The translations under genes were made by a program, and so were the position numbers. From IMG/VR virus record IMGVR_UViG_3300012347_000612, positions 1 through 40,543 of that record: a DNA stretch of 40,543 bases; one strand, given 5' to 3'. A model generated the notes under the pieces. It did not search any database. It was not told the origin of the DNA and saw nothing but the letters and a program-made list of their open reading frames with translations. Shown here piece after piece: positions 1 through 40,543 of this stretch. Numbering within the stretch: the stretch's first letter is position 1; each line of letters starts with the position of its first letter. This stretch comes from a virus (Duplodnaviria; Caudoviricetes).

Positions 1-38
1 CGTTTTTACTTTGTCACTTTGACACCCCCGGGGGTTGA

Positions 39-746
39 GTGAGTGAAACCGCGACGCCTGGCGCTGCTGGGGCCGGGCCGAAGCCGGGTTCCATCGCTTT
101 CTACGCCCAGATGTATGGGAAGGACGAGCGGACGGTGAAGCGCTGGAAGGCGGAGGGGGTGGAGAAGAATGACCCCACGCCGCTGGAGAATCCGGAACTC
201 ATGCGCGCCTGGTGGGCTCGATGCAAAGCCCAACGCATCCCGCCGGGGATCGACGCGGCTGTCACCCGTTGGCGAATCGACCACACCGCCCCGGCTCCGG
301 CGCTGGAGTTGCCGGTGCAAGTGGCACCGCCGCCGATGCCTGCGGAAAAAGCCGCCGCTCGGAAGGCCATCATGGACGAGCCCGTCGATGAGGACGCCAT
401 CGGGCCGGAGCATACGTTGCGGCGGCTGCTGGAGCTGGAGCCGAAACTCCACCGGATCGCGACGGATCCCGGGCAGGCGAAGGAGTATTCCGCCATCGTC
501 GCCCGCATCGGCCCGGCGGCCAAGGCGCTGCGGGAGGAAAACGAGCGCCTCCGCAAGCTCATCCCGCGGACGGAGGCGGAGACGATGATCCACGAATTCC
601 ACGCGCCGGTCGAGCGCGAGACCCGCCAGCTCTACGGCTCCATGTGCGAAATCCTCGGCATCCCCGCCACGCCATTCAGCCGGGACGCATGGAATAAAGA
701 GTGTGATCGGCTCTTCGCCCGATTCCAAGAGGAGGTGTTCCGGTGA
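39..746 (+). CDS. terS: Terminase small subunit (Nu1-like, N-terminal HTH)
   Basis: HTH-like segment YAQMYGKDERTVKRWK; overlaps the start of the large terminase by 4 nt. Confidence 0.75.
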   Translation: MSETATPGAAGAGPKPGSIAFYAQMYGKDERTVKRWKAEGVEKNDPTPLENPELMRAWWARCKAQRIPPGIDAAVTRWRIDHTAPAPALELPVQVAPPPMPAEKAAARKAIMDEPVDEDAIGPEHTLRRLLELEPKLHRIATDPGQAKEYSAIVARIGPAAKALREENERLRKLIPRTEAETMIHEFHAPVERETRQLYGSMCEILGIPATPFSRDAWNKECDRLFARFQEEVFR

Positions 747-2608
747 AATTCGGTGCCACCGACGTTCGCGCCTTCCTCACCGGCGTCCTGCTCGGCATCT
801 ACAAGCCGGAGCCCGCCGAGGAAATCTACGAATGGGCGGAGCGCTGCATGCGCATCCCCGCCACCGAGAACCCGGAAATGGCCGGCATGCTCTGGTCCTC
901 CAGCCTCACCCCTTACGTCCGCGAGCTCATGCGCTGGGTAAAACGCCCGGGCAAGGGAGAATTTTGGATCCGGAAATCCTCTCAAACCGGATTCACCATG
1001 GCCGTCCTCATCATCATGTGCTGGATGATCGTCCACCGGCCGTGCCCCATGGGCTACGCCATCAACTCCATCACCGAGGCGAAAAATATCAGCAAGATCC
1101 GCCTCCAGAACTGGATCCGCCTCAACGGCCTGCTCGACGAAATCGGCGAGGACGACGATTCACTCAACAACCTCACCTACTACTTCCGCTCCGCCACCGT
1201 CTACATGCTATCAGGTGCTAACACCGGCGACTGGCAAAACAAAACCCTCGACCTCGTCTTCATGGACGAGCTCGACATCCACGAACGCCACGAAGGCCAG
1301 GGCACCACCGTTGACATGGCCCGCGGCCGGACGAAGCGGAGCAAAAACTCCAAGATCATCGGCTTCTCCACCCCCGGCGACACCGACCAGATCACCACCG
1401 AATACAAAAACGGCACCATGGAGGAAGTCCGGTTTCCCTTCCCCTGCTGCGGCCACCCCCAGCCCCTGAAAAAGGAAAACCTCGTCTACTCCACCAAGGA
1501 ATTCAAAGACCTCGCCGGAGGCTACCTCATGGAAAAGGTCAAGTCAGACGCCTATTTCAAATGCACCCTCTGCGGTGGCAAGCTCTTCGACCACCAGAAG
1601 CGCGCCGCCATGCAGGCCGTCGAATACGTCCCCACCAATCCCAAGGCAGACCCGTCCATCCGCTCCGTCCACATCTGGGATGCCTACTCGCCCTTCGTCA
1701 CCTTCGGCGACATCGCCGTCGCATGGATCAAGGCCGAGGGAAATCCCGAGTTGCTAGAGGGACTCTATCGGAGAAATTTCGGCGAACCCTTCGAGCGCAC
1801 CGGCAGCATCCTCAAGCACACCGACGTCATCGCCTGCAAGGGCAAGGACATCACCAAGATCGACGAAGCCACCGGCCAGGACATCGGCGAAAAGACCTTC
1901 TATCTCCGAGGCACCGTCCCCTTCATCCCCGTTTGGCTCACCCAAGTCACCGACGTCCAGGGCGACATCCGCAAGTCCATGAAACTCGCCTTCGACGAGC
2001 GCTGGAACGTCTGGATCATAGACTGGAAAGTCACCCTCTCCCTCACCGAGGCCTTCGACTGGATCGACACCCCGGTCATCGGCCCCGAGGGCGAGCCCAT
2101 CTACTGCGACGAAGGCTTCTGCGACGAAGGTCACCTCGCCTACGAAGTCCGCCAAGAGTGCTACGCCCGCATCATGATGGACTCCCTCCGCCCCATCTGG
2201 CCCGTCAAAGGCGTGCCCTCCGTGGACCGCGTCGCCGAGCTTGTTTCCACCAATCGCCGCTTCATCTCCGCCACCCCGGGCGAGGAAGACATCCTCGTCT
2301 ACTCCATCGCCGACCGCGCTTTCAAATGGGAACTCTTCAACATGATCAAGCACCGCCAGAAGCGCCAGAAATCCGGCAAACCCATCCTCTACATCCCGTC
2401 TGATAGCGACGAGGAAGCCAAGGAACACGACAACATCATCGACGAACTCTCCAACGAGCACCCATTCAAGAAAAAGCTCAAAGGCTCAAACCGCGAGGTG
2501 GAAGACTGGAAGAAAACCGGCACCAACGACTACCTCGACACCACCAAATACGCCATCGGCATGAGCACCGTCAAACGCGGCCTCCTCCAGCGCGCCGGAG
2601 CAGCATGA
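743..2608 (+). CDS. terL: Terminase large subunit, lambda GpA family
   Basis: GpA-type N-terminus (YEWAERCMRIP...TPYVRE), Walker A-like KSSQTGFT, Walker B VFMDELD, FSTP motif, Cys pairs, C-terminal NDYLD nuclease motif. Confidence 0.93.
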   Translation: MKFGATDVRAFLTGVLLGIYKPEPAEEIYEWAERCMRIPATENPEMAGMLWSSSLTPYVRELMRWVKRPGKGEFWIRKSSQTGFTMAVLIIMCWMIVHRPCPMGYAINSITEAKNISKIRLQNWIRLNGLLDEIGEDDDSLNNLTYYFRSATVYMLSGANTGDWQNKTLDLVFMDELDIHERHEGQGTTVDMARGRTKRSKNSKIIGFSTPGDTDQITTEYKNGTMEEVRFPFPCCGHPQPLKKENLVYSTKEFKDLAGGYLMEKVKSDAYFKCTLCGGKLFDHQKRAAMQAVEYVPTNPKADPSIRSVHIWDAYSPFVTFGDIAVAWIKAEGNPELLEGLYRRNFGEPFERTGSILKHTDVIACKGKDITKIDEATGQDIGEKTFYLRGTVPFIPVWLTQVTDVQGDIRKSMKLAFDERWNVWIIDWKVTLSLTEAFDWIDTPVIGPEGEPIYCDEGFCDEGHLAYEVRQECYARIMMDSLRPIWPVKGVPSVDRVAELVSTNRRFISATPGEEDILVYSIADRAFKWELFNMIKHRQKRQKSGKPILYIPSDSDEEAKEHDNIIDELSNEHPFKKKLKGSNREVEDWKKTGTNDYLDTTKYAIGMSTVKRGLLQRAGAA

Positions 2609-2802
2609 AGACCATGAACCTACCAAACGACATTTCCCGGTGCGATGGCTACTACGTCGAAGACGGCGAAGACAGCGACTGGCGCGAAGGATGCGAAACC
2701 TGCCTGCGGCGCACGGCACCCAGACCCGTGCGTGCAGTCATGATTTCACCCCCACCCATCATCGCGTTCGAGTGCGAATACTTGCTCGAGCCGAAACCCT
2801 GA
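2605..2802 (+). CDS. Small Cys-rich hypothetical phage protein
   Basis: 65 aa, ATGA overlap with terL; motifs DISRC, CETCLR, CEY. Confidence 0.65.
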   Translation: MKTMNLPNDISRCDGYYVEDGEDSDWREGCETCLRRTAPRPVRAVMISPPPIIAFECEYLLEPKP

Positions 2803-2824
2803 AATTCTCCCGGCAGCAAATAAA

Positions 2825-3181
2825 ATGACCATGAACCAAGCACCCACAGCCGGAGCCATCAAGCGGGCGAAAAAACAAAGGCGTTTGGATCACGCATGGA
2901 GTCTCACAGGTGGCAGGTGCGTCTATTGCAACTCCGAAACGCCCACCATCCTGCGCACAGTCGATCACTGCCTTCCCCGCTCTCACGGAGGATGGTCCAC
3001 AAGCTCCAATCTTCTCCCGGCCTGTTACCATTGCAACAATGCTCGTGGCACCACGTCCCCCGCTTCGCGTCTTGCGCATCCGCGGTGGACGACACTGGTG
3101 AAGCAGATGGAAGAGAACGCCGATGCGCTGGCACCGCCGCCCCAGCGGCTGGCCAGCAAGAAGGACGTTCCCGGCGGTTGA
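2825..3181 (+). CDS. HNH endonuclease
   Basis: CVYC...TVDHCLPRSHGG...NLLPACYHCNNARG; stop codon lies inside the attC-like site at 3112-3201. Confidence 0.88.
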   Translation: MTMNQAPTAGAIKRAKKQRRLDHAWSLTGGRCVYCNSETPTILRTVDHCLPRSHGGWSTSSNLLPACYHCNNARGTTSPASRLAHPRWTTLVKQMEENADALAPPPQRLASKKDVPGG

Positions 3182-3201
3182 CCAGCCGCGCCTTGTTCGA
3201 T
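3112..3201 (-). other. attC-like recombination site (head-operon cassette)
   Basis: Imperfect inverted repeat AACgccgatgcgctggcaccgccg...cggcggttgaccagccgcgccttGTT with extra unpaired bases on one arm; GTTcgattt (3195) is the reverse complement of aaatcgAAC (3544-3552). Confidence 0.75.
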
Positions 3202-3551
3202 TTCCCGAATTACCAACCGACTCCGATACCATGAATGACACCAACGCATCCGCCCTTGTGGGCAAGGCCATGAAGCAAAACGCGCAACTTCGCAACAAGC
3301 TGGAAAGCGTGCGCGGTAAGCTGCAAACCCACATCTCCGACATCAAGCGCGAGGTCGATCAAATCGACGCAGCCCTGAAGGTGGAATACACCGACTGGAT
3401 CGCCCTACTGAAATGGCAGGATCTGAAATGGGTGTGCATCGCCTGCGTGAACGTCCGCGACATCGACGACGATACGCCGGATGACTTCGACCTGGCGCTG
3501 CCGATCCCGTCGCCGGAGAGCCTTCCGGAGTGGAACGGTTGGTAAATCGAA
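3118..3551 (-). mobile_element. Gene cassette E (434 bp) at the second attI-like site
   Basis: Bounded by crossover triplets at 3116-3118 and 3550-3552; complementary R boxes; carries one ORF. Confidence 0.7.
3231..3545 (+). CDS. Hypothetical protein (cassette E cargo, coiled-coil N-terminus)
   Basis: ORF MNDTNASALVG...; the frame is also open from ATG 3123 inside the attC, so the start is uncertain. Confidence 0.7.
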   Translation: MNDTNASALVGKAMKQNAQLRNKLESVRGKLQTHISDIKREVDQIDAALKVEYTDWIALLKWQDLKWVCIACVNVRDIDDDTPDDFDLALPIPSPESLPEWNGW

Positions 3552-3584
3552 CAGCTTATTATCCCGACCAGACTGCGAATAAAT
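3546..3584 (-). other. Second (orphan) attI-like site
   Basis: 3550-3582 matches 34006-34038, which abuts the IntI start, at 29 of 33 nt. Confidence 0.7.
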
Positions 3585-3700
3585 TTCCCGGCAGCGAGTG
3601 CTGCCGGAAATCCCCTCCCGCGGGCGCGTCGCCCAGGTGGAGGCTGGAATCTACCTTCTGAGGGGTTGGATCCAGCCACACAGCGGGAGGGTTGCTTTAT

Positions 3701-3815
<115 letters not shown>

Positions 3816-3820
3816 CCGAC

Positions 3821-3830
3821 TTTGACACCC
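3821..3830 (+). promoter_or_regulatory. TTTGACA(CCC) late-gene upstream motif (TTGACA also at 19, 6829, 7385, 9180, 11659, 17732)
   Basis: Recurrent motif, 13-17 nt before the start codon in 6 of 7 cases. Confidence 0.6.
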
Positions 3831-3844
3831 GCCCGTCAAAGTAT

Positions 3845-4150
3845 ATGCCCGACGAGCGAATTCTAGCCCCCATCCGCCGCTTCTGGACAGATCTTGAGGT
3901 GCGCACCGCCTATCAGGCCATCTTCCAGGCCTATCACGGCCGCATTGCAGAAGTCACCGTCATCATCGGCAAGTCCGCCGAGGGCGATTCCGCCTCCGCC
4001 CAAGTCGTCATCTCCTCCGCCGACTACGAAAAATGGCTCGAAGCCTGCGAAGCCCGCATGACCGAGCTCGAAAACGCCTGCTCCGGCATCACCGCCGAGC
4101 TCACCCAGACCGGCCATGTGAATTTCGGCAACCGCTTCACCACCCTCTAG
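3845..4150 (+). CDS. Putative head-completion/head-tail joining protein (gpW position)
   Basis: 101 aa ORF between terminase and portal; start placed at ATG 3845 because the upstream extension is repeat-derived. Confidence 0.55.
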   Translation: MPDERILAPIRRFWTDLEVRTAYQAIFQAYHGRIAEVTVIIGKSAEGDSASAQVVISSADYEKWLEACEARMTELENACSGITAELTQTGHVNFGNRFTTL

Positions 4151-4152
4151 CA

Positions 4153-4226
4153 GGACCGCGGGATTCATCCCGGCCTTCATTCATTCATCCTCTTCATCCC
4201 CGATCCCCGATCCCCGATCCCCGATC
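4153..4226. repeat. REP-like palindromic element followed by an ATCCCCG heptamer half-array
   Basis: ggaccgcgggattcatcccggccttcattcattcatcctcttc is shared with 12128-12199 and 12991-13059; then (ATCCCCG)x4. Confidence 0.8.
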
Positions 4227-4234
4227 TTTCCACC

Positions 4235-5764
4235 ATGTCCACCCGCGCCAAGAAATCCCGCCGCCACCAGCGCGCCGCCGCAGAACTCCCCGCCGGTGCC
4301 CCCTCCGCATTGAGCTGGGGGTCCAACTATCAGGGAGCCCAGTGGTCCAGCGACCGCGGCATGATCCGCTGGTCCACCATCGACCAGCGCGAAGAACTCT
4401 CCAACTACGAGCGCGGCGAGCTCCTCCGCCGCATCCATTTCCTCAAGGCCCACTTCGGCTTCGCCCTCGGTCTCGTCAACAACTCCGCCGACCTCGTAGG
4501 CTGGCACGTCCCCCAAGCCCAGAGCGGTGATGAGGAATGGGACGATGCCGCCGAGCAAGCCTTCCAATTCTCCTGCGGCGAGGAATCCGCCTTCGACGTG
4601 GCTGGCAAGTTCGACTACGAGACCGCCCAGCCCATGCTCATGCGTGCCGCCTTTACCGACGCGCACATCTTCACCGTCATGACCAAGTGGGAAGGCACCG
4701 GAGCCGCCCGCTTCGCCTTCTACGAAGCCTCCCAACTCCGCAACCCCAAAGACGCGGGGAAAGCCTGGCGGGACGGCATCAAAGTCAGCAAGACCGGCCG
4801 CCACCTCGCCTACGGCTTCCACGATCCGGAGTCAGACACCGTCGTCCAGATCCCCGCCGCCTCCGTCATCTACTTCGGCGAGTTCGACAACGCCCGCCAG
4901 GACGCCCCCGTCCCCAAGCTCGCCCACGCCGTCCTCAACTCCCAGGACATTATGGAAATCTGGGGCTTCCAGAAAAAAGCCGTCAAAATCTCCTCCCTCT
5001 CCGGAGCCGTCATCGAGCGCGACGCCGGCGCGCAACCCTCCGCCGCCCGCCAAGGCATGGTCGGCCCCCGCACCACCGCCACTCAGGACGGGGCCAAATT
5101 CCAACAGGAAAACGTCTGGGACGGCGGCCAGATCCACAAACTGGAGCCCGGCGAAAAAGCAAAAATCCTCGCCGATAACCGCCCCTCACCCGAGCAACGC
5201 CAGCTCATCCTCGACCTCAAGCGAGACATCGCCTACGGCTGGGGCCTCCCGCTCGAAGTCGTCGATGCCATCGCCGAGCTCACTGGCCCCGGCATCCGCT
5301 TCGTCCTCGACGTTGCGGGGAACTGGATCGACTGCCGCCGCCAGCGTCAGCAGAAGTGGCTGCGGAAAATCTGGCGCTACACCATCGCCTGCGAGATCGC
5401 CGCCGGCCGCCTCGCCCTCCCGAAATCCACCGATGGCAAAAAGGGCCGCTGGTGGAATGTCAGCTTCACCGGCCGCCGCCTCCTCACCATCGACCGCGGC
5501 AAGGAAAGCCAATCCCGCCTCAACGAGATCGAAGCCGGAGTCGGCACCTGGGCCCAGTGGGAGCAGCTCGACGGCATGGACTGGAAAGACCGCCTCAAGC
5601 AGCGAGTCCGCGAGGGCCGCGCCAGCTTCGCCGAGTGCGGCATCCTCGATCCCACCCCCGAGCAACTCCACGCATTCGTCTTCCCACCCCGCCAAGGCTC
5701 TGCGGCAGCGGCGGTGCCACCCGAGGAATCCAAGGAACCCGCCAAGGAAAAGCCACCCAAATGA
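4235..5764 (+). CDS. Portal protein, lambda family
   Basis: 509 aa; position; DGIKVSKTGRHLAYGF and IHKLEPGEK...NRP segments typical of lambda-type portals. Confidence 0.88.
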   Translation: MSTRAKKSRRHQRAAAELPAGAPSALSWGSNYQGAQWSSDRGMIRWSTIDQREELSNYERGELLRRIHFLKAHFGFALGLVNNSADLVGWHVPQAQSGDEEWDDAAEQAFQFSCGEESAFDVAGKFDYETAQPMLMRAAFTDAHIFTVMTKWEGTGAARFAFYEASQLRNPKDAGKAWRDGIKVSKTGRHLAYGFHDPESDTVVQIPAASVIYFGEFDNARQDAPVPKLAHAVLNSQDIMEIWGFQKKAVKISSLSGAVIERDAGAQPSAARQGMVGPRTTATQDGAKFQQENVWDGGQIHKLEPGEKAKILADNRPSPEQRQLILDLKRDIAYGWGLPLEVVDAIAELTGPGIRFVLDVAGNWIDCRRQRQQKWLRKIWRYTIACEIAAGRLALPKSTDGKKGRWWNVSFTGRRLLTIDRGKESQSRLNEIEAGVGTWAQWEQLDGMDWKDRLKQRVREGRASFAECGILDPTPEQLHAFVFPPRQGSAAAAVPPEESKEPAKEKPPK

Positions 5765-5765
5765 A

Positions 5766-5855
5766 GAGATAGGGGATAGGAGATCGGAGATGAAGAAGCT
5801 CCGTACCCCTCTTCCTCTTCCATCCCCAATCCCCGATCCCTGATCTCCTATCCAT
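5766..5855. repeat. GGAGATA/ATCCCCG heptamer inverted-repeat element
   Basis: Heptamer array, spacer gaagaagctccg...ctcttcc, inverted array; near-identical copy at 6717-6812. Confidence 0.85.
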
Positions 5856-5867
5856 CTTCCCCTTCCC

Positions 5868-6716
5868 ATGAAATATCCCCGCATTGCCGCCCGCATCCAT
5901 CAGGAGCCCTGGCTCATCCTCCCCGCCAAGTTCGAGGAACTCTCCCAGGCATTTTCTAACGCCGTCTCCCAGAAATGGACCCCGGAAGCCGCCGCAGACT
6001 CCCCGGTCGGCCCCCGCGCCGAGTTCTCAGACGGCTACGCCCACCCCCAGGTGGAAGTCTATGGCGGCATCGCCCTTGCCCGCGTCCACGGCACCACCGG
6101 CCGCGGGCTTTCCGCCCTGGCCATGGAGTGCGGCGGCTTCGATACCGGACTCTTCCGCGAACAGCTCCAGCACATCGCAGAGGATCCCGCCATCCGCGCC
6201 CTCGTCATCGACTTCGACACCCCCGGCGGCATGGCCAATGGAAACATGGCCGTCTGTCAGGACATCCGCGCCATCTCCGCCGCCGGCAAGAAAGTTTACG
6301 GCTACGTCTCCCTCATGTGCGCCTCCGCCGGATACTTCATGGCCGCCGCCTGCGATGAGATCCACGCCCACCCGGACGCCATCGTCGGCTCCATCTCCAC
6401 CATTTACAGCGGCATCGACTCCAGCCAGGCCTTCGCTAACAACGGCCTCAAGCTCGAACTCTTCGCCACCGGCAAATACAAAGCCACCGGCATGCCCGGC
6501 AAGCAGTGGACCGACGAAGAGCGGCAGATGATCTGGGACCGCATCACCCCCATCGACCAGGAATTCAAAGGCTACGTCTCCAGCCGTCGTTCTCTCGCGC
6601 CCGCGGCCATGGAAGGCCAGTGGTGGTATGCCAAAAACGCCCCCGCCGGAGTCACCGACTCCACCGATTTCGACTCCCTCGCCCAGCTCGTCCAGTCCAT
6701 CTACGCCACTCTTTGA
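5868..6716 (+). CDS. Head maturation protease, S49 (SppA/ClpP-like)
   Basis: IDFDTPGG, MCASAGYFMAAACDEI, VGSI and GKYK motifs. Confidence 0.92.
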   Translation: MKYPRIAARIHQEPWLILPAKFEELSQAFSNAVSQKWTPEAAADSPVGPRAEFSDGYAHPQVEVYGGIALARVHGTTGRGLSALAMECGGFDTGLFREQLQHIAEDPAIRALVIDFDTPGGMANGNMAVCQDIRAISAAGKKVYGYVSLMCASAGYFMAAACDEIHAHPDAIVGSISTIYSGIDSSQAFANNGLKLELFATGKYKATGMPGKQWTDEERQMIWDRITPIDQEFKGYVSSRRSLAPAAMEGQWWYAKNAPAGVTDSTDFDSLAQLVQSIYATL

Positions 6717-6812
6717 AGAGATAGGGGATAGGAGATAGGAGATAGGAGATGAAGAAGCTCCGCGCATCTCTTCCTCTTCCATCCCCTATCCCCGATCCCT
6801 GATCTACTATCC
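6717..6812. repeat. GGAGATA/ATCCCCG heptamer inverted-repeat element
   Basis: Copy of 5766-5855; the two copies flank the protease gene. Confidence 0.85.
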
Positions 6813-6849
6813 CTCTTCCCCTCTTTTTTTGACACACCCCCACGGGGGT

Positions 6850-7377
6850 ATGAAGCCACGTCCTTTCCTCCGCTCCGCAGAACCCGCCGATCTTGGCGGA
6901 AATGGTCCTTCCGCCGTCGTCCTCCCCGTTGAGGAAGCCCCCGCCGCCGCTGTTGCGGAAGAAACTCCCGCCGCCGCGGTTGAGCCCACCTTCCTCCAGC
7001 GCGCCAGCGCCGCCTTCGCCTCCAAGTCCGCCATCCTCGCCGAGCGCGACACCTTCCGCACCCGCGCCGAGACCGCCGAAGCAGAATCCCTCACCCTCCG
7101 CGCCCAAGTGCTGGACCTCGGCACCCAGCTCGCCGCCGTCCTTGCGGAGCGCGAGGAAATCTCCGCCCTGCTAGACACCGCCACCGCAGAGAACCAGGCA
7201 GTGGAAGCCGCCGCCGCCTCCCAAGTCGCCGCCCTTGGCTTCGAGCCCGCCGCGCTACCATCCGCCAGCGCCGCCCCCGAGGAAACCCGCGCCACCCTCG
7301 TCGCCCAGATCGAGAAAGAAACCGACCCCAAGAAACTATGGGCACTCACCGAGCGCTACGAGGCCCTCTCCAACTGA
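6850..7377 (+). CDS. Putative scaffolding protein
   Basis: Ala/Glu-rich coiled-coil ORF between protease and capsid genes. Confidence 0.55.
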   Translation: MKPRPFLRSAEPADLGGNGPSAVVLPVEEAPAAAVAEETPAAAVEPTFLQRASAAFASKSAILAERDTFRTRAETAEAESLTLRAQVLDLGTQLAAVLAEREEISALLDTATAENQAVEAAAASQVAALGFEPAALPSASAAPEETRATLVAQIEKETDPKKLWALTERYEALSN

Positions 7378-7434
7378 GGTTTTTTTGACACCCGCCGAGA
7401 CACGAACACCACACGCCACTAACCGCTCCCTACC

Positions 7435-8637
7435 ATGCCCACTCTTACCAGCACGCTCATTCTCAAGAAGACCCTCAAGGCCTATCGCACCTTGTTCCCC
7501 TTCATCAACAAGTTCAACTCGGACTTCACTTCCGAGCAACTCGTCCTCGGACAGACCGCCATCGCCCACATCCGCAGCTTGCCCACCGTCGCTAACTACG
7601 ACGCCACCACCGGCTATGCGAACGGAGCCACCAGCGCCCGCACGCTCCTCACGGACCTCCCGATTGTGGTCGATAGCCACAAACACGTCCCCGTCTATCT
7701 GGACCATGTGGATGCCATCTCCGACGAGAAGGAATCCTTCCCCGGCACCCTGGAAGATCAAGCCTACGTCCTCGGCAAGACCATGGTGGACAGCATCACC
7801 GCCAAGGCCACCACGGCCAACTTCAGCTACGGCACCACCGCCGCCACTGCGGATAGCGACCTCGACGTCATCGAGGCCATCACCACCCAGCTTAACGGAA
7901 ACGGTGCAGCTCCCCGCGGCCGTATCGGCCTGGTGAACTCCGCCGTCGCCCAGGCCATCGCCCTCGACACCCGCATCGGATCCAAGGACTACTACGGTCA
8001 ACTCACCGGAGCCGGTGGCTTGCGCATGTTCACCGGAGTCGGCGGCTTCGAGGCCATCTACGAATACCCCGGCCTCTCCAGCAACAACAAGGCCACCCAG
8101 ACCTTCACCGCGGCCACCACGGACATCTGCACGGCCACCGCCCACGGCTTCACCACCGGCGACCGCGTCCGCCTCACCAACTCCGGCGGCGCACTTCCTG
8201 CCGGGCTGGCAGCATCCACCGACTACTACGTCATCAAGCTCACTGCCGACACCTTCAAGCTCGCCACCAGCGACGCCCTGGCCACCGCAGGCACAGCGGT
8301 TGACGTTACCGGCACCGGCACCGGCACCCACTCCATCGTCGGCTACGAGAACGTCTCCGGACTCTTCTTCAACAGCGAGGCCATCGCCCTTTACACCGGC
8401 CTTCCTCGCCAGTCGCACGACACCGCAGCAGCCATGGGCATCCCGCAAACCGTCAAGATGGAAGCCCTCGCGGATCCCATCAACGGCTTCGCCCTCGCCC
8501 ACCTCTGCTGGATGCAGACCGGCACCGTGGATCTCTACTCCACCGTCACCGCCCTCTGGGGTTCCGCCCTCGGCCGCCAAGCCGGAGCCGCCGCCGCCCT
8601 CACCGACCGCTCCGCCGTCATCCTCCGCACGGCGTGA
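7435..8637 (+). CDS. Major capsid protein with an inserted beta-rich domain
   Basis: 400 aa; position after protease and scaffold; strong codon bias; followed by a small gene and a terminator. Confidence 0.75.
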   Translation: MPTLTSTLILKKTLKAYRTLFPFINKFNSDFTSEQLVLGQTAIAHIRSLPTVANYDATTGYANGATSARTLLTDLPIVVDSHKHVPVYLDHVDAISDEKESFPGTLEDQAYVLGKTMVDSITAKATTANFSYGTTAATADSDLDVIEAITTQLNGNGAAPRGRIGLVNSAVAQAIALDTRIGSKDYYGQLTGAGGLRMFTGVGGFEAIYEYPGLSSNNKATQTFTAATTDICTATAHGFTTGDRVRLTNSGGALPAGLAASTDYYVIKLTADTFKLATSDALATAGTAVDVTGTGTGTHSIVGYENVSGLFFNSEAIALYTGLPRQSHDTAAAMGIPQTVKMEALADPINGFALAHLCWMQTGTVDLYSTVTALWGSALGRQAGAAAALTDRSAVILRTA

Positions 8638-8738
8638 TGAGTTGAGAGTTGAGGGTTGAGAGTTGAGAGTCAGAAATGAATTCCTCTTCTCTCCACCCTC
8701 TTCTCTAACTCTCAACCATCAACTCTCAACTCTCAACT
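8638..8738. repeat. GAGAGTT heptamer inverted-repeat element
   Basis: gagttgagagttgagggttgagagttgagag ... ctctcaaccatcaactctcaactctcaac with a pyrimidine-rich spacer. Confidence 0.85.
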
Positions 8739-8747
8739 TCTTCCACC

Positions 8748-8981
8748 ATGCTCGCCATCGTTCTCGGCTTCACCGAACCCGGTTCCCAGTCACCCGTCCA
8801 GGTCCTCTACGCGGGCCGGAATGCCAGCGAGGCCCGGGCCATTGCGGATGCGCCGCCAGTCGGCATCCTCCGCACCGAGTCCCTCAGTAATCCAGTCACC
8901 CACCACAAGCGCCACTTCCCCGGAAACGTCGCCCCGCCCTCGGAGGAGCTGCTGGAAGTCGCTCCCGCCAAGAAAAAATAA
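8748..8981 (+). CDS. Small hypothetical virion/head protein
   Basis: 77 aa ORF after the capsid gene; basic C-terminus. Confidence 0.65.
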   Translation: MLAIVLGFTEPGSQSPVQVLYAGRNASEARAIADAPPVGILRTESLSNPVTHHKRHFPGNVAPPSEELLEVAPAKKK

Positions 8982-9019
8982 CTCTTTCCCGGACACACAC
9001 ACACACCCTGAGAAAACCA

Positions 9020-9057
9020 CAGCCCCTCGCCCCGCCAGGCGGGGGGTTGTTTTTTTT
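9020..9057 (+). terminator. Rho-independent terminator
   Basis: GC-rich stem cagcccctcgcc/ggcggggggttg followed by a T-run. Confidence 0.7.
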
Positions 9058-9172
<115 letters not shown>

Positions 9173-9198
9173 ACCTACTTTGACACCCCGCCCCCAGC

Positions 9199-10014
9199 AT
9201 GGACTACACCGCCGCCTCTCTCAAGCTCACCGCCACCGTCACCGCCGCGTCAGACGCACCGCTCGTCTCCGGCTCACAGAAAATCTCCCAGGTTCTCAAC
9301 CGCACCTTTGAGAATGTGGACATCGCATGGGCCGCCACCGCGGATCTCGGCAGCAGCTCCACCGGAGTGGACATCACATTTGCCAGCGGAGTCATCACCG
9401 GAGCCGCCGCCCCCACCTATCAGGTAGAGACAGCCACCGCAGCGGGCACCATCACCACCGCCGGAAACGCCACAGCCATCGTCACAGGCGCATACATCAC
9501 CGGCAGCCCCGTCACCGTCACCTTCGCCGTCGCCCTTTCCGACACCGCCACCGCATGGGCCACCAAGGCGCGCACCGCCCTCACCGCGAATGCCGCCATC
9601 AGCGCCCAGTATACCGTCAGCGGCTCCGGCACCTCCATCGTTCTAACAGACAAGTTCAACCGCGCCACAGACTCCACCCTCAACATCGCCCTCGCCGATG
9701 CCACCTCCGCCGGCATCACCGAGGCAGCCACCTCCACCGGCACCACCGCCGGAGTCGCCGGAGCCATCCTCTCCGGCGGCGCGGGAGAAGACCTTGCCGG
9801 AGTCGCTTTGCCATCCGCATCCAGCTTCCGCCTCATCGTCATCACCAACCAAGGCCCCGGCCAGCTTTCCTTGCCGGATATTTCGCTGAGCTTGGCCTCG
9901 GGCGGCTCCATGGTTCTGGATTCCGCCTCCGGCAGTGCCCTTGCCACTGCCTTCACGCTGGTGCCCAGCTCCGGCCGCCTCACATGCAGCGTCATGGTCT
10001 ATTCCGTCGATTAA
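9199..10014 (+). CDS. Thr/Ala/Ser-rich structural protein (decoration or tail accessory)
   Basis: 271 aa, beta-rich composition, structural module. Confidence 0.6.
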   Translation: MDYTAASLKLTATVTAASDAPLVSGSQKISQVLNRTFENVDIAWAATADLGSSSTGVDITFASGVITGAAAPTYQVETATAAGTITTAGNATAIVTGAYITGSPVTVTFAVALSDTATAWATKARTALTANAAISAQYTVSGSGTSIVLTDKFNRATDSTLNIALADATSAGITEAATSTGTTAGVAGAILSGGAGEDLAGVALPSASSFRLIVITNQGPGQLSLPDISLSLASGGSMVLDSASGSALATAFTLVPSSGRLTCSVMVYSVD

Positions 10015-10027
10015 TCCCGCCCGCCCC

Positions 10028-10348
10028 ATGAACGCCGCAGCCCTCCTCGCCTTCGACCAGCGCTCCGCCGCCGTAGGCGAGGCCCTCTGGCCCGCCGTCG
10101 TCACCCTCTCCGGCACAGACTACCCCTGCGCCGTGATCCGCCCGCGGCAGGCAGTCCAGTTAGGCGACTACGCCGAGGAGCCAGAGCCAGTCACCCTCAC
10201 CGTGCGCATCCGCAAGGAAATACTCCCCACCGCCCCCGCGCTCCACCTCATCCTCATCTGGCAGGGAGAGCGCTGGAAAATCCGCTCCATCGGCGGCCAT
10301 GAGACCACCGAAGCCACCTGGAGCATCGCCTGCCAGCCCGCGCCATGA
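10028..10348 (+). CDS. Putative head-tail adaptor/closure protein
   Basis: 106 aa; LIWQGERWKIRSI beta-barrel-like pattern; position. Confidence 0.55.
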   Translation: MNAAALLAFDQRSAAVGEALWPAVVTLSGTDYPCAVIRPRQAVQLGDYAEEPEPVTLTVRIRKEILPTAPALHLILIWQGERWKIRSIGGHETTEATWSIACQPAP

Positions 10349-11163
10349 GCACCCCCATCAAGCTCACCGGCGCAGATGCCTTCCGCGCCAAGCTCAAGGC
10401 CTTTGCCGACGAGCTCCCCCGCACCGCAGAGAGTCTCCTCGCCCAGGAAGCCCGCGCCTTCTGCGTCAATGCAGGCTTCCACACCATGCCCTACGGCTTC
10501 AGCCCGTCCACCGCCAAGTTTCAAGCCAAGATTGCCGGAGACATCCGCCGGATTTATCTCACCACCGAGTCCATCTACCGCCTTACCGATCTCATCAAGC
10601 CCCGCTCCGCCGCCCTCGCCTTCGGCTTCTACCGCGCCAGCAAGGCAGGCAAGCTCGCCCAGGCTAACAAATACCTAAAGCAAGCTGGCATCTCCGTCGA
10701 GGTCCTCGATCCCGCCCTCCACCAGCGCGCCCGCGCCGGTCCCGGACTCGGCGTCCCCAAAAACCTCCAGCCTAACACCGTCGTCCGCCGCCCCTCACTG
10801 GCCAAATACACCCGCGAGTGCGGAGCCACCATCGGCACCGCCAAGGCAGGCTGGTATGCCGCCGCCAAGGCCATCGGTGGCCGCGTCCGTTCCAACAGCA
10901 CCGACGCCTCCGGCAAGCGCTCCACCGCCGAGATCTTCCCCAAGTATATCCGCGACCGTTACAAAAAGCACCCCGATCTTGGCGGAGCCCGCGTCTCCCC
11001 CGGCCGCATCGAGGTCTTCACCAACGTCGAATACGCCGCAGACGCCCTTCAAACCAATTTGGACATCATCCAGGAAGAGTCCCAGGAAGCCTTCCTCGCC
11101 GCCGTCCGCAAGTCCCTCCAAGCCCTCAAAAACAAACACTTCCGCGGCCACCGCGCCGCCTAA
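10345..11163 (+). CDS. Putative neck/tail-completion protein (HK97 gp10-like)
   Basis: N-terminal IKLTGADAF and C-terminal VFTNVEYA motifs. Confidence 0.55.
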   Translation: MSTPIKLTGADAFRAKLKAFADELPRTAESLLAQEARAFCVNAGFHTMPYGFSPSTAKFQAKIAGDIRRIYLTTESIYRLTDLIKPRSAALAFGFYRASKAGKLAQANKYLKQAGISVEVLDPALHQRARAGPGLGVPKNLQPNTVVRRPSLAKYTRECGATIGTAKAGWYAAAKAIGGRVRSNSTDASGKRSTAEIFPKYIRDRYKKHPDLGGARVSPGRIEVFTNVEYAADALQTNLDIIQEESQEAFLAAVRKSLQALKNKHFRGHRAA

Positions 11164-11233
<70 letters not shown>

Positions 11234-11245
11234 AAACCAAAAGCC

Positions 11246-11662
11246 ATGCACCTCCCCATCCAGTTCACCGCCGCCATCTGTGACGTCCTCACCGCCACCG
11301 GCATCATCCCCGGCGGCATCCACCCCCTTGGCGGCACCGATCCCAAACCCAGCCCCTCCATGGCCGTCACCGTCGAGGCCTTCCAGAGTCCGCACCCGGC
11401 TCTCCATCAAGGCACCCTCATCCTCCGCTACGAGTTCGATGCGGACGCCACCCCGGCCGCCACTGCCTCCGCCGTCCTCGCCGCAGCCACCGACTGGCTC
11501 CTCTCAGACCCCGGGCGCGCCGCCCTCCAGCTCCAGCTTTCCCCCGCCGGCATCTGGCTGCGCATCCTCGGTCCCAGCACCGGCGCCACCCCCGCAGACA
11601 CCGGAGAGCGCCACCGCACCTACGATCAGATGCTCCCCTTCACCCTCCAGACCAAAATTTGA
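11246..11662 (+). CDS. Putative tail terminator protein
   Basis: 138 aa ORF immediately before the putative tail tube gene; call is by position. Confidence 0.45.
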   Translation: MHLPIQFTAAICDVLTATGIIPGGIHPLGGTDPKPSPSMAVTVEAFQSPHPALHQGTLILRYEFDADATPAATASAVLAAATDWLLSDPGRAALQLQLSPAGIWLRILGPSTGATPADTGERHRTYDQMLPFTLQTKI

Positions 11663-11680
11663 CACCCTTCCCCTAATATC

Positions 11681-12070
11681 ATGGCACTCGACCCACGCAT
11701 CGTACACGGAAACCTCCCCGCAGACATCGGCCTGCTCGACGAGCCAGACATGCTCGTCCAGTCACTCACCATCAATCCCAGCCGGGAGAAAAAGGAATAC
11801 AAAGGAGCAAACCGCGCCATCGGCGGCGTGGAATACCTCAACCCGATGATCTCCTTCGTCTTCAACGCCTACATCTCCGAGCGCACCGGCCTCTGCGATA
11901 CCCACCCCGGCACCATCGTCACCGGCCTCCTCAACTACGCCGCCCCCCGCTTCGGCTTCGATCCCGCGGAAGGCCTCATGGTTTACGAGGACCCCAGCAC
12001 CACCCAGGACCTCAACAACCCCGAGACCATCACCTTCTCCGTCTTCCAGTATCCCTTCATCTCCGTCTGA
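11681..12070 (+). CDS. Putative major tail (tube) protein
   Basis: 129 aa, beta-rich, own TTTGACA motif, downstream hairpin; position. Confidence 0.5.
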   Translation: MALDPRIVHGNLPADIGLLDEPDMLVQSLTINPSREKKEYKGANRAIGGVEYLNPMISFVFNAYISERTGLCDTHPGTIVTGLLNYAAPRFGFDPAEGLMVYEDPSTTQDLNNPETITFSVFQYPFISV

Positions 12071-12127
12071 TTCGCCATAGCAGAGACGGGCGGCGGGTTT
12101 TAAGTGTTTTTTCCCCGCCGCCCGAGT

Positions 12128-12199
12128 CCGGAGCGCGGGATTCATCCCGCCCGGACCGCGGAATTCATTCCGGCTTTCATTCATTCATTCATCCTCTTC
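12128..12199. repeat. REP-like palindromic element
   Basis: ccggagcgcgggattcatcccgc...gcggaattcattccggc...ttcattcattcatcctcttc. Confidence 0.85.
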
Positions 12200-12234
12200 G
12201 ACTCTCCCACATCTCCCCGCTCAATTAAACCGTC

Positions 12235-12990
12235 ATGGAACGCTGGCACACCACCATCTGCACCAAGGAAGCCTCCGCCTTCGCCACCTTGGGAGCCACC
12301 ATCAAGATCCAGAGTTCCATCGACGAGCGCACCTCCTCCCGGGAAGTGCGCTTTCTCATTTCCCCCACCACCGAGGACAAGGCCTGGTCCACCGGAAAAA
12401 TCCGCCACGCCTTCAAGACCGGCACCCTCCAGCGCCAGCACAGCGGCCACCCCTACCTCACCATGCTGCGCGCCTATCATAACCGCGAGGCACTCCTGGA
12501 GATCCAGAAATCCGGCCGTCGCCTCCGTCTCGCCCTCGCCTCCCCCGAGGCAGGCACCTACCAGCTCGTCCCCTCCGACACCGGCCTCCCCGGCACCACC
12601 GGCCAGCTCGCCGTCCTCAAGACCCGGGACATCAAACTCGCCGCCGCCCTCCTCACAGTAGGCTTCCCCATCCTCCGCATCACCGGCGCGGAGCGTGCCC
12701 ACGAATACACCCTCAGCGCCCTCCCCGAGCCACGCGCCGCCACCGGCATCGACGCCGCCGCCCTCTGCGCCGCCTGGCACGCCGCCCCCGCCGCCATGCC
12801 CTTCCACCTCCCCTTCGTCCAAGCCATGCAGGCCCTATCTAACCGCGAGAAAATGAAAGCAGAAGTCCACCGCGCCATCGACACCATCCTCCTCCACAAA
12901 CCCCGCACCACCAGCCACGCCGCCATCCGCGCAGACGCCGCCCCCGCCGCCTGGGACGCCGCCAAAACCTTCTTCACCAAGATCCCCTAG
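12235..12990 (+). CDS. Hypothetical protein flanked by REP-like repeats
   Basis: 251 aa ORF with genome-typical codon usage. Confidence 0.75.
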   Translation: MERWHTTICTKEASAFATLGATIKIQSSIDERTSSREVRFLISPTTEDKAWSTGKIRHAFKTGTLQRQHSGHPYLTMLRAYHNREALLEIQKSGRRLRLALASPEAGTYQLVPSDTGLPGTTGQLAVLKTRDIKLAAALLTVGFPILRITGAERAHEYTLSALPEPRAATGIDAAALCAAWHAAPAAMPFHLPFVQAMQALSNREKMKAEVHRAIDTILLHKPRTTSHAAIRADAAPAAWDAAKTFFTKIP

Positions 12991-13082
12991 CCGGAGCGCG
13001 GGATTCATCCCGCCAGGCCCGCGGAATTCATTCCGGCCTTCATTCATTCATCCTCTTCTCTCTCAAATCTCAAATCTCAAAT
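12991..13082. repeat. REP-like element plus TCTCAAA heptamer run
   Basis: Copy of 12128-12199 followed by (TCTCAAA)x3. Confidence 0.85.
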
Positions 13083-13090
13083 CAACCACC

Positions 13091-13591
13091 ATGGACATCA
13101 TCCCACTCGACCCCACCCCCGAACTCGCCGGAGCCACACTCCCGCCAGCGCCACCCCGTCCCGGCACCATCGCCCAGGAAGACCCCCACGCAGAGGCAGA
13201 CCGCGAAGACGCCTTCTCCCATGACCCCGTCTGGAACGGCCAGCCCCTCCACGGCCTCTCCATCGAGCGCTACACCGTCTTCGTCTCCCAGCGCCTCTCC
13301 ATGGGTGCGCCCTCCCTCTACCTCGCCCTCCAGGACGGGAATGCCTTCTACCCGGACGCCCTCCGCATCCTCTGGCTGTGCAGCGTCCCCCCCGAGACCA
13401 TCACCGCCCTCCGCAAGGACCCGGATGCCATGCAAGCCGCCATCGACCAATGGGCCGCCGAGCACGCCCCCATCCCCACCGCCGGAAAAGCCATCGTCAC
13501 CGCCATCGAAATCTTCAACGCCTCCCAGCTTAACCGCGCCGATCCCCGCCAGTCCGCCCGCACCTCTAACCACTCCGAAAGGGGAAACTAG
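13091..13591 (+). CDS. Tail assembly chaperone (gpG-like)
   Basis: Upstream of the tape measure gene; ends in slippery G GGA AAC then TAG. Confidence 0.75.
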   Translation: MDIIPLDPTPELAGATLPPAPPRPGTIAQEDPHAEADREDAFSHDPVWNGQPLHGLSIERYTVFVSQRLSMGAPSLYLALQDGNAFYPDALRILWLCSVPPETITALRKDPDAMQAAIDQWAAEHAPIPTAGKAIVTAIEIFNASQLNRADPRQSARTSNHSERGN

Positions 13592-13824
13592 CCTGGCCCG
13601 TCTGGCGGGCCCAATACATCATCACCCTCTCCGCCGCCACCGGCTGGCCAGAAGACTACATCCGCTGGCACCTCCCCCTCTCCCGCGGTTACGCCTACTA
13701 CCTCACCGCCCGCCTCAAAGACGGAGCCGAGTTCCAGTGGCCCGGCCAGACCCACCACTTCGAGACATGGATCGACTCCATCCGCCACTGGTCCCAAGCC
13801 TGTAAATCGACACGCAGACACTAG
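13582..13824 (+). CDS. -1 frameshift extension of the tail chaperone (gpGT-like)
   Basis: The -1 frame from the slippery site 13582-13588 is open for 80 codons (KLAWPVWRAQYIITLSAATGWPEDYIRWHLPLSRG...) and has no ATG of its own. Confidence 0.75.
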   Translation, partial: GKLAWPVWRAQYIITLSAATGWPEDYIRWHLPLSRGYAYYLTARLKDGAEFQWPGQTHHFETWIDSIRHWSQACKSTRRH

Positions 13825-13825
13825 A

Positions 13826-13946
13826 GAACATCGAACGTCGAACGTCGAACGTCGAACATCGAACATCGAACATCGAAGTAAGAACCTCTTCCTCTTCATT
13901 CTCTTCACTTCGACGTTCGATGTTCGATGTTCGATGTTCGACGTTC
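13826..13946. repeat. TCGAAC heptamer inverted-repeat element (full copy)
   Basis: Array, spacer, inverted array. Confidence 0.9.
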
Positions 13947-13962
13947 CCACCCTTTCCCGCCC

Positions 13963-15774
13963 ATGCCCGAAACCATCAACGTCACCTTCACCTCCGACTC
14001 CTCCAAGTTTCAGCTAGAGGCATCCAAGGTCATCGACACCATCGGCAAGGTCGAGACCGCCACCAAGCGCGCCCGCTCCGTGGGGCTCCCCATGGCGGAA
14101 ATCACCCCGGCATCCCTCAAGGCCATGGACCGCGCTGCCGTCCTCCACGGAGAGCTCGCCCGCCGCACCCAGCTTGCAGGCCAAGCCGGAAAAAACGGCT
14201 CCCTCGGCTTCCTCGCCTTCTCCCAAGCCGTGGAAGATGCCCAGTATGGAGTGAAGGGCGTCCTCAACAACATACCCCAGATGGTCCTCGGCTTCGGCGG
14301 AGGTGCCGGCCTCGCCGGTGTCCTCTCCCTCGCCGCCGTCGCCGCCTACGGAGCCTGGCAGGCCTTCCAGAAATTCTCCGGCATCAGTGCCATGGAGAAA
14401 TGGGCCAAGGACTCCGCCAAGGCCACCAACGCCTTCACCGACGCCATCCGCCGCAACAAGGCCGAGACCATCGCCCTCCAAGCCCTCACCGCTTCCGAGA
14501 ACGTCATCAACGCCTCCCGCTCCAACGAGGAATCCCGCATCAGCCGCGGCGTCGGCTTCGATGAGTCCTACTACCTCGGCCGCGAGCAGGAAAAAGCGCG
14601 CATCGAGCGCCAGCGTGCATCCATGTCCGCTCTGATTTCAGCGGGAGTTCCCGGCGTCACCGGCGAAGACCCTAGCCAGCAAGGGAACCGGGAGTGGGAA
14701 AATGCACTCCGCAAGTATAACCTCGACCAACTCCAAGCGACTGAGAAAATCGCCGCCGCCCAAGAGACCCTCAACAAGCTCTCCCAAGACTACTCCCGCA
14801 TCACCGCCAACTCCGGCGACCTCTTCACCCGCTATCAGAAGCAGAAAAACGCCGCCCTTGTCGAAGAAGAAGAAATGCGCAAAAAACTCGCCTCCCTTGA
14901 GGCAGAGAAAGCCCGCGCCCAGGAGGAAGTCACCGCCCCGGAAAACACCTCCCTCCGCCGTCAGCAAGAACTCATCGTCGTCCGAATTCAGGAAGAAATA
15001 GACCTCCGCAAGGCCGGCTATAAAATCAAGCAGGACGAAGTCGCCCTCGCCGATGACCTCCTCAAGAAAACCAAGGAAGAAGCAGACGCCAACCGAAAGA
15101 TCCTGGCCGATAAAAAAGCGGGGCTGGTAGTGGAAATAGAGACAGGAAAAGAAGAACTCCGCCGCCGTAAGCTAATTGCAGAACGGGAATCCAAGGAGAT
15201 CCAGTTGCGGGCACTGCAAGCTCAAACCCCCGCCCTCCAGGAAGCCGCCGACACCGCCCGCCAGCAGCAGCAAGCTGTTACCCCCGATCTTCAAGACCTT
15301 ATCCTCTCCCGCGCTCGGCGTGATGGCAAGATAACGCCCCAAGCCGGACGCGATGCAGCCCAAGCCGTCAAAGACAGCCGCGAAGCAGAAAGTCGGGCAA
15401 AAGAAAACGGCATGTCCGTTGAGGAAAATCGGCGGATTGTCGAAGAAATGCGCAAGAATGAGGAATTTCTTGCCAAAAATACAGGCACCATCAAAGAGCG
15501 CCGCGAACAACGCACCGCAGACCGCCAAGCCGCCCGCGACGAGAAGCGCAACGAACGTGTCCGCTCCGCCGCCCGCGAGCGCGAGTCCCGCGACCAAAAC
15601 GGCCGCCAGATCCCGGACGATCGCATCGACCCCGGAGCCAAAGCCCGCGAGGCAGACCAGCGCGTCGAAAACGCCCAGAAAGATGTGGAAGACAACCTCA
15701 CCGAGCAACTCGACATCCAGCGCAAGATCCAGGAATCCGTCGATAAACTCGCCCAAAACCTCGGCACGCTCTGA
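13963..15774 (+). CDS. Tape measure protein
   Basis: 603 aa; N-terminal AVEDAQYG..GVLNNIPQ motif, a Gly/Ala hydrophobic stretch, then long coiled coil; follows the frameshifted chaperone. Confidence 0.8.
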   Translation: MPETINVTFTSDSSKFQLEASKVIDTIGKVETATKRARSVGLPMAEITPASLKAMDRAAVLHGELARRTQLAGQAGKNGSLGFLAFSQAVEDAQYGVKGVLNNIPQMVLGFGGGAGLAGVLSLAAVAAYGAWQAFQKFSGISAMEKWAKDSAKATNAFTDAIRRNKAETIALQALTASENVINASRSNEESRISRGVGFDESYYLGREQEKARIERQRASMSALISAGVPGVTGEDPSQQGNREWENALRKYNLDQLQATEKIAAAQETLNKLSQDYSRITANSGDLFTRYQKQKNAALVEEEEMRKKLASLEAEKARAQEEVTAPENTSLRRQQELIVVRIQEEIDLRKAGYKIKQDEVALADDLLKKTKEEADANRKILADKKAGLVVEIETGKEELRRRKLIAERESKEIQLRALQAQTPALQEAADTARQQQQAVTPDLQDLILSRARRDGKITPQAGRDAAQAVKDSREAESRAKENGMSVEENRRIVEEMRKNEEFLAKNTGTIKERREQRTADRQAARDEKRNERVRSAARERESRDQNGRQIPDDRIDPGAKAREADQRVENAQKDVEDNLTEQLDIQRKIQESVDKLAQNLGTL

Positions 15775-15775
15775 T

Positions 15776-15896
15776 GAACATCGAACGTCGAACATCGAAC
15801 ATCGAACATCGAAGGAATATGCTTCGCGCTTCTTCATTCTCTTCCTCTTCCTCTTCACTTCGACGTTCGATGTTCGATGTTCGATGTTCGACGTTC
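15776..15896. repeat. TCGAAC heptamer inverted-repeat element (full copy)
   Basis: Array, spacer, inverted array. Confidence 0.9.
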
Positions 15897-15917
15897 AACC
15901 TCCCCCTCTAACCACTC

Positions 15918-16619
15918 ATGCACCTCTCCACCTACCACGGCGAAACCCCGCTCATCACCCGCGGGCCCGACATCGAAGACGCCCGCCCTGGCGATCTCGA
16001 CACCATCACCTACGAGGTCCTCACCGGAGAAGACTACTTGGGAGACATCGCCACCCTCGGATTCGTCAAGGGCCAGCCCGTCCCCGAGCCCGCCTTCCAC
16101 GCCGTCACCCTCCAGTCCATCCGCATCCTCCGCGAGAGCGACCGCCTCCGCCTCCTTTCCCTCACCTGCACCGGCATCATCGCGGATCTCGCCCTCGACC
16201 CCGCTGCCAACTCCTCCCGCACCTTCGACCCCACCCCCGGCACCGAGACATACACCAGCAAGGGAATCTCCGTCACCCGCCGCACCTATCAGCCCACCAT
16301 CACCCTCACCTATTACACCACCACAGAGCCACAGACCGCCATCATCGGCCAGATCATAGAGGTGGAGAATCCCCCCGCCTGCCCCGCCGCCCGCGTCATC
16401 TATCGCCCCGTCGTGCCGGACCTTGCGAATCCCGGCCAGTATCTCTCCTTCGGAGAATTCCCCATGGTGTCCAACGTCACCGGCTACGAAAACCAATGGA
16501 TCCTCGAGAACCGAGTCCCAGAGTCCGTCTATGAGACCGACACCACAGGGCTGTGGAAAGTCACCGACACCATCATCCTCACATCCCTCATCCTCCAGGA
16601 CATCACCCTTGGAGAGTAA
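15918..16619 (+). CDS. Putative tail tip/distal tail protein
   Basis: 233 aa, directly after the tape measure gene. Confidence 0.5.
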   Translation: MHLSTYHGETPLITRGPDIEDARPGDLDTITYEVLTGEDYLGDIATLGFVKGQPVPEPAFHAVTLQSIRILRESDRLRLLSLTCTGIIADLALDPAANSSRTFDPTPGTETYTSKGISVTRRTYQPTITLTYYTTTEPQTAIIGQIIEVENPPACPAARVIYRPVVPDLANPGQYLSFGEFPMVSNVTGYENQWILENRVPESVYETDTTGLWKVTDTIILTSLILQDITLGE

Positions 16620-16628
16620 TCACCGCCC

Positions 16629-16979
16629 ATGCCAGAAGAACGTAAAATCCAACTCCCGGACCCAAAGAAAGCAGGCAAGTCCTACGTCCTCTCCCAGGCA
16701 TTTGTAGACAAGCTCAAGCAAGCGGACCTCGGCTACCTCGTCACCCCCCGGGCAGAAGACTTCACCGTCGAAAAAGGCGGTGGAGAAATGAAATTCTCCA
16801 TCGACCCGAACGGGCCCGCCTTCACCGGCAGCAGCCGCGGGAACGGAGCCTTGATCTTCGTCGATTGCGACAGTGCGGAAGTCGCCCGCATAGAGTGGAT
16901 TAACGGAATCATCACCACCACCGGAGAGCAGACCGTGGAAGCCGGCTGCTCTGGCGGATCCACCGGAAGCGCCTCATGA
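16629..16979 (+). CDS. Hypothetical tail protein
   Basis: 116 aa ORF in the tail operon. Confidence 0.6.
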   Translation: MPEERKIQLPDPKKAGKSYVLSQAFVDKLKQADLGYLVTPRAEDFTVEKGGGEMKFSIDPNGPAFTGSSRGNGALIFVDCDSAEVARIEWINGIITTTGEQTVEAGCSGGSTGSAS

Positions 16980-17659
16980 TCAAACAGCAAATCATAGTCT
17001 TGGACGTCGGAGGCTACACAGAAAGACTCCGCGCCCTATCGGACTCCAGCCCGCATGTCGTCGGAGTCACCCCGCACGATCTGCCGTGCGCCGGATTCGC
17101 GGCCGTCCGCGTGCCCGAGGAGTGGTTGCCCTCTGACACCACCATCCCATACGCAAAACGCTGCTGGCACGCCACCGGCACGCTAGGACTCGCCGCCATC
17201 GAGCAGCTCGGACTGGATGCCGACCACTACTGGTTTATCGAGTCGGATTGTGTCGCCTCGCCCGCCAGGTGGAAATCGCTCATTGATTCCCACGCAGAAA
17301 ACCAAACAGACGGCGTTTTCGTCTGCGCCCGCACCCGGGCGGAGACCCTTTGGAATCCGTGGTGGAATCACCCGGGAACCCCGCCATGGGCGGACGTGAC
17401 GCACATCAACGCCATTTACAGACTCTCCAGAAAAGCAGTCGGAATCTACCTCGCCGTCATCCAGCAAAACCGCGAATGCTTCGGAGAAATGCTCATCGGC
17501 AGCGCCATCAAGCGCGCCGGCGCCACCCTCGGCCGCATCAACAACGACCTCTCCGCGCCGCACCTCAACAACCAGACCATCAAAGCCGATCCCGCCCGGG
17601 TGATCATCAACCCTCGACTCATCAACCACCCCGTAAAATCCAATACCTACGGGGTGTAA
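16976..17659 (+). CDS. Possible glycosyltransferase-like protein
   Basis: DHYWFIESD resembles the acidic motif of GT-A-like proteins; family assignment tentative. Confidence 0.4.
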   Translation: MIKQQIIVLDVGGYTERLRALSDSSPHVVGVTPHDLPCAGFAAVRVPEEWLPSDTTIPYAKRCWHATGTLGLAAIEQLGLDADHYWFIESDCVASPARWKSLIDSHAENQTDGVFVCARTRAETLWNPWWNHPGTPPWADVTHINAIYRLSRKAVGIYLAVIQQNRECFGEMLIGSAIKRAGATLGRINNDLSAPHLNNQTIKADPARVIINPRLINHPVKSNTYGV

Positions 17660-17669
17660 ATTCCCCCGC

Positions 17670-17724
17670 TCTTCCATTCTCTTCCTCTTCCCTTCGATGT
17701 TCGATGTTCGACGTTCGATGTTCG
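17670..17724. repeat. Half copy of the TCGAAC heptamer element
   Basis: Pyrimidine tract plus reverse array, followed by TTTGACACCC. Confidence 0.85.
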
Positions 17725-17753
17725 CCCCTCTTTGACACCCTCCCCTTGGAGGA

Positions 17754-18101
17754 ATGTCCTGCGCCCCTGTAAACGTCCTCACCCCTGTTATTTCCGGCGA
17801 CGGCTGGCCCGGCCTCCCCGCGTGCTCCTTTTCCAGCACCGGCACCGCCTTCGCAGAGCCCCTCGCCCTCGTGGAAATGTTCTGGGAGAACAAAGAAACC
17901 GGCGTCATCGAGCTCACCCTCTCCAGTGCCGGCGAGGATCCCGGCATCACCATCGACTCCGCCGCAGACTGGACCTTCAGCGTCCTCCCCCGCGTCATCA
18001 CCCTCGCCGCCGGCGCAAAGAGCTGGTCCATCCGCACCACAGCCACCGGCGGACTCCCCCGCACCCGCCTCCGCGGCACCATCGACATCCTCGACCGATG
18101 A
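17754..18101 (+). CDS. Putative baseplate/fibre-attachment protein (BppU N-terminal-like)
   Basis: 115 aa; starts ISGD.W and ends RLRGTIDI, a pattern common in such small beta proteins. Confidence 0.45.
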   Translation: MSCAPVNVLTPVISGDGWPGLPACSFSSTGTAFAEPLALVEMFWENKETGVIELTLSSAGEDPGITIDSAADWTFSVLPRVITLAAGAKSWSIRTTATGGLPRTRLRGTIDILDR

Positions 18102-18466
18102 GCGAAACCATCACCGCCACCCTCAACGCTCCCACCGAGCAAATCACCGCCGTCCTCAACGACGCCGCCGGCGAGCAGATCACCGTCATCCTCAACGAAG
18201 CCCCCCGCGGCCCCGCCGGAGCAGACGGCACCGGCGACCCCGACATCCCAGCCACCGCGCTACCCCCGGAAAACCCACGCGACGGCCAACCGTGGCGTGA
18301 GTCAGGGACGCAGATACTCTCGTTCTGGGACGCCTCAGAAACCGCATGGATCGTCCCGACGACGAACGCGGTTCCGGCGGTTCCGGCGAGTGCAACCCGC
18401 GACGAACTGGGCGCGGTCATCCTCGATGACGCCGGAGACTACATCATTTTCGCAGACGCAGCATAA
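18098..18466 (+). CDS. Tail fibre-associated protein with a short collagen-like motif
   Basis: Repeated EQIT(A/V)(V/I)LN segments, then RGPAGADG. Confidence 0.6.
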   Translation: MSETITATLNAPTEQITAVLNDAAGEQITVILNEAPRGPAGADGTGDPDIPATALPPENPRDGQPWRESGTQILSFWDASETAWIVPTTNAVPAVPASATRDELGAVILDDAGDYIIFADAA

Positions 18467-18478
18467 CCACTTACGACC

Positions 18479-19339
18479 ATGGCACGCCCTAACCTATCAG
18501 CATTAATTTCTAGGTTTCTTTTCCGGGAAACACTATCGACGCAGGACAAGACCGACATCCGCACGGACATCAATGCCCTCAAAAACGACGCCGCCGACGT
18601 GCTGGCGCTGCTGGATGGGGAGACGCTGACCGTCGATGACCTGCGTCTCGGAGACACCAGCGCCGACGTGCTGCCGAGCGGCGCGATTGGCGGGACCGGC
18701 ACCAACGGAGAGCTGGCAGTCCATAACGACTCGGACACAGGCGGGATCAAATACCAGCTCACGCGCAACATTATCACGGGAGTCGCCATTGCAACATCCG
18801 CCGAAATCCAAGCTGGAAACGTTCATAAAGAGATCGGACGCTTCCGACTTGAGCCGTCAGAAATCGCAGCGCAAATGGGGAAATGGTATCTCATGACTGG
18901 CAAGCTGATCATCCAGTCCGATACGGATTCGTCACTTGGGGCAGCGCCATACGTCGGCATCCACATCGACGGGATTACCAGCACATCGGTAGCTCGCGGA
19001 GTTTACATCGGGGCGACAGCAGGGGCGAGCGGGTATTACCTCAACGAGCTGGAGTTGTTCGTCCCGGTCCTGATTTATAACAAGTCAGGCACGACCTTTA
19101 ACCTGCAAGCGGACGGAACCAAGATGGATATCCATTGCTGGCAATCGGTTTACAACGCCGGGGCGCTAGCTGCCTTGAATTTGCCGAAGTTTGAAGAATC
19201 CGCAGGCTTTCCCTCCAACGACGCGCTCAAAGCCAACCCAGCAGACATCATCCTCAGTCTCCGTGTGACGCAGGACGCCACCTTTACCGGCAGCGTGACG
19301 CTGGTGGCAAAAGACGTGCAACTCACCCCGCTGCAATGA
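18479..19339 (+). CDS. Putative tail/receptor-binding accessory protein
   Basis: 286 aa; codon usage differs from the backbone. Confidence 0.55.
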   Translation: MARPNLSALISRFLFRETLSTQDKTDIRTDINALKNDAADVLALLDGETLTVDDLRLGDTSADVLPSGAIGGTGTNGELAVHNDSDTGGIKYQLTRNIITGVAIATSAEIQAGNVHKEIGRFRLEPSEIAAQMGKWYLMTGKLIIQSDTDSSLGAAPYVGIHIDGITSTSVARGVYIGATAGASGYYLNELELFVPVLIYNKSGTTFNLQADGTKMDIHCWQSVYNAGALAALNLPKFEESAGFPSNDALKANPADIILSLRVTQDATFTGSVTLVAKDVQLTPLQ

Positions 19340-20571
19340 TCCTTTCCGTTAGCTCCAACTCCAGCCCGACCATAGCGCAGGACGCGGTGGTCAAGACGGC
19401 GGCATCCGTCACCACCCCGGCATCTGCGGTGTATGATTCGGAGCGCCTGTCAGCGACCGGAGCGACGACGTGGAACGAGTTTGTCCTATCGCCGGATTCG
19501 CTGGATCAGGCAGTAACCTACGAGTCCGCCACGCCATCCGTTTGCACCGTAGCTGCCAACGGCGCAGTGACCCGAGTGGCATCCGGCATGGGCGTCGTAA
19601 TGGCCAGCAATAGCAGGCCATCGCGCCGCAAGGTCGTGCTGGACATGCGGGACGTTGGAGGACAAACGGCGGTCAAATTTTCCGAATACACCGCAGACTC
19701 ACTATCTGATCTGTGCGCCGCCGAAGTGCAAACACTGCTGGCGGCGGGCGGGGATACTAACTATTTCTCAACGATCAACCACGCCGCATCCACCTACACC
19801 CGCAATGCAGGATGCTGGTTGGCATCCATCAACCTCGCGGCGATCAGCGTGGCTAACCGGGACGTGGGGGGGGCATGGCAGCATCAACGCGCAGGCGTGG
19901 CCATCACCACGCGGCATGTCGTGTTTGCCGCCCACTACGCCCCGCCCGTTGGCGCGGAGCTGAGATTCGCCAACGCCTCCGGGACGGTTTACGCCCACAC
20001 CGTCCAAGCCTACCACGGCGCGGTATCGGCAGGCGAGGACGTGCTGTCGGATCTTAAAGTCGCCGTCATCACCCCCGCGCTCAACGCATCCATCACGCCG
20101 ATGAAGGTAGCCGGGCCATGGATCATGCAAGACATCACGCCATCCGGCACGGGTCACAGTTATTACATGGGCGGGCTGGCAGTGTGGCTGGACCAGACGA
20201 AAAACGGATACACGACCCACATTGGCAACGTGACAGCCACCGTGCAGTCGCCGTCGATGACGGGGACGTTTTCCGGAGTGGAATACACGGACATCATCAC
20301 CGAGGGATTCCGCGATTCCTCTCTCAGCTCCGCCTACCTCGACGACTATCAGGAGTTTGTGAAAATCCCGATCACCGGAGACAGCGGTAGCCCCGTGATG
20401 CTGGTCATCGGCGGCGAGCCCGTGCTTTTGTGGACGTGGTTTACCAGTCTCATGGGGACTCCGGTCTATGCCTCGACCGCGCTCCTCAGCGCCCGCATTG
20501 CCGCGGCAGGCACCGCCGCCGGAATCTCCACCGGATACACCGTCCAAGTCGCCCCAGACCCCACCCTCTAA
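19336..20571 (+). CDS. Ig-like domain plus trypsin-like serine protease
   Basis: VTYESATPSVCTVAANGAVT (Big_2-like); AITTRHVVFAAHY (His), DLKVA (Asp), GDSGSP (Ser). Confidence 0.8.
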   Translation: MILSVSSNSSPTIAQDAVVKTAASVTTPASAVYDSERLSATGATTWNEFVLSPDSLDQAVTYESATPSVCTVAANGAVTRVASGMGVVMASNSRPSRRKVVLDMRDVGGQTAVKFSEYTADSLSDLCAAEVQTLLAAGGDTNYFSTINHAASTYTRNAGCWLASINLAAISVANRDVGGAWQHQRAGVAITTRHVVFAAHYAPPVGAELRFANASGTVYAHTVQAYHGAVSAGEDVLSDLKVAVITPALNASITPMKVAGPWIMQDITPSGTGHSYYMGGLAVWLDQTKNGYTTHIGNVTATVQSPSMTGTFSGVEYTDIITEGFRDSSLSSAYLDDYQEFVKIPITGDSGSPVMLVIGGEPVLLWTWFTSLMGTPVYASTALLSARIAAAGTAAGISTGYTVQVAPDPTL

Positions 20572-20573
20572 CC

Positions 20574-22217
20574 ATGGCCCGCCCCACACACGCCTCAGAC
20601 CCGCCCGCCAGCGACTTTTACACCTCGCCATGGACCGACGACGTGACAGGCCAGCAATGGCTCTCCCAGCTCGTCGCGCCGGAGATCTACCGCTGGACGC
20701 CATACACCGCGCCTGCGACTGGTGGAGGCGACCTAACCTCCGGCCCGGTCACGTCCACAGGTGGAGTCTCTGCGATTGCTGACGGGGCGCTGAGCATCGC
20801 CAAGACAAGCGGGCTGAGTGATGCGCTTGCGGGCAAGCAGGCATCCGGGGACTACGCGACCAACACCGCGCTGACGAGCGGGCTGGCGGGCAAGGCACCT
20901 CTCGTATCGCCATCGTTCACGACCCCTGCTCTCGGGACTCCAACAAGCGGGAATCTGGCCAATTGCACATTTCCAACGTTTAACCAAACCACCACCGGGA
21001 GCGCGGCGACACTCACGACCCCAAGGACAATCAACGGCGTCAGTTTCGACGGAAGCGCGAACATTGGACAGGATTTGCAGCCCACGGCAGCGCCGACATG
21101 GGCAAACATCGGAGTGTTAGGAACGTCCAGCTACGAAGGGTCGATCAACTTCAAATGGCGGGACAGCAGCACTTATTCAGGGTTGCTGAAGGCATCAAAC
21201 TTTACCGCATTCCGTGGGTTATCACTGCCAGATAAAGACGGGACACTTGCGATCACGTCCGACATTACCTGGTCCGCAATCGGCGGGACCGGGACGGCGG
21301 CGAGTCCGACGTTTACGACGGTGACGGCGAGCGGGGCGGTGACGTGCGGAAGTGAAGGCGCTAGCAACACGCTGACAGTCGGTAATCAAACCGCAAACTC
21401 TTCCACGGCTAAAATCCGTATCAACGGAAAATCAGGCGGCGGAACCGCGCTGCATGGAGAGTGGGTGATGCGCTCCAATGCTTATTTTGCGCTGGATACC
21501 TACGGAGCAACCGATGCCGTCCGCGTGGACGCCAGCAATGGCAGGGTTGCATTCACTCGTGGCATAGAAGGCAATACTTTCCACAATGGATTTCTGACGA
21601 TTGGAACCGCCGCCCTCACCACGGAAGACGACGGGATGCTGGTGGTGAACAAGGGTTACACAACCGCCACCGGAAACCATCACGCAATCCGGGTAAAATC
21701 AACGGACTCAGTTCTCGCGACCGGAGCTGGTATTAATTTTTTCGACGCCCAAGCAATCGTGTCGTCAAATAACAACATCGACCACATCGCGGAATTTCAA
21801 GCGCGCAGCACCAAATCTGGAACAGGGACCATGAATGATTGGTTTGGATATTGGACTGCTCCGATATTCTCAGCCGGAACCACTACGCGAGCGGCCCATG
21901 TCCACATCGAGGACGCAACCGGCGCCGGTGCGCTCACCACTCAATACGGGATACGGATCAAGTCTCTCACAAGAGCAACAACCAACTATGGCCTAGTAAT
22001 CGAAGGTAACAATTCCTCGGCCATTGGTGGAACGACTCCGAACGCGAACGCGATCCTTGACCTTCAATCCACCACCAAGCCATTCATGCCGCCACGCATG
22101 ACAACCACTGAGCGGGACGCGGTTGCCAGCCCCACAGCAGGCATGATGATTTACAATTCCACGACTAACAAACTCAACGTCTATACGACCGCTTGGGAAG
22201 TCGTCACTTCGCTCTAA
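20574..22217 (+). CDS. Tail fibre protein
   Basis: ATLTTPRTINGVSFDGSANI fibre repeat; C-terminal LDLQSTTKPFMPPRMTT..RDA...AGMMIYNSTT motif. Confidence 0.82.
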   Translation: MARPTHASDPPASDFYTSPWTDDVTGQQWLSQLVAPEIYRWTPYTAPATGGGDLTSGPVTSTGGVSAIADGALSIAKTSGLSDALAGKQASGDYATNTALTSGLAGKAPLVSPSFTTPALGTPTSGNLANCTFPTFNQTTTGSAATLTTPRTINGVSFDGSANIGQDLQPTAAPTWANIGVLGTSSYEGSINFKWRDSSTYSGLLKASNFTAFRGLSLPDKDGTLAITSDITWSAIGGTGTAASPTFTTVTASGAVTCGSEGASNTLTVGNQTANSSTAKIRINGKSGGGTALHGEWVMRSNAYFALDTYGATDAVRVDASNGRVAFTRGIEGNTFHNGFLTIGTAALTTEDDGMLVVNKGYTTATGNHHAIRVKSTDSVLATGAGINFFDAQAIVSSNNNIDHIAEFQARSTKSGTGTMNDWFGYWTAPIFSAGTTTRAAHVHIEDATGAGALTTQYGIRIKSLTRATTNYGLVIEGNNSSAIGGTTPNANAILDLQSTTKPFMPPRMTTTERDAVASPTAGMMIYNSTTNKLNVYTTAWEVVTSL

Positions 22218-22573
22218 TGAATACCATCCGCCACATCGCCATGATCCTCTACTGCCTCGCCTACATGGCGCTGGCAGGGCAGGCGACGGTGCGATGGAAT
22301 CCGAACCCGGAAACGGGCGTCACTTACCAACTGTATCGGGATGGGATCATCCTCGTGGAAACCACCGCCACCGAGGCCACCATCGAAGCCCAAGCGGGCG
22401 ACATCCTCGTGCTCAAAGCCACCAAGGACGGGCTGCAATCCGGCGAGTCCAACCGCATCCAGATCGTGGAGGTGCAGGTATCGCTCGACCTCAAATCATG
22501 GGGGACGAGCGGCTACTATTTCATTCCGGCGGATGCTCCCAACCTTTTCACCCGACTCAAACTGACACCCTGA
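22217..22573 (+). CDS. Secreted FN3-like small protein
   Basis: Hydrophobic N-terminus, then VRWNPNPE..VTYQLY...GLQSGESN. Confidence 0.55.
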   Translation: MNTIRHIAMILYCLAYMALAGQATVRWNPNPETGVTYQLYRDGIILVETTATEATIEAQAGDILVLKATKDGLQSGESNRIQIVEVQVSLDLKSWGTSGYYFIPADAPNLFTRLKLTP

Positions 22574-22577
22574 TACC

Positions 22578-22961
22578 ATGATCGAAATCCTTGAACACTT
22601 CCTGCTCGCCCTAACTGATGCGCAATTCGACAAGATCCTCGTGATGCTGAGCGAAGGATTTTCCACAATCACGGAAGGCGTCAAAGTCATCTGGACGATG
22701 GCCAGCCCGCTCTTGATCGGACTCGTCGCGCTCCAGCTCGCACGCTACCAGCAAGCCGCGAAGGAAGCGCGTAAAACCATCGTTGAAAAGATCGAGTCGG
22801 AATCCAAAACATCTCAGGCGGATAGAACCAAGATCCTCGAAGACCTCGAAGTGAACACGAAGATTTCCGCCGATGCGTTCGTGGCCGCCAATTCCCATAA
22901 CGAGAAAATCGCGGCAGTCGTGGAACTCGTCAACAAGCCAAAGGTTCCACCGATGCCATGA
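22578..22961 (+). CDS. Putative holin-like membrane protein
   Basis: One hydrophobic segment followed by coiled coil; upstream of the lysin. Confidence 0.45.
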   Translation: MIEILEHFLLALTDAQFDKILVMLSEGFSTITEGVKVIWTMASPLLIGLVALQLARYQQAAKEARKTIVEKIESESKTSQADRTKILEDLEVNTKISADAFVAANSHNEKIAAVVELVNKPKVPPMP

Positions 22962-23470
22962 CCATCCACGCGCCAGCATTCCGAGAGGGAACCGACTACC
23001 GCCGCATGGCAGTCGCGGAGTCTGGCGGCGTGTATCGGTTCAAGCTCCTGAAGTGTGCGGTGTTCACCTTTTCCGATGCCGTCATTCCCATACCGCAGCG
23101 GCTCTCATTTTGCACTCGCGGGACGGAATGGATGAGACTGGAACCACACCGGATGATCATTTCGAGGGGCTACGCGTGGAATGGGAACTCGCCCAAGAAG
23201 GGAGTCCGAATCATTGGCCGTGATTGTTGGTTTGGCACCGCAGACTTCGCTCCCGGCACTCTGGCAGCATCCCTCGCCCATGACGCTATCTTCCAATACT
23301 CCGGACTCTACCGGATGCCGTTCGATCTTGATACGGCAAATGATTTTTACGAACAGATCTGCCGCGCCAATAGGTTTATGCTCGCCGGGATCTATCGGGA
23401 CGCGCTCGATGAGTTTTCGCACAGCCATTGGGGAAACACAGACCGCAACTCCACCTGCCATGAAATCTGA
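22958..23470 (+). CDS. DUF1353-like phage protein
   Basis: GYAWNGNS...ASLAHDAIFQY...ANDFY motifs. Confidence 0.65.
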   Translation: MTIHAPAFREGTDYRRMAVAESGGVYRFKLLKCAVFTFSDAVIPIPQRLSFCTRGTEWMRLEPHRMIISRGYAWNGNSPKKGVRIIGRDCWFGTADFAPGTLAASLAHDAIFQYSGLYRMPFDLDTANDFYEQICRANRFMLAGIYRDALDEFSHSHWGNTDRNSTCHEI

Positions 23471-23606
23471 CACCGCATTCCCCGGACTCGTCGCGCTGCT
23501 TTTTCTGGCCGCGCTCATCATGCTCATTCTGTTTTGCGCGGGGTGTGCGGAGATGCCTCTGTCCGTTTCATTCGCCGTGGAAATTCCAGTCGAGATCCAA
23601 AAGTAA
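23460..23606 (+). CDS. Small putative lipoprotein (lysis cassette)
   Basis: Hydrophobic stretch plus lipobox-like CAGC. Confidence 0.45.
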   Translation: MKSDTAFPGLVALLFLAALIMLILFCAGCAEMPLSVSFAVEIPVEIQK

Positions 23607-23610
23607 CACC

Positions 23611-23802
23611 ATGAAAACCATCAAATTTGTCGTCCTCATCGCGTGGGGTTTCTTCGTCGCCACCTTTCTCTCCTGCGCTCCGAAAGCCTACCCGCCGGAT
23701 GTGCCGAATCCGCTGGACGAACCCGGATACCGTCAACCTACCGCCGCAGAGTTGCACCTGAAAAACCTGCGCATCATCACCAACGACCCTGCTAGACAAT
23801 GA
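23611..23802 (+). CDS. Pro-rich putative lipoprotein (o-spanin-like)
   Basis: Signal peptide, FLSC lipobox, Pro-rich mature part. Confidence 0.5.
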   Translation: MKTIKFVVLIAWGFFVATFLSCAPKAYPPDVPNPLDEPGYRQPTAAELHLKNLRIITNDPARQ

Positions 23803-24428
23803 GCCTCTACCTACCACCACCGCCAAAAGTCAAACGCGAACTCGTCGTCAAGCTGGCCGAAGCCGAATGGCGCGAACAGCACGGAGACGATCCGATGCCC
23901 TCCGTCTATCTCTACATGGTCCGTGGCTACCGCTCCTCCACCATGGGTGGATCCGGCAACGACGTTGGCATCTGGGATGATATGATGGCCCTCGTCACAC
24001 CGCATTCGTTCCATGCCATCAACGCCAACCTCGACCCGTCCCGTCTCGGATGGAACCCCGGCGTTGGCAAACCATTCGGCATCCTGCAACCGGGATGGTG
24101 GATGTGGTATGCTGGGGCGCACAAGGGCAAGCGCCCCGCATTCCGGCAGGCCGACGATGCAGAGACGGGACGCAAGCTCGGATTCCCGCATGACGGCAAG
24201 TTCTTTGTGGAGCGATGCTGGGGCAAAGGCGACAAGCGCAACTACCACGAGTGGGGCCACCAACAGGTGAACATCCACCTTGGTGGCGAGAATACCACGT
24301 CCTCGTGGCTGTGCCTCACTGTCCCGCCGGAAGGTGGTAAGGAGTTCCTGCAACGGGCTACGGATTCGCTCAAGGCCTACAAGCAGCCCTACCTGCATGG
24401 CTGTGTGGTTGACGGGCCGATCAATTAA
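23799..24428 (+). CDS. Putative endolysin (YkuD/L,D-peptidase-like His...Cys motif)
   Basis: VRGYR...NDVGIWDD N-terminal part; NIHLGGENTTSSWLC catalytic-like motif; position. Confidence 0.6.
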   Translation: MSLYLPPPPKVKRELVVKLAEAEWREQHGDDPMPSVYLYMVRGYRSSTMGGSGNDVGIWDDMMALVTPHSFHAINANLDPSRLGWNPGVGKPFGILQPGWWMWYAGAHKGKRPAFRQADDAETGRKLGFPHDGKFFVERCWGKGDKRNYHEWGHQQVNIHLGGENTTSSWLCLTVPPEGGKEFLQRATDSLKAYKQPYLHGCVVDGPIN

Positions 24429-24434
24429 AGCTAC

Positions 24435-24638
24435 ATGCCCCCACGCCGTCCACCGCCGGATCCAGCCCAAGTCCGCCAGGCCCAGCGCATCCTCCGCCTC
24501 CCTCAGACCGGCATCCTCTGCCGCGCCACCATCATCGCCGCCGCCAAGCTCACCAAGTCATGGCACCGCGGCCCCAGCCTTGTCGGACAAGTCCTCGAAC
24601 ATCGAACATCGAACGCCCAACATCGAACATCGAAGTAA
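24435..24638 (+). CDS. Small hypothetical protein ending in a repeat element
   Basis: 67 aa; C-terminus derived from the heptamer array. Confidence 0.4.
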   Translation: MPPRRPPPDPAQVRQAQRILRLPQTGILCRATIIAAAKLTKSWHRGPSLVGQVLEHRTSNAQHRTSK

Positions 24639-24718
24639 TATGCCTTCGCGCTTCTTCATTTTCTTCCTCTTCCTCTTCACTTCGACGTTCGATGTTCGAT
24701 GTTCGATGTTCGACGTTC
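24595..24718. repeat. TCGAAC heptamer inverted-repeat element at the lysis/integrase convergence
   Basis: Full copy; contains the stop codons of both converging ORFs. Confidence 0.9.
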
Positions 24719-25891
24719 CAGAAGTGCAAACCACTTCCGCCCTTCCCCGGGAGGCAACGGCCGCCGATAAGTCGAGCGAATGATCCCCGGCGAGTTCCCC
24801 GCCTCCTCCGCCACCTGGTCCATCGAGCCTGCCACCTGGAGCCGATAGGTGATGCCCGAGTGGCGCAGCACATTCGGCGGCCAAGTCAGCCCCGCCGCGC
24901 GCGCCAGCCCGGAAACCACCCCCTGCGCCGTGGACCGACAAATCCGTTTCGACTTCACCATCCGCCAATCCTCCTCCCGCGCCTGCGCCTCCCGCAACAT
25001 CCGCACCATCGCCGCCGGGATCGGCACCCAGCGCTCCCTGGACGTCTTCCCCGCCACCGCAGCCGTCACATGCAGCAGCCGCTGCTCCCACAGCACATCC
25101 GCCCATTTCAGCCGCCCACATTCCGATGGACGCAATCCCATCCATCCTCCCAGCAGTAGGAATGCCAAATGCTCCGGAGCCCCCTTCCTTACCGCCGTCA
25201 AGAGCACCTTCCCCTCCGCCGGCGAGAACACCACCGGCGCCTTGTCCGCCAGCCGTGGCCGCTTCATCGCCCGCGTCGGCAACGACCGCGCCTCCGGCCA
25301 CAGCCCCAGCACTTGGCACCGCCGGAAAAACGTCGTCCACCGCGCCATCCTGTTTCGCAGCGAACGCGCCGCCAGCCCCGGCAGCGAAATATGCTTCACC
25401 AGCTTTTCGTAAGTCATCTCGAGCAACGGAAAATCCGGATGCACCCGCCGCCAAGTCCGCAGCTCCTGGTGCAGATCCACCTTGTTCCGGCCATGCACCT
25501 CCAGCAGCACCATCTCCGCCGCCTCGTCCAGCGTCACATTCCGCACCGCCGGCGGCCCGTGCTTCATGAAAAACTTCGCCGCCTCCTCGATCCGCTCCAC
25601 ATCCCCCAGACACTCCGCCGCCCGCTCCACCGCCGCCAGCAGCCGCCCCGTGTCCGGATGCAGCCGCTCCAGCCACGCCAACCGCTCCATCCGCAGAGGC
25701 GTCACCCACTCTTTCCCCGTGGCCTGCTGCATTTCCCGGACTTTGCGCTTGGCGTAATCCCGCGCTTTTTCCACCGTCGCCCGAGTTGTCCGCATCACCT
25801 TCCCGTCCTCATGCCACTTCAGCGCACAGCACCCATTCGCCCGCGGATACAACCGAATCTCCGCGCCGCCATATTTCACGATTTCCACCAT
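24677..25891 (-). CDS. int: Prophage integrase (tyrosine recombinase)
   Basis: GLRPSE (R), AGKT (K), LRHS, AGNS...STY (Y); adjacent to attP. Confidence 0.92.
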   Translation of the reverse strand: MVEIVKYGGAEIRLYPRANGCCALKWHEDGKVMRTTRATVEKARDYAKRKVREMQQATGKEWVTPLRMERLAWLERLHPDTGRLLAAVERAAECLGDVERIEEAAKFFMKHGPPAVRNVTLDEAAEMVLLEVHGRNKVDLHQELRTWRRVHPDFPLLEMTYEKLVKHISLPGLAARSLRNRMARWTTFFRRCQVLGLWPEARSLPTRAMKRPRLADKAPVVFSPAEGKVLLTAVRKGAPEHLAFLLLGGWMGLRPSECGRLKWADVLWEQRLLHVTAAVAGKTSRERWVPIPAAMVRMLREAQAREEDWRMVKSKRICRSTAQGVVSGLARAAGLTWPPNVLRHSGITYRLQVAGSMDQVAEEAGNSPGIIRSTYRRPLPPGEGRKWFALLERRTSNIEHRTSK

Positions 25892-25910
25892 TCCCCGGAT
25901 AAAGCATTTT

Positions 25911-26090
25911 TTTACACCGCTTTACACCCAAAAAATCACAAATTTACAGGAAAACCGCTTTTTCCGCATTCATAACCCATTGATTTCCCGTCGCAGCAAA
26001 GGTAGTTTTCGGGTTCGAGTCCCACAGCCGCTATCTCGATTTACAACGACTTACGAAGGCAGTTAGGATTTTACACCCGATTTACACCCG
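25911..26090 (+). other. attP: tRNA 3'-end core (26011-26033), arm-type repeats and an IHF-like site
   Basis: gggttcgagtcccacagccgcta reads as T-arm plus acceptor strand; TTTACACC at 25911, 25921, 26070 and 26081; taacccattgatt (~25973) is the reverse complement of WATCAANNNNTTR. Confidence 0.8.
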
Positions 26091-26111
26091 ATTTTGAAAA
26101 GGGATGGCATG

Positions 26112-26144
26112 AAAAAACCCGCGCTCCGGGGTGGAGGCGGGTTT
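26112..26144 (-). terminator. Rho-independent terminator after the antirepressor
   Basis: aaaaaacccgcgctcc...ggaggcgggttt stem with an A-run on the + strand. Confidence 0.65.
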
Positions 26145-26169
26145 GGGGAGTGCGGCGTTTTGCCGGCGT

Positions 26170-26910
26170 TCAGGTGGGCTCGGCGCTGGCGAAGGCGGCG
26201 ATGGGGGGAAGCTGGTAGGAGATTTCCCGGCCGGGGATGCGGATGGCGCGGCCGGTGGAAATGGCGCGCTGCATGATCTTGCCCACGGTGGCGCGCTTGG
26301 AGGGATCGGTGCCTTTGCGGAGCTTGTGGCGCGGGGGCATGGCGTCGGCGAGCTGGAGGGCGGTGTAGGCGCTGTCTGGCTGCATGACGTCGAGTAGCTC
26401 CTGGACCTCCACATCGGTGATGGTGGGGTGGTAGCCAGTGGAGGAGCGAATCGGGATGGCGTGGAGCGGTGCTTGGGGCTGGCAGAGCTTCATGGCTCCC
26501 TTGGCGGCCATGTCCGGGGAGACGCCCATGCGGATCTGATCGGCAATGAGCCCGAGATAGGCCTGGTGCCCGGTATTGTAGCTGCCAGTGCGCCGGATCT
26601 GCGGGAGGACTTCGGAAGTAACCCAGCGGGTGAATTCCCGGGCAATGGGCTTGCGGCTCTGGAAAATGACGGCATAGAGTCCCGATTCGTTACAGAGGTT
26701 CATCGTCTGTTCGCGGCCCATGTTGTCGATGACCTTACTACTAGTAAGGTCATCCTGATAGATCCGTTCACAGACTCGGGTCGGGTTGCCCATCTCAAAA
26801 ACTTTGCACAGATCGGCGATAACGAACCAAGGGCCGTCTGAGCGCATTTCGGTGCGGATGAGGTTTTCTCCGAAGAGGAATGGAATCATGGTGGTGGTGT
26901 CGGTATTCAT
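26170..26910 (-). CDS. BRO-N domain antirepressor
   Basis: PWFVIADLCKVF, NESGLYAVIFQSRKPIAREFTRWVTSEVLPQIRRTGSY. Confidence 0.9.
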   Translation of the reverse strand: MNTDTTTMIPFLFGENLIRTEMRSDGPWFVIADLCKVFEMGNPTRVCERIYQDDLTSSKVIDNMGREQTMNLCNESGLYAVIFQSRKPIAREFTRWVTSEVLPQIRRTGSYNTGHQAYLGLIADQIRMGVSPDMAAKGAMKLCQPQAPLHAIPIRSSTGYHPTITDVEVQELLDVMQPDSAYTALQLADAMPPRHKLRKGTDPSKRATVGKIMQRAISTGRAIRIPGREISYQLPPIAAFASAEPT

Positions 26911-26953
26911 TTTGTTTGGTTGCTAGGATTCAGTTTTTGTGAAAGATGGGGGG

Positions 26954-27325
26954 ATGGAAGACTTGTCGGATTTCTGGTTTTTGTGCTTTCTGGGTTACGT
27001 GGTGAATGTGGCAGCAGCGTGGGCGGTGGGTAGTTCCAGGGGCAGGGGGGAGGCCGGTTTGCTCTGTGGCTTGGTCTTGCCAGGCATCGGGATGGTCGTG
27101 GCGTTGTTTTTACCGAAAGAGGGGCTGGCACTGGAGGAGCGGAAACCTGGCGCGCCTGTTAAGCGAGCGCGGGCGGAATACAAGAAGCCGGACCCAATCG
27201 AGGAATTTGAAGCGCGGGAGCAGGCAAGACGGGCGTTTGAGGAAGGGCCGGTGCATTTGCGCGGAAAGGTGCGGGAGCCGGTGGTGGTGCCTTTGCGGCG
27301 GGCGAAGATGAAGGAAGATGAGTGA
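26954..27325 (+). CDS. Membrane protein (two TM segments) in the immunity region
   Basis: Two hydrophobic segments around GSSRGRG; possible superinfection-exclusion role is inference only. Confidence 0.6.
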   Translation: MEDLSDFWFLCFLGYVVNVAAAWAVGSSRGRGEAGLLCGLVLPGIGMVVALFLPKEGLALEERKPGAPVKRARAEYKKPDPIEEFEAREQARRAFEEGPVHLRGKVREPVVVPLRRAKMKEDE

Positions 27326-27418
27326 TTTACTACGAGATCCATGGCGCATGGCGGGAGTGGCAGTAGATGCACTTGTGGAAGGGCTGGATGATAAGCGGCA
27401 GCTCGGGGGCTGGTGGGA

Positions 27419-27877
27419 TTACCGCAGGGGCTTTGACCTTCCGGAGGGATAGGTGCCGCTGCCGCGAGATGGCTTGTTCTCGCCGTCTCCATGATCTGCG
27501 GCGTAGGGGGGGAGAAGCTGGAGTTCGCGGCTGCGTGCCCATTCCTCGGCGGCGGCATTGAGGTGGTCCACGGCCCATGCGGAGGTGGTGGGGGCATCGC
27601 TGGCTTTGGCGGCGGCGTCCCAGAGAGCGTGCTTTTCCGGATCGACAAGGAGGGTGATGCGGTCTGGTAGATTTTCGGTAGGGGAAGCGGCTTCCGCGGC
27701 TCTTGCCCGGGCAATGGCATCCATGAAGGCGGTGAACATGCGCTTGGAGAGTTTCTTGCCCTCGGGGGCTAGGCAGTCCCGGACGGAGTAGTACGAGTAG
27801 CCGGATGCGTCGGCTAACCATTTGCGGTCTTTTTCGGCGGCGATGAGGGCCGCTTCGATTTGTTTTTTTGTGTCCAC
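27419..27877 (-). CDS. Putative phage repressor
   Basis: HTH-like DRKWLADASGYSYYSVRDCL; divergent from the early operon across three operator-like palindromes; GTG start at 27877. Confidence 0.65.
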   Translation of the reverse strand: MDTKKQIEAALIAAEKDRKWLADASGYSYYSVRDCLAPEGKKLSKRMFTAFMDAIARARAAEAASPTENLPDRITLLVDPEKHALWDAAAKASDAPTTSAWAVDHLNAAAEEWARSRELQLLPPYAADHGDGENKPSRGSGTYPSGRSKPLR

Positions 27878-27904
27878 AGGGGGATTTATACCACGGAAAG
27901 GGGC

Positions 27905-27977
27905 TAAAGAAAGAAAATTTCTGTTAAAACAGAAAAATGCTGTTGACGAGACAGCAGAAGTCTGTTTTTGTTCCGGC
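27905..27977. promoter_or_regulatory. Immunity switch: three ACAG-N7-CTGT operators and a rightward promoter
   Basis: Operators at 27910-27924 (one mismatch), 27929-27943 and 27951-27965; TTGACG at 27943, 29 nt before ATG 27978. Confidence 0.75.
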
Positions 27978-28169
27978 ATGCAAACGCAAGACGATGCCGA
28001 GCCCGCTCCGAGATCACTGCCGGAAATCCCGCTCGATGAGCTTTCCGCTACGACGAAGGATTACCTGCTGGCCCATGCGGTGGCGGGGACCTCGCCGGCG
28101 GAGTTGATCATCGGGGTGCTGGACAAGGCGGCGGCGAAGGCGGGCTTTGAACCGGACAAGGCGGCCTAG
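27978..28169 (+). CDS. Small early regulator (Cro position)
   Basis: 63 aa; first gene of the rightward operon; ends in DKAA. Confidence 0.6.
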   Translation: MQTQDDAEPAPRSLPEIPLDELSATTKDYLLAHAVAGTSPAELIIGVLDKAAAKAGFEPDKAA

Positions 28170-28204
28170 CAAAACCCCCAACGACAATTTCACCCGGACA
28201 AACA

Positions 28205-28642
28205 ATGAAACAGGAAAGTGTGTGTGCGATGAAAACGAGTCCAACGAGGAATGAAACGGCTCTTCCGGACAGAAGAGGGACGGCGGGGGGTGCCACGGCT
28301 GCGGTGGGTGCCGCGGCGGATTCTGAGGGTGCCCCCCGCCAACTCGCGGCGAACGTCGAACATCGAACATCGAACGTCGAACATCGAAGGGAAGAGAAGT
28401 TGGAGAAGGCTCTGGTGCGGCGTGCTGCGCGGGTGCGGATGGAACGGGCGGGGGTGCGGCTTTCGGTGCAGGATGGACTGCGGGTGGGCCGGCGGTGGAT
28501 GGCGCTGATGGATGCGGCGGTGAGAACGACCGGGCAGGATTTCGTTTCGGCCATGGCCTCGGGGCCGGTGATCTTTTTGGGAACATCGAACGTCGAACAT
28601 CGGACATCGAACGTCGAAGGAAGAGAAAGGAGCGCGGCATGA
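28205..28642 (+). CDS. Hypothetical protein containing two in-frame heptamer-repeat insertions
   Basis: NVEHRTSNVEHR segments at 28351 and 28581. Confidence 0.5.
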   Translation: MKQESVCAMKTSPTRNETALPDRRGTAGGATAAVGAAADSEGAPRQLAANVEHRTSNVEHRREEKLEKALVRRAARVRMERAGVRLSVQDGLRVGRRWMALMDAAVRTTGQDFVSAMASGPVIFLGTSNVEHRTSNVEGRERSAA

Positions 28643-28884
28643 GCCGGATGGTGAAGCGGGCGGAGGTGGCGCGGTTCCTGGGGAAGGACGCGAGCGAGAT
28701 CGACCGGATGATCGAACAGGACGGGATGCCGCACATGAGCCTGCCAGGGCCGACGAAGCCGAGCGTGAGGTTTTTCCTGCCGGACCTGCACGGCTGGCTG
28801 GTGAAGTTCAACCGGGGATGCGCGGGTTTTGCCCGGCTGGAGGAGTTCGAGCGGGCGTTCTGCGAGGCGCAGAAGAAGAGCTGA
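28639..28884 (+). CDS. Excisionase-like HTH protein
   Basis: KRAEVARFLGKDASEIDRMIEQDGMP...VRF..DLHGWL winged-HTH pattern. Confidence 0.7.
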   Translation: MSRMVKRAEVARFLGKDASEIDRMIEQDGMPHMSLPGPTKPSVRFFLPDLHGWLVKFNRGCAGFARLEEFERAFCEAQKKS

Positions 28885-28924
28885 GTGATTGAAGAAGATT
28901 CTACCTAACCAAAATAACAAAAAC

Positions 28925-29095
28925 ATGCAACACGATCCGATGATTTACATACTGGCGGCAGGGTGCCTTGGGGCGACTTTGGGATTCATGACTTGCGCGG
29001 TGCTCTCCAGCAGCCGGATCCGACGGGCGAATATGGAGGGGTATCTGGAGGCGGTCCGGTTCCAGAAGAGCATGGAGAAGGAGGTGGGGCTGTGA
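28925..29095 (+). CDS. Small single-TM hypothetical protein
   Basis: Hydrophobic N-terminal helix. Confidence 0.55.
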   Translation: MQHDPMIYILAAGCLGATLGFMTCAVLSSSRIRRANMEGYLEAVRFQKSMEKEVGL

Positions 29096-29397
29096 GTGTC
29101 TCATACCGGAGGACTCAGGTGCTGAAGCCGAAGAAGAACCGGGGCAGCGCGGGGAATGCGCGGAGCGGTTTTGCGGGGATGCCGCCGGCGGCTCTGGATA
29201 CGATAAATATGGAGCAGTTTTGCCGGGCCTGCGACCGGATGCTGGCGGAACATGTGCCGGGCTACCGGGTGTTCAACTTCGCAGGCAAGGACGTGACGCG
29301 GGAGATGATGGAAAAAGCACCGGAGAAGGTGCGGGAAGAGCGGGTGGTGACGCGGGTGTTTTGGAGAAGCAAGCAGATGAGGGAGTGCAGAGGGTAG
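29092..29397 (+). CDS. Hypothetical protein
   Basis: GTGA overlap with the previous gene; 101 aa. Confidence 0.55.
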   Translation: MSVSYRRTQVLKPKKNRGSAGNARSGFAGMPPAALDTINMEQFCRACDRMLAEHVPGYRVFNFAGKDVTREMMEKAPEKVREERVVTRVFWRSKQMRECRG

Positions 29398-29454
29398 GAA
29401 GATAACCGCAGAGACGCAAAGGACGCAAAGGAAACGCTGAGAAGAAAGAAGATT

Positions 29455-30111
29455 ATGAACGAAGTGAATCAAAGACAGTGGCCGTGCGCGTGCATCGACC
29501 TTGAGACTCTATCGACTTCCGCGGATGCGGTGGTGCTGGAGATGGGGGCGGTGATGTTTGATCCGGCGACGCTGGAGCTGGGGCCGGAGTATCATGCGGA
29601 GGTGGAGATGAGGGCGCCGGATAACCGGCTGCGGGGAATCGACGCGGGGACGATGGTGTGGTGGGCGGAGCGGGTGAAGGAGGGGCATGATATGCCGGGG
29701 GTGTATGGGGGGGGGAGTCTGTGGGGTGCTTTGCAAGGTCTTGCGGAGTTTATGGCAAGGCATGCGGACCCGGAGGAGGTGGAGATGTGGGCGTGGGGGA
29801 GTGACTTTGATTTCGGGATACTGCGGCATGCGCATGATGAGGCGCAGATGAAGCTGCCGTGGCGCTACTCGCGCCAATGCGATGCGCGGAGTTTTTGCGG
29901 GAAGCTGGGGATCAAGCGGGTGGGGCCGGTGACTCACCAGGCACTGGCGGACGCGAAGCAGGAAGCGCAGGCGGTGATGGGGGCGCTGTTCAAGCTGGAG
30001 GCGATGCGAACATCGAACATCGAACATCGAACATCGGACGTCGAAGGAAGAGAAGGAGAAGAGAATTCTTCGGCAGCGCGTGGTGAAGATCTAACCCCTG
30101 CGGTGTCATGA
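29455..30111 (+). CDS. DEDDh 3'-5' exonuclease (Rv2179c-like)
   Basis: IDLETL, WAWGSDFDFGIL, CDARS and HQALADA motifs. Confidence 0.88.
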   Translation: MNEVNQRQWPCACIDLETLSTSADAVVLEMGAVMFDPATLELGPEYHAEVEMRAPDNRLRGIDAGTMVWWAERVKEGHDMPGVYGGGSLWGALQGLAEFMARHADPEEVEMWAWGSDFDFGILRHAHDEAQMKLPWRYSRQCDARSFCGKLGIKRVGPVTHQALADAKQEAQAVMGALFKLEAMRTSNIEHRTSDVEGREGEENSSAARGEDLTPAVS

Positions 30112-30356
30112 GTGCGGGGGATGCTTACGTGCTTTTCGAGCTGTCCGGGGGGCCTGGCTGCGGGCTGCGGCTGGCGCTGCGGCAGCAGACGGCGGAGGTG
30201 TATCTGCTGCGCTTCCCGGTGCCGGGGCGGGCGGTGGCGAAGGAGGTGTGGAGCTACGCGCAAGCCCCGCGGTCTCTGCCGGATGGGGCGTGGGTGCTGG
30301 AGGCTTGCTGCCGGGTGGGGTATGAGAATTTTTACGAGGAGGACGTGCAGCCATGA
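30108..30356 (+). CDS. Hypothetical protein
   Basis: ATGA-coupled 82 aa ORF. Confidence 0.55.
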   Translation: MSAGDAYVLFELSGGPGCGLRLALRQQTAEVYLLRFPVPGRAVAKEVWSYAQAPRSLPDGAWVLEACCRVGYENFYEEDVQP

Positions 30357-30787
30357 CGACGCGGAATGTGCATGAGTTCTGTGTGGGGCTGTGGGAGGCG
30401 CGGGAGGAATCCCGCCTGCCAGGTGCGGCGGTGATTTCCCGGGGGCTTGCGCGTGCGGTGGCGGCGGATGTGGAGGCGAGTGAGGATTACGAGCCGCACG
30501 TGGACCTGCGGGTGGTGTGGGCACAGCGGATGGTGAAGGGGCGGAACTGGCAGGTGCCGGAGTGTCGGCCGGAGGCGAGCGAGGCGGTGGAGTCGGCGGC
30601 AGCTTATCTGCTGGGGAAACCGTTTGCGGAGCGGGTGCTTACGGGCAGGGATCTGGCGGCAGGGGAGGGAAGGGAACATCGAACATCGAACGTCGAACAT
30701 CGAACATCGAAGGAAGAGAAGGAAGAGCTTGGGCTTTTCTCTTCCCTCATGACCCATCAACCCATGACCCATCAACTTCTATCATGA
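30353..30787 (+). CDS. Hypothetical protein with a repeat-derived C-terminus
   Basis: ATGA-coupled; EHRTSNVEHRTS at 30675. Confidence 0.55.
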   Translation: MTTRNVHEFCVGLWEAREESRLPGAAVISRGLARAVAADVEASEDYEPHVDLRVVWAQRMVKGRNWQVPECRPEASEAVESAAAYLLGKPFAERVLTGRDLAAGEGREHRTSNVEHRTSKEEKEELGLFSSLMTHQPMTHQLLS

Positions 30788-31542
30788 GCGACGAGATGCA
30801 CATGGAGAGTGCCTGGCGGCACCGGGATATGACGGCCATCGAGCAGTGGCACGGGCCGCAGCCGGATGAGGCGCTGATGGAGGCGGAGGATCTATCCGGC
30901 GGCGTGGGTTTCCCGGCGCGGGTGGAGATGATGGACCGGCTGAATGTATATCTGTTCGCGGACGGGCGGCTGGGGGAGTGGGAGTTTGTGGCGGCGCGTG
31001 GGTATGACCTGATGGTGAATTTCGCGCCGAGCCTGCTGGTAGGGCGTGGACGACAGGAGATGGCGCGGCTGCTATGGGTGCGGCGGGAGCAACGGGGAGA
31101 GGCACTGGGGGAGTTCATGGAGTTCCTGCGGGGTATCCCGGGCGGGGCGGTAATTCTGGCGCGGCTGCTGGGTTTCATTTTCCCGGGGACGGGGAGCCGG
31201 TGGCTTTTCCGCGGGACGCAGCGGGCGTATATCATGGCGAGGGCGTGGCAGCCGTGGCTGGTGACGCAGGAGGGCCGGGAGCTTTCCTACGAGGATCTGG
31301 CAGAAGTTTTCGAGGGGCAGGAGCTAACGACGCCGAAGGCGCGGAACCGGGCGCGGAGCCGCTGGAGTGCGAGAGTGCAGGAGGTGCTGCGCAAGCCGAT
31401 AGAAGCAGCCGGCGGGACGGTGCGATTGCAGTTCTCGAAGAGCGCCGGGGCCAGGGAGCAGATGGCGGCAAGCGCGAGGGGGAACCAGAATAGGAAGACG
31501 AACGCCGGTGTCCTGGCACATGCCGACGAGAAAACTAACTGA
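30784..31542 (+). CDS. Hypothetical protein, possible HTH transcription regulator
   Basis: ELSYEDLAEVF segment; stop codon lies inside attC1. Confidence 0.55.
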   Translation: MSDEMHMESAWRHRDMTAIEQWHGPQPDEALMEAEDLSGGVGFPARVEMMDRLNVYLFADGRLGEWEFVAARGYDLMVNFAPSLLVGRGRQEMARLLWVRREQRGEALGEFMEFLRGIPGGAVILARLLGFIFPGTGSRWLFRGTQRAYIMARAWQPWLVTQEGRELSYEDLAEVFEGQELTTPKARNRARSRWSARVQEVLRKPIEAAGGTVRLQFSKSAGAREQMAASARGNQNRKTNAGVLAHADEKTN

Positions 31543-31618
31543 CCATGGGAAACGACTTCATACTCCAAAACGCCGACGAAGGGAGTGAAGGCATGTTGCC
31601 AACGACCTCTTGTTCTCT
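31497..31618 (-). other. attC-like site 1 (122 bp)
   Basis: AACgccggtgtcctggcacatgcc...ggcatgttgccaacgacctcttGTT imperfect inverted repeat. Confidence 0.78.
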
Positions 31619-32289
31619 GCCGTCATCTTCCGGCATCTCTTCCAAATTATCAACGCATCACGATACAACGATATGAAAACAAGAATTGAACTCATAGCCG
31701 CCGAGAATCATCTCGGAGAAGCCATGCAGGATGTGTGGAATGACCGCTGCCAAGACATCGGCGAAACGCCGACATGCTTTGAAGTCCGTGGACCGAAAAC
31801 GACCCGCATCATCGCTGACTTCGAGGGATCGGCCTTTGTGCGTGATATAATCGAGACACTGGAGGCTCGCGGATGCTCTCTCCATGTTCCGCCACCGAAG
31901 GGGAAAGTGGGCGAGCTTTTTGACGATATTGCCAAGGGGTTAGGGTTGCCAGAAACTCCCGAAGAAAAAATCGCCGCTCTTGAAGAGCAAATCAGGCACA
32001 TGATCCAGCACCGGGAGAGGCTCAAGAATGACATCGGCCGACTGGAATCCAGACTCCAGAAAATCAGTGACACGATGGAGAATATCGTCGTCACAGAAGG
32101 CGAGGACGCGGGAGTGGTGCTGCTATCTACCGAAGCGCCATGTCGCTATGAAGCCGGGAGCAACGTAGCGATCTACGGCCTGCCATACTTCTCGCCGCTC
32201 GGTGAATCACTCATGGAGGTATACCATCTCGCAAGCCAAAGAGAAGCTGCCGGAACCGCTGACGAGAAGCCGGACGGTCAGGCAGAGAA
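31503..32289 (-). mobile_element. Gene cassette D (787 bp)
   Basis: GTTctctgcc (31612) is the reverse complement of ggcagagAAC (32281-32290). Confidence 0.75.
31545..31676 (+). CDS. 43-aa leader ORF starting inside attC1
   Basis: ATG 2 nt after the upstream stop; its TGA overlaps the next ATG (ATGA). Not in the ORF track because of its size. Confidence 0.4.
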   Translation: MGNDFILQNADEGSEGMLPTTSCSLPSSSGISSKLSTHHDTTI

Positions 32290-32323
32290 CGCCGAGCCCA
32301 TCCACGGCGAGAAAAATGCCTGA
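31673..32323 (+). CDS. Hypothetical protein (cassette D cargo, central coiled coil)
   Basis: 216 aa; lacks the regional G-skew; stop codon inside attC2. Confidence 0.75.
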   Translation: MKTRIELIAAENHLGEAMQDVWNDRCQDIGETPTCFEVRGPKTTRIIADFEGSAFVRDIIETLEARGCSLHVPPPKGKVGELFDDIAKGLGLPETPEEKIAALEEQIRHMIQHRERLKNDIGRLESRLQKISDTMENIVVTEGEDAGVVLLSTEAPCRYEAGSNVAIYGLPYFSPLGESLMEVYHLASQREAAGTADEKPDGQAENAEPIHGEKNA

Positions 32324-32369
32324 ATACACAATCGAGCTTATCGCCGTTGGATGCGGCGATTTGTTCATC
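32284..32369 (-). other. attC-like site 2 (86 bp)
   Basis: AACgccgagcccatccacggcga...tcgccgttggatgcggcgatttGTT with two extra bases on one arm. Confidence 0.82.
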
Positions 32370-32653
32370 CTCTTTGAATTACCCCAAGATCCCAAAATGA
32401 AATACATCGTAACCAAGCGCGAAGACGGCACCGAAGAAATCTTCATCTTCCCTGACGCTGTGCATCACAAGGACATGGCCGAAGCTGTCCAATACCTCAA
32501 AGAACATGACCGACTGGTCTATGGGAAGTGGCGGTGGATCGAACGCGAACCGATCTCGGCTGGATTCGTGAAAGGTGGGAAGTGCGTGGGTAACAGCGAG
32601 TCTCTTGGACTCCGGTCACGCCCGCAAGACTCCGATCTGCTTCCTTGGATGAA
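32290..32653 (-). mobile_element. Gene cassette C (364 bp)
   Basis: GTTcatcc (32363) is the reverse complement of ggatgAAC (32647-32654). Confidence 0.78.
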
Positions 32654-32714
32654 CGCTAGGGCTATGCCGTCCGGTGACGGTGTGGCCGATGAATCGAAAC
32701 TGAAAAGCTTATGA
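32316..32714 (+). CDS. Hypothetical phage-type protein (cassette C cargo)
   Basis: Start at 32316 (inside attC2) or 32397 (MKYIV...IFP..VHH...SAGF...C.G.SESL); stop codon inside attC3. Confidence 0.75.
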   Translation: MPEYTIELIAVGCGDLFILFELPQDPKMKYIVTKREDGTEEIFIFPDAVHHKDMAEAVQYLKEHDRLVYGKWRWIEREPISAGFVKGGKCVGNSESLGLRSRPQDSDLLPWMNARAMPSGDGVADESKLKSL

Positions 32715-32742
32715 CGGATCGGACATCAGCCCCTTGTTCTCT
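32648..32742 (-). other. attC-like site 3 (95 bp)
   Basis: AACgctagggctatgccgtccg...cggatcggacatcagccccttGTT. Confidence 0.8.
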
Positions 32743-32746
32743 GCCG

Positions 32747-32926
32747 TCATCCTCCGGCATCTCTTTTCTTCGTCTTGCGACGTATGGCCGCGAGGAAAAG
32801 CGCCTGCTGCCATTCGGGGGGCGTGCGGCTACCATCAAGCCAGGCGTAAGCGGTGGCACGAGGACACCCAAGGGCGGCAACGATCTGGGCGGCGGAATAC
32901 TCAGCAAGCGATTCGGTGAAGGACAT
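32747..32926 (-). CDS. Small Cro/XRE-like HTH protein (59 aa)
   Basis: SAAQIVAALGCPRATAYAWLDGSRTPPEWQQ; stop codon directly before the attC3 R'' box. Confidence 0.7.
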   Translation of the reverse strand: MSFTESLAEYSAAQIVAALGCPRATAYAWLDGSRTPPEWQQALFLAAIRRKTKKRDAGG

Positions 32927-32950
32927 GGCTGGACAATACCCGAAAAAGAA

Positions 32951-33010
32951 ATGTCTGCAATGCATAAAATAAATCTCGACAAGTGTCCGCAATGCAGACA
33001 CTCTTTGCGC
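32951..33010. promoter_or_regulatory. Operators and leaderless promoter inside cassette B
   Basis: tgtctgcaatgcata (32952) and near-palindrome tgtccgcaatgcagaca (32984-33000); TCGACA-17 nt-CACTCT-6 nt-ATG. Confidence 0.6.
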
Positions 33011-33271
33011 ATGTCCAACACCAACGACCGCCTCAACAAACTCTTCACCGAACTCGAAGAAGCCACCAAGGCTTCCAATCACTACGAGTTCCAATCCCTC
33101 TACGGCACCGCCGTGAGCCGCGAGGCTTACGACGCAATCTATGAGGAAGCGCTTAAGGAAATCACCATCATCCAAAAGCGCATCATCCGCACCCTCCTAA
33201 AAGCTGGCGAGCTGGCCGAACTCATCGGCCATCTCGACGCGGGGACAATCAACCGCGCTCTCCTCAAATAA
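33011..33271 (+). CDS. Hypothetical helical protein (cassette B cargo)
   Basis: MSNTNDRLNKLF...; the frame is also open from ATG 32711. Confidence 0.7.
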   Translation: MSNTNDRLNKLFTELEEATKASNHYEFQSLYGTAVSREAYDAIYEEALKEITIIQKRIIRTLLKAGELAELIGHLDAGTINRALLK

Positions 33272-33311
33272 TCACAAGCGGGGTTCGATCCCCCGCCAAT
33301 CTGGCAAGCCA

Positions 33312-33620
33312 ATGAATCCTGAAATCGAAAAGATACTAAAACGCGCTCTGGTTGGGCTGAAGATGGGTGCCGATCTGGCATACGCGACTGAGACGACAGA
33401 CTCGCAAGCCGCGATGGCTGGTGCTGTCTGCGTGAAAATCGAATCCATAGAGGAAGAGGTGAAGGCGTTTCTTGGGCGCACACTGGAGACTCAGTATGTT
33501 CCCGGAAATCCCGGATGCACGATCTTCTTTAAAAGCCAAAGAGAAGCTGCCGGAACCGCTGACGAGAAGCGCGACCGCAGTGCAGAGAACGCCGCGCCTT
33601 CCCGCCCGGAACCATCTTGA
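33312..33620 (+). CDS. Hypothetical protein (cassette B cargo)
   Basis: 102 aa; stop codon inside attC4. Confidence 0.65.
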   Translation: MNPEIEKILKRALVGLKMGADLAYATETTDSQAAMAGAVCVKIESIEEEVKAFLGRTLETQYVPGNPGCTIFFKSQREAAGTADEKRDRSAENAAPSRPEPS

Positions 33621-33745
33621 GTGACTCAAACGCTGAACTACTATGACGAATCGAAAAACATATATGATTGAGATCGAAGCTGACGGCTCGATCACGGAGG
33701 AGTCGCGCAAGATGGTGCAGGGTCCGGAACGGCATCTTGTTGGGG
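33584..33745 (-). other. attC-like site 4 (162 bp, long loop)
   Basis: AACgccgcgccttcccgccc...gggtccggaacggcatcttGTT; longer than typical attC sites. Confidence 0.68.
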
Positions 33746-34007
33746 ACGTCGCGGAGCGAGTCACCGACAAGAGTGCCGTGGAGGTCGCGAAGCCGGGAAG
33801 GCGCGGCGTTGGAGAGATCGTGGGAGCGGAAGAACTACGTGGATACATTGCCCAGCAGGACAGCGAAGCGCGGTCGAGACGGAAAGAAGCCGAAGCGCAA
33901 GGTCTGCCGAAATGGGTGATAACGCATATCAACGGAGAGCTGACCGCGCTGCGAGAATTAGGTGAATGGCTGACCGAACGGACCGGCCAGCGGAGCGATC
34001 TCTCCAA
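33590..34007 (-). mobile_element. Gene cassette A (418 bp), attI-proximal
   Basis: GTTgggga (33739) versus tctccAAC (34001-34008): 7 of 8 complementary. Confidence 0.7.
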
Positions 34008-34038
34008 CAGCTTATTAACCCAACAGGACTGCGAATAA
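33643..34038 (+). CDS. Hypothetical protein (cassette A cargo)
   Basis: Starts inside attC4 and stops inside the attI-like site. Confidence 0.7.
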   Translation: MTNRKTYMIEIEADGSITEESRKMVQGPERHLVGDVAERVTDKSAVEVAKPGRRGVGEIVGAEELRGYIAQQDSEARSRRKEAEAQGLPKWVITHINGELTALRELGEWLTERTGQRSDLSNSLLTQQDCE

Positions 34039-34040
34039 TT
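34002..34040 (-). other. attI-like site adjacent to intI
   Basis: Minus strand ...gggttaataagctGTTggag, divergent from and abutting the intI start; duplicated at 3550-3582. Confidence 0.72.
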
Positions 34041-35039
34041 ATGAAAACACTGACTGATCGTGAGGCGATTGTGGGATTGAAGAATGCACAGCTGGAAAAG
34101 GGGCATTGCTTGAATACCCGGAAATCCTACCGGGGATGGGTGATGCGCTATCGGGAGGCGCGGACGAAGCGATTGGTGCGGGATCTGCAAGGATTCCTGA
34201 CCAGGCTGGCAACGGTGGAACGGGTGAACCCGAAGACGGTAAGGCAGGCGCTGAATGCTTTGAAATTCTATCATGAGAAGGTGCTCGGCATCGAGATCGC
34301 GCCGAAGTCTTTGACGGTGCCATCCATCAATCCACACCGGAACATTCCGGTGTGGCTGACGCATGACGAGGCGATGGACCTCATCGGGCGGATGGAGGGG
34401 GTGGCTCGGCTCCAGGCGGAGATGCTGTATGGGACGGGCGGGCGGATCACGGCGCTGCTGACGCTGCGGCTGAAGGATCTGGATTTGCAGAAGGGGCTGG
34501 TGACATTCCGCTTCGATAAGGGCGGTAAGTCCCGGACGGTGCGGCTGCCGCGGGCGGTGATGCACCGGCTCCAGACGCATGTGGCAACGGTGCGGATGCT
34601 ATGGGAGGGGGACAAGGCGCGGGGAATCATCTATCCGACGGCGGCGGAGGCGGCGATGAAGAAGCTGGGCCGGGCCCGCTTCGGGACTCTGCCGTTCTGC
34701 TGGCTCTTCCCGTCCCGGGATGTGCGGGGGGCGGAGCGGTGGCATGCGACGGATCACGCTCTATCGGACGGGCTGCGCGTGGCGGCGGAGGAGGCGGGGA
34801 TCATGAAACGGGTCTCGCCGCATGTGCTGCGGCACTCGAACGCGACGGCTCTGCTGGAACGCGGGGAGAATATCCGGACGATCCAGGAGCATCTGGGCCA
34901 CTCGAATGTGGAGACGACGGAAATCTACACGCATGCGAATGGCTCTCAGGGGGTGATCTCGCCGCTGGACTATCCGCCGCTGGCGGTGCCGCGGGGAGTT
35001 TCTAACCTGGTGGCATTCGAGGGGAGGGCGAGCGCATGA
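34041..35039 (+). CDS. intI: Integron integrase-like tyrosine recombinase
   Basis: FLTRLATVERVNPKTVRQALNAL, IPVWLT..E, LYGTGGR, KGGKSR, IntI-type insertion (WEGDKARG...CWLFPS), HVLRHS, IRTIQEHLGH..VETTEIYTH. Confidence 0.9.
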   Translation: MKTLTDREAIVGLKNAQLEKGHCLNTRKSYRGWVMRYREARTKRLVRDLQGFLTRLATVERVNPKTVRQALNALKFYHEKVLGIEIAPKSLTVPSINPHRNIPVWLTHDEAMDLIGRMEGVARLQAEMLYGTGGRITALLTLRLKDLDLQKGLVTFRFDKGGKSRTVRLPRAVMHRLQTHVATVRMLWEGDKARGIIYPTAAEAAMKKLGRARFGTLPFCWLFPSRDVRGAERWHATDHALSDGLRVAAEEAGIMKRVSPHVLRHSNATALLERGENIRTIQEHLGHSNVETTEIYTHANGSQGVISPLDYPPLAVPRGVSNLVAFEGRASA

Positions 35040-35239
35040 GTGGCACGGAATGTCATGCGATGTGGCACGCGCTGAATGATGCGGTGGGGGCGGTGATCGA
35101 CGCGCGGCGGGCGATGACGCCGGAGCATGAGCGGGTGAAGCTGCGCACTGCGCTGCTGGAACTGGCGAAGGCGAAACGGATGATCGAGAAGCGTTTGCTG
35201 GAGAGCAGGGAGGTAAATGCTGAGAAGCTGAAAAGCTGA
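35036..35239 (+). CDS. Hypothetical protein
   Basis: ATGA-coupled to intI; ends in a (GCTGAAA)n run. Confidence 0.6.
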   Translation: MSGTECHAMWHALNDAVGAVIDARRAMTPEHERVKLRTALLELAKAKRMIEKRLLESREVNAEKLKS

Positions 35240-35308
35240 AAGCTGAAAGCTGAAATGAAGATTTTGAAGAGTGAGAGAAACTAACCAAACCATAGAAAAC
35301 GAAAAACG

Positions 35309-36655
<1,347 letters not shown>

Positions 36656-36777
36656 AATGAAGAGGAAGAGATAGGTCCTATGGGTCTTATGGGGCCTATC
36701 TTTTCCGAATCTTTTTAGACAAGCGGGCAAGGAAGCGGGGTGTGTGCCCCGGGAATTTTAGAAAACCAGTAGATTTT

Positions 36778-38046
36778 ATGGCGGGAGAATGGATTGCAGA
36801 GAAAGCGCGTGGGCTGATGGGGATGATCCCCGGACAGTGGGAGGAATCCCAGCCGGGGATCTATCAGGGACGGTGTCCGGGGGAGCATCTGCACACGGGC
36901 GGCTCGGCGGCGACGGACTGCCGGGTGCATCTGGCGTACGGAGGGCAGGGGCAGCCGCCGGGGGTGTATTGCCTGCATAGTTCGTGCAAGGGATTTCTGG
37001 AGCCGATCAATGAGGAGTTCCGGACGGCGATCTTCAAAAAAGATGAGAACTGGCGGCCGAGCAGCCCGGCGAATGCGGGGGTGGTGCAGCGGGCTCCGGT
37101 GAACCGTGAGGCGTGGATCCCGGAATTCAGCTTCGCGAAGCTGCATGGGCTGGTGCAGGCGGTGCCGCCGATCTCGCCGGAGTGGTTCATGGAGCGGAGT
37201 CCGGTGGACCCGCGGAAGGTGACGCCGGGGGAGTTTCTGGAGCATTGCTTCGGAGTGGGGGAGCGGGTGGTGGTGTTCACGGTCTTCAAGGGGCCGGGGG
37301 ATTTCCTGTGGGAGGTGGGGCGGGGTGGATTCCGGCTTTCTGCGGAGCGGGGGGTGAAGGCGGTGAGATCGAATCTGCCGGTGGACGGAGGCAAGGATGG
37401 GGTGTGGTACCTCTGCAACCCGGTGGACGGGGCCTGGCATGCGAACCCGAGACGGGGCGGGCTCTACTCGCGGCGCAGCCAGGAGAGTGTGACGGCGTGG
37501 AAACACATGGTGGTGGAGAGCGATGAGACGAAGACGCGGAAGAAGATGGGATTCGCGCTGAAGGAGGTGGTGGAGATGCGAAAGACTGGAGGCGCGGTGG
37601 CAGGGCTGGAGGCGATGCGGGCGGTGCTGGCGAAGGCGGGGCGCGACAAGTGGGCGGATGAGATGATGAAGGTGCCGGAGCAGTGGGAGGCGGCGGCGGA
37701 GCGGTGCTTCGCGGAGGCGGCGGCGATTCCGGGGCTGTGGAATCGCTTTCTTGCGATGGCCCCGCTGGCGATCAAGGCGATTTACTCAAGCGGCGGGGAC
37801 TCATGGCACGCGCTGGTGGAGGTGAATCAGCAGAGCAAGGCGGAGTTCGACACGCTGCTGCGGAACCATGGAAAGCGGACGCTGCCGCTCTTCGGGGCGG
37901 ACCCGGGGGCGATGACGCCGGTGCGGCTTTCACGGCTGCCAGGGTGCACGCGGGGCGGGAATGAGCAAAGATTGATCTATCTGAATCCGAAACCTTCGCC
38001 GGAGGGTGTGCCGATCAGGGATTTGCCTAAAATGAGGGCGATTTGA
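36778..38046 (+). CDS. Putative DNA primase (Zn-binding plus RepB/AEP-like domain)
   Basis: CPGEHLH...CLHSSC; VVESD, YSSGGDSWHALV and RLSRLPG motifs. Confidence 0.72.
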   Translation: MAGEWIAEKARGLMGMIPGQWEESQPGIYQGRCPGEHLHTGGSAATDCRVHLAYGGQGQPPGVYCLHSSCKGFLEPINEEFRTAIFKKDENWRPSSPANAGVVQRAPVNREAWIPEFSFAKLHGLVQAVPPISPEWFMERSPVDPRKVTPGEFLEHCFGVGERVVVFTVFKGPGDFLWEVGRGGFRLSAERGVKAVRSNLPVDGGKDGVWYLCNPVDGAWHANPRRGGLYSRRSQESVTAWKHMVVESDETKTRKKMGFALKEVVEMRKTGGAVAGLEAMRAVLAKAGRDKWADEMMKVPEQWEAAAERCFAEAAAIPGLWNRFLAMAPLAIKAIYSSGGDSWHALVEVNQQSKAEFDTLLRNHGKRTLPLFGADPGAMTPVRLSRLPGCTRGGNEQRLIYLNPKPSPEGVPIRDLPKMRAI

Positions 38047-38074
38047 GAGACTGGAAACCATAACAAAAAAGAAA

Positions 38075-38428
38075 ATGAAAACATTAGTTGGACACGAAGC
38101 GATGGATGCTTGGGATAAATCATGGAAGCATGGACATCTGCCGATGTGGATGAAGAAGAGCGTGCGGCAAGCATCGAAGATTCACTCCGCAAAAGATTTG
38201 GGTTTAGAAATTGGGTATAGGTCCGGCATTTCCATCTATGGGGGGCTTTGGGACCATTGGGGGTCTGTCCGCCGGGGGGAAGAGGTGGCGGTGATAACCC
38301 AGCCATACAACAGGGACGATGCCGCGGCGGAGCAATTCGCAGAAAGGGTGGGGTGCAAGGTGGATGTGGTAGTCCCCGGGCCATGGGAACCTCGGACAGT
38401 GATGTATGTATTCACGCCTAACAAATAA
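38075..38428 (+). CDS. Hypothetical protein inserted between primase and helicase
   Basis: 117 aa; AT-richer flanks. Confidence 0.7.
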   Translation: MKTLVGHEAMDAWDKSWKHGHLPMWMKKSVRQASKIHSAKDLGLEIGYRSGISIYGGLWDHWGSVRRGEEVAVITQPYNRDDAAAEQFAERVGCKVDVVVPGPWEPRTVMYVFTPNK

Positions 38429-38459
38429 ACTTGATAACATCCCCTACTAGCAAATTTCT

Positions 38460-40073
38460 GTGAGCGACGACGCAACAAAGCAACTGGCGGCCCTCGGTAA
38501 AGCCGCGGGACTGAAGCTCGTGGGGGATGATGACGGCCAGCCGGTGGTGAAGATCGAACTGGATTTGAACGCGACTGCGGCGAGGTTGGGAGAGATCGTG
38601 GGGCGGCTGGATTTGTTTTCCATGAACGGGGAGCAGGTGTTTTTCGACTATGCGGGGGAGATGCAGGTGATGACGGGGCGGAAGTTCCGGACGTGGATCA
38701 CAAATCATGTGCTGACGTGCCGGAAATTCATCACGGGGACGAATGTGCCGATTTCTGAATCGCTGCAAGTGGACGAGGCGGCGACGATACTGGAGTGTGA
38801 GAATTTCCGCCGGGGTGTGAGACCGCTGAAGGGCGTGAACCATGTGCGTCTGCCGATGCTGCGGATGGGACGGGAGTTGGAAAAGCTACCATGGGGATAT
38901 GATGACGAGGCGCAGATTTACACGGTGCCCGGCGGCGTGGATTATGAAACGGACATGGACATCGCTGCGGCAAAAGCGTGGCTGGTGCGGCTTTTTGGGA
39001 TGTTCCCCTTTACGGATGAGCGTTCGCTGGGGGTGCAAGTGGCTGCTTTGTTAGCCCTTTTCGTAAAGCATCTGCCAGGAGGTGGCGGGCTGCGCCCGGG
39101 GTTCCTCTGGCTGGCAAATGAGCCGGAAAGCGGAAAGAGCGTGCTGGCGAAGGCGAGTCTTTTCCCCGTGCTGGGAAGGGCGGCCAGTGCGAAGATGAAG
39201 AAAAATGAGGATCTGGATAAGGAACTGGAGGCGTTTTGCCGTGCTGCGGTGCCGTTCATTTTCCTCGATAACGTTTACGGCGGGATCGAGAGTGCATCAA
39301 TCGATCAGCTTCTAACGAGCGAGGAGAGCACGGGGCGGGCGATGGGTGGACACGGGATTTTCACTGCGAAAAATACTGCACTCCTGCTAGTAACAGGGAA
39401 CAGGCTGGAGCTGAATGAAGACGCCGCTCGGAGATTTCTGGTGGTTGACCTTTTCGAGAAGGGCAACCCTGCGGCGCGGAAGGTGGATCCTGACATGATC
39501 CTGACAGATGGCATCATGAGATCGCCTGCATGGCGGGCTAGGATGTTGTCGATTTGTTGGGCATTCGTGGCGCACTGGCATGAGAAGGGGATGGAGAAGG
39601 GGTCTGTGGTGCTTGGTTCGTTCGAGGATTATTCAAAGGTGCTGGGCGGGATTGTGGAAGCTGCGGGGTATTTCCCACCATTCACTCGGGCCAAGATCCC
39701 GGACGCGATTTCTCCAGAGAAGCAGGATTTCCAGGAGTTCTTAAAGCTGGTGCTGGAGGAGATGGGGGAGCGAACTGAGGTGAATTTCACGCTGGAGGAT
39801 TTTGCCAGGATAGCTCGGGCGGGGCAGTTGTATCAGAAGCAGGTGGGGACGCAGGCTGAGGGGCGCAAGCAGACGATCAAGGACGATGGCCTGGGCCGTG
39901 AGGAGCGGGGGATGGCGCAGGACCACGGCTACATGACTCCGGCGCAACGGAGCTCATTTGGCAAGCTGATCCCGAAGTTGCTGGGCAAGGAGGCGCAGGT
40001 GGATGGGCGGCAGCTTGAATTCGGAAAGCGGGCGCAGGCAAGGAAGAGTGCCTACACGGTGACGGTGCTATGA
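38460..40073 (+). CDS. Primase-associated P-loop helicase/ATPase
   Basis: Walker A EPESGKS, Walker B FIFLDN, LLVTGN and ARRF motifs. Confidence 0.78.
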   Translation: MSDDATKQLAALGKAAGLKLVGDDDGQPVVKIELDLNATAARLGEIVGRLDLFSMNGEQVFFDYAGEMQVMTGRKFRTWITNHVLTCRKFITGTNVPISESLQVDEAATILECENFRRGVRPLKGVNHVRLPMLRMGRELEKLPWGYDDEAQIYTVPGGVDYETDMDIAAAKAWLVRLFGMFPFTDERSLGVQVAALLALFVKHLPGGGGLRPGFLWLANEPESGKSVLAKASLFPVLGRAASAKMKKNEDLDKELEAFCRAAVPFIFLDNVYGGIESASIDQLLTSEESTGRAMGGHGIFTAKNTALLLVTGNRLELNEDAARRFLVVDLFEKGNPAARKVDPDMILTDGIMRSPAWRARMLSICWAFVAHWHEKGMEKGSVVLGSFEDYSKVLGGIVEAAGYFPPFTRAKIPDAISPEKQDFQEFLKLVLEEMGERTEVNFTLEDFARIARAGQLYQKQVGTQAEGRKQTIKDDGLGREERGMAQDHGYMTPAQRSSFGKLIPKLLGKEAQVDGRQLEFGKRAQARKSAYTVTVL

Positions 40074-40113
40074 GATAATCGCGAAGCGCTGATCTTTTGT
40101 CTTCGACGCTAGC

Positions 40114-40145
40114 GGCGGCACTCTTGATTGAGATGCCGCCTTTTG
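40114..40145 (+). terminator. Probable terminator after the helicase
   Basis: ggcggcactc...gagatgccgcc followed by tttt. Confidence 0.55.
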
Positions 40146-40543
40146 CATCTACCCATGCGACCTCGGAGCGGCAGCTCCCATTCCTTCCTCCGCGAAGCGG
40201 CTAGACTACTCTTCCCGGCGTGCCGGGGTCCGGCGCGGAGCGCTCTTTTTATGATAAAACCTTAGTGTCCGACCTCTGCACCATGGCGGCTTTTTGATGG
40301 TTGTCACCGTTTTGGGCGATTTGAATGCTTAATGACCATTGACCCCTGCACCGACCATTGACCTATTTTGTCCTTTTAGTTTCAACAAAAGACAATGGTA
40401 CCATAGGTTTCTTAGGTTTTTAGGAGAGTTGTAAAAGGGTGACATTTCGTCGTAAGCGGCGGGAAGGCGAGGAGAACCCGTGACACCCCTGCGCAGTCGG
40501 TGACAGGGTAGGGGGGGTAAGGAATCTTTTTCGGGGGCAGAAC

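Follow-up and report, generated by a model that had tools for sequence, protein, structure and literature searches.

An integron layout with mostly inverted cassette genes in a tailed phage, a likely shuffler of the phage's own genes

The integron locus and its surroundings

The window analysed here (the whole 40,543-nucleotide stretch of viral DNA) contains the hallmarks of a tailed phage, namely terminase, portal, head protease, a separate phage integrase and an antirepressor, and the host would be a Verrucomicrobium. No terminal repeat was found in the contig. The features relevant to the integron are the following, with the cassettes lettered A to D with increasing distance from the main attI.

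2825 to 3181, plus strand: HNH endonuclease ORF beside the second attI, running into its attC (HNH_5, E 3.9e-9)
3116 to 3549, minus strand: cassette at the second attI, with attC 3116-3197 (score 13.5) and a plus-strand ORF 3231-3545; its ends match over 9 bases
3550 to 3584, minus strand: second attI, lying between terL and portal and lacking an integrase; it shares 30 of its 35 bases with the main attI
24677 to 25891, minus strand: prophage integrase, distinct from IntI and given for context (phrog_1, E 2.7e-21)
30784 to 31542, plus strand: backbone ORF bordering the far end of the array, with its stop codon within attC1
31501 to 32287, minus strand: cassette D, farthest from attI, with attC1 31501-31614 (from the detector) and a plus-strand ORF 31673-32323
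32288 to 32651, minus strand: cassette C, with attC2 32288-32365 and a plus-strand ORF 32316/32397-32714 (phrog_3988, unknown function, E 1.8e-10)
32652 to 33587, minus strand: cassette B, with attC3 32652-32738, a minus-strand HTH-like ORF 32747-32926 and plus-strand ORFs 32951/33011-33271 and 33312-33620 (detector and ORFs)
33588 to 34005, minus strand: cassette A, nearest attI, with attC4 33588-33741 and a plus-strand ORF 33643/33664-34038 whose stop lies inside attI
33794 to 33820, plus strand: perfect 27-base inverted copy of the predicted circle junction of cassette A, forming a rival hairpin with 33588-33604
34006 to 34040, minus strand: attI, crossover triplet 34006-34008, divergent from intI (motif and variation in relatives)
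34041 to 35039, plus strand: intI, intact divergent integron integrase of 332 aa (TIGR02249, VchIntIA match, six catalytic residues)

None of the four cassettes of the array was found whole in another locus. The ORF of cassette A had no match in family searches, and an Atlas search with its protein gave a best score of 0.75 and no lead, while the ORF of cassette D has five partial homologues (56-88% identity). Cassette B is mixed in orientation because of its conserved minus-strand gene; its small HTH-like ORF matches HTH_23 at E 3.6e-4, under the cut-off of that family. Cassettes B and D have their left end (36 bases) and their right end (58 bases) in common, and other phages also have these ends around different genes. 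The 27-base inverted copy was considered as a unique relic of a cassette circle, an idea weakened by the presence of the same composite in other contigs (those of read run X1, share 0.05, which belong to relatives); a search for the exact pattern in viral contigs gave zero matches.

The array had been described as part of an early operon, which the identity of the neighbouring genes would suggest, and in two relatives it adjoins a Mu-like head gene, not early-type neighbours. A promoter scan of positions 26000-36000 was uninformative (1 site vs. 2.5 expected). A Verrucomicrobia LexA motif, used without a positive control, was absent from the window and present upstream of intI in 2 of 29 phage regions and 0 of 38 host regions.

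The integrase

The preliminary description recognized an intact IntI-type recombinase, distinct from the prophage integrase, and both points were borne out. All the catalytic residues are present (R135, K160, H261, R264, H287 and Y296 align with IntI1), and no fewer than 36 of the 37 members of the clade described below retain each of them. The protein gives 105.6 bits with the tyrosine recombinase family PF00589. Among 11 families TIGR02249 is its top match at 226.3 bits, missing the cut-off of 265, with XerD (125.5 bits) and XerC (107.9 bits) far under the cut-offs of both models. The prophage integrase is a separate gene that reaches just 27.6 bits with TIGR02249. Clustering with XerC/D or phage Int had been set beforehand as one part of the refuting outcome; the closest solved structure in a PDB search was VchIntIA (E 3e-41), not Xer. 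The model superposes on 2a3v with a Z of 25.5 (302 aligned, rmsd 4.4), and in the comparison of folds VchIntIA tops the list by ca. 6 Z.

The IntI-specific insertion is present by length, and the alignment with IntI1 and VchIntIA runs across it. The spacing from the catalytic K to the H measures 101 residues; in the three IntIs taken as reference it is 105-107, and in four proteins of Xer type 65-84. As a stand-in for intI_Cterm we used a 57-position profile built from 33 bacterial IntIs, which is not IntegronFinder's own; it gave 8.3 bits (E 0.11) with the phage protein, 61-77 bits with five held-out IntIs and no match with 7 outgroups. It is plausible that IntegronFinder's real intI_Cterm profile would miss the phage IntI, and weak IntI-profile scores may explain why surveys contain few phage integrons.

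attI and attC sites

The divergent attI-like site reported at the intI start was recovered 35 bases before the gene, and relatives are conserved up to the AAC and variable from there on. The motif lies 28-49 bases upstream of intI in 41 relatives; across 42 loci, 37 different 20-mers follow the AAC and the platform side is conserved. Where 1 kb or more of sequence precedes attI, nearly all the loci (24/25) carry an attC of the same polarity. When the window was searched with the attI matrix, the sole extra match was 3550-3584, ca. 30 kb from the main attI. Integrase-less attI sites in viral contigs numbered 13 distinct ones among 27 matches, 7 of them with attC and matched ends. The second attI and the fifth attC (3116-3584) are absent from the preliminary description.

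The four attC sites of the array lie where they had been reported, their cores being at most 4 bases off. All have R boxes, an unpaired spacer, extra bases on one arm and a single shared polarity (the rules for spacer and position are taken in part from PMC5027507). The detector found 4 sites in 31001-34040 (mean 0.02 and maximum 1 in 200 Markov resamples) and 5 sites with a score of at least 11 in the entire window (mean 0.15 in 40 resamples). The top strand of attC and attI is the minus strand at all sites, none of the four scores in the reverse polarity, and the upstream attC of relatives are 111 of the array polarity vs. 3 opposite. The bottom strands published for TJE1 were called correctly. 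P12002L was not scored because the detector is noisy in this AT-rich genome at the lowered threshold (28 matches).

Folding of the bottom strands, which had been proposed as a check, gave little support in terms of energy: attC2 had z of -3.2/-2.5, partly due to other hairpins, and the remaining three ranged from -1.4 to +0.3. Being mostly no better than shuffles, plain folding energy was dropped as proof of attC in favour of a geometry test, and it is the arm geometry that supports the sites; energy adds little. For attC4, the most stable fold in context beats the canonical one by ca. 13 kcal/mol. The complementary R-box pairs are as first described in three cassettes, and the attI-proximal pair is matched at 7 of 8 bases; this last cassette has a second, perfect 13-base R-box partner at 33808-33820. 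Polarity cannot be read from R-box complementarity alone. Written in the published style, the four sets of R boxes depart from GTTRRRY / RYYYAAC, with GTT/AAC alone fixed, a departure shared by the cassettes of host Verrucomicrobia.

Cassette movement and gene orientation

When relatives were compared at the junctions, as the preliminary description had recommended, the variation fell exactly on the AAC. Two loci whose intI are 99.9% identical (L011 and L012) have in common a 744-base cassette at 100% identity with AAC breakpoints; it is the second one from attI in one locus and sits deep within the other. Another pair (L010 and L034) has identical intI and sequences that differ from attI onward, and L018 contains one 467-base cassette twice. 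In all these cases the breakpoints are at AAC, with few shared bases, and what moves is an attC together with the gene on its right-hand side. Over 100 cassettes, the ends agree at 4.79 of 7 bases, vs. 2.24 (maximum 2.67) in 2000 permutations. Gain, loss or reordering was seen in relatives, not within this genome; such changes support the original proposal that the phage shuffles its own accessory genes with an integron, which is likely here as well.

Co-orientation of the cassette genes with attI/attC was not found, the genes mostly reading towards intI. Out of 94 phage cassettes, 60 are inverted, 5 normal and 29 unclear (not assignable by ORF cover), whereas in the host integrons used as detector control the gene direction was normal (21 normal, 4 unclear and 0 inverted out of 25 cassettes). 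PHROG matches were obtained for 31 of 112 plus-strand ORFs and, on the minus strand, for 3 of 87; methyltransferases account for 17 of these matches, and DNA methyltransferases are the commonest named cargo of the clade. In 14 of the 31 family-supported genes the stop codon is supplied from past the junction. When attC-flanked genes were searched for occurrences in both directions, 76 pairs had the same and 2 the opposite orientation; the latter do not prove flipping because both are distant HTH matches. The inverted cassette genes were overlooked in the earlier account of the locus.

A phage-linked clade

In a quick tree 37 of 41 candidate integrases form one group (SH-aLRT 100), and all 12 clade rows were grouped at 100/99 in later trees. 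The quick tree nests the clade beside Verrucomicrobia IntIs at 95; the LG+G4 tree makes it sister to all IntIs, between Xer and bacterial IntIs, and split from Xer at 99/96; a mixture-model tree joins it to three Xer-type rows at 38/14 (root AU p 0.34). The rooting is unstable across the trees, which do not agree on a position of the clade within the bacterial IntIs or as their sister. It has a long stem, the 42 host IntIs that were tested all fall outside it, and its loci sit beside lambda-like, Mu-like and other head genes. Together these integrases make up a single phage-linked clade, and its phages are likely those of Verrucomicrobia. One member (L059), which is broken, is found on a chromosomal contig. 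No clade member above 40% identity was found among 50,697 phage records. The virus Rctr41k has a bacterial-type insertion, and the detector finds no attC upstream. Of 251 Verrucomicrobia genomes, 80 score above the cut-off of TIGR02249. The attC arms of hosts and phages resemble each other, with 88.6% identity in one pair of a phage and a host attC.

Interpretation

We read the locus as a full integron layout in a tailed phage, with cassette genes mostly opposite to the bacterial norm and likely serving as the phage's own gene shuffler, and we give this reading a probability of roughly 0.85. According to PMC5027507, IntI recombines the folded bottom strand of attC at the AAC, and circles are excised and inserted at attI. 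Judging from the sequence, IntI would be active in this genome, and the cassette genes and intI would be read within the rightward phage transcript and not from an integron Pc. In that case a new cassette would take the last place in the series of cassette genes, directly ahead of intI, with shuffling coupled to phage gene expression. A single IntI may also serve the second attI in trans, and the main benefit could be the swapping of DNA-modification and regulatory genes.

The locus might instead have true integron ancestry and be a frozen copy, its content changing by ordinary recombination between shared cassette ends like that of other phage accessory genes. This is suggested by the ends of cassettes B and D, found in other phages around different genes, and by the rival hairpin of attC4; circles and empty sites were not observed for this genome. 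However, the rearranged relatives break at AAC with few shared bases, intI is intact and the clade retains its catalytic residues, so that we consider it unlikely. Even less probable is that a prophage passively acquired part of an integron from a host chromosome, the situation of the Vibrio and Shewanella phages in PMC9892861. The frequency of integrons in Verrucomicrobia, the similar attC arms and the clade member on a chromosomal contig would agree with such an origin, whereas the long stem with no host IntI inside, the cargo matching phage families, the inverted genes and the broken state of the chromosomal member argue against it.

Since intI and the genes are on one strand, and R-box complementarity is identical in either direction, the plus-strand genes and attC could be normal and intI an "inverted integrase" at the array end, as in some Treponema (PMC4889954). 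We give this almost no credence: none of the sites scores that way, the upstream sites in relatives are overwhelmingly of the other polarity, attI lies between array and intI with the variable DNA on the array side, and attC is on the left of the moved unit. It is just as hard to believe in a tyrosine recombinase of Xer-like or another type, not an IntI, that acts on double-stranded sites. The sub-threshold TIGR02249 score, the weak insertion profile and the positions of the clade in the LG+G4 and mixture-model trees point that way; they are countered by a TIGR02249 score well above those of XerD and XerC, by the IntI-like length of the insertion and its alignment with IntI1, by VchIntIA heading the fold list and by the attC-type unpaired bases in the sites.

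Known integrons and significance

The proposed phage integron shares with canonical ones (class 1, and chromosomal ones such as those of Vibrio; PMC4889954 and PMC5027507) an IntI-type recombinase, a divergent attI, unpaired attC bases on one arm, the AAC crossover and matched cassette ends. It differs in that the genes mostly face intI and often end past the junction, no Pc was found in the phage locus, the crossover is very close to the intI start, the insertion is shorter and diverged, and there is an extra, integrase-less attI. Wrong-way cassettes are described as unexpressed in PMC5027507.

Phage-borne integrons and CALINs, as host-derived pieces, were reported by Qi et al. 2023 (PMC9892861), including three complete integrons, all host-type (Vibrio, class 1, Shewanella), and attC sites of this form recombined by IntI1. 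Those phages have integron parts and methyltransferase cargo, as here; the array of TJE1 is in normal orientation, unlike the inverted one described here. Another of them, ctTUS972, may hide an inverted layout, as seen at a low threshold with sites that are possibly not theirs. Verrucomicrobia chromosomal integrons have a similar attC arm consensus and non-RRRY cores, and their IntIs are the nearest in one of three trees, although these exceed the TIGR02249 cut-off, unlike the phage IntI, and the host cassettes contain no inverted genes. In the Treponema inverted-integrase integrons (PMC4889954) intI and cassette genes are also on one strand, but there intI follows the attC orientation, whereas in the phage intI is normal with respect to attC and the genes are flipped. 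In the literature searched, mainly outside subscription journals, we found no paper on phage integrons with inverted genes.

Integrons are seen as bacterial tools; in this phage-linked clade the polarity of recombination is retained and the genes are flipped. Near-identical phages with moved cassettes indicate site-specific swapping of methyltransferases and other accessory genes. Tentatively, and at odds that we would place below even, Verrucomicrobia phages may have an integron lineage of their own, in which one IntI serves several docking sites in different parts of the genome, cassettes consist of phage genes that face the phage transcript and are framed by reusable ends bearing the attC, cassettes are exchanged in both directions between phage and host integrons, and the integrase is missed by standard searches. 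Such two-way passage, if true, would make these phages a birthplace of new cassettes. A handle on cassette origin is provided by the same ends occurring around different genes and by a host-type cassette found within a phage array.

Integron structure and genomic setting

We estimate a probability of about 0.85 that this locus works as an integron; it has most of the defining features. It falls short of the TIGR02249 cut-off and departs both from the RRRY consensus and from the rule of gene direction, and is therefore classed as a variant integron and not a canonical one. The preliminary description had placed an integron in a phage genome, and this is borne out by the attC geometry, the conserved attI and the movement of cassettes at AAC in relatives. 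Family searches identified terminase, portal, head protease and antirepressor genes in the window, a virus record of 40,543 bases, together with a phage integrase (24677-25891). The elements discussed are the following (cassettes A to D run from attI-proximal to attI-distal):

3550-3584, second attI, between terL and portal, 30 of 35 bases identical to the main attI, without an integrase
from ca. 28.9 kb on, plus strand, exonuclease, array, intI, ParB-like gene and primase-like gene (long ORFs with family matches)
31501-32287, cassette D (attC1)
32288-32651, cassette C (attC2)
32652-33587, cassette B (attC3)
33588-34005, cassette A (attC4)
34006-34040, minus strand, main attI, crossover at AAC
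34041-35039, plus strand, intI
31606-31641, 32730-32765, 32233-32298 and 33533-33598, shared end modules, also in loci L130-L138

The array had been assigned to a phage early operon; it does lie in a plus-strand run of phage genes, but "early" is read from these neighbours. Its base composition (GC 0.55, skew 0.02) differs from that of the flanks (GC 0.63-0.65, skew 0.33-0.36). In relatives the flanks carry terminase, portal, capsid, Mu-like head genes or a head-tail connector, which shows that the system spans unlike phages and is not always found in an early region. The arrays L007:7988-9958 and L031:4058-7949 lie downstream of a Mu-like head gene, outside the early region. GC skew in the window turns from negative to positive at ca. 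26000, most long ORFs being on the plus strand on either side. Short arrays of 7-base units followed by a purine-rich tail occur at 28346-28400, 28576-28630, 30003-30057, 30669-30723 and 36313-36367, and similar 7-base-unit arrays at 3700-3815; the dispersed set is partly within ORFs and partly inverted.

Identity and phylogeny of the integrase

The intI product scored 226 bits with TIGR02249, below the cut-off of 265 (XerD 126, XerC 108). VchIntIA was the best solved match both by sequence (E 3e-41) and by predicted fold (Z 25.5, 302 aligned, rmsd 4.4, from a model with pLDDT 87.8), XerA coming second in the latter (Z 19.7). All six catalytic residues are present, each retained in at least 36 of the 37 members of the phage-linked clade to which this integrase belongs. 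Judged from its sequence, the integron-specific insertion described earlier is present by length (a spacing of 101, vs. 105-107 in reference IntIs and 65-84 in four Xer-type proteins) but diverged, scoring 8.3 bits on a stand-in for intI_Cterm (57 positions, built from 33 bacterial IntIs) with which five held-out IntIs reached 61-77 bits and seven outgroups gave no match. Homologues were 61-100% identical among the matches listed (at least 120), and the best match among 50,697 phage records was IntI1, at 39%.

A quick tree of 94 proteins gathered 37 of 41 candidates in one clade (SH-aLRT 100) adjoining some Verrucomicrobia IntIs (support 95), and all 12 clade members stayed together in the careful trees of 39 rows (100/99). 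With LG+G4 the clade was sister to all other IntIs and split from Xer at 99/96; the mixture-model tree had no fixed root, and grouping with the near Verrucomicrobia IntIs gave an AU p of 0.34. The phylogeny proposed as a check thus yields a clade that is firm and a place that is not. The more distant IntIs of L055 and L056 (31-33%) fall outside the clade, and these loci have an attI-like site and short attC sites of 53-64 bases.

attI and attC sites

The AAC-initial attI motif stands 35 bases upstream of the intI start codon in the window and 28-49 bases upstream in 41 relatives, a set restricted to uncut loci with the motif. Beyond AAC the DNA is variable, with 37 different 20-mers among 42 loci and a mean information of 0.31 bits vs. 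1.13 on the intI side, a value inflated because the motif served as anchor. The divergent attI reported next to the intI start is thereby upheld. A same-polarity attC was present in 24 of the 25 loci whose upstream DNA reached 1 kb or more, and upstream sites were oriented as in the window in 111 cases vs. 3 opposite (all loci of at least 37% identity, duplicates included). Downstream of intI, L001, L009, L010, L019 and L021 each have a single same-polarity attC, with no attI motif within 2.5 kb.

The second attI heads one cassette with matched ends (region 3116-3584) and might be served in trans; an HNH gene reads into the attC of this cassette. Scanning viral contigs for the attI pattern turned up 27 matches in 25 loci, 8 before intI and 19 without it; 13 integrase-less sites were distinct, seven of them with attC and matched ends.

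Our attC detector scores arm geometry (AAC, spacer, three pairs, extra base, stem, second extra base, GTT) by rules drawn partly from general knowledge and partly from portions of PMC5027507. All four sites of the preliminary description were recovered, the bottom strand being the plus strand in each case, and a fifth was found at 3116-3197; the opposite-polarity scan returned none of the four. Chance would give 0.02 sites in the array region (200 resamples) and, at score 11, 0.15 in the whole window (40 resamples) vs. 5 observed. As controls, the TJE1 sites were recovered with the bottom strands tested in PMC9892861, and host integrons gave the normal gene direction. Folding had been suggested as a further check; energy on its own lends little support, and it is the geometry that carries the sites.

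Cassette movement

Beyond GTT, the ends of a cassette agree at 4.79 of 7 bases, vs. 2.24 for permuted partners (maximum 2.67; 2000 permutations, 100 distinct cassettes). The loci L011 and L012, whose intI genes are 99.9% identical, share a 744-base methyltransferase cassette (100% identical). It is the second one counted from attI in L011 but lies deep in L012, interrupting a block unbroken in L011, with breakpoints at AAC. The moved unit has its attC at the left which, with the AAC breakpoints, fixes the polarity independently. L010 and L034 have identical intI genes and diverge no more than 5 bases from the AAC of attI, and L018 holds two copies of the same 467-base cassette. Variation at AAC junctions, expected if cassettes move, was therefore found in these relatives; none of the window's own cassettes was found whole in another locus.

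Gene direction and expression

By ORF cover, the gene is inverted (opposite to attI/attC polarity) in 60 of 94 cassettes, unclear in 29 and normal, as in bacterial integrons, in five, a count that leaves out six from L059, a chromosomal locus (4 normal, 2 unclear). Host integrons had 21 of 25 cassettes normal, 4 unclear and none inverted (7 of 18 loci yielded cassettes). PHROG matches were found for 31 of 112 plus-strand ORFs vs. 3 of 87 minus-strand ORFs, the plus-strand set being 112 of 145 candidates, those dropped being mostly overlapping second frames; 17 matches were DNA methyltransferases, and others were Mom-like, PAPS-reductase-like or regulators. In the window, cassette C has a plus-strand family match and D has plus-strand homologues, A gives no support for gene direction, and B, which carries a small, conserved HTH-like gene on the minus strand, is mixed.

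Fourteen of the 31 family-supported genes stop past the AAC junction, so that the gene tail depends on the neighbouring cassette. As only 35 bases separate the crossover from the start codon, intI is likely to share a transcript with the cassette genes, on which a newly inserted cassette would, by the geometry of the array, be last and not first.

Hosts and other phages

Close matches among 185,579 genomes were three, all Verrucomicrobia assemblies. L059, whose contig also bears purA and carA, has a broken clade-type intI; its attI heads normal-direction cassettes, the attC sites of which share 89-93% identity with those of a second integron of that contig. This contig (L059/L105/L108; G001 contig C30) is an Akkermansiaceae chromosomal one that carries the broken intI and a separate intact integron. 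Within the phage array of L012, the cassette at 7813-8497 is host-type; its ORF runs in the normal direction, and its attC has 88.6% identity to one from a host.

In PMC9892861, 10,705 phages yielded 3 complete integrons, all host-type, 1 lone integrase and 17 CALINs. Literature searches turned up no account of the clade or its layout; passages of PMC5027507, PMC4889954, PMC13323075, PMC8618304 and 10.64898/2026.09.14.751636 were consulted alongside PMC9892861, whose figures and Dryad annotation may bear on CALIN gene direction. One phage of that last study, ctTUS972 (L166, MW202573), has attC-like sites at 905-975, 2073-2128 and 3674-3734 in an inverted layout, and these low-threshold candidates count against full novelty of the layout.

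Shared ends and a composite site

Cassettes B and D have end modules, 36 and 58 bases long, in common with each other and with cassettes of other phages that hold different genes, which may be a hint of how cassettes are constructed. In modelled circles the shared ends lengthen the stem (21-28 flank pairs vs. 7-17 in place). The predicted circle junction of cassette A is repeated within the cassette as a perfect inverted copy of 27 bases, because of which the canonical fold of attC4 is ca. 13 kcal/mol worse than the best. The composite site (33588-33823) encloses attC4 in a perfect 17-base outer inverted repeat, extended to 27 bases in the circle, and was seen again, with other middles, in contigs of X1, a sequencing run with relatives' contigs.

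Follow-up and report, generated by a model that had tools for sequence, protein, structure and literature searches.

An integron-type array in an uncultured phage with cassette genes on the recombining strand that read across the predicted crossover in one frame

On the accepted view, an integron cassette carries a whole gene and inserts in a single orientation. Regular integrons, such as class 1 (IntI1/attI1/attC) and those of Vibrio (IntI4, PDB 2A3V), resemble the phage array described here in having an IntI-type recombinase with the IntI insertion, an attI at the 5' end of intI, and attC sites with an AAC crossover, an unpaired spacer, extrahelical bases opposite AAC and R boxes that match per cassette. 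In the available part of PMC5027507, extrahelical bases on the GTT arm are given as the signature of the bottom strand, and cassettes facing the promoter are said never to have been observed. Reverse integrons of Treponema denticola follow the order intI-attI-cassettes, with the stop in the gene's own R'' (PMC7691350, available part), and phage Rctr41k (KX853513) has a Treponema-like order that differs from the present array. Integrons, CALINs and attC arrays have been described in phage genomes, and IntI1 recombined the bottom strands of phage attC sites (Qi et al. 2023, PMC9892861). Inverted genes, in-frame crossovers and borrowed stops are not reported in the main text of that study, no description of this combination was found in the literature, and the available part of PMC8352920 contains nothing on cassette orientation. 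Reading across a crossover is known from ORF-11 of attI1, for which an inserted cassette provides the stop, so that translation is coupled (PMC8876359), and from the gcuF1-blaOXA-28 fusion, in which one cassette is read in frame into the next (PMC3375312). Synthetic attC sites placed in coding sequence encode a peptide and recombine well, and their use for shuffling modules in frame has been proposed (Nivina et al. 2020, PMC7439510).

The window, which is the whole 40,543-nt stretch of IMG/VR record IMGVR_UViG_3300012347_000612, belongs to an uncultured lambda-like phage whose host is likely a member of Verrucomicrobiota. It contains intI, five attC hairpins whose geometry is that of the recombining strand, and two attI-like sites, distributed over a main array with intI (31501..35039) and a second mini-array (about 3116..3582) between the terminase and the portal (Table 1). 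The cassette genes are encoded on the recombining strand of attC, here the + strand, and all point toward attI and intI, opposite to the gene orientation of bacterial integron cassettes. Whereas a regular cassette carries a top-strand gene directed away from intI that stops at or before its own R'', every cassette gene in the window sits on the intI/bottom strand, and the genes often begin in their own attC and finish in that of the neighbour. The order in the main array is cassettes-attI-intI, with intI following the cassette genes in what appears to be one operon; unlike in T. denticola, where intI comes first and gene and attC have conventional polarity, the genes are inverted relative to attC. 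A promoter scan of 25500-35400 gave one match (26040) against 2.9 expected, and no promoter was therefore assigned in this interval.

Table 1. Features of the two arrays in the window; the last column gives the residues read from the crossover AAC to the stop.
Feature	Positions	Strand	Basis or remark	Tail
HNH endonuclease gene, anchor of second mini-array	2825..3181	+	AAC 3116 read as Asn	NADALAPPPQRLASKKDVPGG-stop
attC, 82 nt, second mini-array	3116..3197	+	Hairpin geometry	
Cassette gene with own stop 4 nt ahead of crossover 3550 (exception)	3231..3545	+		
Second attI-like copy, without adjacent intI	3550..3582	+	Open as NSLLSRPDCE-stop; upstream gene does not enter	
Backbone anchor gene, 252 aa, no family match	30784..31542	+	Crosses distal AAC 31501, stops in that attC	NAGVLAHADEKTN-stop
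attC, bottom strand on +	31501..31614	+	AAC 31501 = R' crossover, GTT 31612 = R''; extra bases on GTT arm	
Leader ORF, 43 aa, starts in attC loop	31545..31676	+	Relays by ATGA to cassette gene 31673	
Cassette gene, 216 aa	31673..32323	+	AAC 32288 read as Asn; next attC gives stop	NAEPIHGEKNA-stop
attC, 78 nt	32288..32365	+	Hairpin geometry	
Cassette gene, phrog_3988/8320-like, conserved core from 32397	32316..32714	+	AAC 32652 read as Asn	NARAMPSGDGVADESKLKSL-stop
attC, 87 nt, ATGA stop/start at 32711	32652..32738	+	Hairpin geometry	
First ORF of two-ORF cassette, 186 aa	32711..33271	+	Own stop	
Second ORF of two-ORF cassette, 102 aa	33312..33620	+	AAC 33588 read as Asn	NAAPSRPEPS-stop
attC, 154 nt, long terminal loop with stop 33618-20 and ATG 33643	33588..33741	+	Hairpin geometry	
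attI-proximal cassette gene, predicted newest	33643..34038	+	Crosses AAC 34006; ends within attI	NSLLTQQDCE-stop
attI-like site directly 5' of intI	34006..34038	+	Motif conserved ahead of related integrase genes	
IntI, integron integrase, 332 aa	34041..35039	+	TIGR02249, PDB 2A3V match, catalytic residues	

All five attC sites of the window possess an AAC/GTT R box, an unpaired central spacer, extrahelical bases opposite AAC and a variable loop, and among 104 attC sites of the related family, 99 carry their extra bases on the GTT arm. The R boxes at the two ends of each cassette matched in 4/4 nt at 174 of 231 junctions. Beside the 5' end of intI, a non-hairpin motif is conserved in related loci, and its R box matches that of the proximal cassette in 3/4 nt, suggesting that it functions as attI. 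As controls, a looser setting of the same detector placed three class 1 cassette attCs on the intI strand with their genes opposite, and metagenomic junctions carried top-strand genes in 16/17 cases. A sixth candidate hairpin (8925-9051, score 20) consists of a GC stem with a T run at its end and was set aside as terminator-like.

The integrase matched TIGR02249 as its best family with 226 bits, under the cut-off of 265, and its best PDB match was IntI4 (2A3V, E 3e-41), aligned over 22-310 with the IntI insertion included. The R-K-H-R-H-Y catalytic set of tyrosine recombinases was invariant across 46 homologues, with R135, K160, H264, H287 and Y296 among the conserved residues, and the HVLRH motif is present.

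An earlier note, made from the letters of this DNA, had claimed that the crossover AAC is always an in-frame Asn codon. The six ORFs it named (at 3116, 31501, 32288, 32652, 33588 and 34006) do read AAC as Asn, each in the longest open frame, with 123-339 open codons upstream and a shorter best alternative frame every time. The word "always" is nevertheless wrong, since the gene at 3231-3545 stops before AAC 3550, giving a window score of 6/7. Consequently, although both attI copies can be translated as NSLL....CE-stop, a gene enters only the copy beside intI. The intI ATG does lie 2 nt after the attI stop (TAA-TT-ATG), on the same strand as the cassette genes, and the non-crossover GTT is indeed read in all three frames (1, 2, 1 and 0 of the in-site ORFs). 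The chance of (1/3)^5 given for a shared frame assumes a null of one third, which fits the cassette genes (internal AAC in frame in 186/538) but not the backbone genes (65/115, and 21/30 for AACG). Because of this backbone bias, the chance from the window alone is about 0.005-0.02, and it is the set of homologues that settles the frame question.

Tabulating the AAC frame across homologous arrays, a check that the earlier note had proposed, largely bore its expectation out. The 84 junctions in 31 related loci comprised 60 Asn-frame read-throughs, 2 in other frames, 17 own stops and 5 unclear cases; the Asn frame was thus used at 60/62 read-through junctions (p 6e-20 at a null of 0.43 and 9e-8 at 0.70), or in 28/29 loci when only the first junction per locus was counted. 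The sites and cassettes are kin by descent, and these counts therefore overstate independence. Independently of gene calls, the longest upstream open frame was the Asn frame at 77/84 junctions and at 19/21 attI sites. Genes were called with our own codon model, which placed 5/84 junctions on the opposite strand; 13 further junctions with a weak R-box match were left out of the counts, as were loci with one site only and false positives at portal genes (L218, L221, L246). Proteins ending ahead of the att sites, an outcome that the earlier note had named as contrary to its reading, do occur: 17/84 related junctions and 1/7 in the window end before or on the crossover, and read-through is therefore not required. 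ORF-11 and gcuF1-blaOXA-28 are top-strand examples, limited to one leader peptide or to single cases, whereas in the phage loci full-length genes encoded on the bottom strand cross most junctions, and in one frame.

The sites also supply stops in this frame. An in-site stop was present in the Asn frame of 101/104 related attC sites, compared with 41 and 60 in the other frames and with a mean of 67 (maximum 83) in base shuffles, and its position varied among dissimilar sites, the earliest stop being at codon 3 and the latest at about codon 30. Starts were supplied less regularly. An ATG within -8..+12 nt of the Asn-frame stop was found in 47/84 sites and opened the cassette gene in 35, while the corresponding values were 13 and 4, and 29 and 16, for the other two frames; 33/84 sites had no ATG near the stop, 4/84 had no in-site stop, and the -4 ATGA overlap was observed in 18/73. 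As connectors, the sites nearly always provide a stop, but coupling to a start is partial. The same holds within the window, where the stop/start pairs TGA 31542/ATG 31545, ATG 32316/TGA 32323, ATGA 32711 and TGA 33620/ATG 33643 are all present, but a new ATG does not follow inside every site: at site 3116 the stop (3179-3181) is followed by the next ATG at 3231, outside the site, and ATG 31545 opens the leader rather than the cassette gene itself. Homologues of the protein at 32316 were called from a downstream Met (32397), outside the site, in 26/30 cases.

This locus is a phage integron whose cassette genes, lying on the recombining strand, cross the predicted AA/C point in one frame, and we consider it likely that selection keeps this frame. 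By analogy with known integrons, IntI would cut AA/C on the folded + strand; a cassette would then consist of C + attC body + gene + AA, holding the tail and stop of its upstream neighbour and borrowing its own from the downstream site. With the frame kept, a gene placed beside any of these sites would likely soon reach a stop, often with a restart, and a change of gene order would likely leave translation intact. Insertion of new cassettes is predicted at attI, the end that adjoins intI and is most distant from the upstream phage transcript expected to express the array. Untranslated stretches reduce the expression of downstream cassettes (PMC11511950), and if genes are translated into the left arm, little of the hairpin RNA between them would stay untranslated. 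Against this reading, the same study rated attC hairpins themselves as minor determinants of polarity. A bolder version, which we entertain tentatively and rate somewhat below an even chance, makes the array an exon-like, phase-standardised gene shuffler, with Asn joints in one phase, sites bearing stop and restart, intI coupled via attI to translation of the newest cassette, and rewritten C-termini, as a natural form of the synthetic coding attC. Unlike those engineered sites, the phage sites mostly end the protein within the hairpin and do not link two domains.

The single frame could instead be a frozen accident, or the result of a filter that acted once, when a cassette arose, and not be maintained for reshuffling, if sites were copied from an ancestral in-frame site and codon bias put AAC in frame in GC-rich genes. 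The in-frame share of AAC in the backbone genes of the window (57-70%) would agree with this, as would the attC bodies, which are related types reused with different genes. Homologues of the anchor gene (n=28) also suggest insertion at AAC within the last codons of a backbone gene, as most finish in a plain basic tail at the crossover point and about five, judged on the protein sequence only, in N plus an attC-like tail. We regard this explanation as unlikely, however, because cassette genes lack the AAC bias (35-43%), the 60/62 score exceeds even the 0.70 null, and one copied ancestral stop would not yield the scattered stop positions.

In line with the exchange of C-terminal tails that the earlier note also predicted, homologous genes bear differing tails after Asn. 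Of 30 homologues of the 32397 protein, 12 terminate in N plus a differing tail, and homologous genes in three pairs of loci (L172/L274, L169/L223 and L176/L003) align up to Asn and then diverge. Near-identical attC bodies carry unrelated DNA upstream, and identity between related loci breaks at AAC, comparative evidence that would fit cassette insertion and excision catalysed by IntI. The swapped tails might themselves be the purpose, as the earlier note implies, with a new C-terminus retuning protein stability, degradation or binding, and tails of up to about 30 aa that differ on homologous proteins would suit such a role. This is quite improbable in our view, as 14/104 tails have just 2 residues, hairpin pairing dictates the tail sequence, and the conserved protein core finishes just ahead of Asn, where many homologues stop tail-less; tails therefore look dispensable and are probably a neutral by-product. 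No RNA sequencing run was among the matches listed, and one DNA run (5% of words) yielded short contigs of relatives, with no joint cleanly removing a cassette. The same DNA run showed two loose ends at 31500, too thin for use. Least probable is a relic array, or hairpins serving as RNA elements (terminators, processing sites) without ongoing cassette recombination: no excised or reordered form of the exact array was seen, and folding energies of the hairpins as RNA range from -26 to -54 kcal/mol. However, the integrase is intact and, of 7,999 scored candidates, 362 are close homologues; R boxes match per cassette, identity between related loci breaks at AAC, and the extrahelical asymmetry is that of DNA substrates.

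This phage family has its cassettes backwards within one of its own gene clusters, and the recombination point separates a gene's end from its stop codon under a strong frame rule. If the phage integron works as proposed here, a recombination site would double as a translation connector. The related loci would form a large natural set for the study of cassette birth, in which attC appears to replace the gene's stop. They would also explain why many phage hypothetical proteins have variable tails that begin with Asn, and would be a natural source of parts for synthetic integrons that shuffle in frame.

The same array-attI-intI layout occurs in an AT-rich phage group, but with 0/55 read-throughs, its genes having own stops or TAA/C instead. 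This group is backward without read-through, and the frame lock is therefore a convention of one lineage. Extrahelical bases in the AT-rich group were uninformative (8 right, 14 left, 52 equal; 55 left, 11 right in a longer global alignment), so that only the attI position indicates its backward layout. A quick IntI tree suggests separate integrases for the phage groups with read-through and with own stops; two of its rows, L163 and L197, have very long branches and probably represent incorrectly chosen ORFs. In phage TJE1 (Qi et al.), which was kept out of the counts, the detector gave only a single clear site (1020-1071), whose polarity appears conventional.

The window, a phage contig of 40.5 kb, carries terminase, lambda-type portal and ParB-like genes, together with an array in which the testable features of an integron were found. 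For the product of the intI gene, the best NCBIfam family was TIGR02249 (226 bits, under the cut-off of 265) and the top solved-structure match was IntI4 (2A3V, E 3e-41), in an alignment that takes in the IntI insertion. The catalytic residues were invariant across 46 homologues, and by these comparisons the protein is an integron integrase. The nearest relatives in genome collections, at 67-72% identity, sit in Verrucomicrobiota MAG contigs, so Verrucomicrobiota is the presumed host phylum.

Coordinates of features in the window
Feature	Position	Remark
Terminase	743-2608	
Similar 15-nt stretches	2800-2820; 3579-3600	5' of HNH gene; directly after second attI copy
attC sites (AAC)	3116, 31501, 32288, 32652, 33588	
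attI-like sites	3550, 34006	
Lambda-type portal	4235-5764	
Anchor gene	30784-31542	Backbone gene
Cassettes with common ends	31612-31645..32236-32290; 32736-32770..33537-33590	
Cassette gene	32316-32714	
intI	34041-35039	
ParB-like gene	35309	
7-nt tandem repeats	3701-3818, 9051-9188, 13826-13962, 15776-15912, 24597-24734, 28351, 28581, 30008, 30674, 36318	

Five attC hairpins were detected in the window, each with an AAC at one end and, 78-154 nt further downstream, a GTT at the other. Symmetric scoring placed the extra bases on the GTT arm in 5/5 of these and in 99/104 related sites; according to PMC5027507 and PMC7439510, this arrangement marks the bottom strand, on which IntI cuts at the AAC. 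In a class 1 integron control, run with the same detector at a looser setting, three cassette attCs lay on the intI strand and the genes on the opposite strand, whereas genes and intI share one strand in the window. The window integron is therefore a conventional skeleton carrying backward genes and, on this reading, a cassette would consist of C, attC body, gene and AA, so that a stopless gene would have to borrow the stop of the next site. The 4 nt 3' of each GTT equal the 4 nt 5' of the next AAC in 174/231 junctions, as would be expected of true cassette ends.

The earlier note held that the crossover AAC is always an in-frame Asn codon. The six AACs listed there do read as Asn in the longest open frame, with a stop 10-21 codons on, but the seventh crossover, in the attI copy at 3550, breaks the rule, since the preceding gene ends 4 nt earlier. 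The claimed stop/start pairs and the 2-nt gap before the intI ATG are correct in the sequence; a new ATG within each site holds for those pairs but not at 3116, where none follows the stop. ATG 31545 is present, but opens a 43-aa leader relayed via ATGA to the gene at 31673. ATG 32316 is open and in frame, yet Met 32397, outside the site, is the called start in 26/30 homologues.

For comparison, 276 loci were fetched via the integrase, the attI motif and attC right-arm motifs, none of which depends on the AAC frame. The hairpin detector returned 431 sites, against 5 in 324,016 shuffled bases, and the 231 adjacent site pairs reduced to 188 unique ones. Groups were set before counting, and genes were called by a codon model with scoring stopped at AAC. 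The family count covers 31 loci of the same phage lineage other than the window, leaving out 13 junctions with an R-box match below 3/4. Among its 84 junctions, the Asn frame was read through in 60 vs. 2 in other frames; 17 genes stopped before or on the crossover, and 5 calls were on the other strand. The null rate for this frame was 35% for AAC and 43% for AACG within the same cassette genes, and 57-70% in backbone genes of this phage; the excess persists under each (p 6e-20 at 0.43, 9e-8 at 0.70). With one junction per locus, 28/29 were in the Asn frame. The longest upstream open frame was the Asn frame in 77/84 junctions and in 19/21 attI-like sites, a count made without gene calls and partly biased by R-box stops.

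A stop in the Asn frame was present in 101/104 unique attC sites (100 under a slightly different rule), compared with 41 and 60 in the other two frames (40 and 61), while base shuffles gave 67, with a maximum of 83. An ATG lay -8 to +12 nt from the in-site stop in only 47/84 sites, opening a cassette gene in 35; 33/84 had no ATG near the stop and 4/84 no in-site stop. Stop/start coupling is therefore common, not universal.

In metagenomic integron controls, genes were on the top strand at 16/17 junctions. A group of AT-rich phages with distant integrases, which includes L028, L032, L035, L045, L049, L063, L072 and L082, has the same array-attI-intI order as the window, and zero read-through was found among its 55 junctions (32 own stops, 11 TAA|C, 12 unclear). 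The frame lock is therefore a property of a single phage lineage, within which the arrangement is real and widespread. In a quick integrase tree with no clade test, the read-through and AT-rich groups were apart. TAAC stands at 53/55 crossovers of the AT-rich group, whose genes keep their own stop or use TAA|C.

The probable explanation is that the integrase would insert cassette circles at the attI adjoining intI, the upstream phage transcript would express the array, and the common frame would ensure that translation of every gene ends soon after the crossover, in many cases with a restart close by, regardless of its neighbour. According to PMC11511950, untranslated stretches reduce downstream cassette expression and attC hairpins themselves are a minor factor. 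A frame bias that is frozen, or that arose at cassette birth, appears rather unlikely.

The exchange of C-terminal tails, also claimed earlier, is partly reflected in the homologues. For the protein counted from Met 32397, 12/30 end in the same Asn followed by differing tails, and others stop near that point, tail-less. Homologous cassette genes in three pairs of fetched loci (L172/L274, L169/L223, L176/L003) align as far as the Asn and diverge beyond it, and near-identical attC bodies are preceded by unrelated upstream DNA. About 5/28 anchor gene homologues have an N plus attC-like C-terminal tail, judged on protein appearance only. These comparisons suggest past exchange at AAC, the reaction itself not being observed. 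That the tails are functional seems improbable, and that the array is a relic or has an RNA role is very improbable.

The window cassettes do not match the polarity of regular integron cassettes, nor the order of Treponema reverse integrons (PMC7691350, PMC6557892, PMC4889954); the layout is also absent from the main text of PMC9892861 on phage integrons. The nearest precedents are ORF-11 of attI1 (PMC8876359), the gcuF1 fusion (PMC3375312) and synthetic coding attC sites (PMC7439510). No description of bottom-strand-coded, frame-locked cassettes was found in a search covering main texts and few subscription journals, and the arrangement is apparently new to the literature.

Two attI-like sites per phage were observed in the window and in L179 (492, 2787), one without a neighbouring intI, and 17/27 unique attI-like sites lacked an intI match within 500 nt; a single integrase may therefore serve several insertion points. 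Two window cassettes differ in the middle but share their first ~35 nt and last ~50 nt. In both, the complementarity between the two ends continues far past the R box, with scores of 36 and 33 that rank first and third among family cassettes (median 20); it may lengthen the hairpin of the circular form or represent a nested older site. A short 7-nt tandem repeat of the GAACATC/GAACGTC type, with a purine-rich tail, also occurs ~12 times in the window; several copies are paired head to head and so make up long hairpins. Several family cassettes (L163, L171, L190, L223) look like DNA methyltransferases, judged on translated sequence alone. Phage Rctr41k (L277, KX853513, region 6645-10097) has six attC-like sites that are not annotated; they lie downstream of its integrase, which is annotated as xerD, and the order is that of a Treponema-like reverse integron.

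Follow-up and report, generated by a model that had tools for sequence, protein, structure and literature searches.

Integrons and CALINs have been reported from phage genomes, with sites that recombine with IntI1 (Qi et al. 2023, PMC9892861); the complete integrons described in the available portions of that paper are fragments, either of host integrons or of class 1 integrons. The cassettes of bacterial integrons carry complementary core and inverse core sites, RYYYAAC and GTTRRRY (PMC3053210). How a cassette is formed has been named as an open or outstanding question (PMC8618304; PMC8352920). The group IIC-attC intron model (Leon and Roy 2009, in PMC3053210) concerns the joining of a gene to an attC site at precise boundaries, the idea of attG sites is related (10.1101/2022.09.11.507474), and the available part of 10.1101/2022.02.06.479319 holds nothing further on long matched ends or cassette formation. 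In temperate phages, relaxed recombination at short homologies is established (PMC3945230). In a literature search, no paper was found to describe long matched ends recurring as a pair around unrelated cargo, and the supplements of PMC9892861 could list such arrays. An integron cassette variant with a reusable long end pair is described here, phage integrons themselves being already known.

The window (i.e., the whole stretch of DNA that was analysed, a virus record of 40,543 bases) contained terminase, portal, ParB-like and exonuclease genes. Its integrase was best matched by family TIGR02249 (E 6e-67; 226 bits, below the cut-off of 265) and, among PDB structures, by IntI4 (2a3v, E 3e-41), with the IntI-specific insertion region aligned and the catalytic R, H-x-x-R, H and Y all present; this combination of family match and structural match, insertion included, is that of an IntI-family tyrosine recombinase, as integrons possess. 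An attI-like site containing AAC lay about 30 nt before the integrase ATG and was conserved in the window and in four of five integrase relatives. Upstream of the integrase, four AAC...GTT hairpins (31501-31614, 32288-32365, 32652-32738 and 33588-33810) bounded four cassettes, here D, C, B and A, and attC arrays occupied the same position in three of the five viral-contig relatives, L108 having only 159 bases upstream. With a purpose-built detector the four sites scored 16.1-18.5, while nothing in three resampled windows exceeded 13.2, and their individual folding z-scores were modest (0.06 to -3.2). The hairpins were imperfect and stood between cassettes, as attC sites should, and they belonged to the same family as those in related bacterial arrays. 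To judge from these genes and sites, the window is a phage with its own integron, comprising integrase, attI-like site and four attC-bounded cassettes. Like the phage integrons of PMC9892861, this one combined an IntI-type integrase, an attI-like site and attC-bounded small ORFs, and DNA methyltransferase cargo is known from both kinds of array; unlike the complete integrons available from that source, its integrase-plus-array layout recurred in related phages. The features of the array were as follows, where L and R denote the left and right ends of a shell.

31501-31614, minus strand: attC-like hairpin of cassette D, which travels with the left end and holds the leader-ORF ATG
31545-31676, plus strand: leader ORF, 43 aa, starting inside attC and reading through L, its stop overlapping the cargo ATG
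31612-31642, plus strand: shell left end L of cassette D, shared with B
31673-32323, plus strand: cargo ORF of D, 216 aa, of no family; a mosaic, its C-terminus running through R and its stop in the next attC
32233-32290, plus strand: R, the right end of the D shell; its last three bases are the AAC crossover triplet
32288-32365, minus strand: attC-like hairpin of cassette C (z -2.1/-3.2), of the same family as sites in Akkermansiaceae-family genomes
32316-32714, plus strand: ORF of cassette C
32363-32654, no strand: ordinary cassette C, with 8-bp complementary ends and without L or R
32652-32738, minus strand: attC-like hairpin of cassette B, holding ATG 32711; same type in L114
32711-33271, plus strand: ORF of B (186 aa) that starts at the ATG in attC and runs through L; a second ATG lies at 33011
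32736-32771, plus strand: L, the left end of the B shell, in its 36-nt form
32747-32965, minus strand: small HTH-like ORF in B, likely start 32926, stop inside L
33312-33620, plus strand: final ORF of the B cargo (102 aa), continuing in frame into R and terminating in the attC that follows
33533-33590, plus strand: shell right end R of cassette B
33588-33810, minus strand: long attC-like hairpin of cassette A, 223 nt, holding the start of ORF 33643-34038
33808-34008, no strand: ordinary cassette A body, with 13-bp complementary ends and without L or R
34003-34038, no strand: attI-like site, just 5' of the integrase start
34041-35039, plus strand: integron-type integrase, 332 aa, with TIGR02249 and IntI4 structure matches

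The original observation was that D and B share the same end sequences around unrelated interiors, and this was borne out. The left ends (31609-31641 and 32733-32765) were identical at 32 of 33 nt and the right ends (32233-32270 and 33533-33570) at 38 of 38 nt, with similarity on the right extending to 66 nt at 88%, through AAC and into the next attC. The exact cassette ends were placed at GTT (31612/32736) and AAC (32288/33588), which corrects the bounds first proposed. L measured 30-36 nt, usually 36 nt, and R 58 nt; both were protein-coding and in frame with the cargo, and the unit consisted of attC, L, cargo and R. Between the two interiors, the best blastn match had E 0.66 and the best tblastn match, in six frames, E 0.089. 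The HTH-like ORF of B, which matched HTH_23 in a profile search (E 6e-4, below cut-off), was part of a widely shared repressor/promoter module, and the attC type of D also preceded L in L001, L009, L119 and L122.

Exact and degenerate scans located the ends at nine viral loci and 11 metagenome loci, one of which repeats a viral contig; one Akkermansiaceae MAG contig with R (G001) and two more divergent copies of L were further loci. Over these loci, 13 of 15 complete L cassettes ended in R and at least eight unrelated first genes were enclosed. The 15 are distinct cassettes with the far end in view (for L003, by visual judgement); the decayed copy L166 and four L copies truncated at contig ends were excluded. 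The 13 include L009, which ended in a variant R, and L162. Types of first gene comprised that of D, the HTH module, a PAPS-reductase-like gene (Pfam), a SAM methyltransferase (weak Pfam match) and one first gene each from L114 and L118; from their motifs, two more are presumably methyltransferase-like, one resembling MT-A70 and one of the cytosine type. As a separate observation, cargo often included DNA-modification genes.

Protein searches, which detect fused forms only and lack DNA context, widened this range. Among homologues of the D leader peptide, all 24 longer matches had the L peptide fused to other cargo, and the L peptide headed 15 families (43 L-fused sequences). A profile search with the R peptide returned 108 cluster representatives; together with another protein search and four earlier matches these made up a set of 126, of which 125 carried R. 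The 120 comparable cargo parts formed 57 single-linkage families, 39 R-tailed proteins being linked in a chain through short shared segments, and six of the 125 also showed L. Contigs from public sequencing runs piled up on L and R, not on the interior, and in four of four runs (three studies) they joined exactly 31642 to 32233 across other DNA. R occurred without L in L015, and L without R in L002 and L003. A 16-nt L seed matched 82 loci, nine of them true L with no variants, and of six matches in a genome scan five were judged to be chance. No L was found in G001, isolated phages in INPHARED gave no match to R or to the head of B, and Rfam gave a single chance-level match (E 0.9).

Since the interiors were not homologous and the same end pair enclosed many other cargoes, the proposed reusable shell with exchanged genes stands; L and R are strongly linked, and the feature is real and widespread. 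The empty shell that had been suggested as a thing to look for did not appear: there was none among the 15 complete L cassettes, the shortest being 460 nt, and neither an empty shell nor a short joint was found in contigs from seven sequencing runs, such contigs dropping rare forms. According to the available part of PMC8876359, class 1 integrons likewise have a cassette end, the qacE101 5' segment, fused before several different genes, and fused cassettes, in which multi-gene cassettes arise by loss of internal parts, also resemble the shells. However, qacE101 is one end and a promoter, whereas here both ends were kept as a matched pair, in frame, around dozens of cargoes.

The orientation of the cassettes was evident from L005 and L007, where the same cassette and upstream attC had different downstream neighbours. 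The attC thus travels with the left end, and therefore the cassettes lie on the minus strand with their genes reversed. In the phage set the longest frame was on the reversed strand in 27 of 40 cases and on the opposite strand in eight, with five ties, while in host arrays 14 of 15 complete cassettes had the canonical gene direction. Canonical direction from a Pc promoter at attI, as is usual for integrons, was not a feature of the phage set, and no sigma-70-type promoter was found. Instead, a stop was present in the frame reading AAC as Asn in 68 of 72 attC sites and an ATG open to GTT in 41 of 72; the right ends were longest open in the same frame (57/64, phage set), with a weaker frame bias on the left side (33/69). 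Complementary ends of 7-10 bp (mode 8) were found in 40 of 52 inter-attC stretches, the 12 with fewer than 7 bp being left out as missed sites or chimeras. Such ends at AAC/GTT are shared with bacterial integron cassettes (PMC3053210). Reordering as units, as in integrons, was seen in L005 and L007. Ordinary cassettes had these ends and a pyrimidine-rich edge, in host arrays too, and 12 of 30 had TCTT at positions 9-12 (background 0.005 per position), as did L at its inner edge. The array appears to follow a phage-adapted grammar, in which genes are reversed and start and stop are supplied by attC. Genes against the attC direction, attC-borne start and stop codons, and a long end pair around unrelated cargo were not found in the available portions of PMC9892861.

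The attC sites offer a hint of the hosts. Among 301 genomes from the family to which the MAG belongs, R plus attC had matches in 30 and R itself in G001 alone, and with the same detector attC was found in 21 of 29 other Akkermansiaceae-family loci. This shared attC family therefore suggests Verrucomicrobia as the hosts of these phages.

The reading frame bears on whether L and R might be peptide tags, that is, an N-terminal linker and an acidic C-terminal tail selected at the protein level. All 17 DNA matches of R, not all of them independent, continued the reading frame of the ORF upstream, as such selection would predict. However, this fusion gives no evidence for a tag, because in-frame read-through is the rule across the lineage; moreover, nearly all differences seen in R change an amino acid (by eye), and the cargoes have no common function. 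Selection as tags is very improbable.

It had also been claimed that L and R are complementary beyond the R box. Past the first 10 bp, the inner duplex had an energy of -16.6 kcal/mol, against -8.0 +/- 1.9 for shuffled sequences (2 of 2000 as good); values ranged from -11.6 to -16.6 in 10 shells and from -4.4 to -13.0 in 30 ordinary cassettes, only one of which overlapped the shell range. In the divergent shell L162, representing one lineage, each of the four changes in L had its counterpart in the R of the same shell, two inside the R box and two past it. Across 13 shells, the extension comprised 216 unchanged, two compensatory, 11 wobble and 18 mismatched cells, and the outermost helix was mismatched in up to four. 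R columns were variable about equally often when paired (11/19) and unpaired (20/30), the L162 duplex (-11.5) was hardly better than that of its L with the window R (-11.1), and two of the R changes in L162 also occurred in the partial R of L015. The extended pairing was upheld for the window, with matched changes in one divergent shell, but it was broken in several others. Compared with bacterial cassettes (PMC3053210), the portion that is shared and complementary is longer in L and R, at 30-36 and 58 nt, and both ends recur on different cargo families.

In modelled excised circles L and R flank the attC core, where the extension added about 15-20 kcal/mol to the hairpin. This accords with L and R being halves of the recombination site itself, split or nested, in which case no cargo exchange would be implied. 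Yet they were lacking in cassettes A and C and in 30 ordinary cassettes, instead of standing at every cassette boundary; L followed at least four different attC types; and in comparison with 112 attC sites, 73 and 42 of 100 shuffles were as good as L and R, so that either end as a degenerate attC arm was rejected. The R box also paired at P 0.97-1.0 with 9-nt flanks alone, and a requirement of the extension for R-box folding was thereby rejected in the model. The split-site reading is largely refuted, and we give it scarcely any credence. A MITE or IS with terminal inverted repeats was also rejected, no target duplication being seen in the loci inspected, where L followed an attC-like arm and R was followed by an attC- or attI-like site. 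PeSL shuffling in T4-type phages (PMC2839356) and Rad52-like relaxed recombination (PMC3945230) resemble the present case in that short repeats bracket exchanged small genes. However, PeSLs, in the available description, are direct-repeat promoter/terminator units without a site-specific recombinase, whereas L and R differ from each other, are mutually complementary and lie inside the attC crossover points. A PeSL-like repeat was rejected because the two ends are not copies of each other and contained no promoter-like sites; five terminator-like matches were found where 3.1 were expected, one overlapping L in B.

A further use of the pairing would be targeted capture, with L paired to R in single-stranded DNA and the cargo, as a loop, swapped in one step by the integrase or by template switching at the stem top. 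Both conserved spans do stop near the top of the predicted stem, L junctions fell within about 6 nt, and the matched changes of L162, with the same R changes in L015, agree with a paired intermediate. Nevertheless, R junctions were spread over about 18 nt, no AAC or GTT was found at the inner junctions of shells, and mismatched and wobble cells outnumbered compensatory ones as given above; the mismatched outermost helix, the near equality of native and swapped L162 duplexes, and the lack of an empty shell in complete cassettes or contig joints likewise count against it. Targeted capture is unlikely in our estimation. The same doubt attaches to a cassette factory, in which the L:R stem would present enclosed DNA as a loop and genes would be captured from first to last codon. 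The chassis would supply the start and stop codons, the linker and tail, and the recombination sites, and new cassettes would then pass into host integrons, as the R copy in the Akkermansiaceae MAG array may illustrate; if true, integron cassettes would arise by a direct route that can be assayed.

Comparison of shell interiors showed how they change. Shells held one to four ORFs and shared modules, and the junctions of cargo with L and R lay exactly at, or close to, the natural start and end points of genes, in a single reading frame. L122 consisted of a methyltransferase, an extra ORF and R, and L116 was without the extra ORF; L114 and L118 had the last ORF alone in common. Accretion appears visible in these cases, in line with interior turnover. 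Similarly, the C-terminal part of the D ORF was common to P0001 and P0026, which have other N-termini. Identical two-base R alleles recurred in unrelated cargo families, which points to exchange inside R; adenine mutagenesis of the diversity-generating retroelement type was dropped as a source of R changes, since by eye C and G were changed too. The number of residues upstream of R that matched the PAPS-type tail fell from 6 to 0 in 8, 13, 14, 13, 27, 11 and 37 proteins, with two full matches, a gradient that could instead reflect mutational decay. One PAPS-reductase type occurred both in the most divergent shell (L162) and in the main family (L004, P0020, P0032), and free-standing PAPS homologues end 6-12 residues past the last Cys motif, where R begins. 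A PAPS founder is only suggested, however, because the tails of four free-standing homologues showed no likeness to R.

The explanation we consider somewhat probable is that the ends of one founder cassette have been kept while phage recombination repeatedly replaced the inside. The integrase would excise and insert the whole attC-L-cargo-R unit at AAC/GTT, small phage genes or modules would enter between L and R by short-homology or illegitimate recombination, and older contents would be deleted. Survivors would be those that kept the 8-10-bp terminal complement and an ORF in frame with the ATG of their own attC and the stop of the next; L and R, it is proposed, hitch-hike because only products with matching ends and the correct frame survive. 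In the excised circle the longer L:R pairing would lengthen the attC stem, as an inherited feature that is helpful and loosely kept, and the founder may have carried a PAPS-reductase-like gene. We infer each step of this replacement from sequence comparison. The L junction, at about 6 nt, is tighter than random breakpoints suggest, which counts against turnover. Among the 29 + 20 window ORFs scanned, no Rad52/RecT-type recombinase was recognised.

Replacement might alternatively have affected the ends, if cargoes were already short-ended cassettes to which L and R spread singly by gene conversion, the matching pair being selected later. In L160 the same methyltransferase family was flanked by short ends of another kind, with joints no more than 1-2 codons away from the shell junctions, an arrangement that fits turnover of the inside as well. 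Cassettes with a single end exist (L002, L003 and L015), HTH homologues carried either the L tail (15 of 38; eight by pattern, seven by eye) or other tails (23 of 38), and the TCTT of ordinary cassettes recalls the inner edge of L. Against this, single-end intermediates were few (2/15) with mismatched R boxes, and within the arrays compared an ordinary-ended homologue was found for one shell cargo, plus L160. A crossover at the short shared motif would shift the frame in L160, and exact TCTT/CTTC microhomology was for that reason also rejected as a junction rule. Spread of single ends seems rather improbable. The HTH gene as founder of L was unsupported, given the 23 homologues with other tails.

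To come into being, a cassette requires a gene, an attC and a pair of ends that match. The reused ends likely record new cassettes made by replacing the inside of old ones, and the record points to reuse of existing ends, unlike the group IIC-attC intron model (PMC3053210); the window ORFs that were scanned included no recognisable intron or reverse transcriptase. The shells offer a natural series: at least eight unrelated genes share one end pair, 57 families share a single end, intermediates hold one to four genes, and one cargo has both a long-ended and a short-ended form. A defined substrate of 30 + 58 nt makes cassette creation by interior replacement directly testable, in a phage-adapted integron grammar that shares its attC sites with the likely Verrucomicrobia hosts.

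DNA-modification types were frequent among the genes fused to L, the left end of the shell; across the proteins P0003-P0020 and the related loci L001-L122 they included several methyltransferases and three PAPS-reductase-like subtypes. A module comprising a small HTH gene and a divergent promoter-like stretch occupied 32770-33030 of the window, was also found at loci L002, L003, L113 and L115, and was widely shared. Because both of the L cassettes lacking the right end, R (L002 and L003), contained this module, it is suggested to be a recombination hotspot. At L015, which has R without L, the full R was preceded, at a distance of approximately 300 nt, by a truncated R. The leader found after L in cassette D came immediately after this truncated copy; an attC was not detected in its vicinity, and the surrounding region is possibly a decayed array.

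Cassette C (32363-32654) and one cassette of L001 had 12 nt of left end and 10 nt of right end in common around apparently different contents, and these ends could represent a short shell. At L114, two shells were arranged in tandem, with R, attC and L adjacent; the first L carried one change, which added a pair with R.

The attC of cassette A (33588-33810) was unusually long at 223 nt, and codons 1-56 of the gene of cassette A lay within it; its relatives from other sequencing runs had shorter loops. A second mini-array, devoid of an integrase, was situated beside the terminase at 2825-3582, where the single cassette had complementary ends of 9 bp. Its elements, and the tandem 7-nt repeats of the window, were as follows:

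2825-3181, HNH ORF, reading into the attC
3116-3197, attC, overlapping the end of the HNH ORF and followed by one cassette
3547-3582, extra copy of the attI-like site (36 nt, 86%)
3701-3814, 9058-9165, 13826-13946, 15776-15896 and 24612-24718, tandem 7-nt repeats
at 11199, 17696, 28351, 28581, 30008, 30674 and 36318, tandem 7-nt repeats

These repeats were REP-like; in the structural region they formed inverted pairs, and thereby long hairpins, while elsewhere they occurred as single arrays, some within ORFs.

A C/T-rich edge (76-79% C/T) was present just inside both R boxes of host cassettes (loci L131-L159) and the phage set alike, independently of gene direction. In four arrays (L124, L006, L118 and L122), reversed phage-type and canonical host-type cassettes occurred together, which suggests that there is traffic between phage and host integrons.
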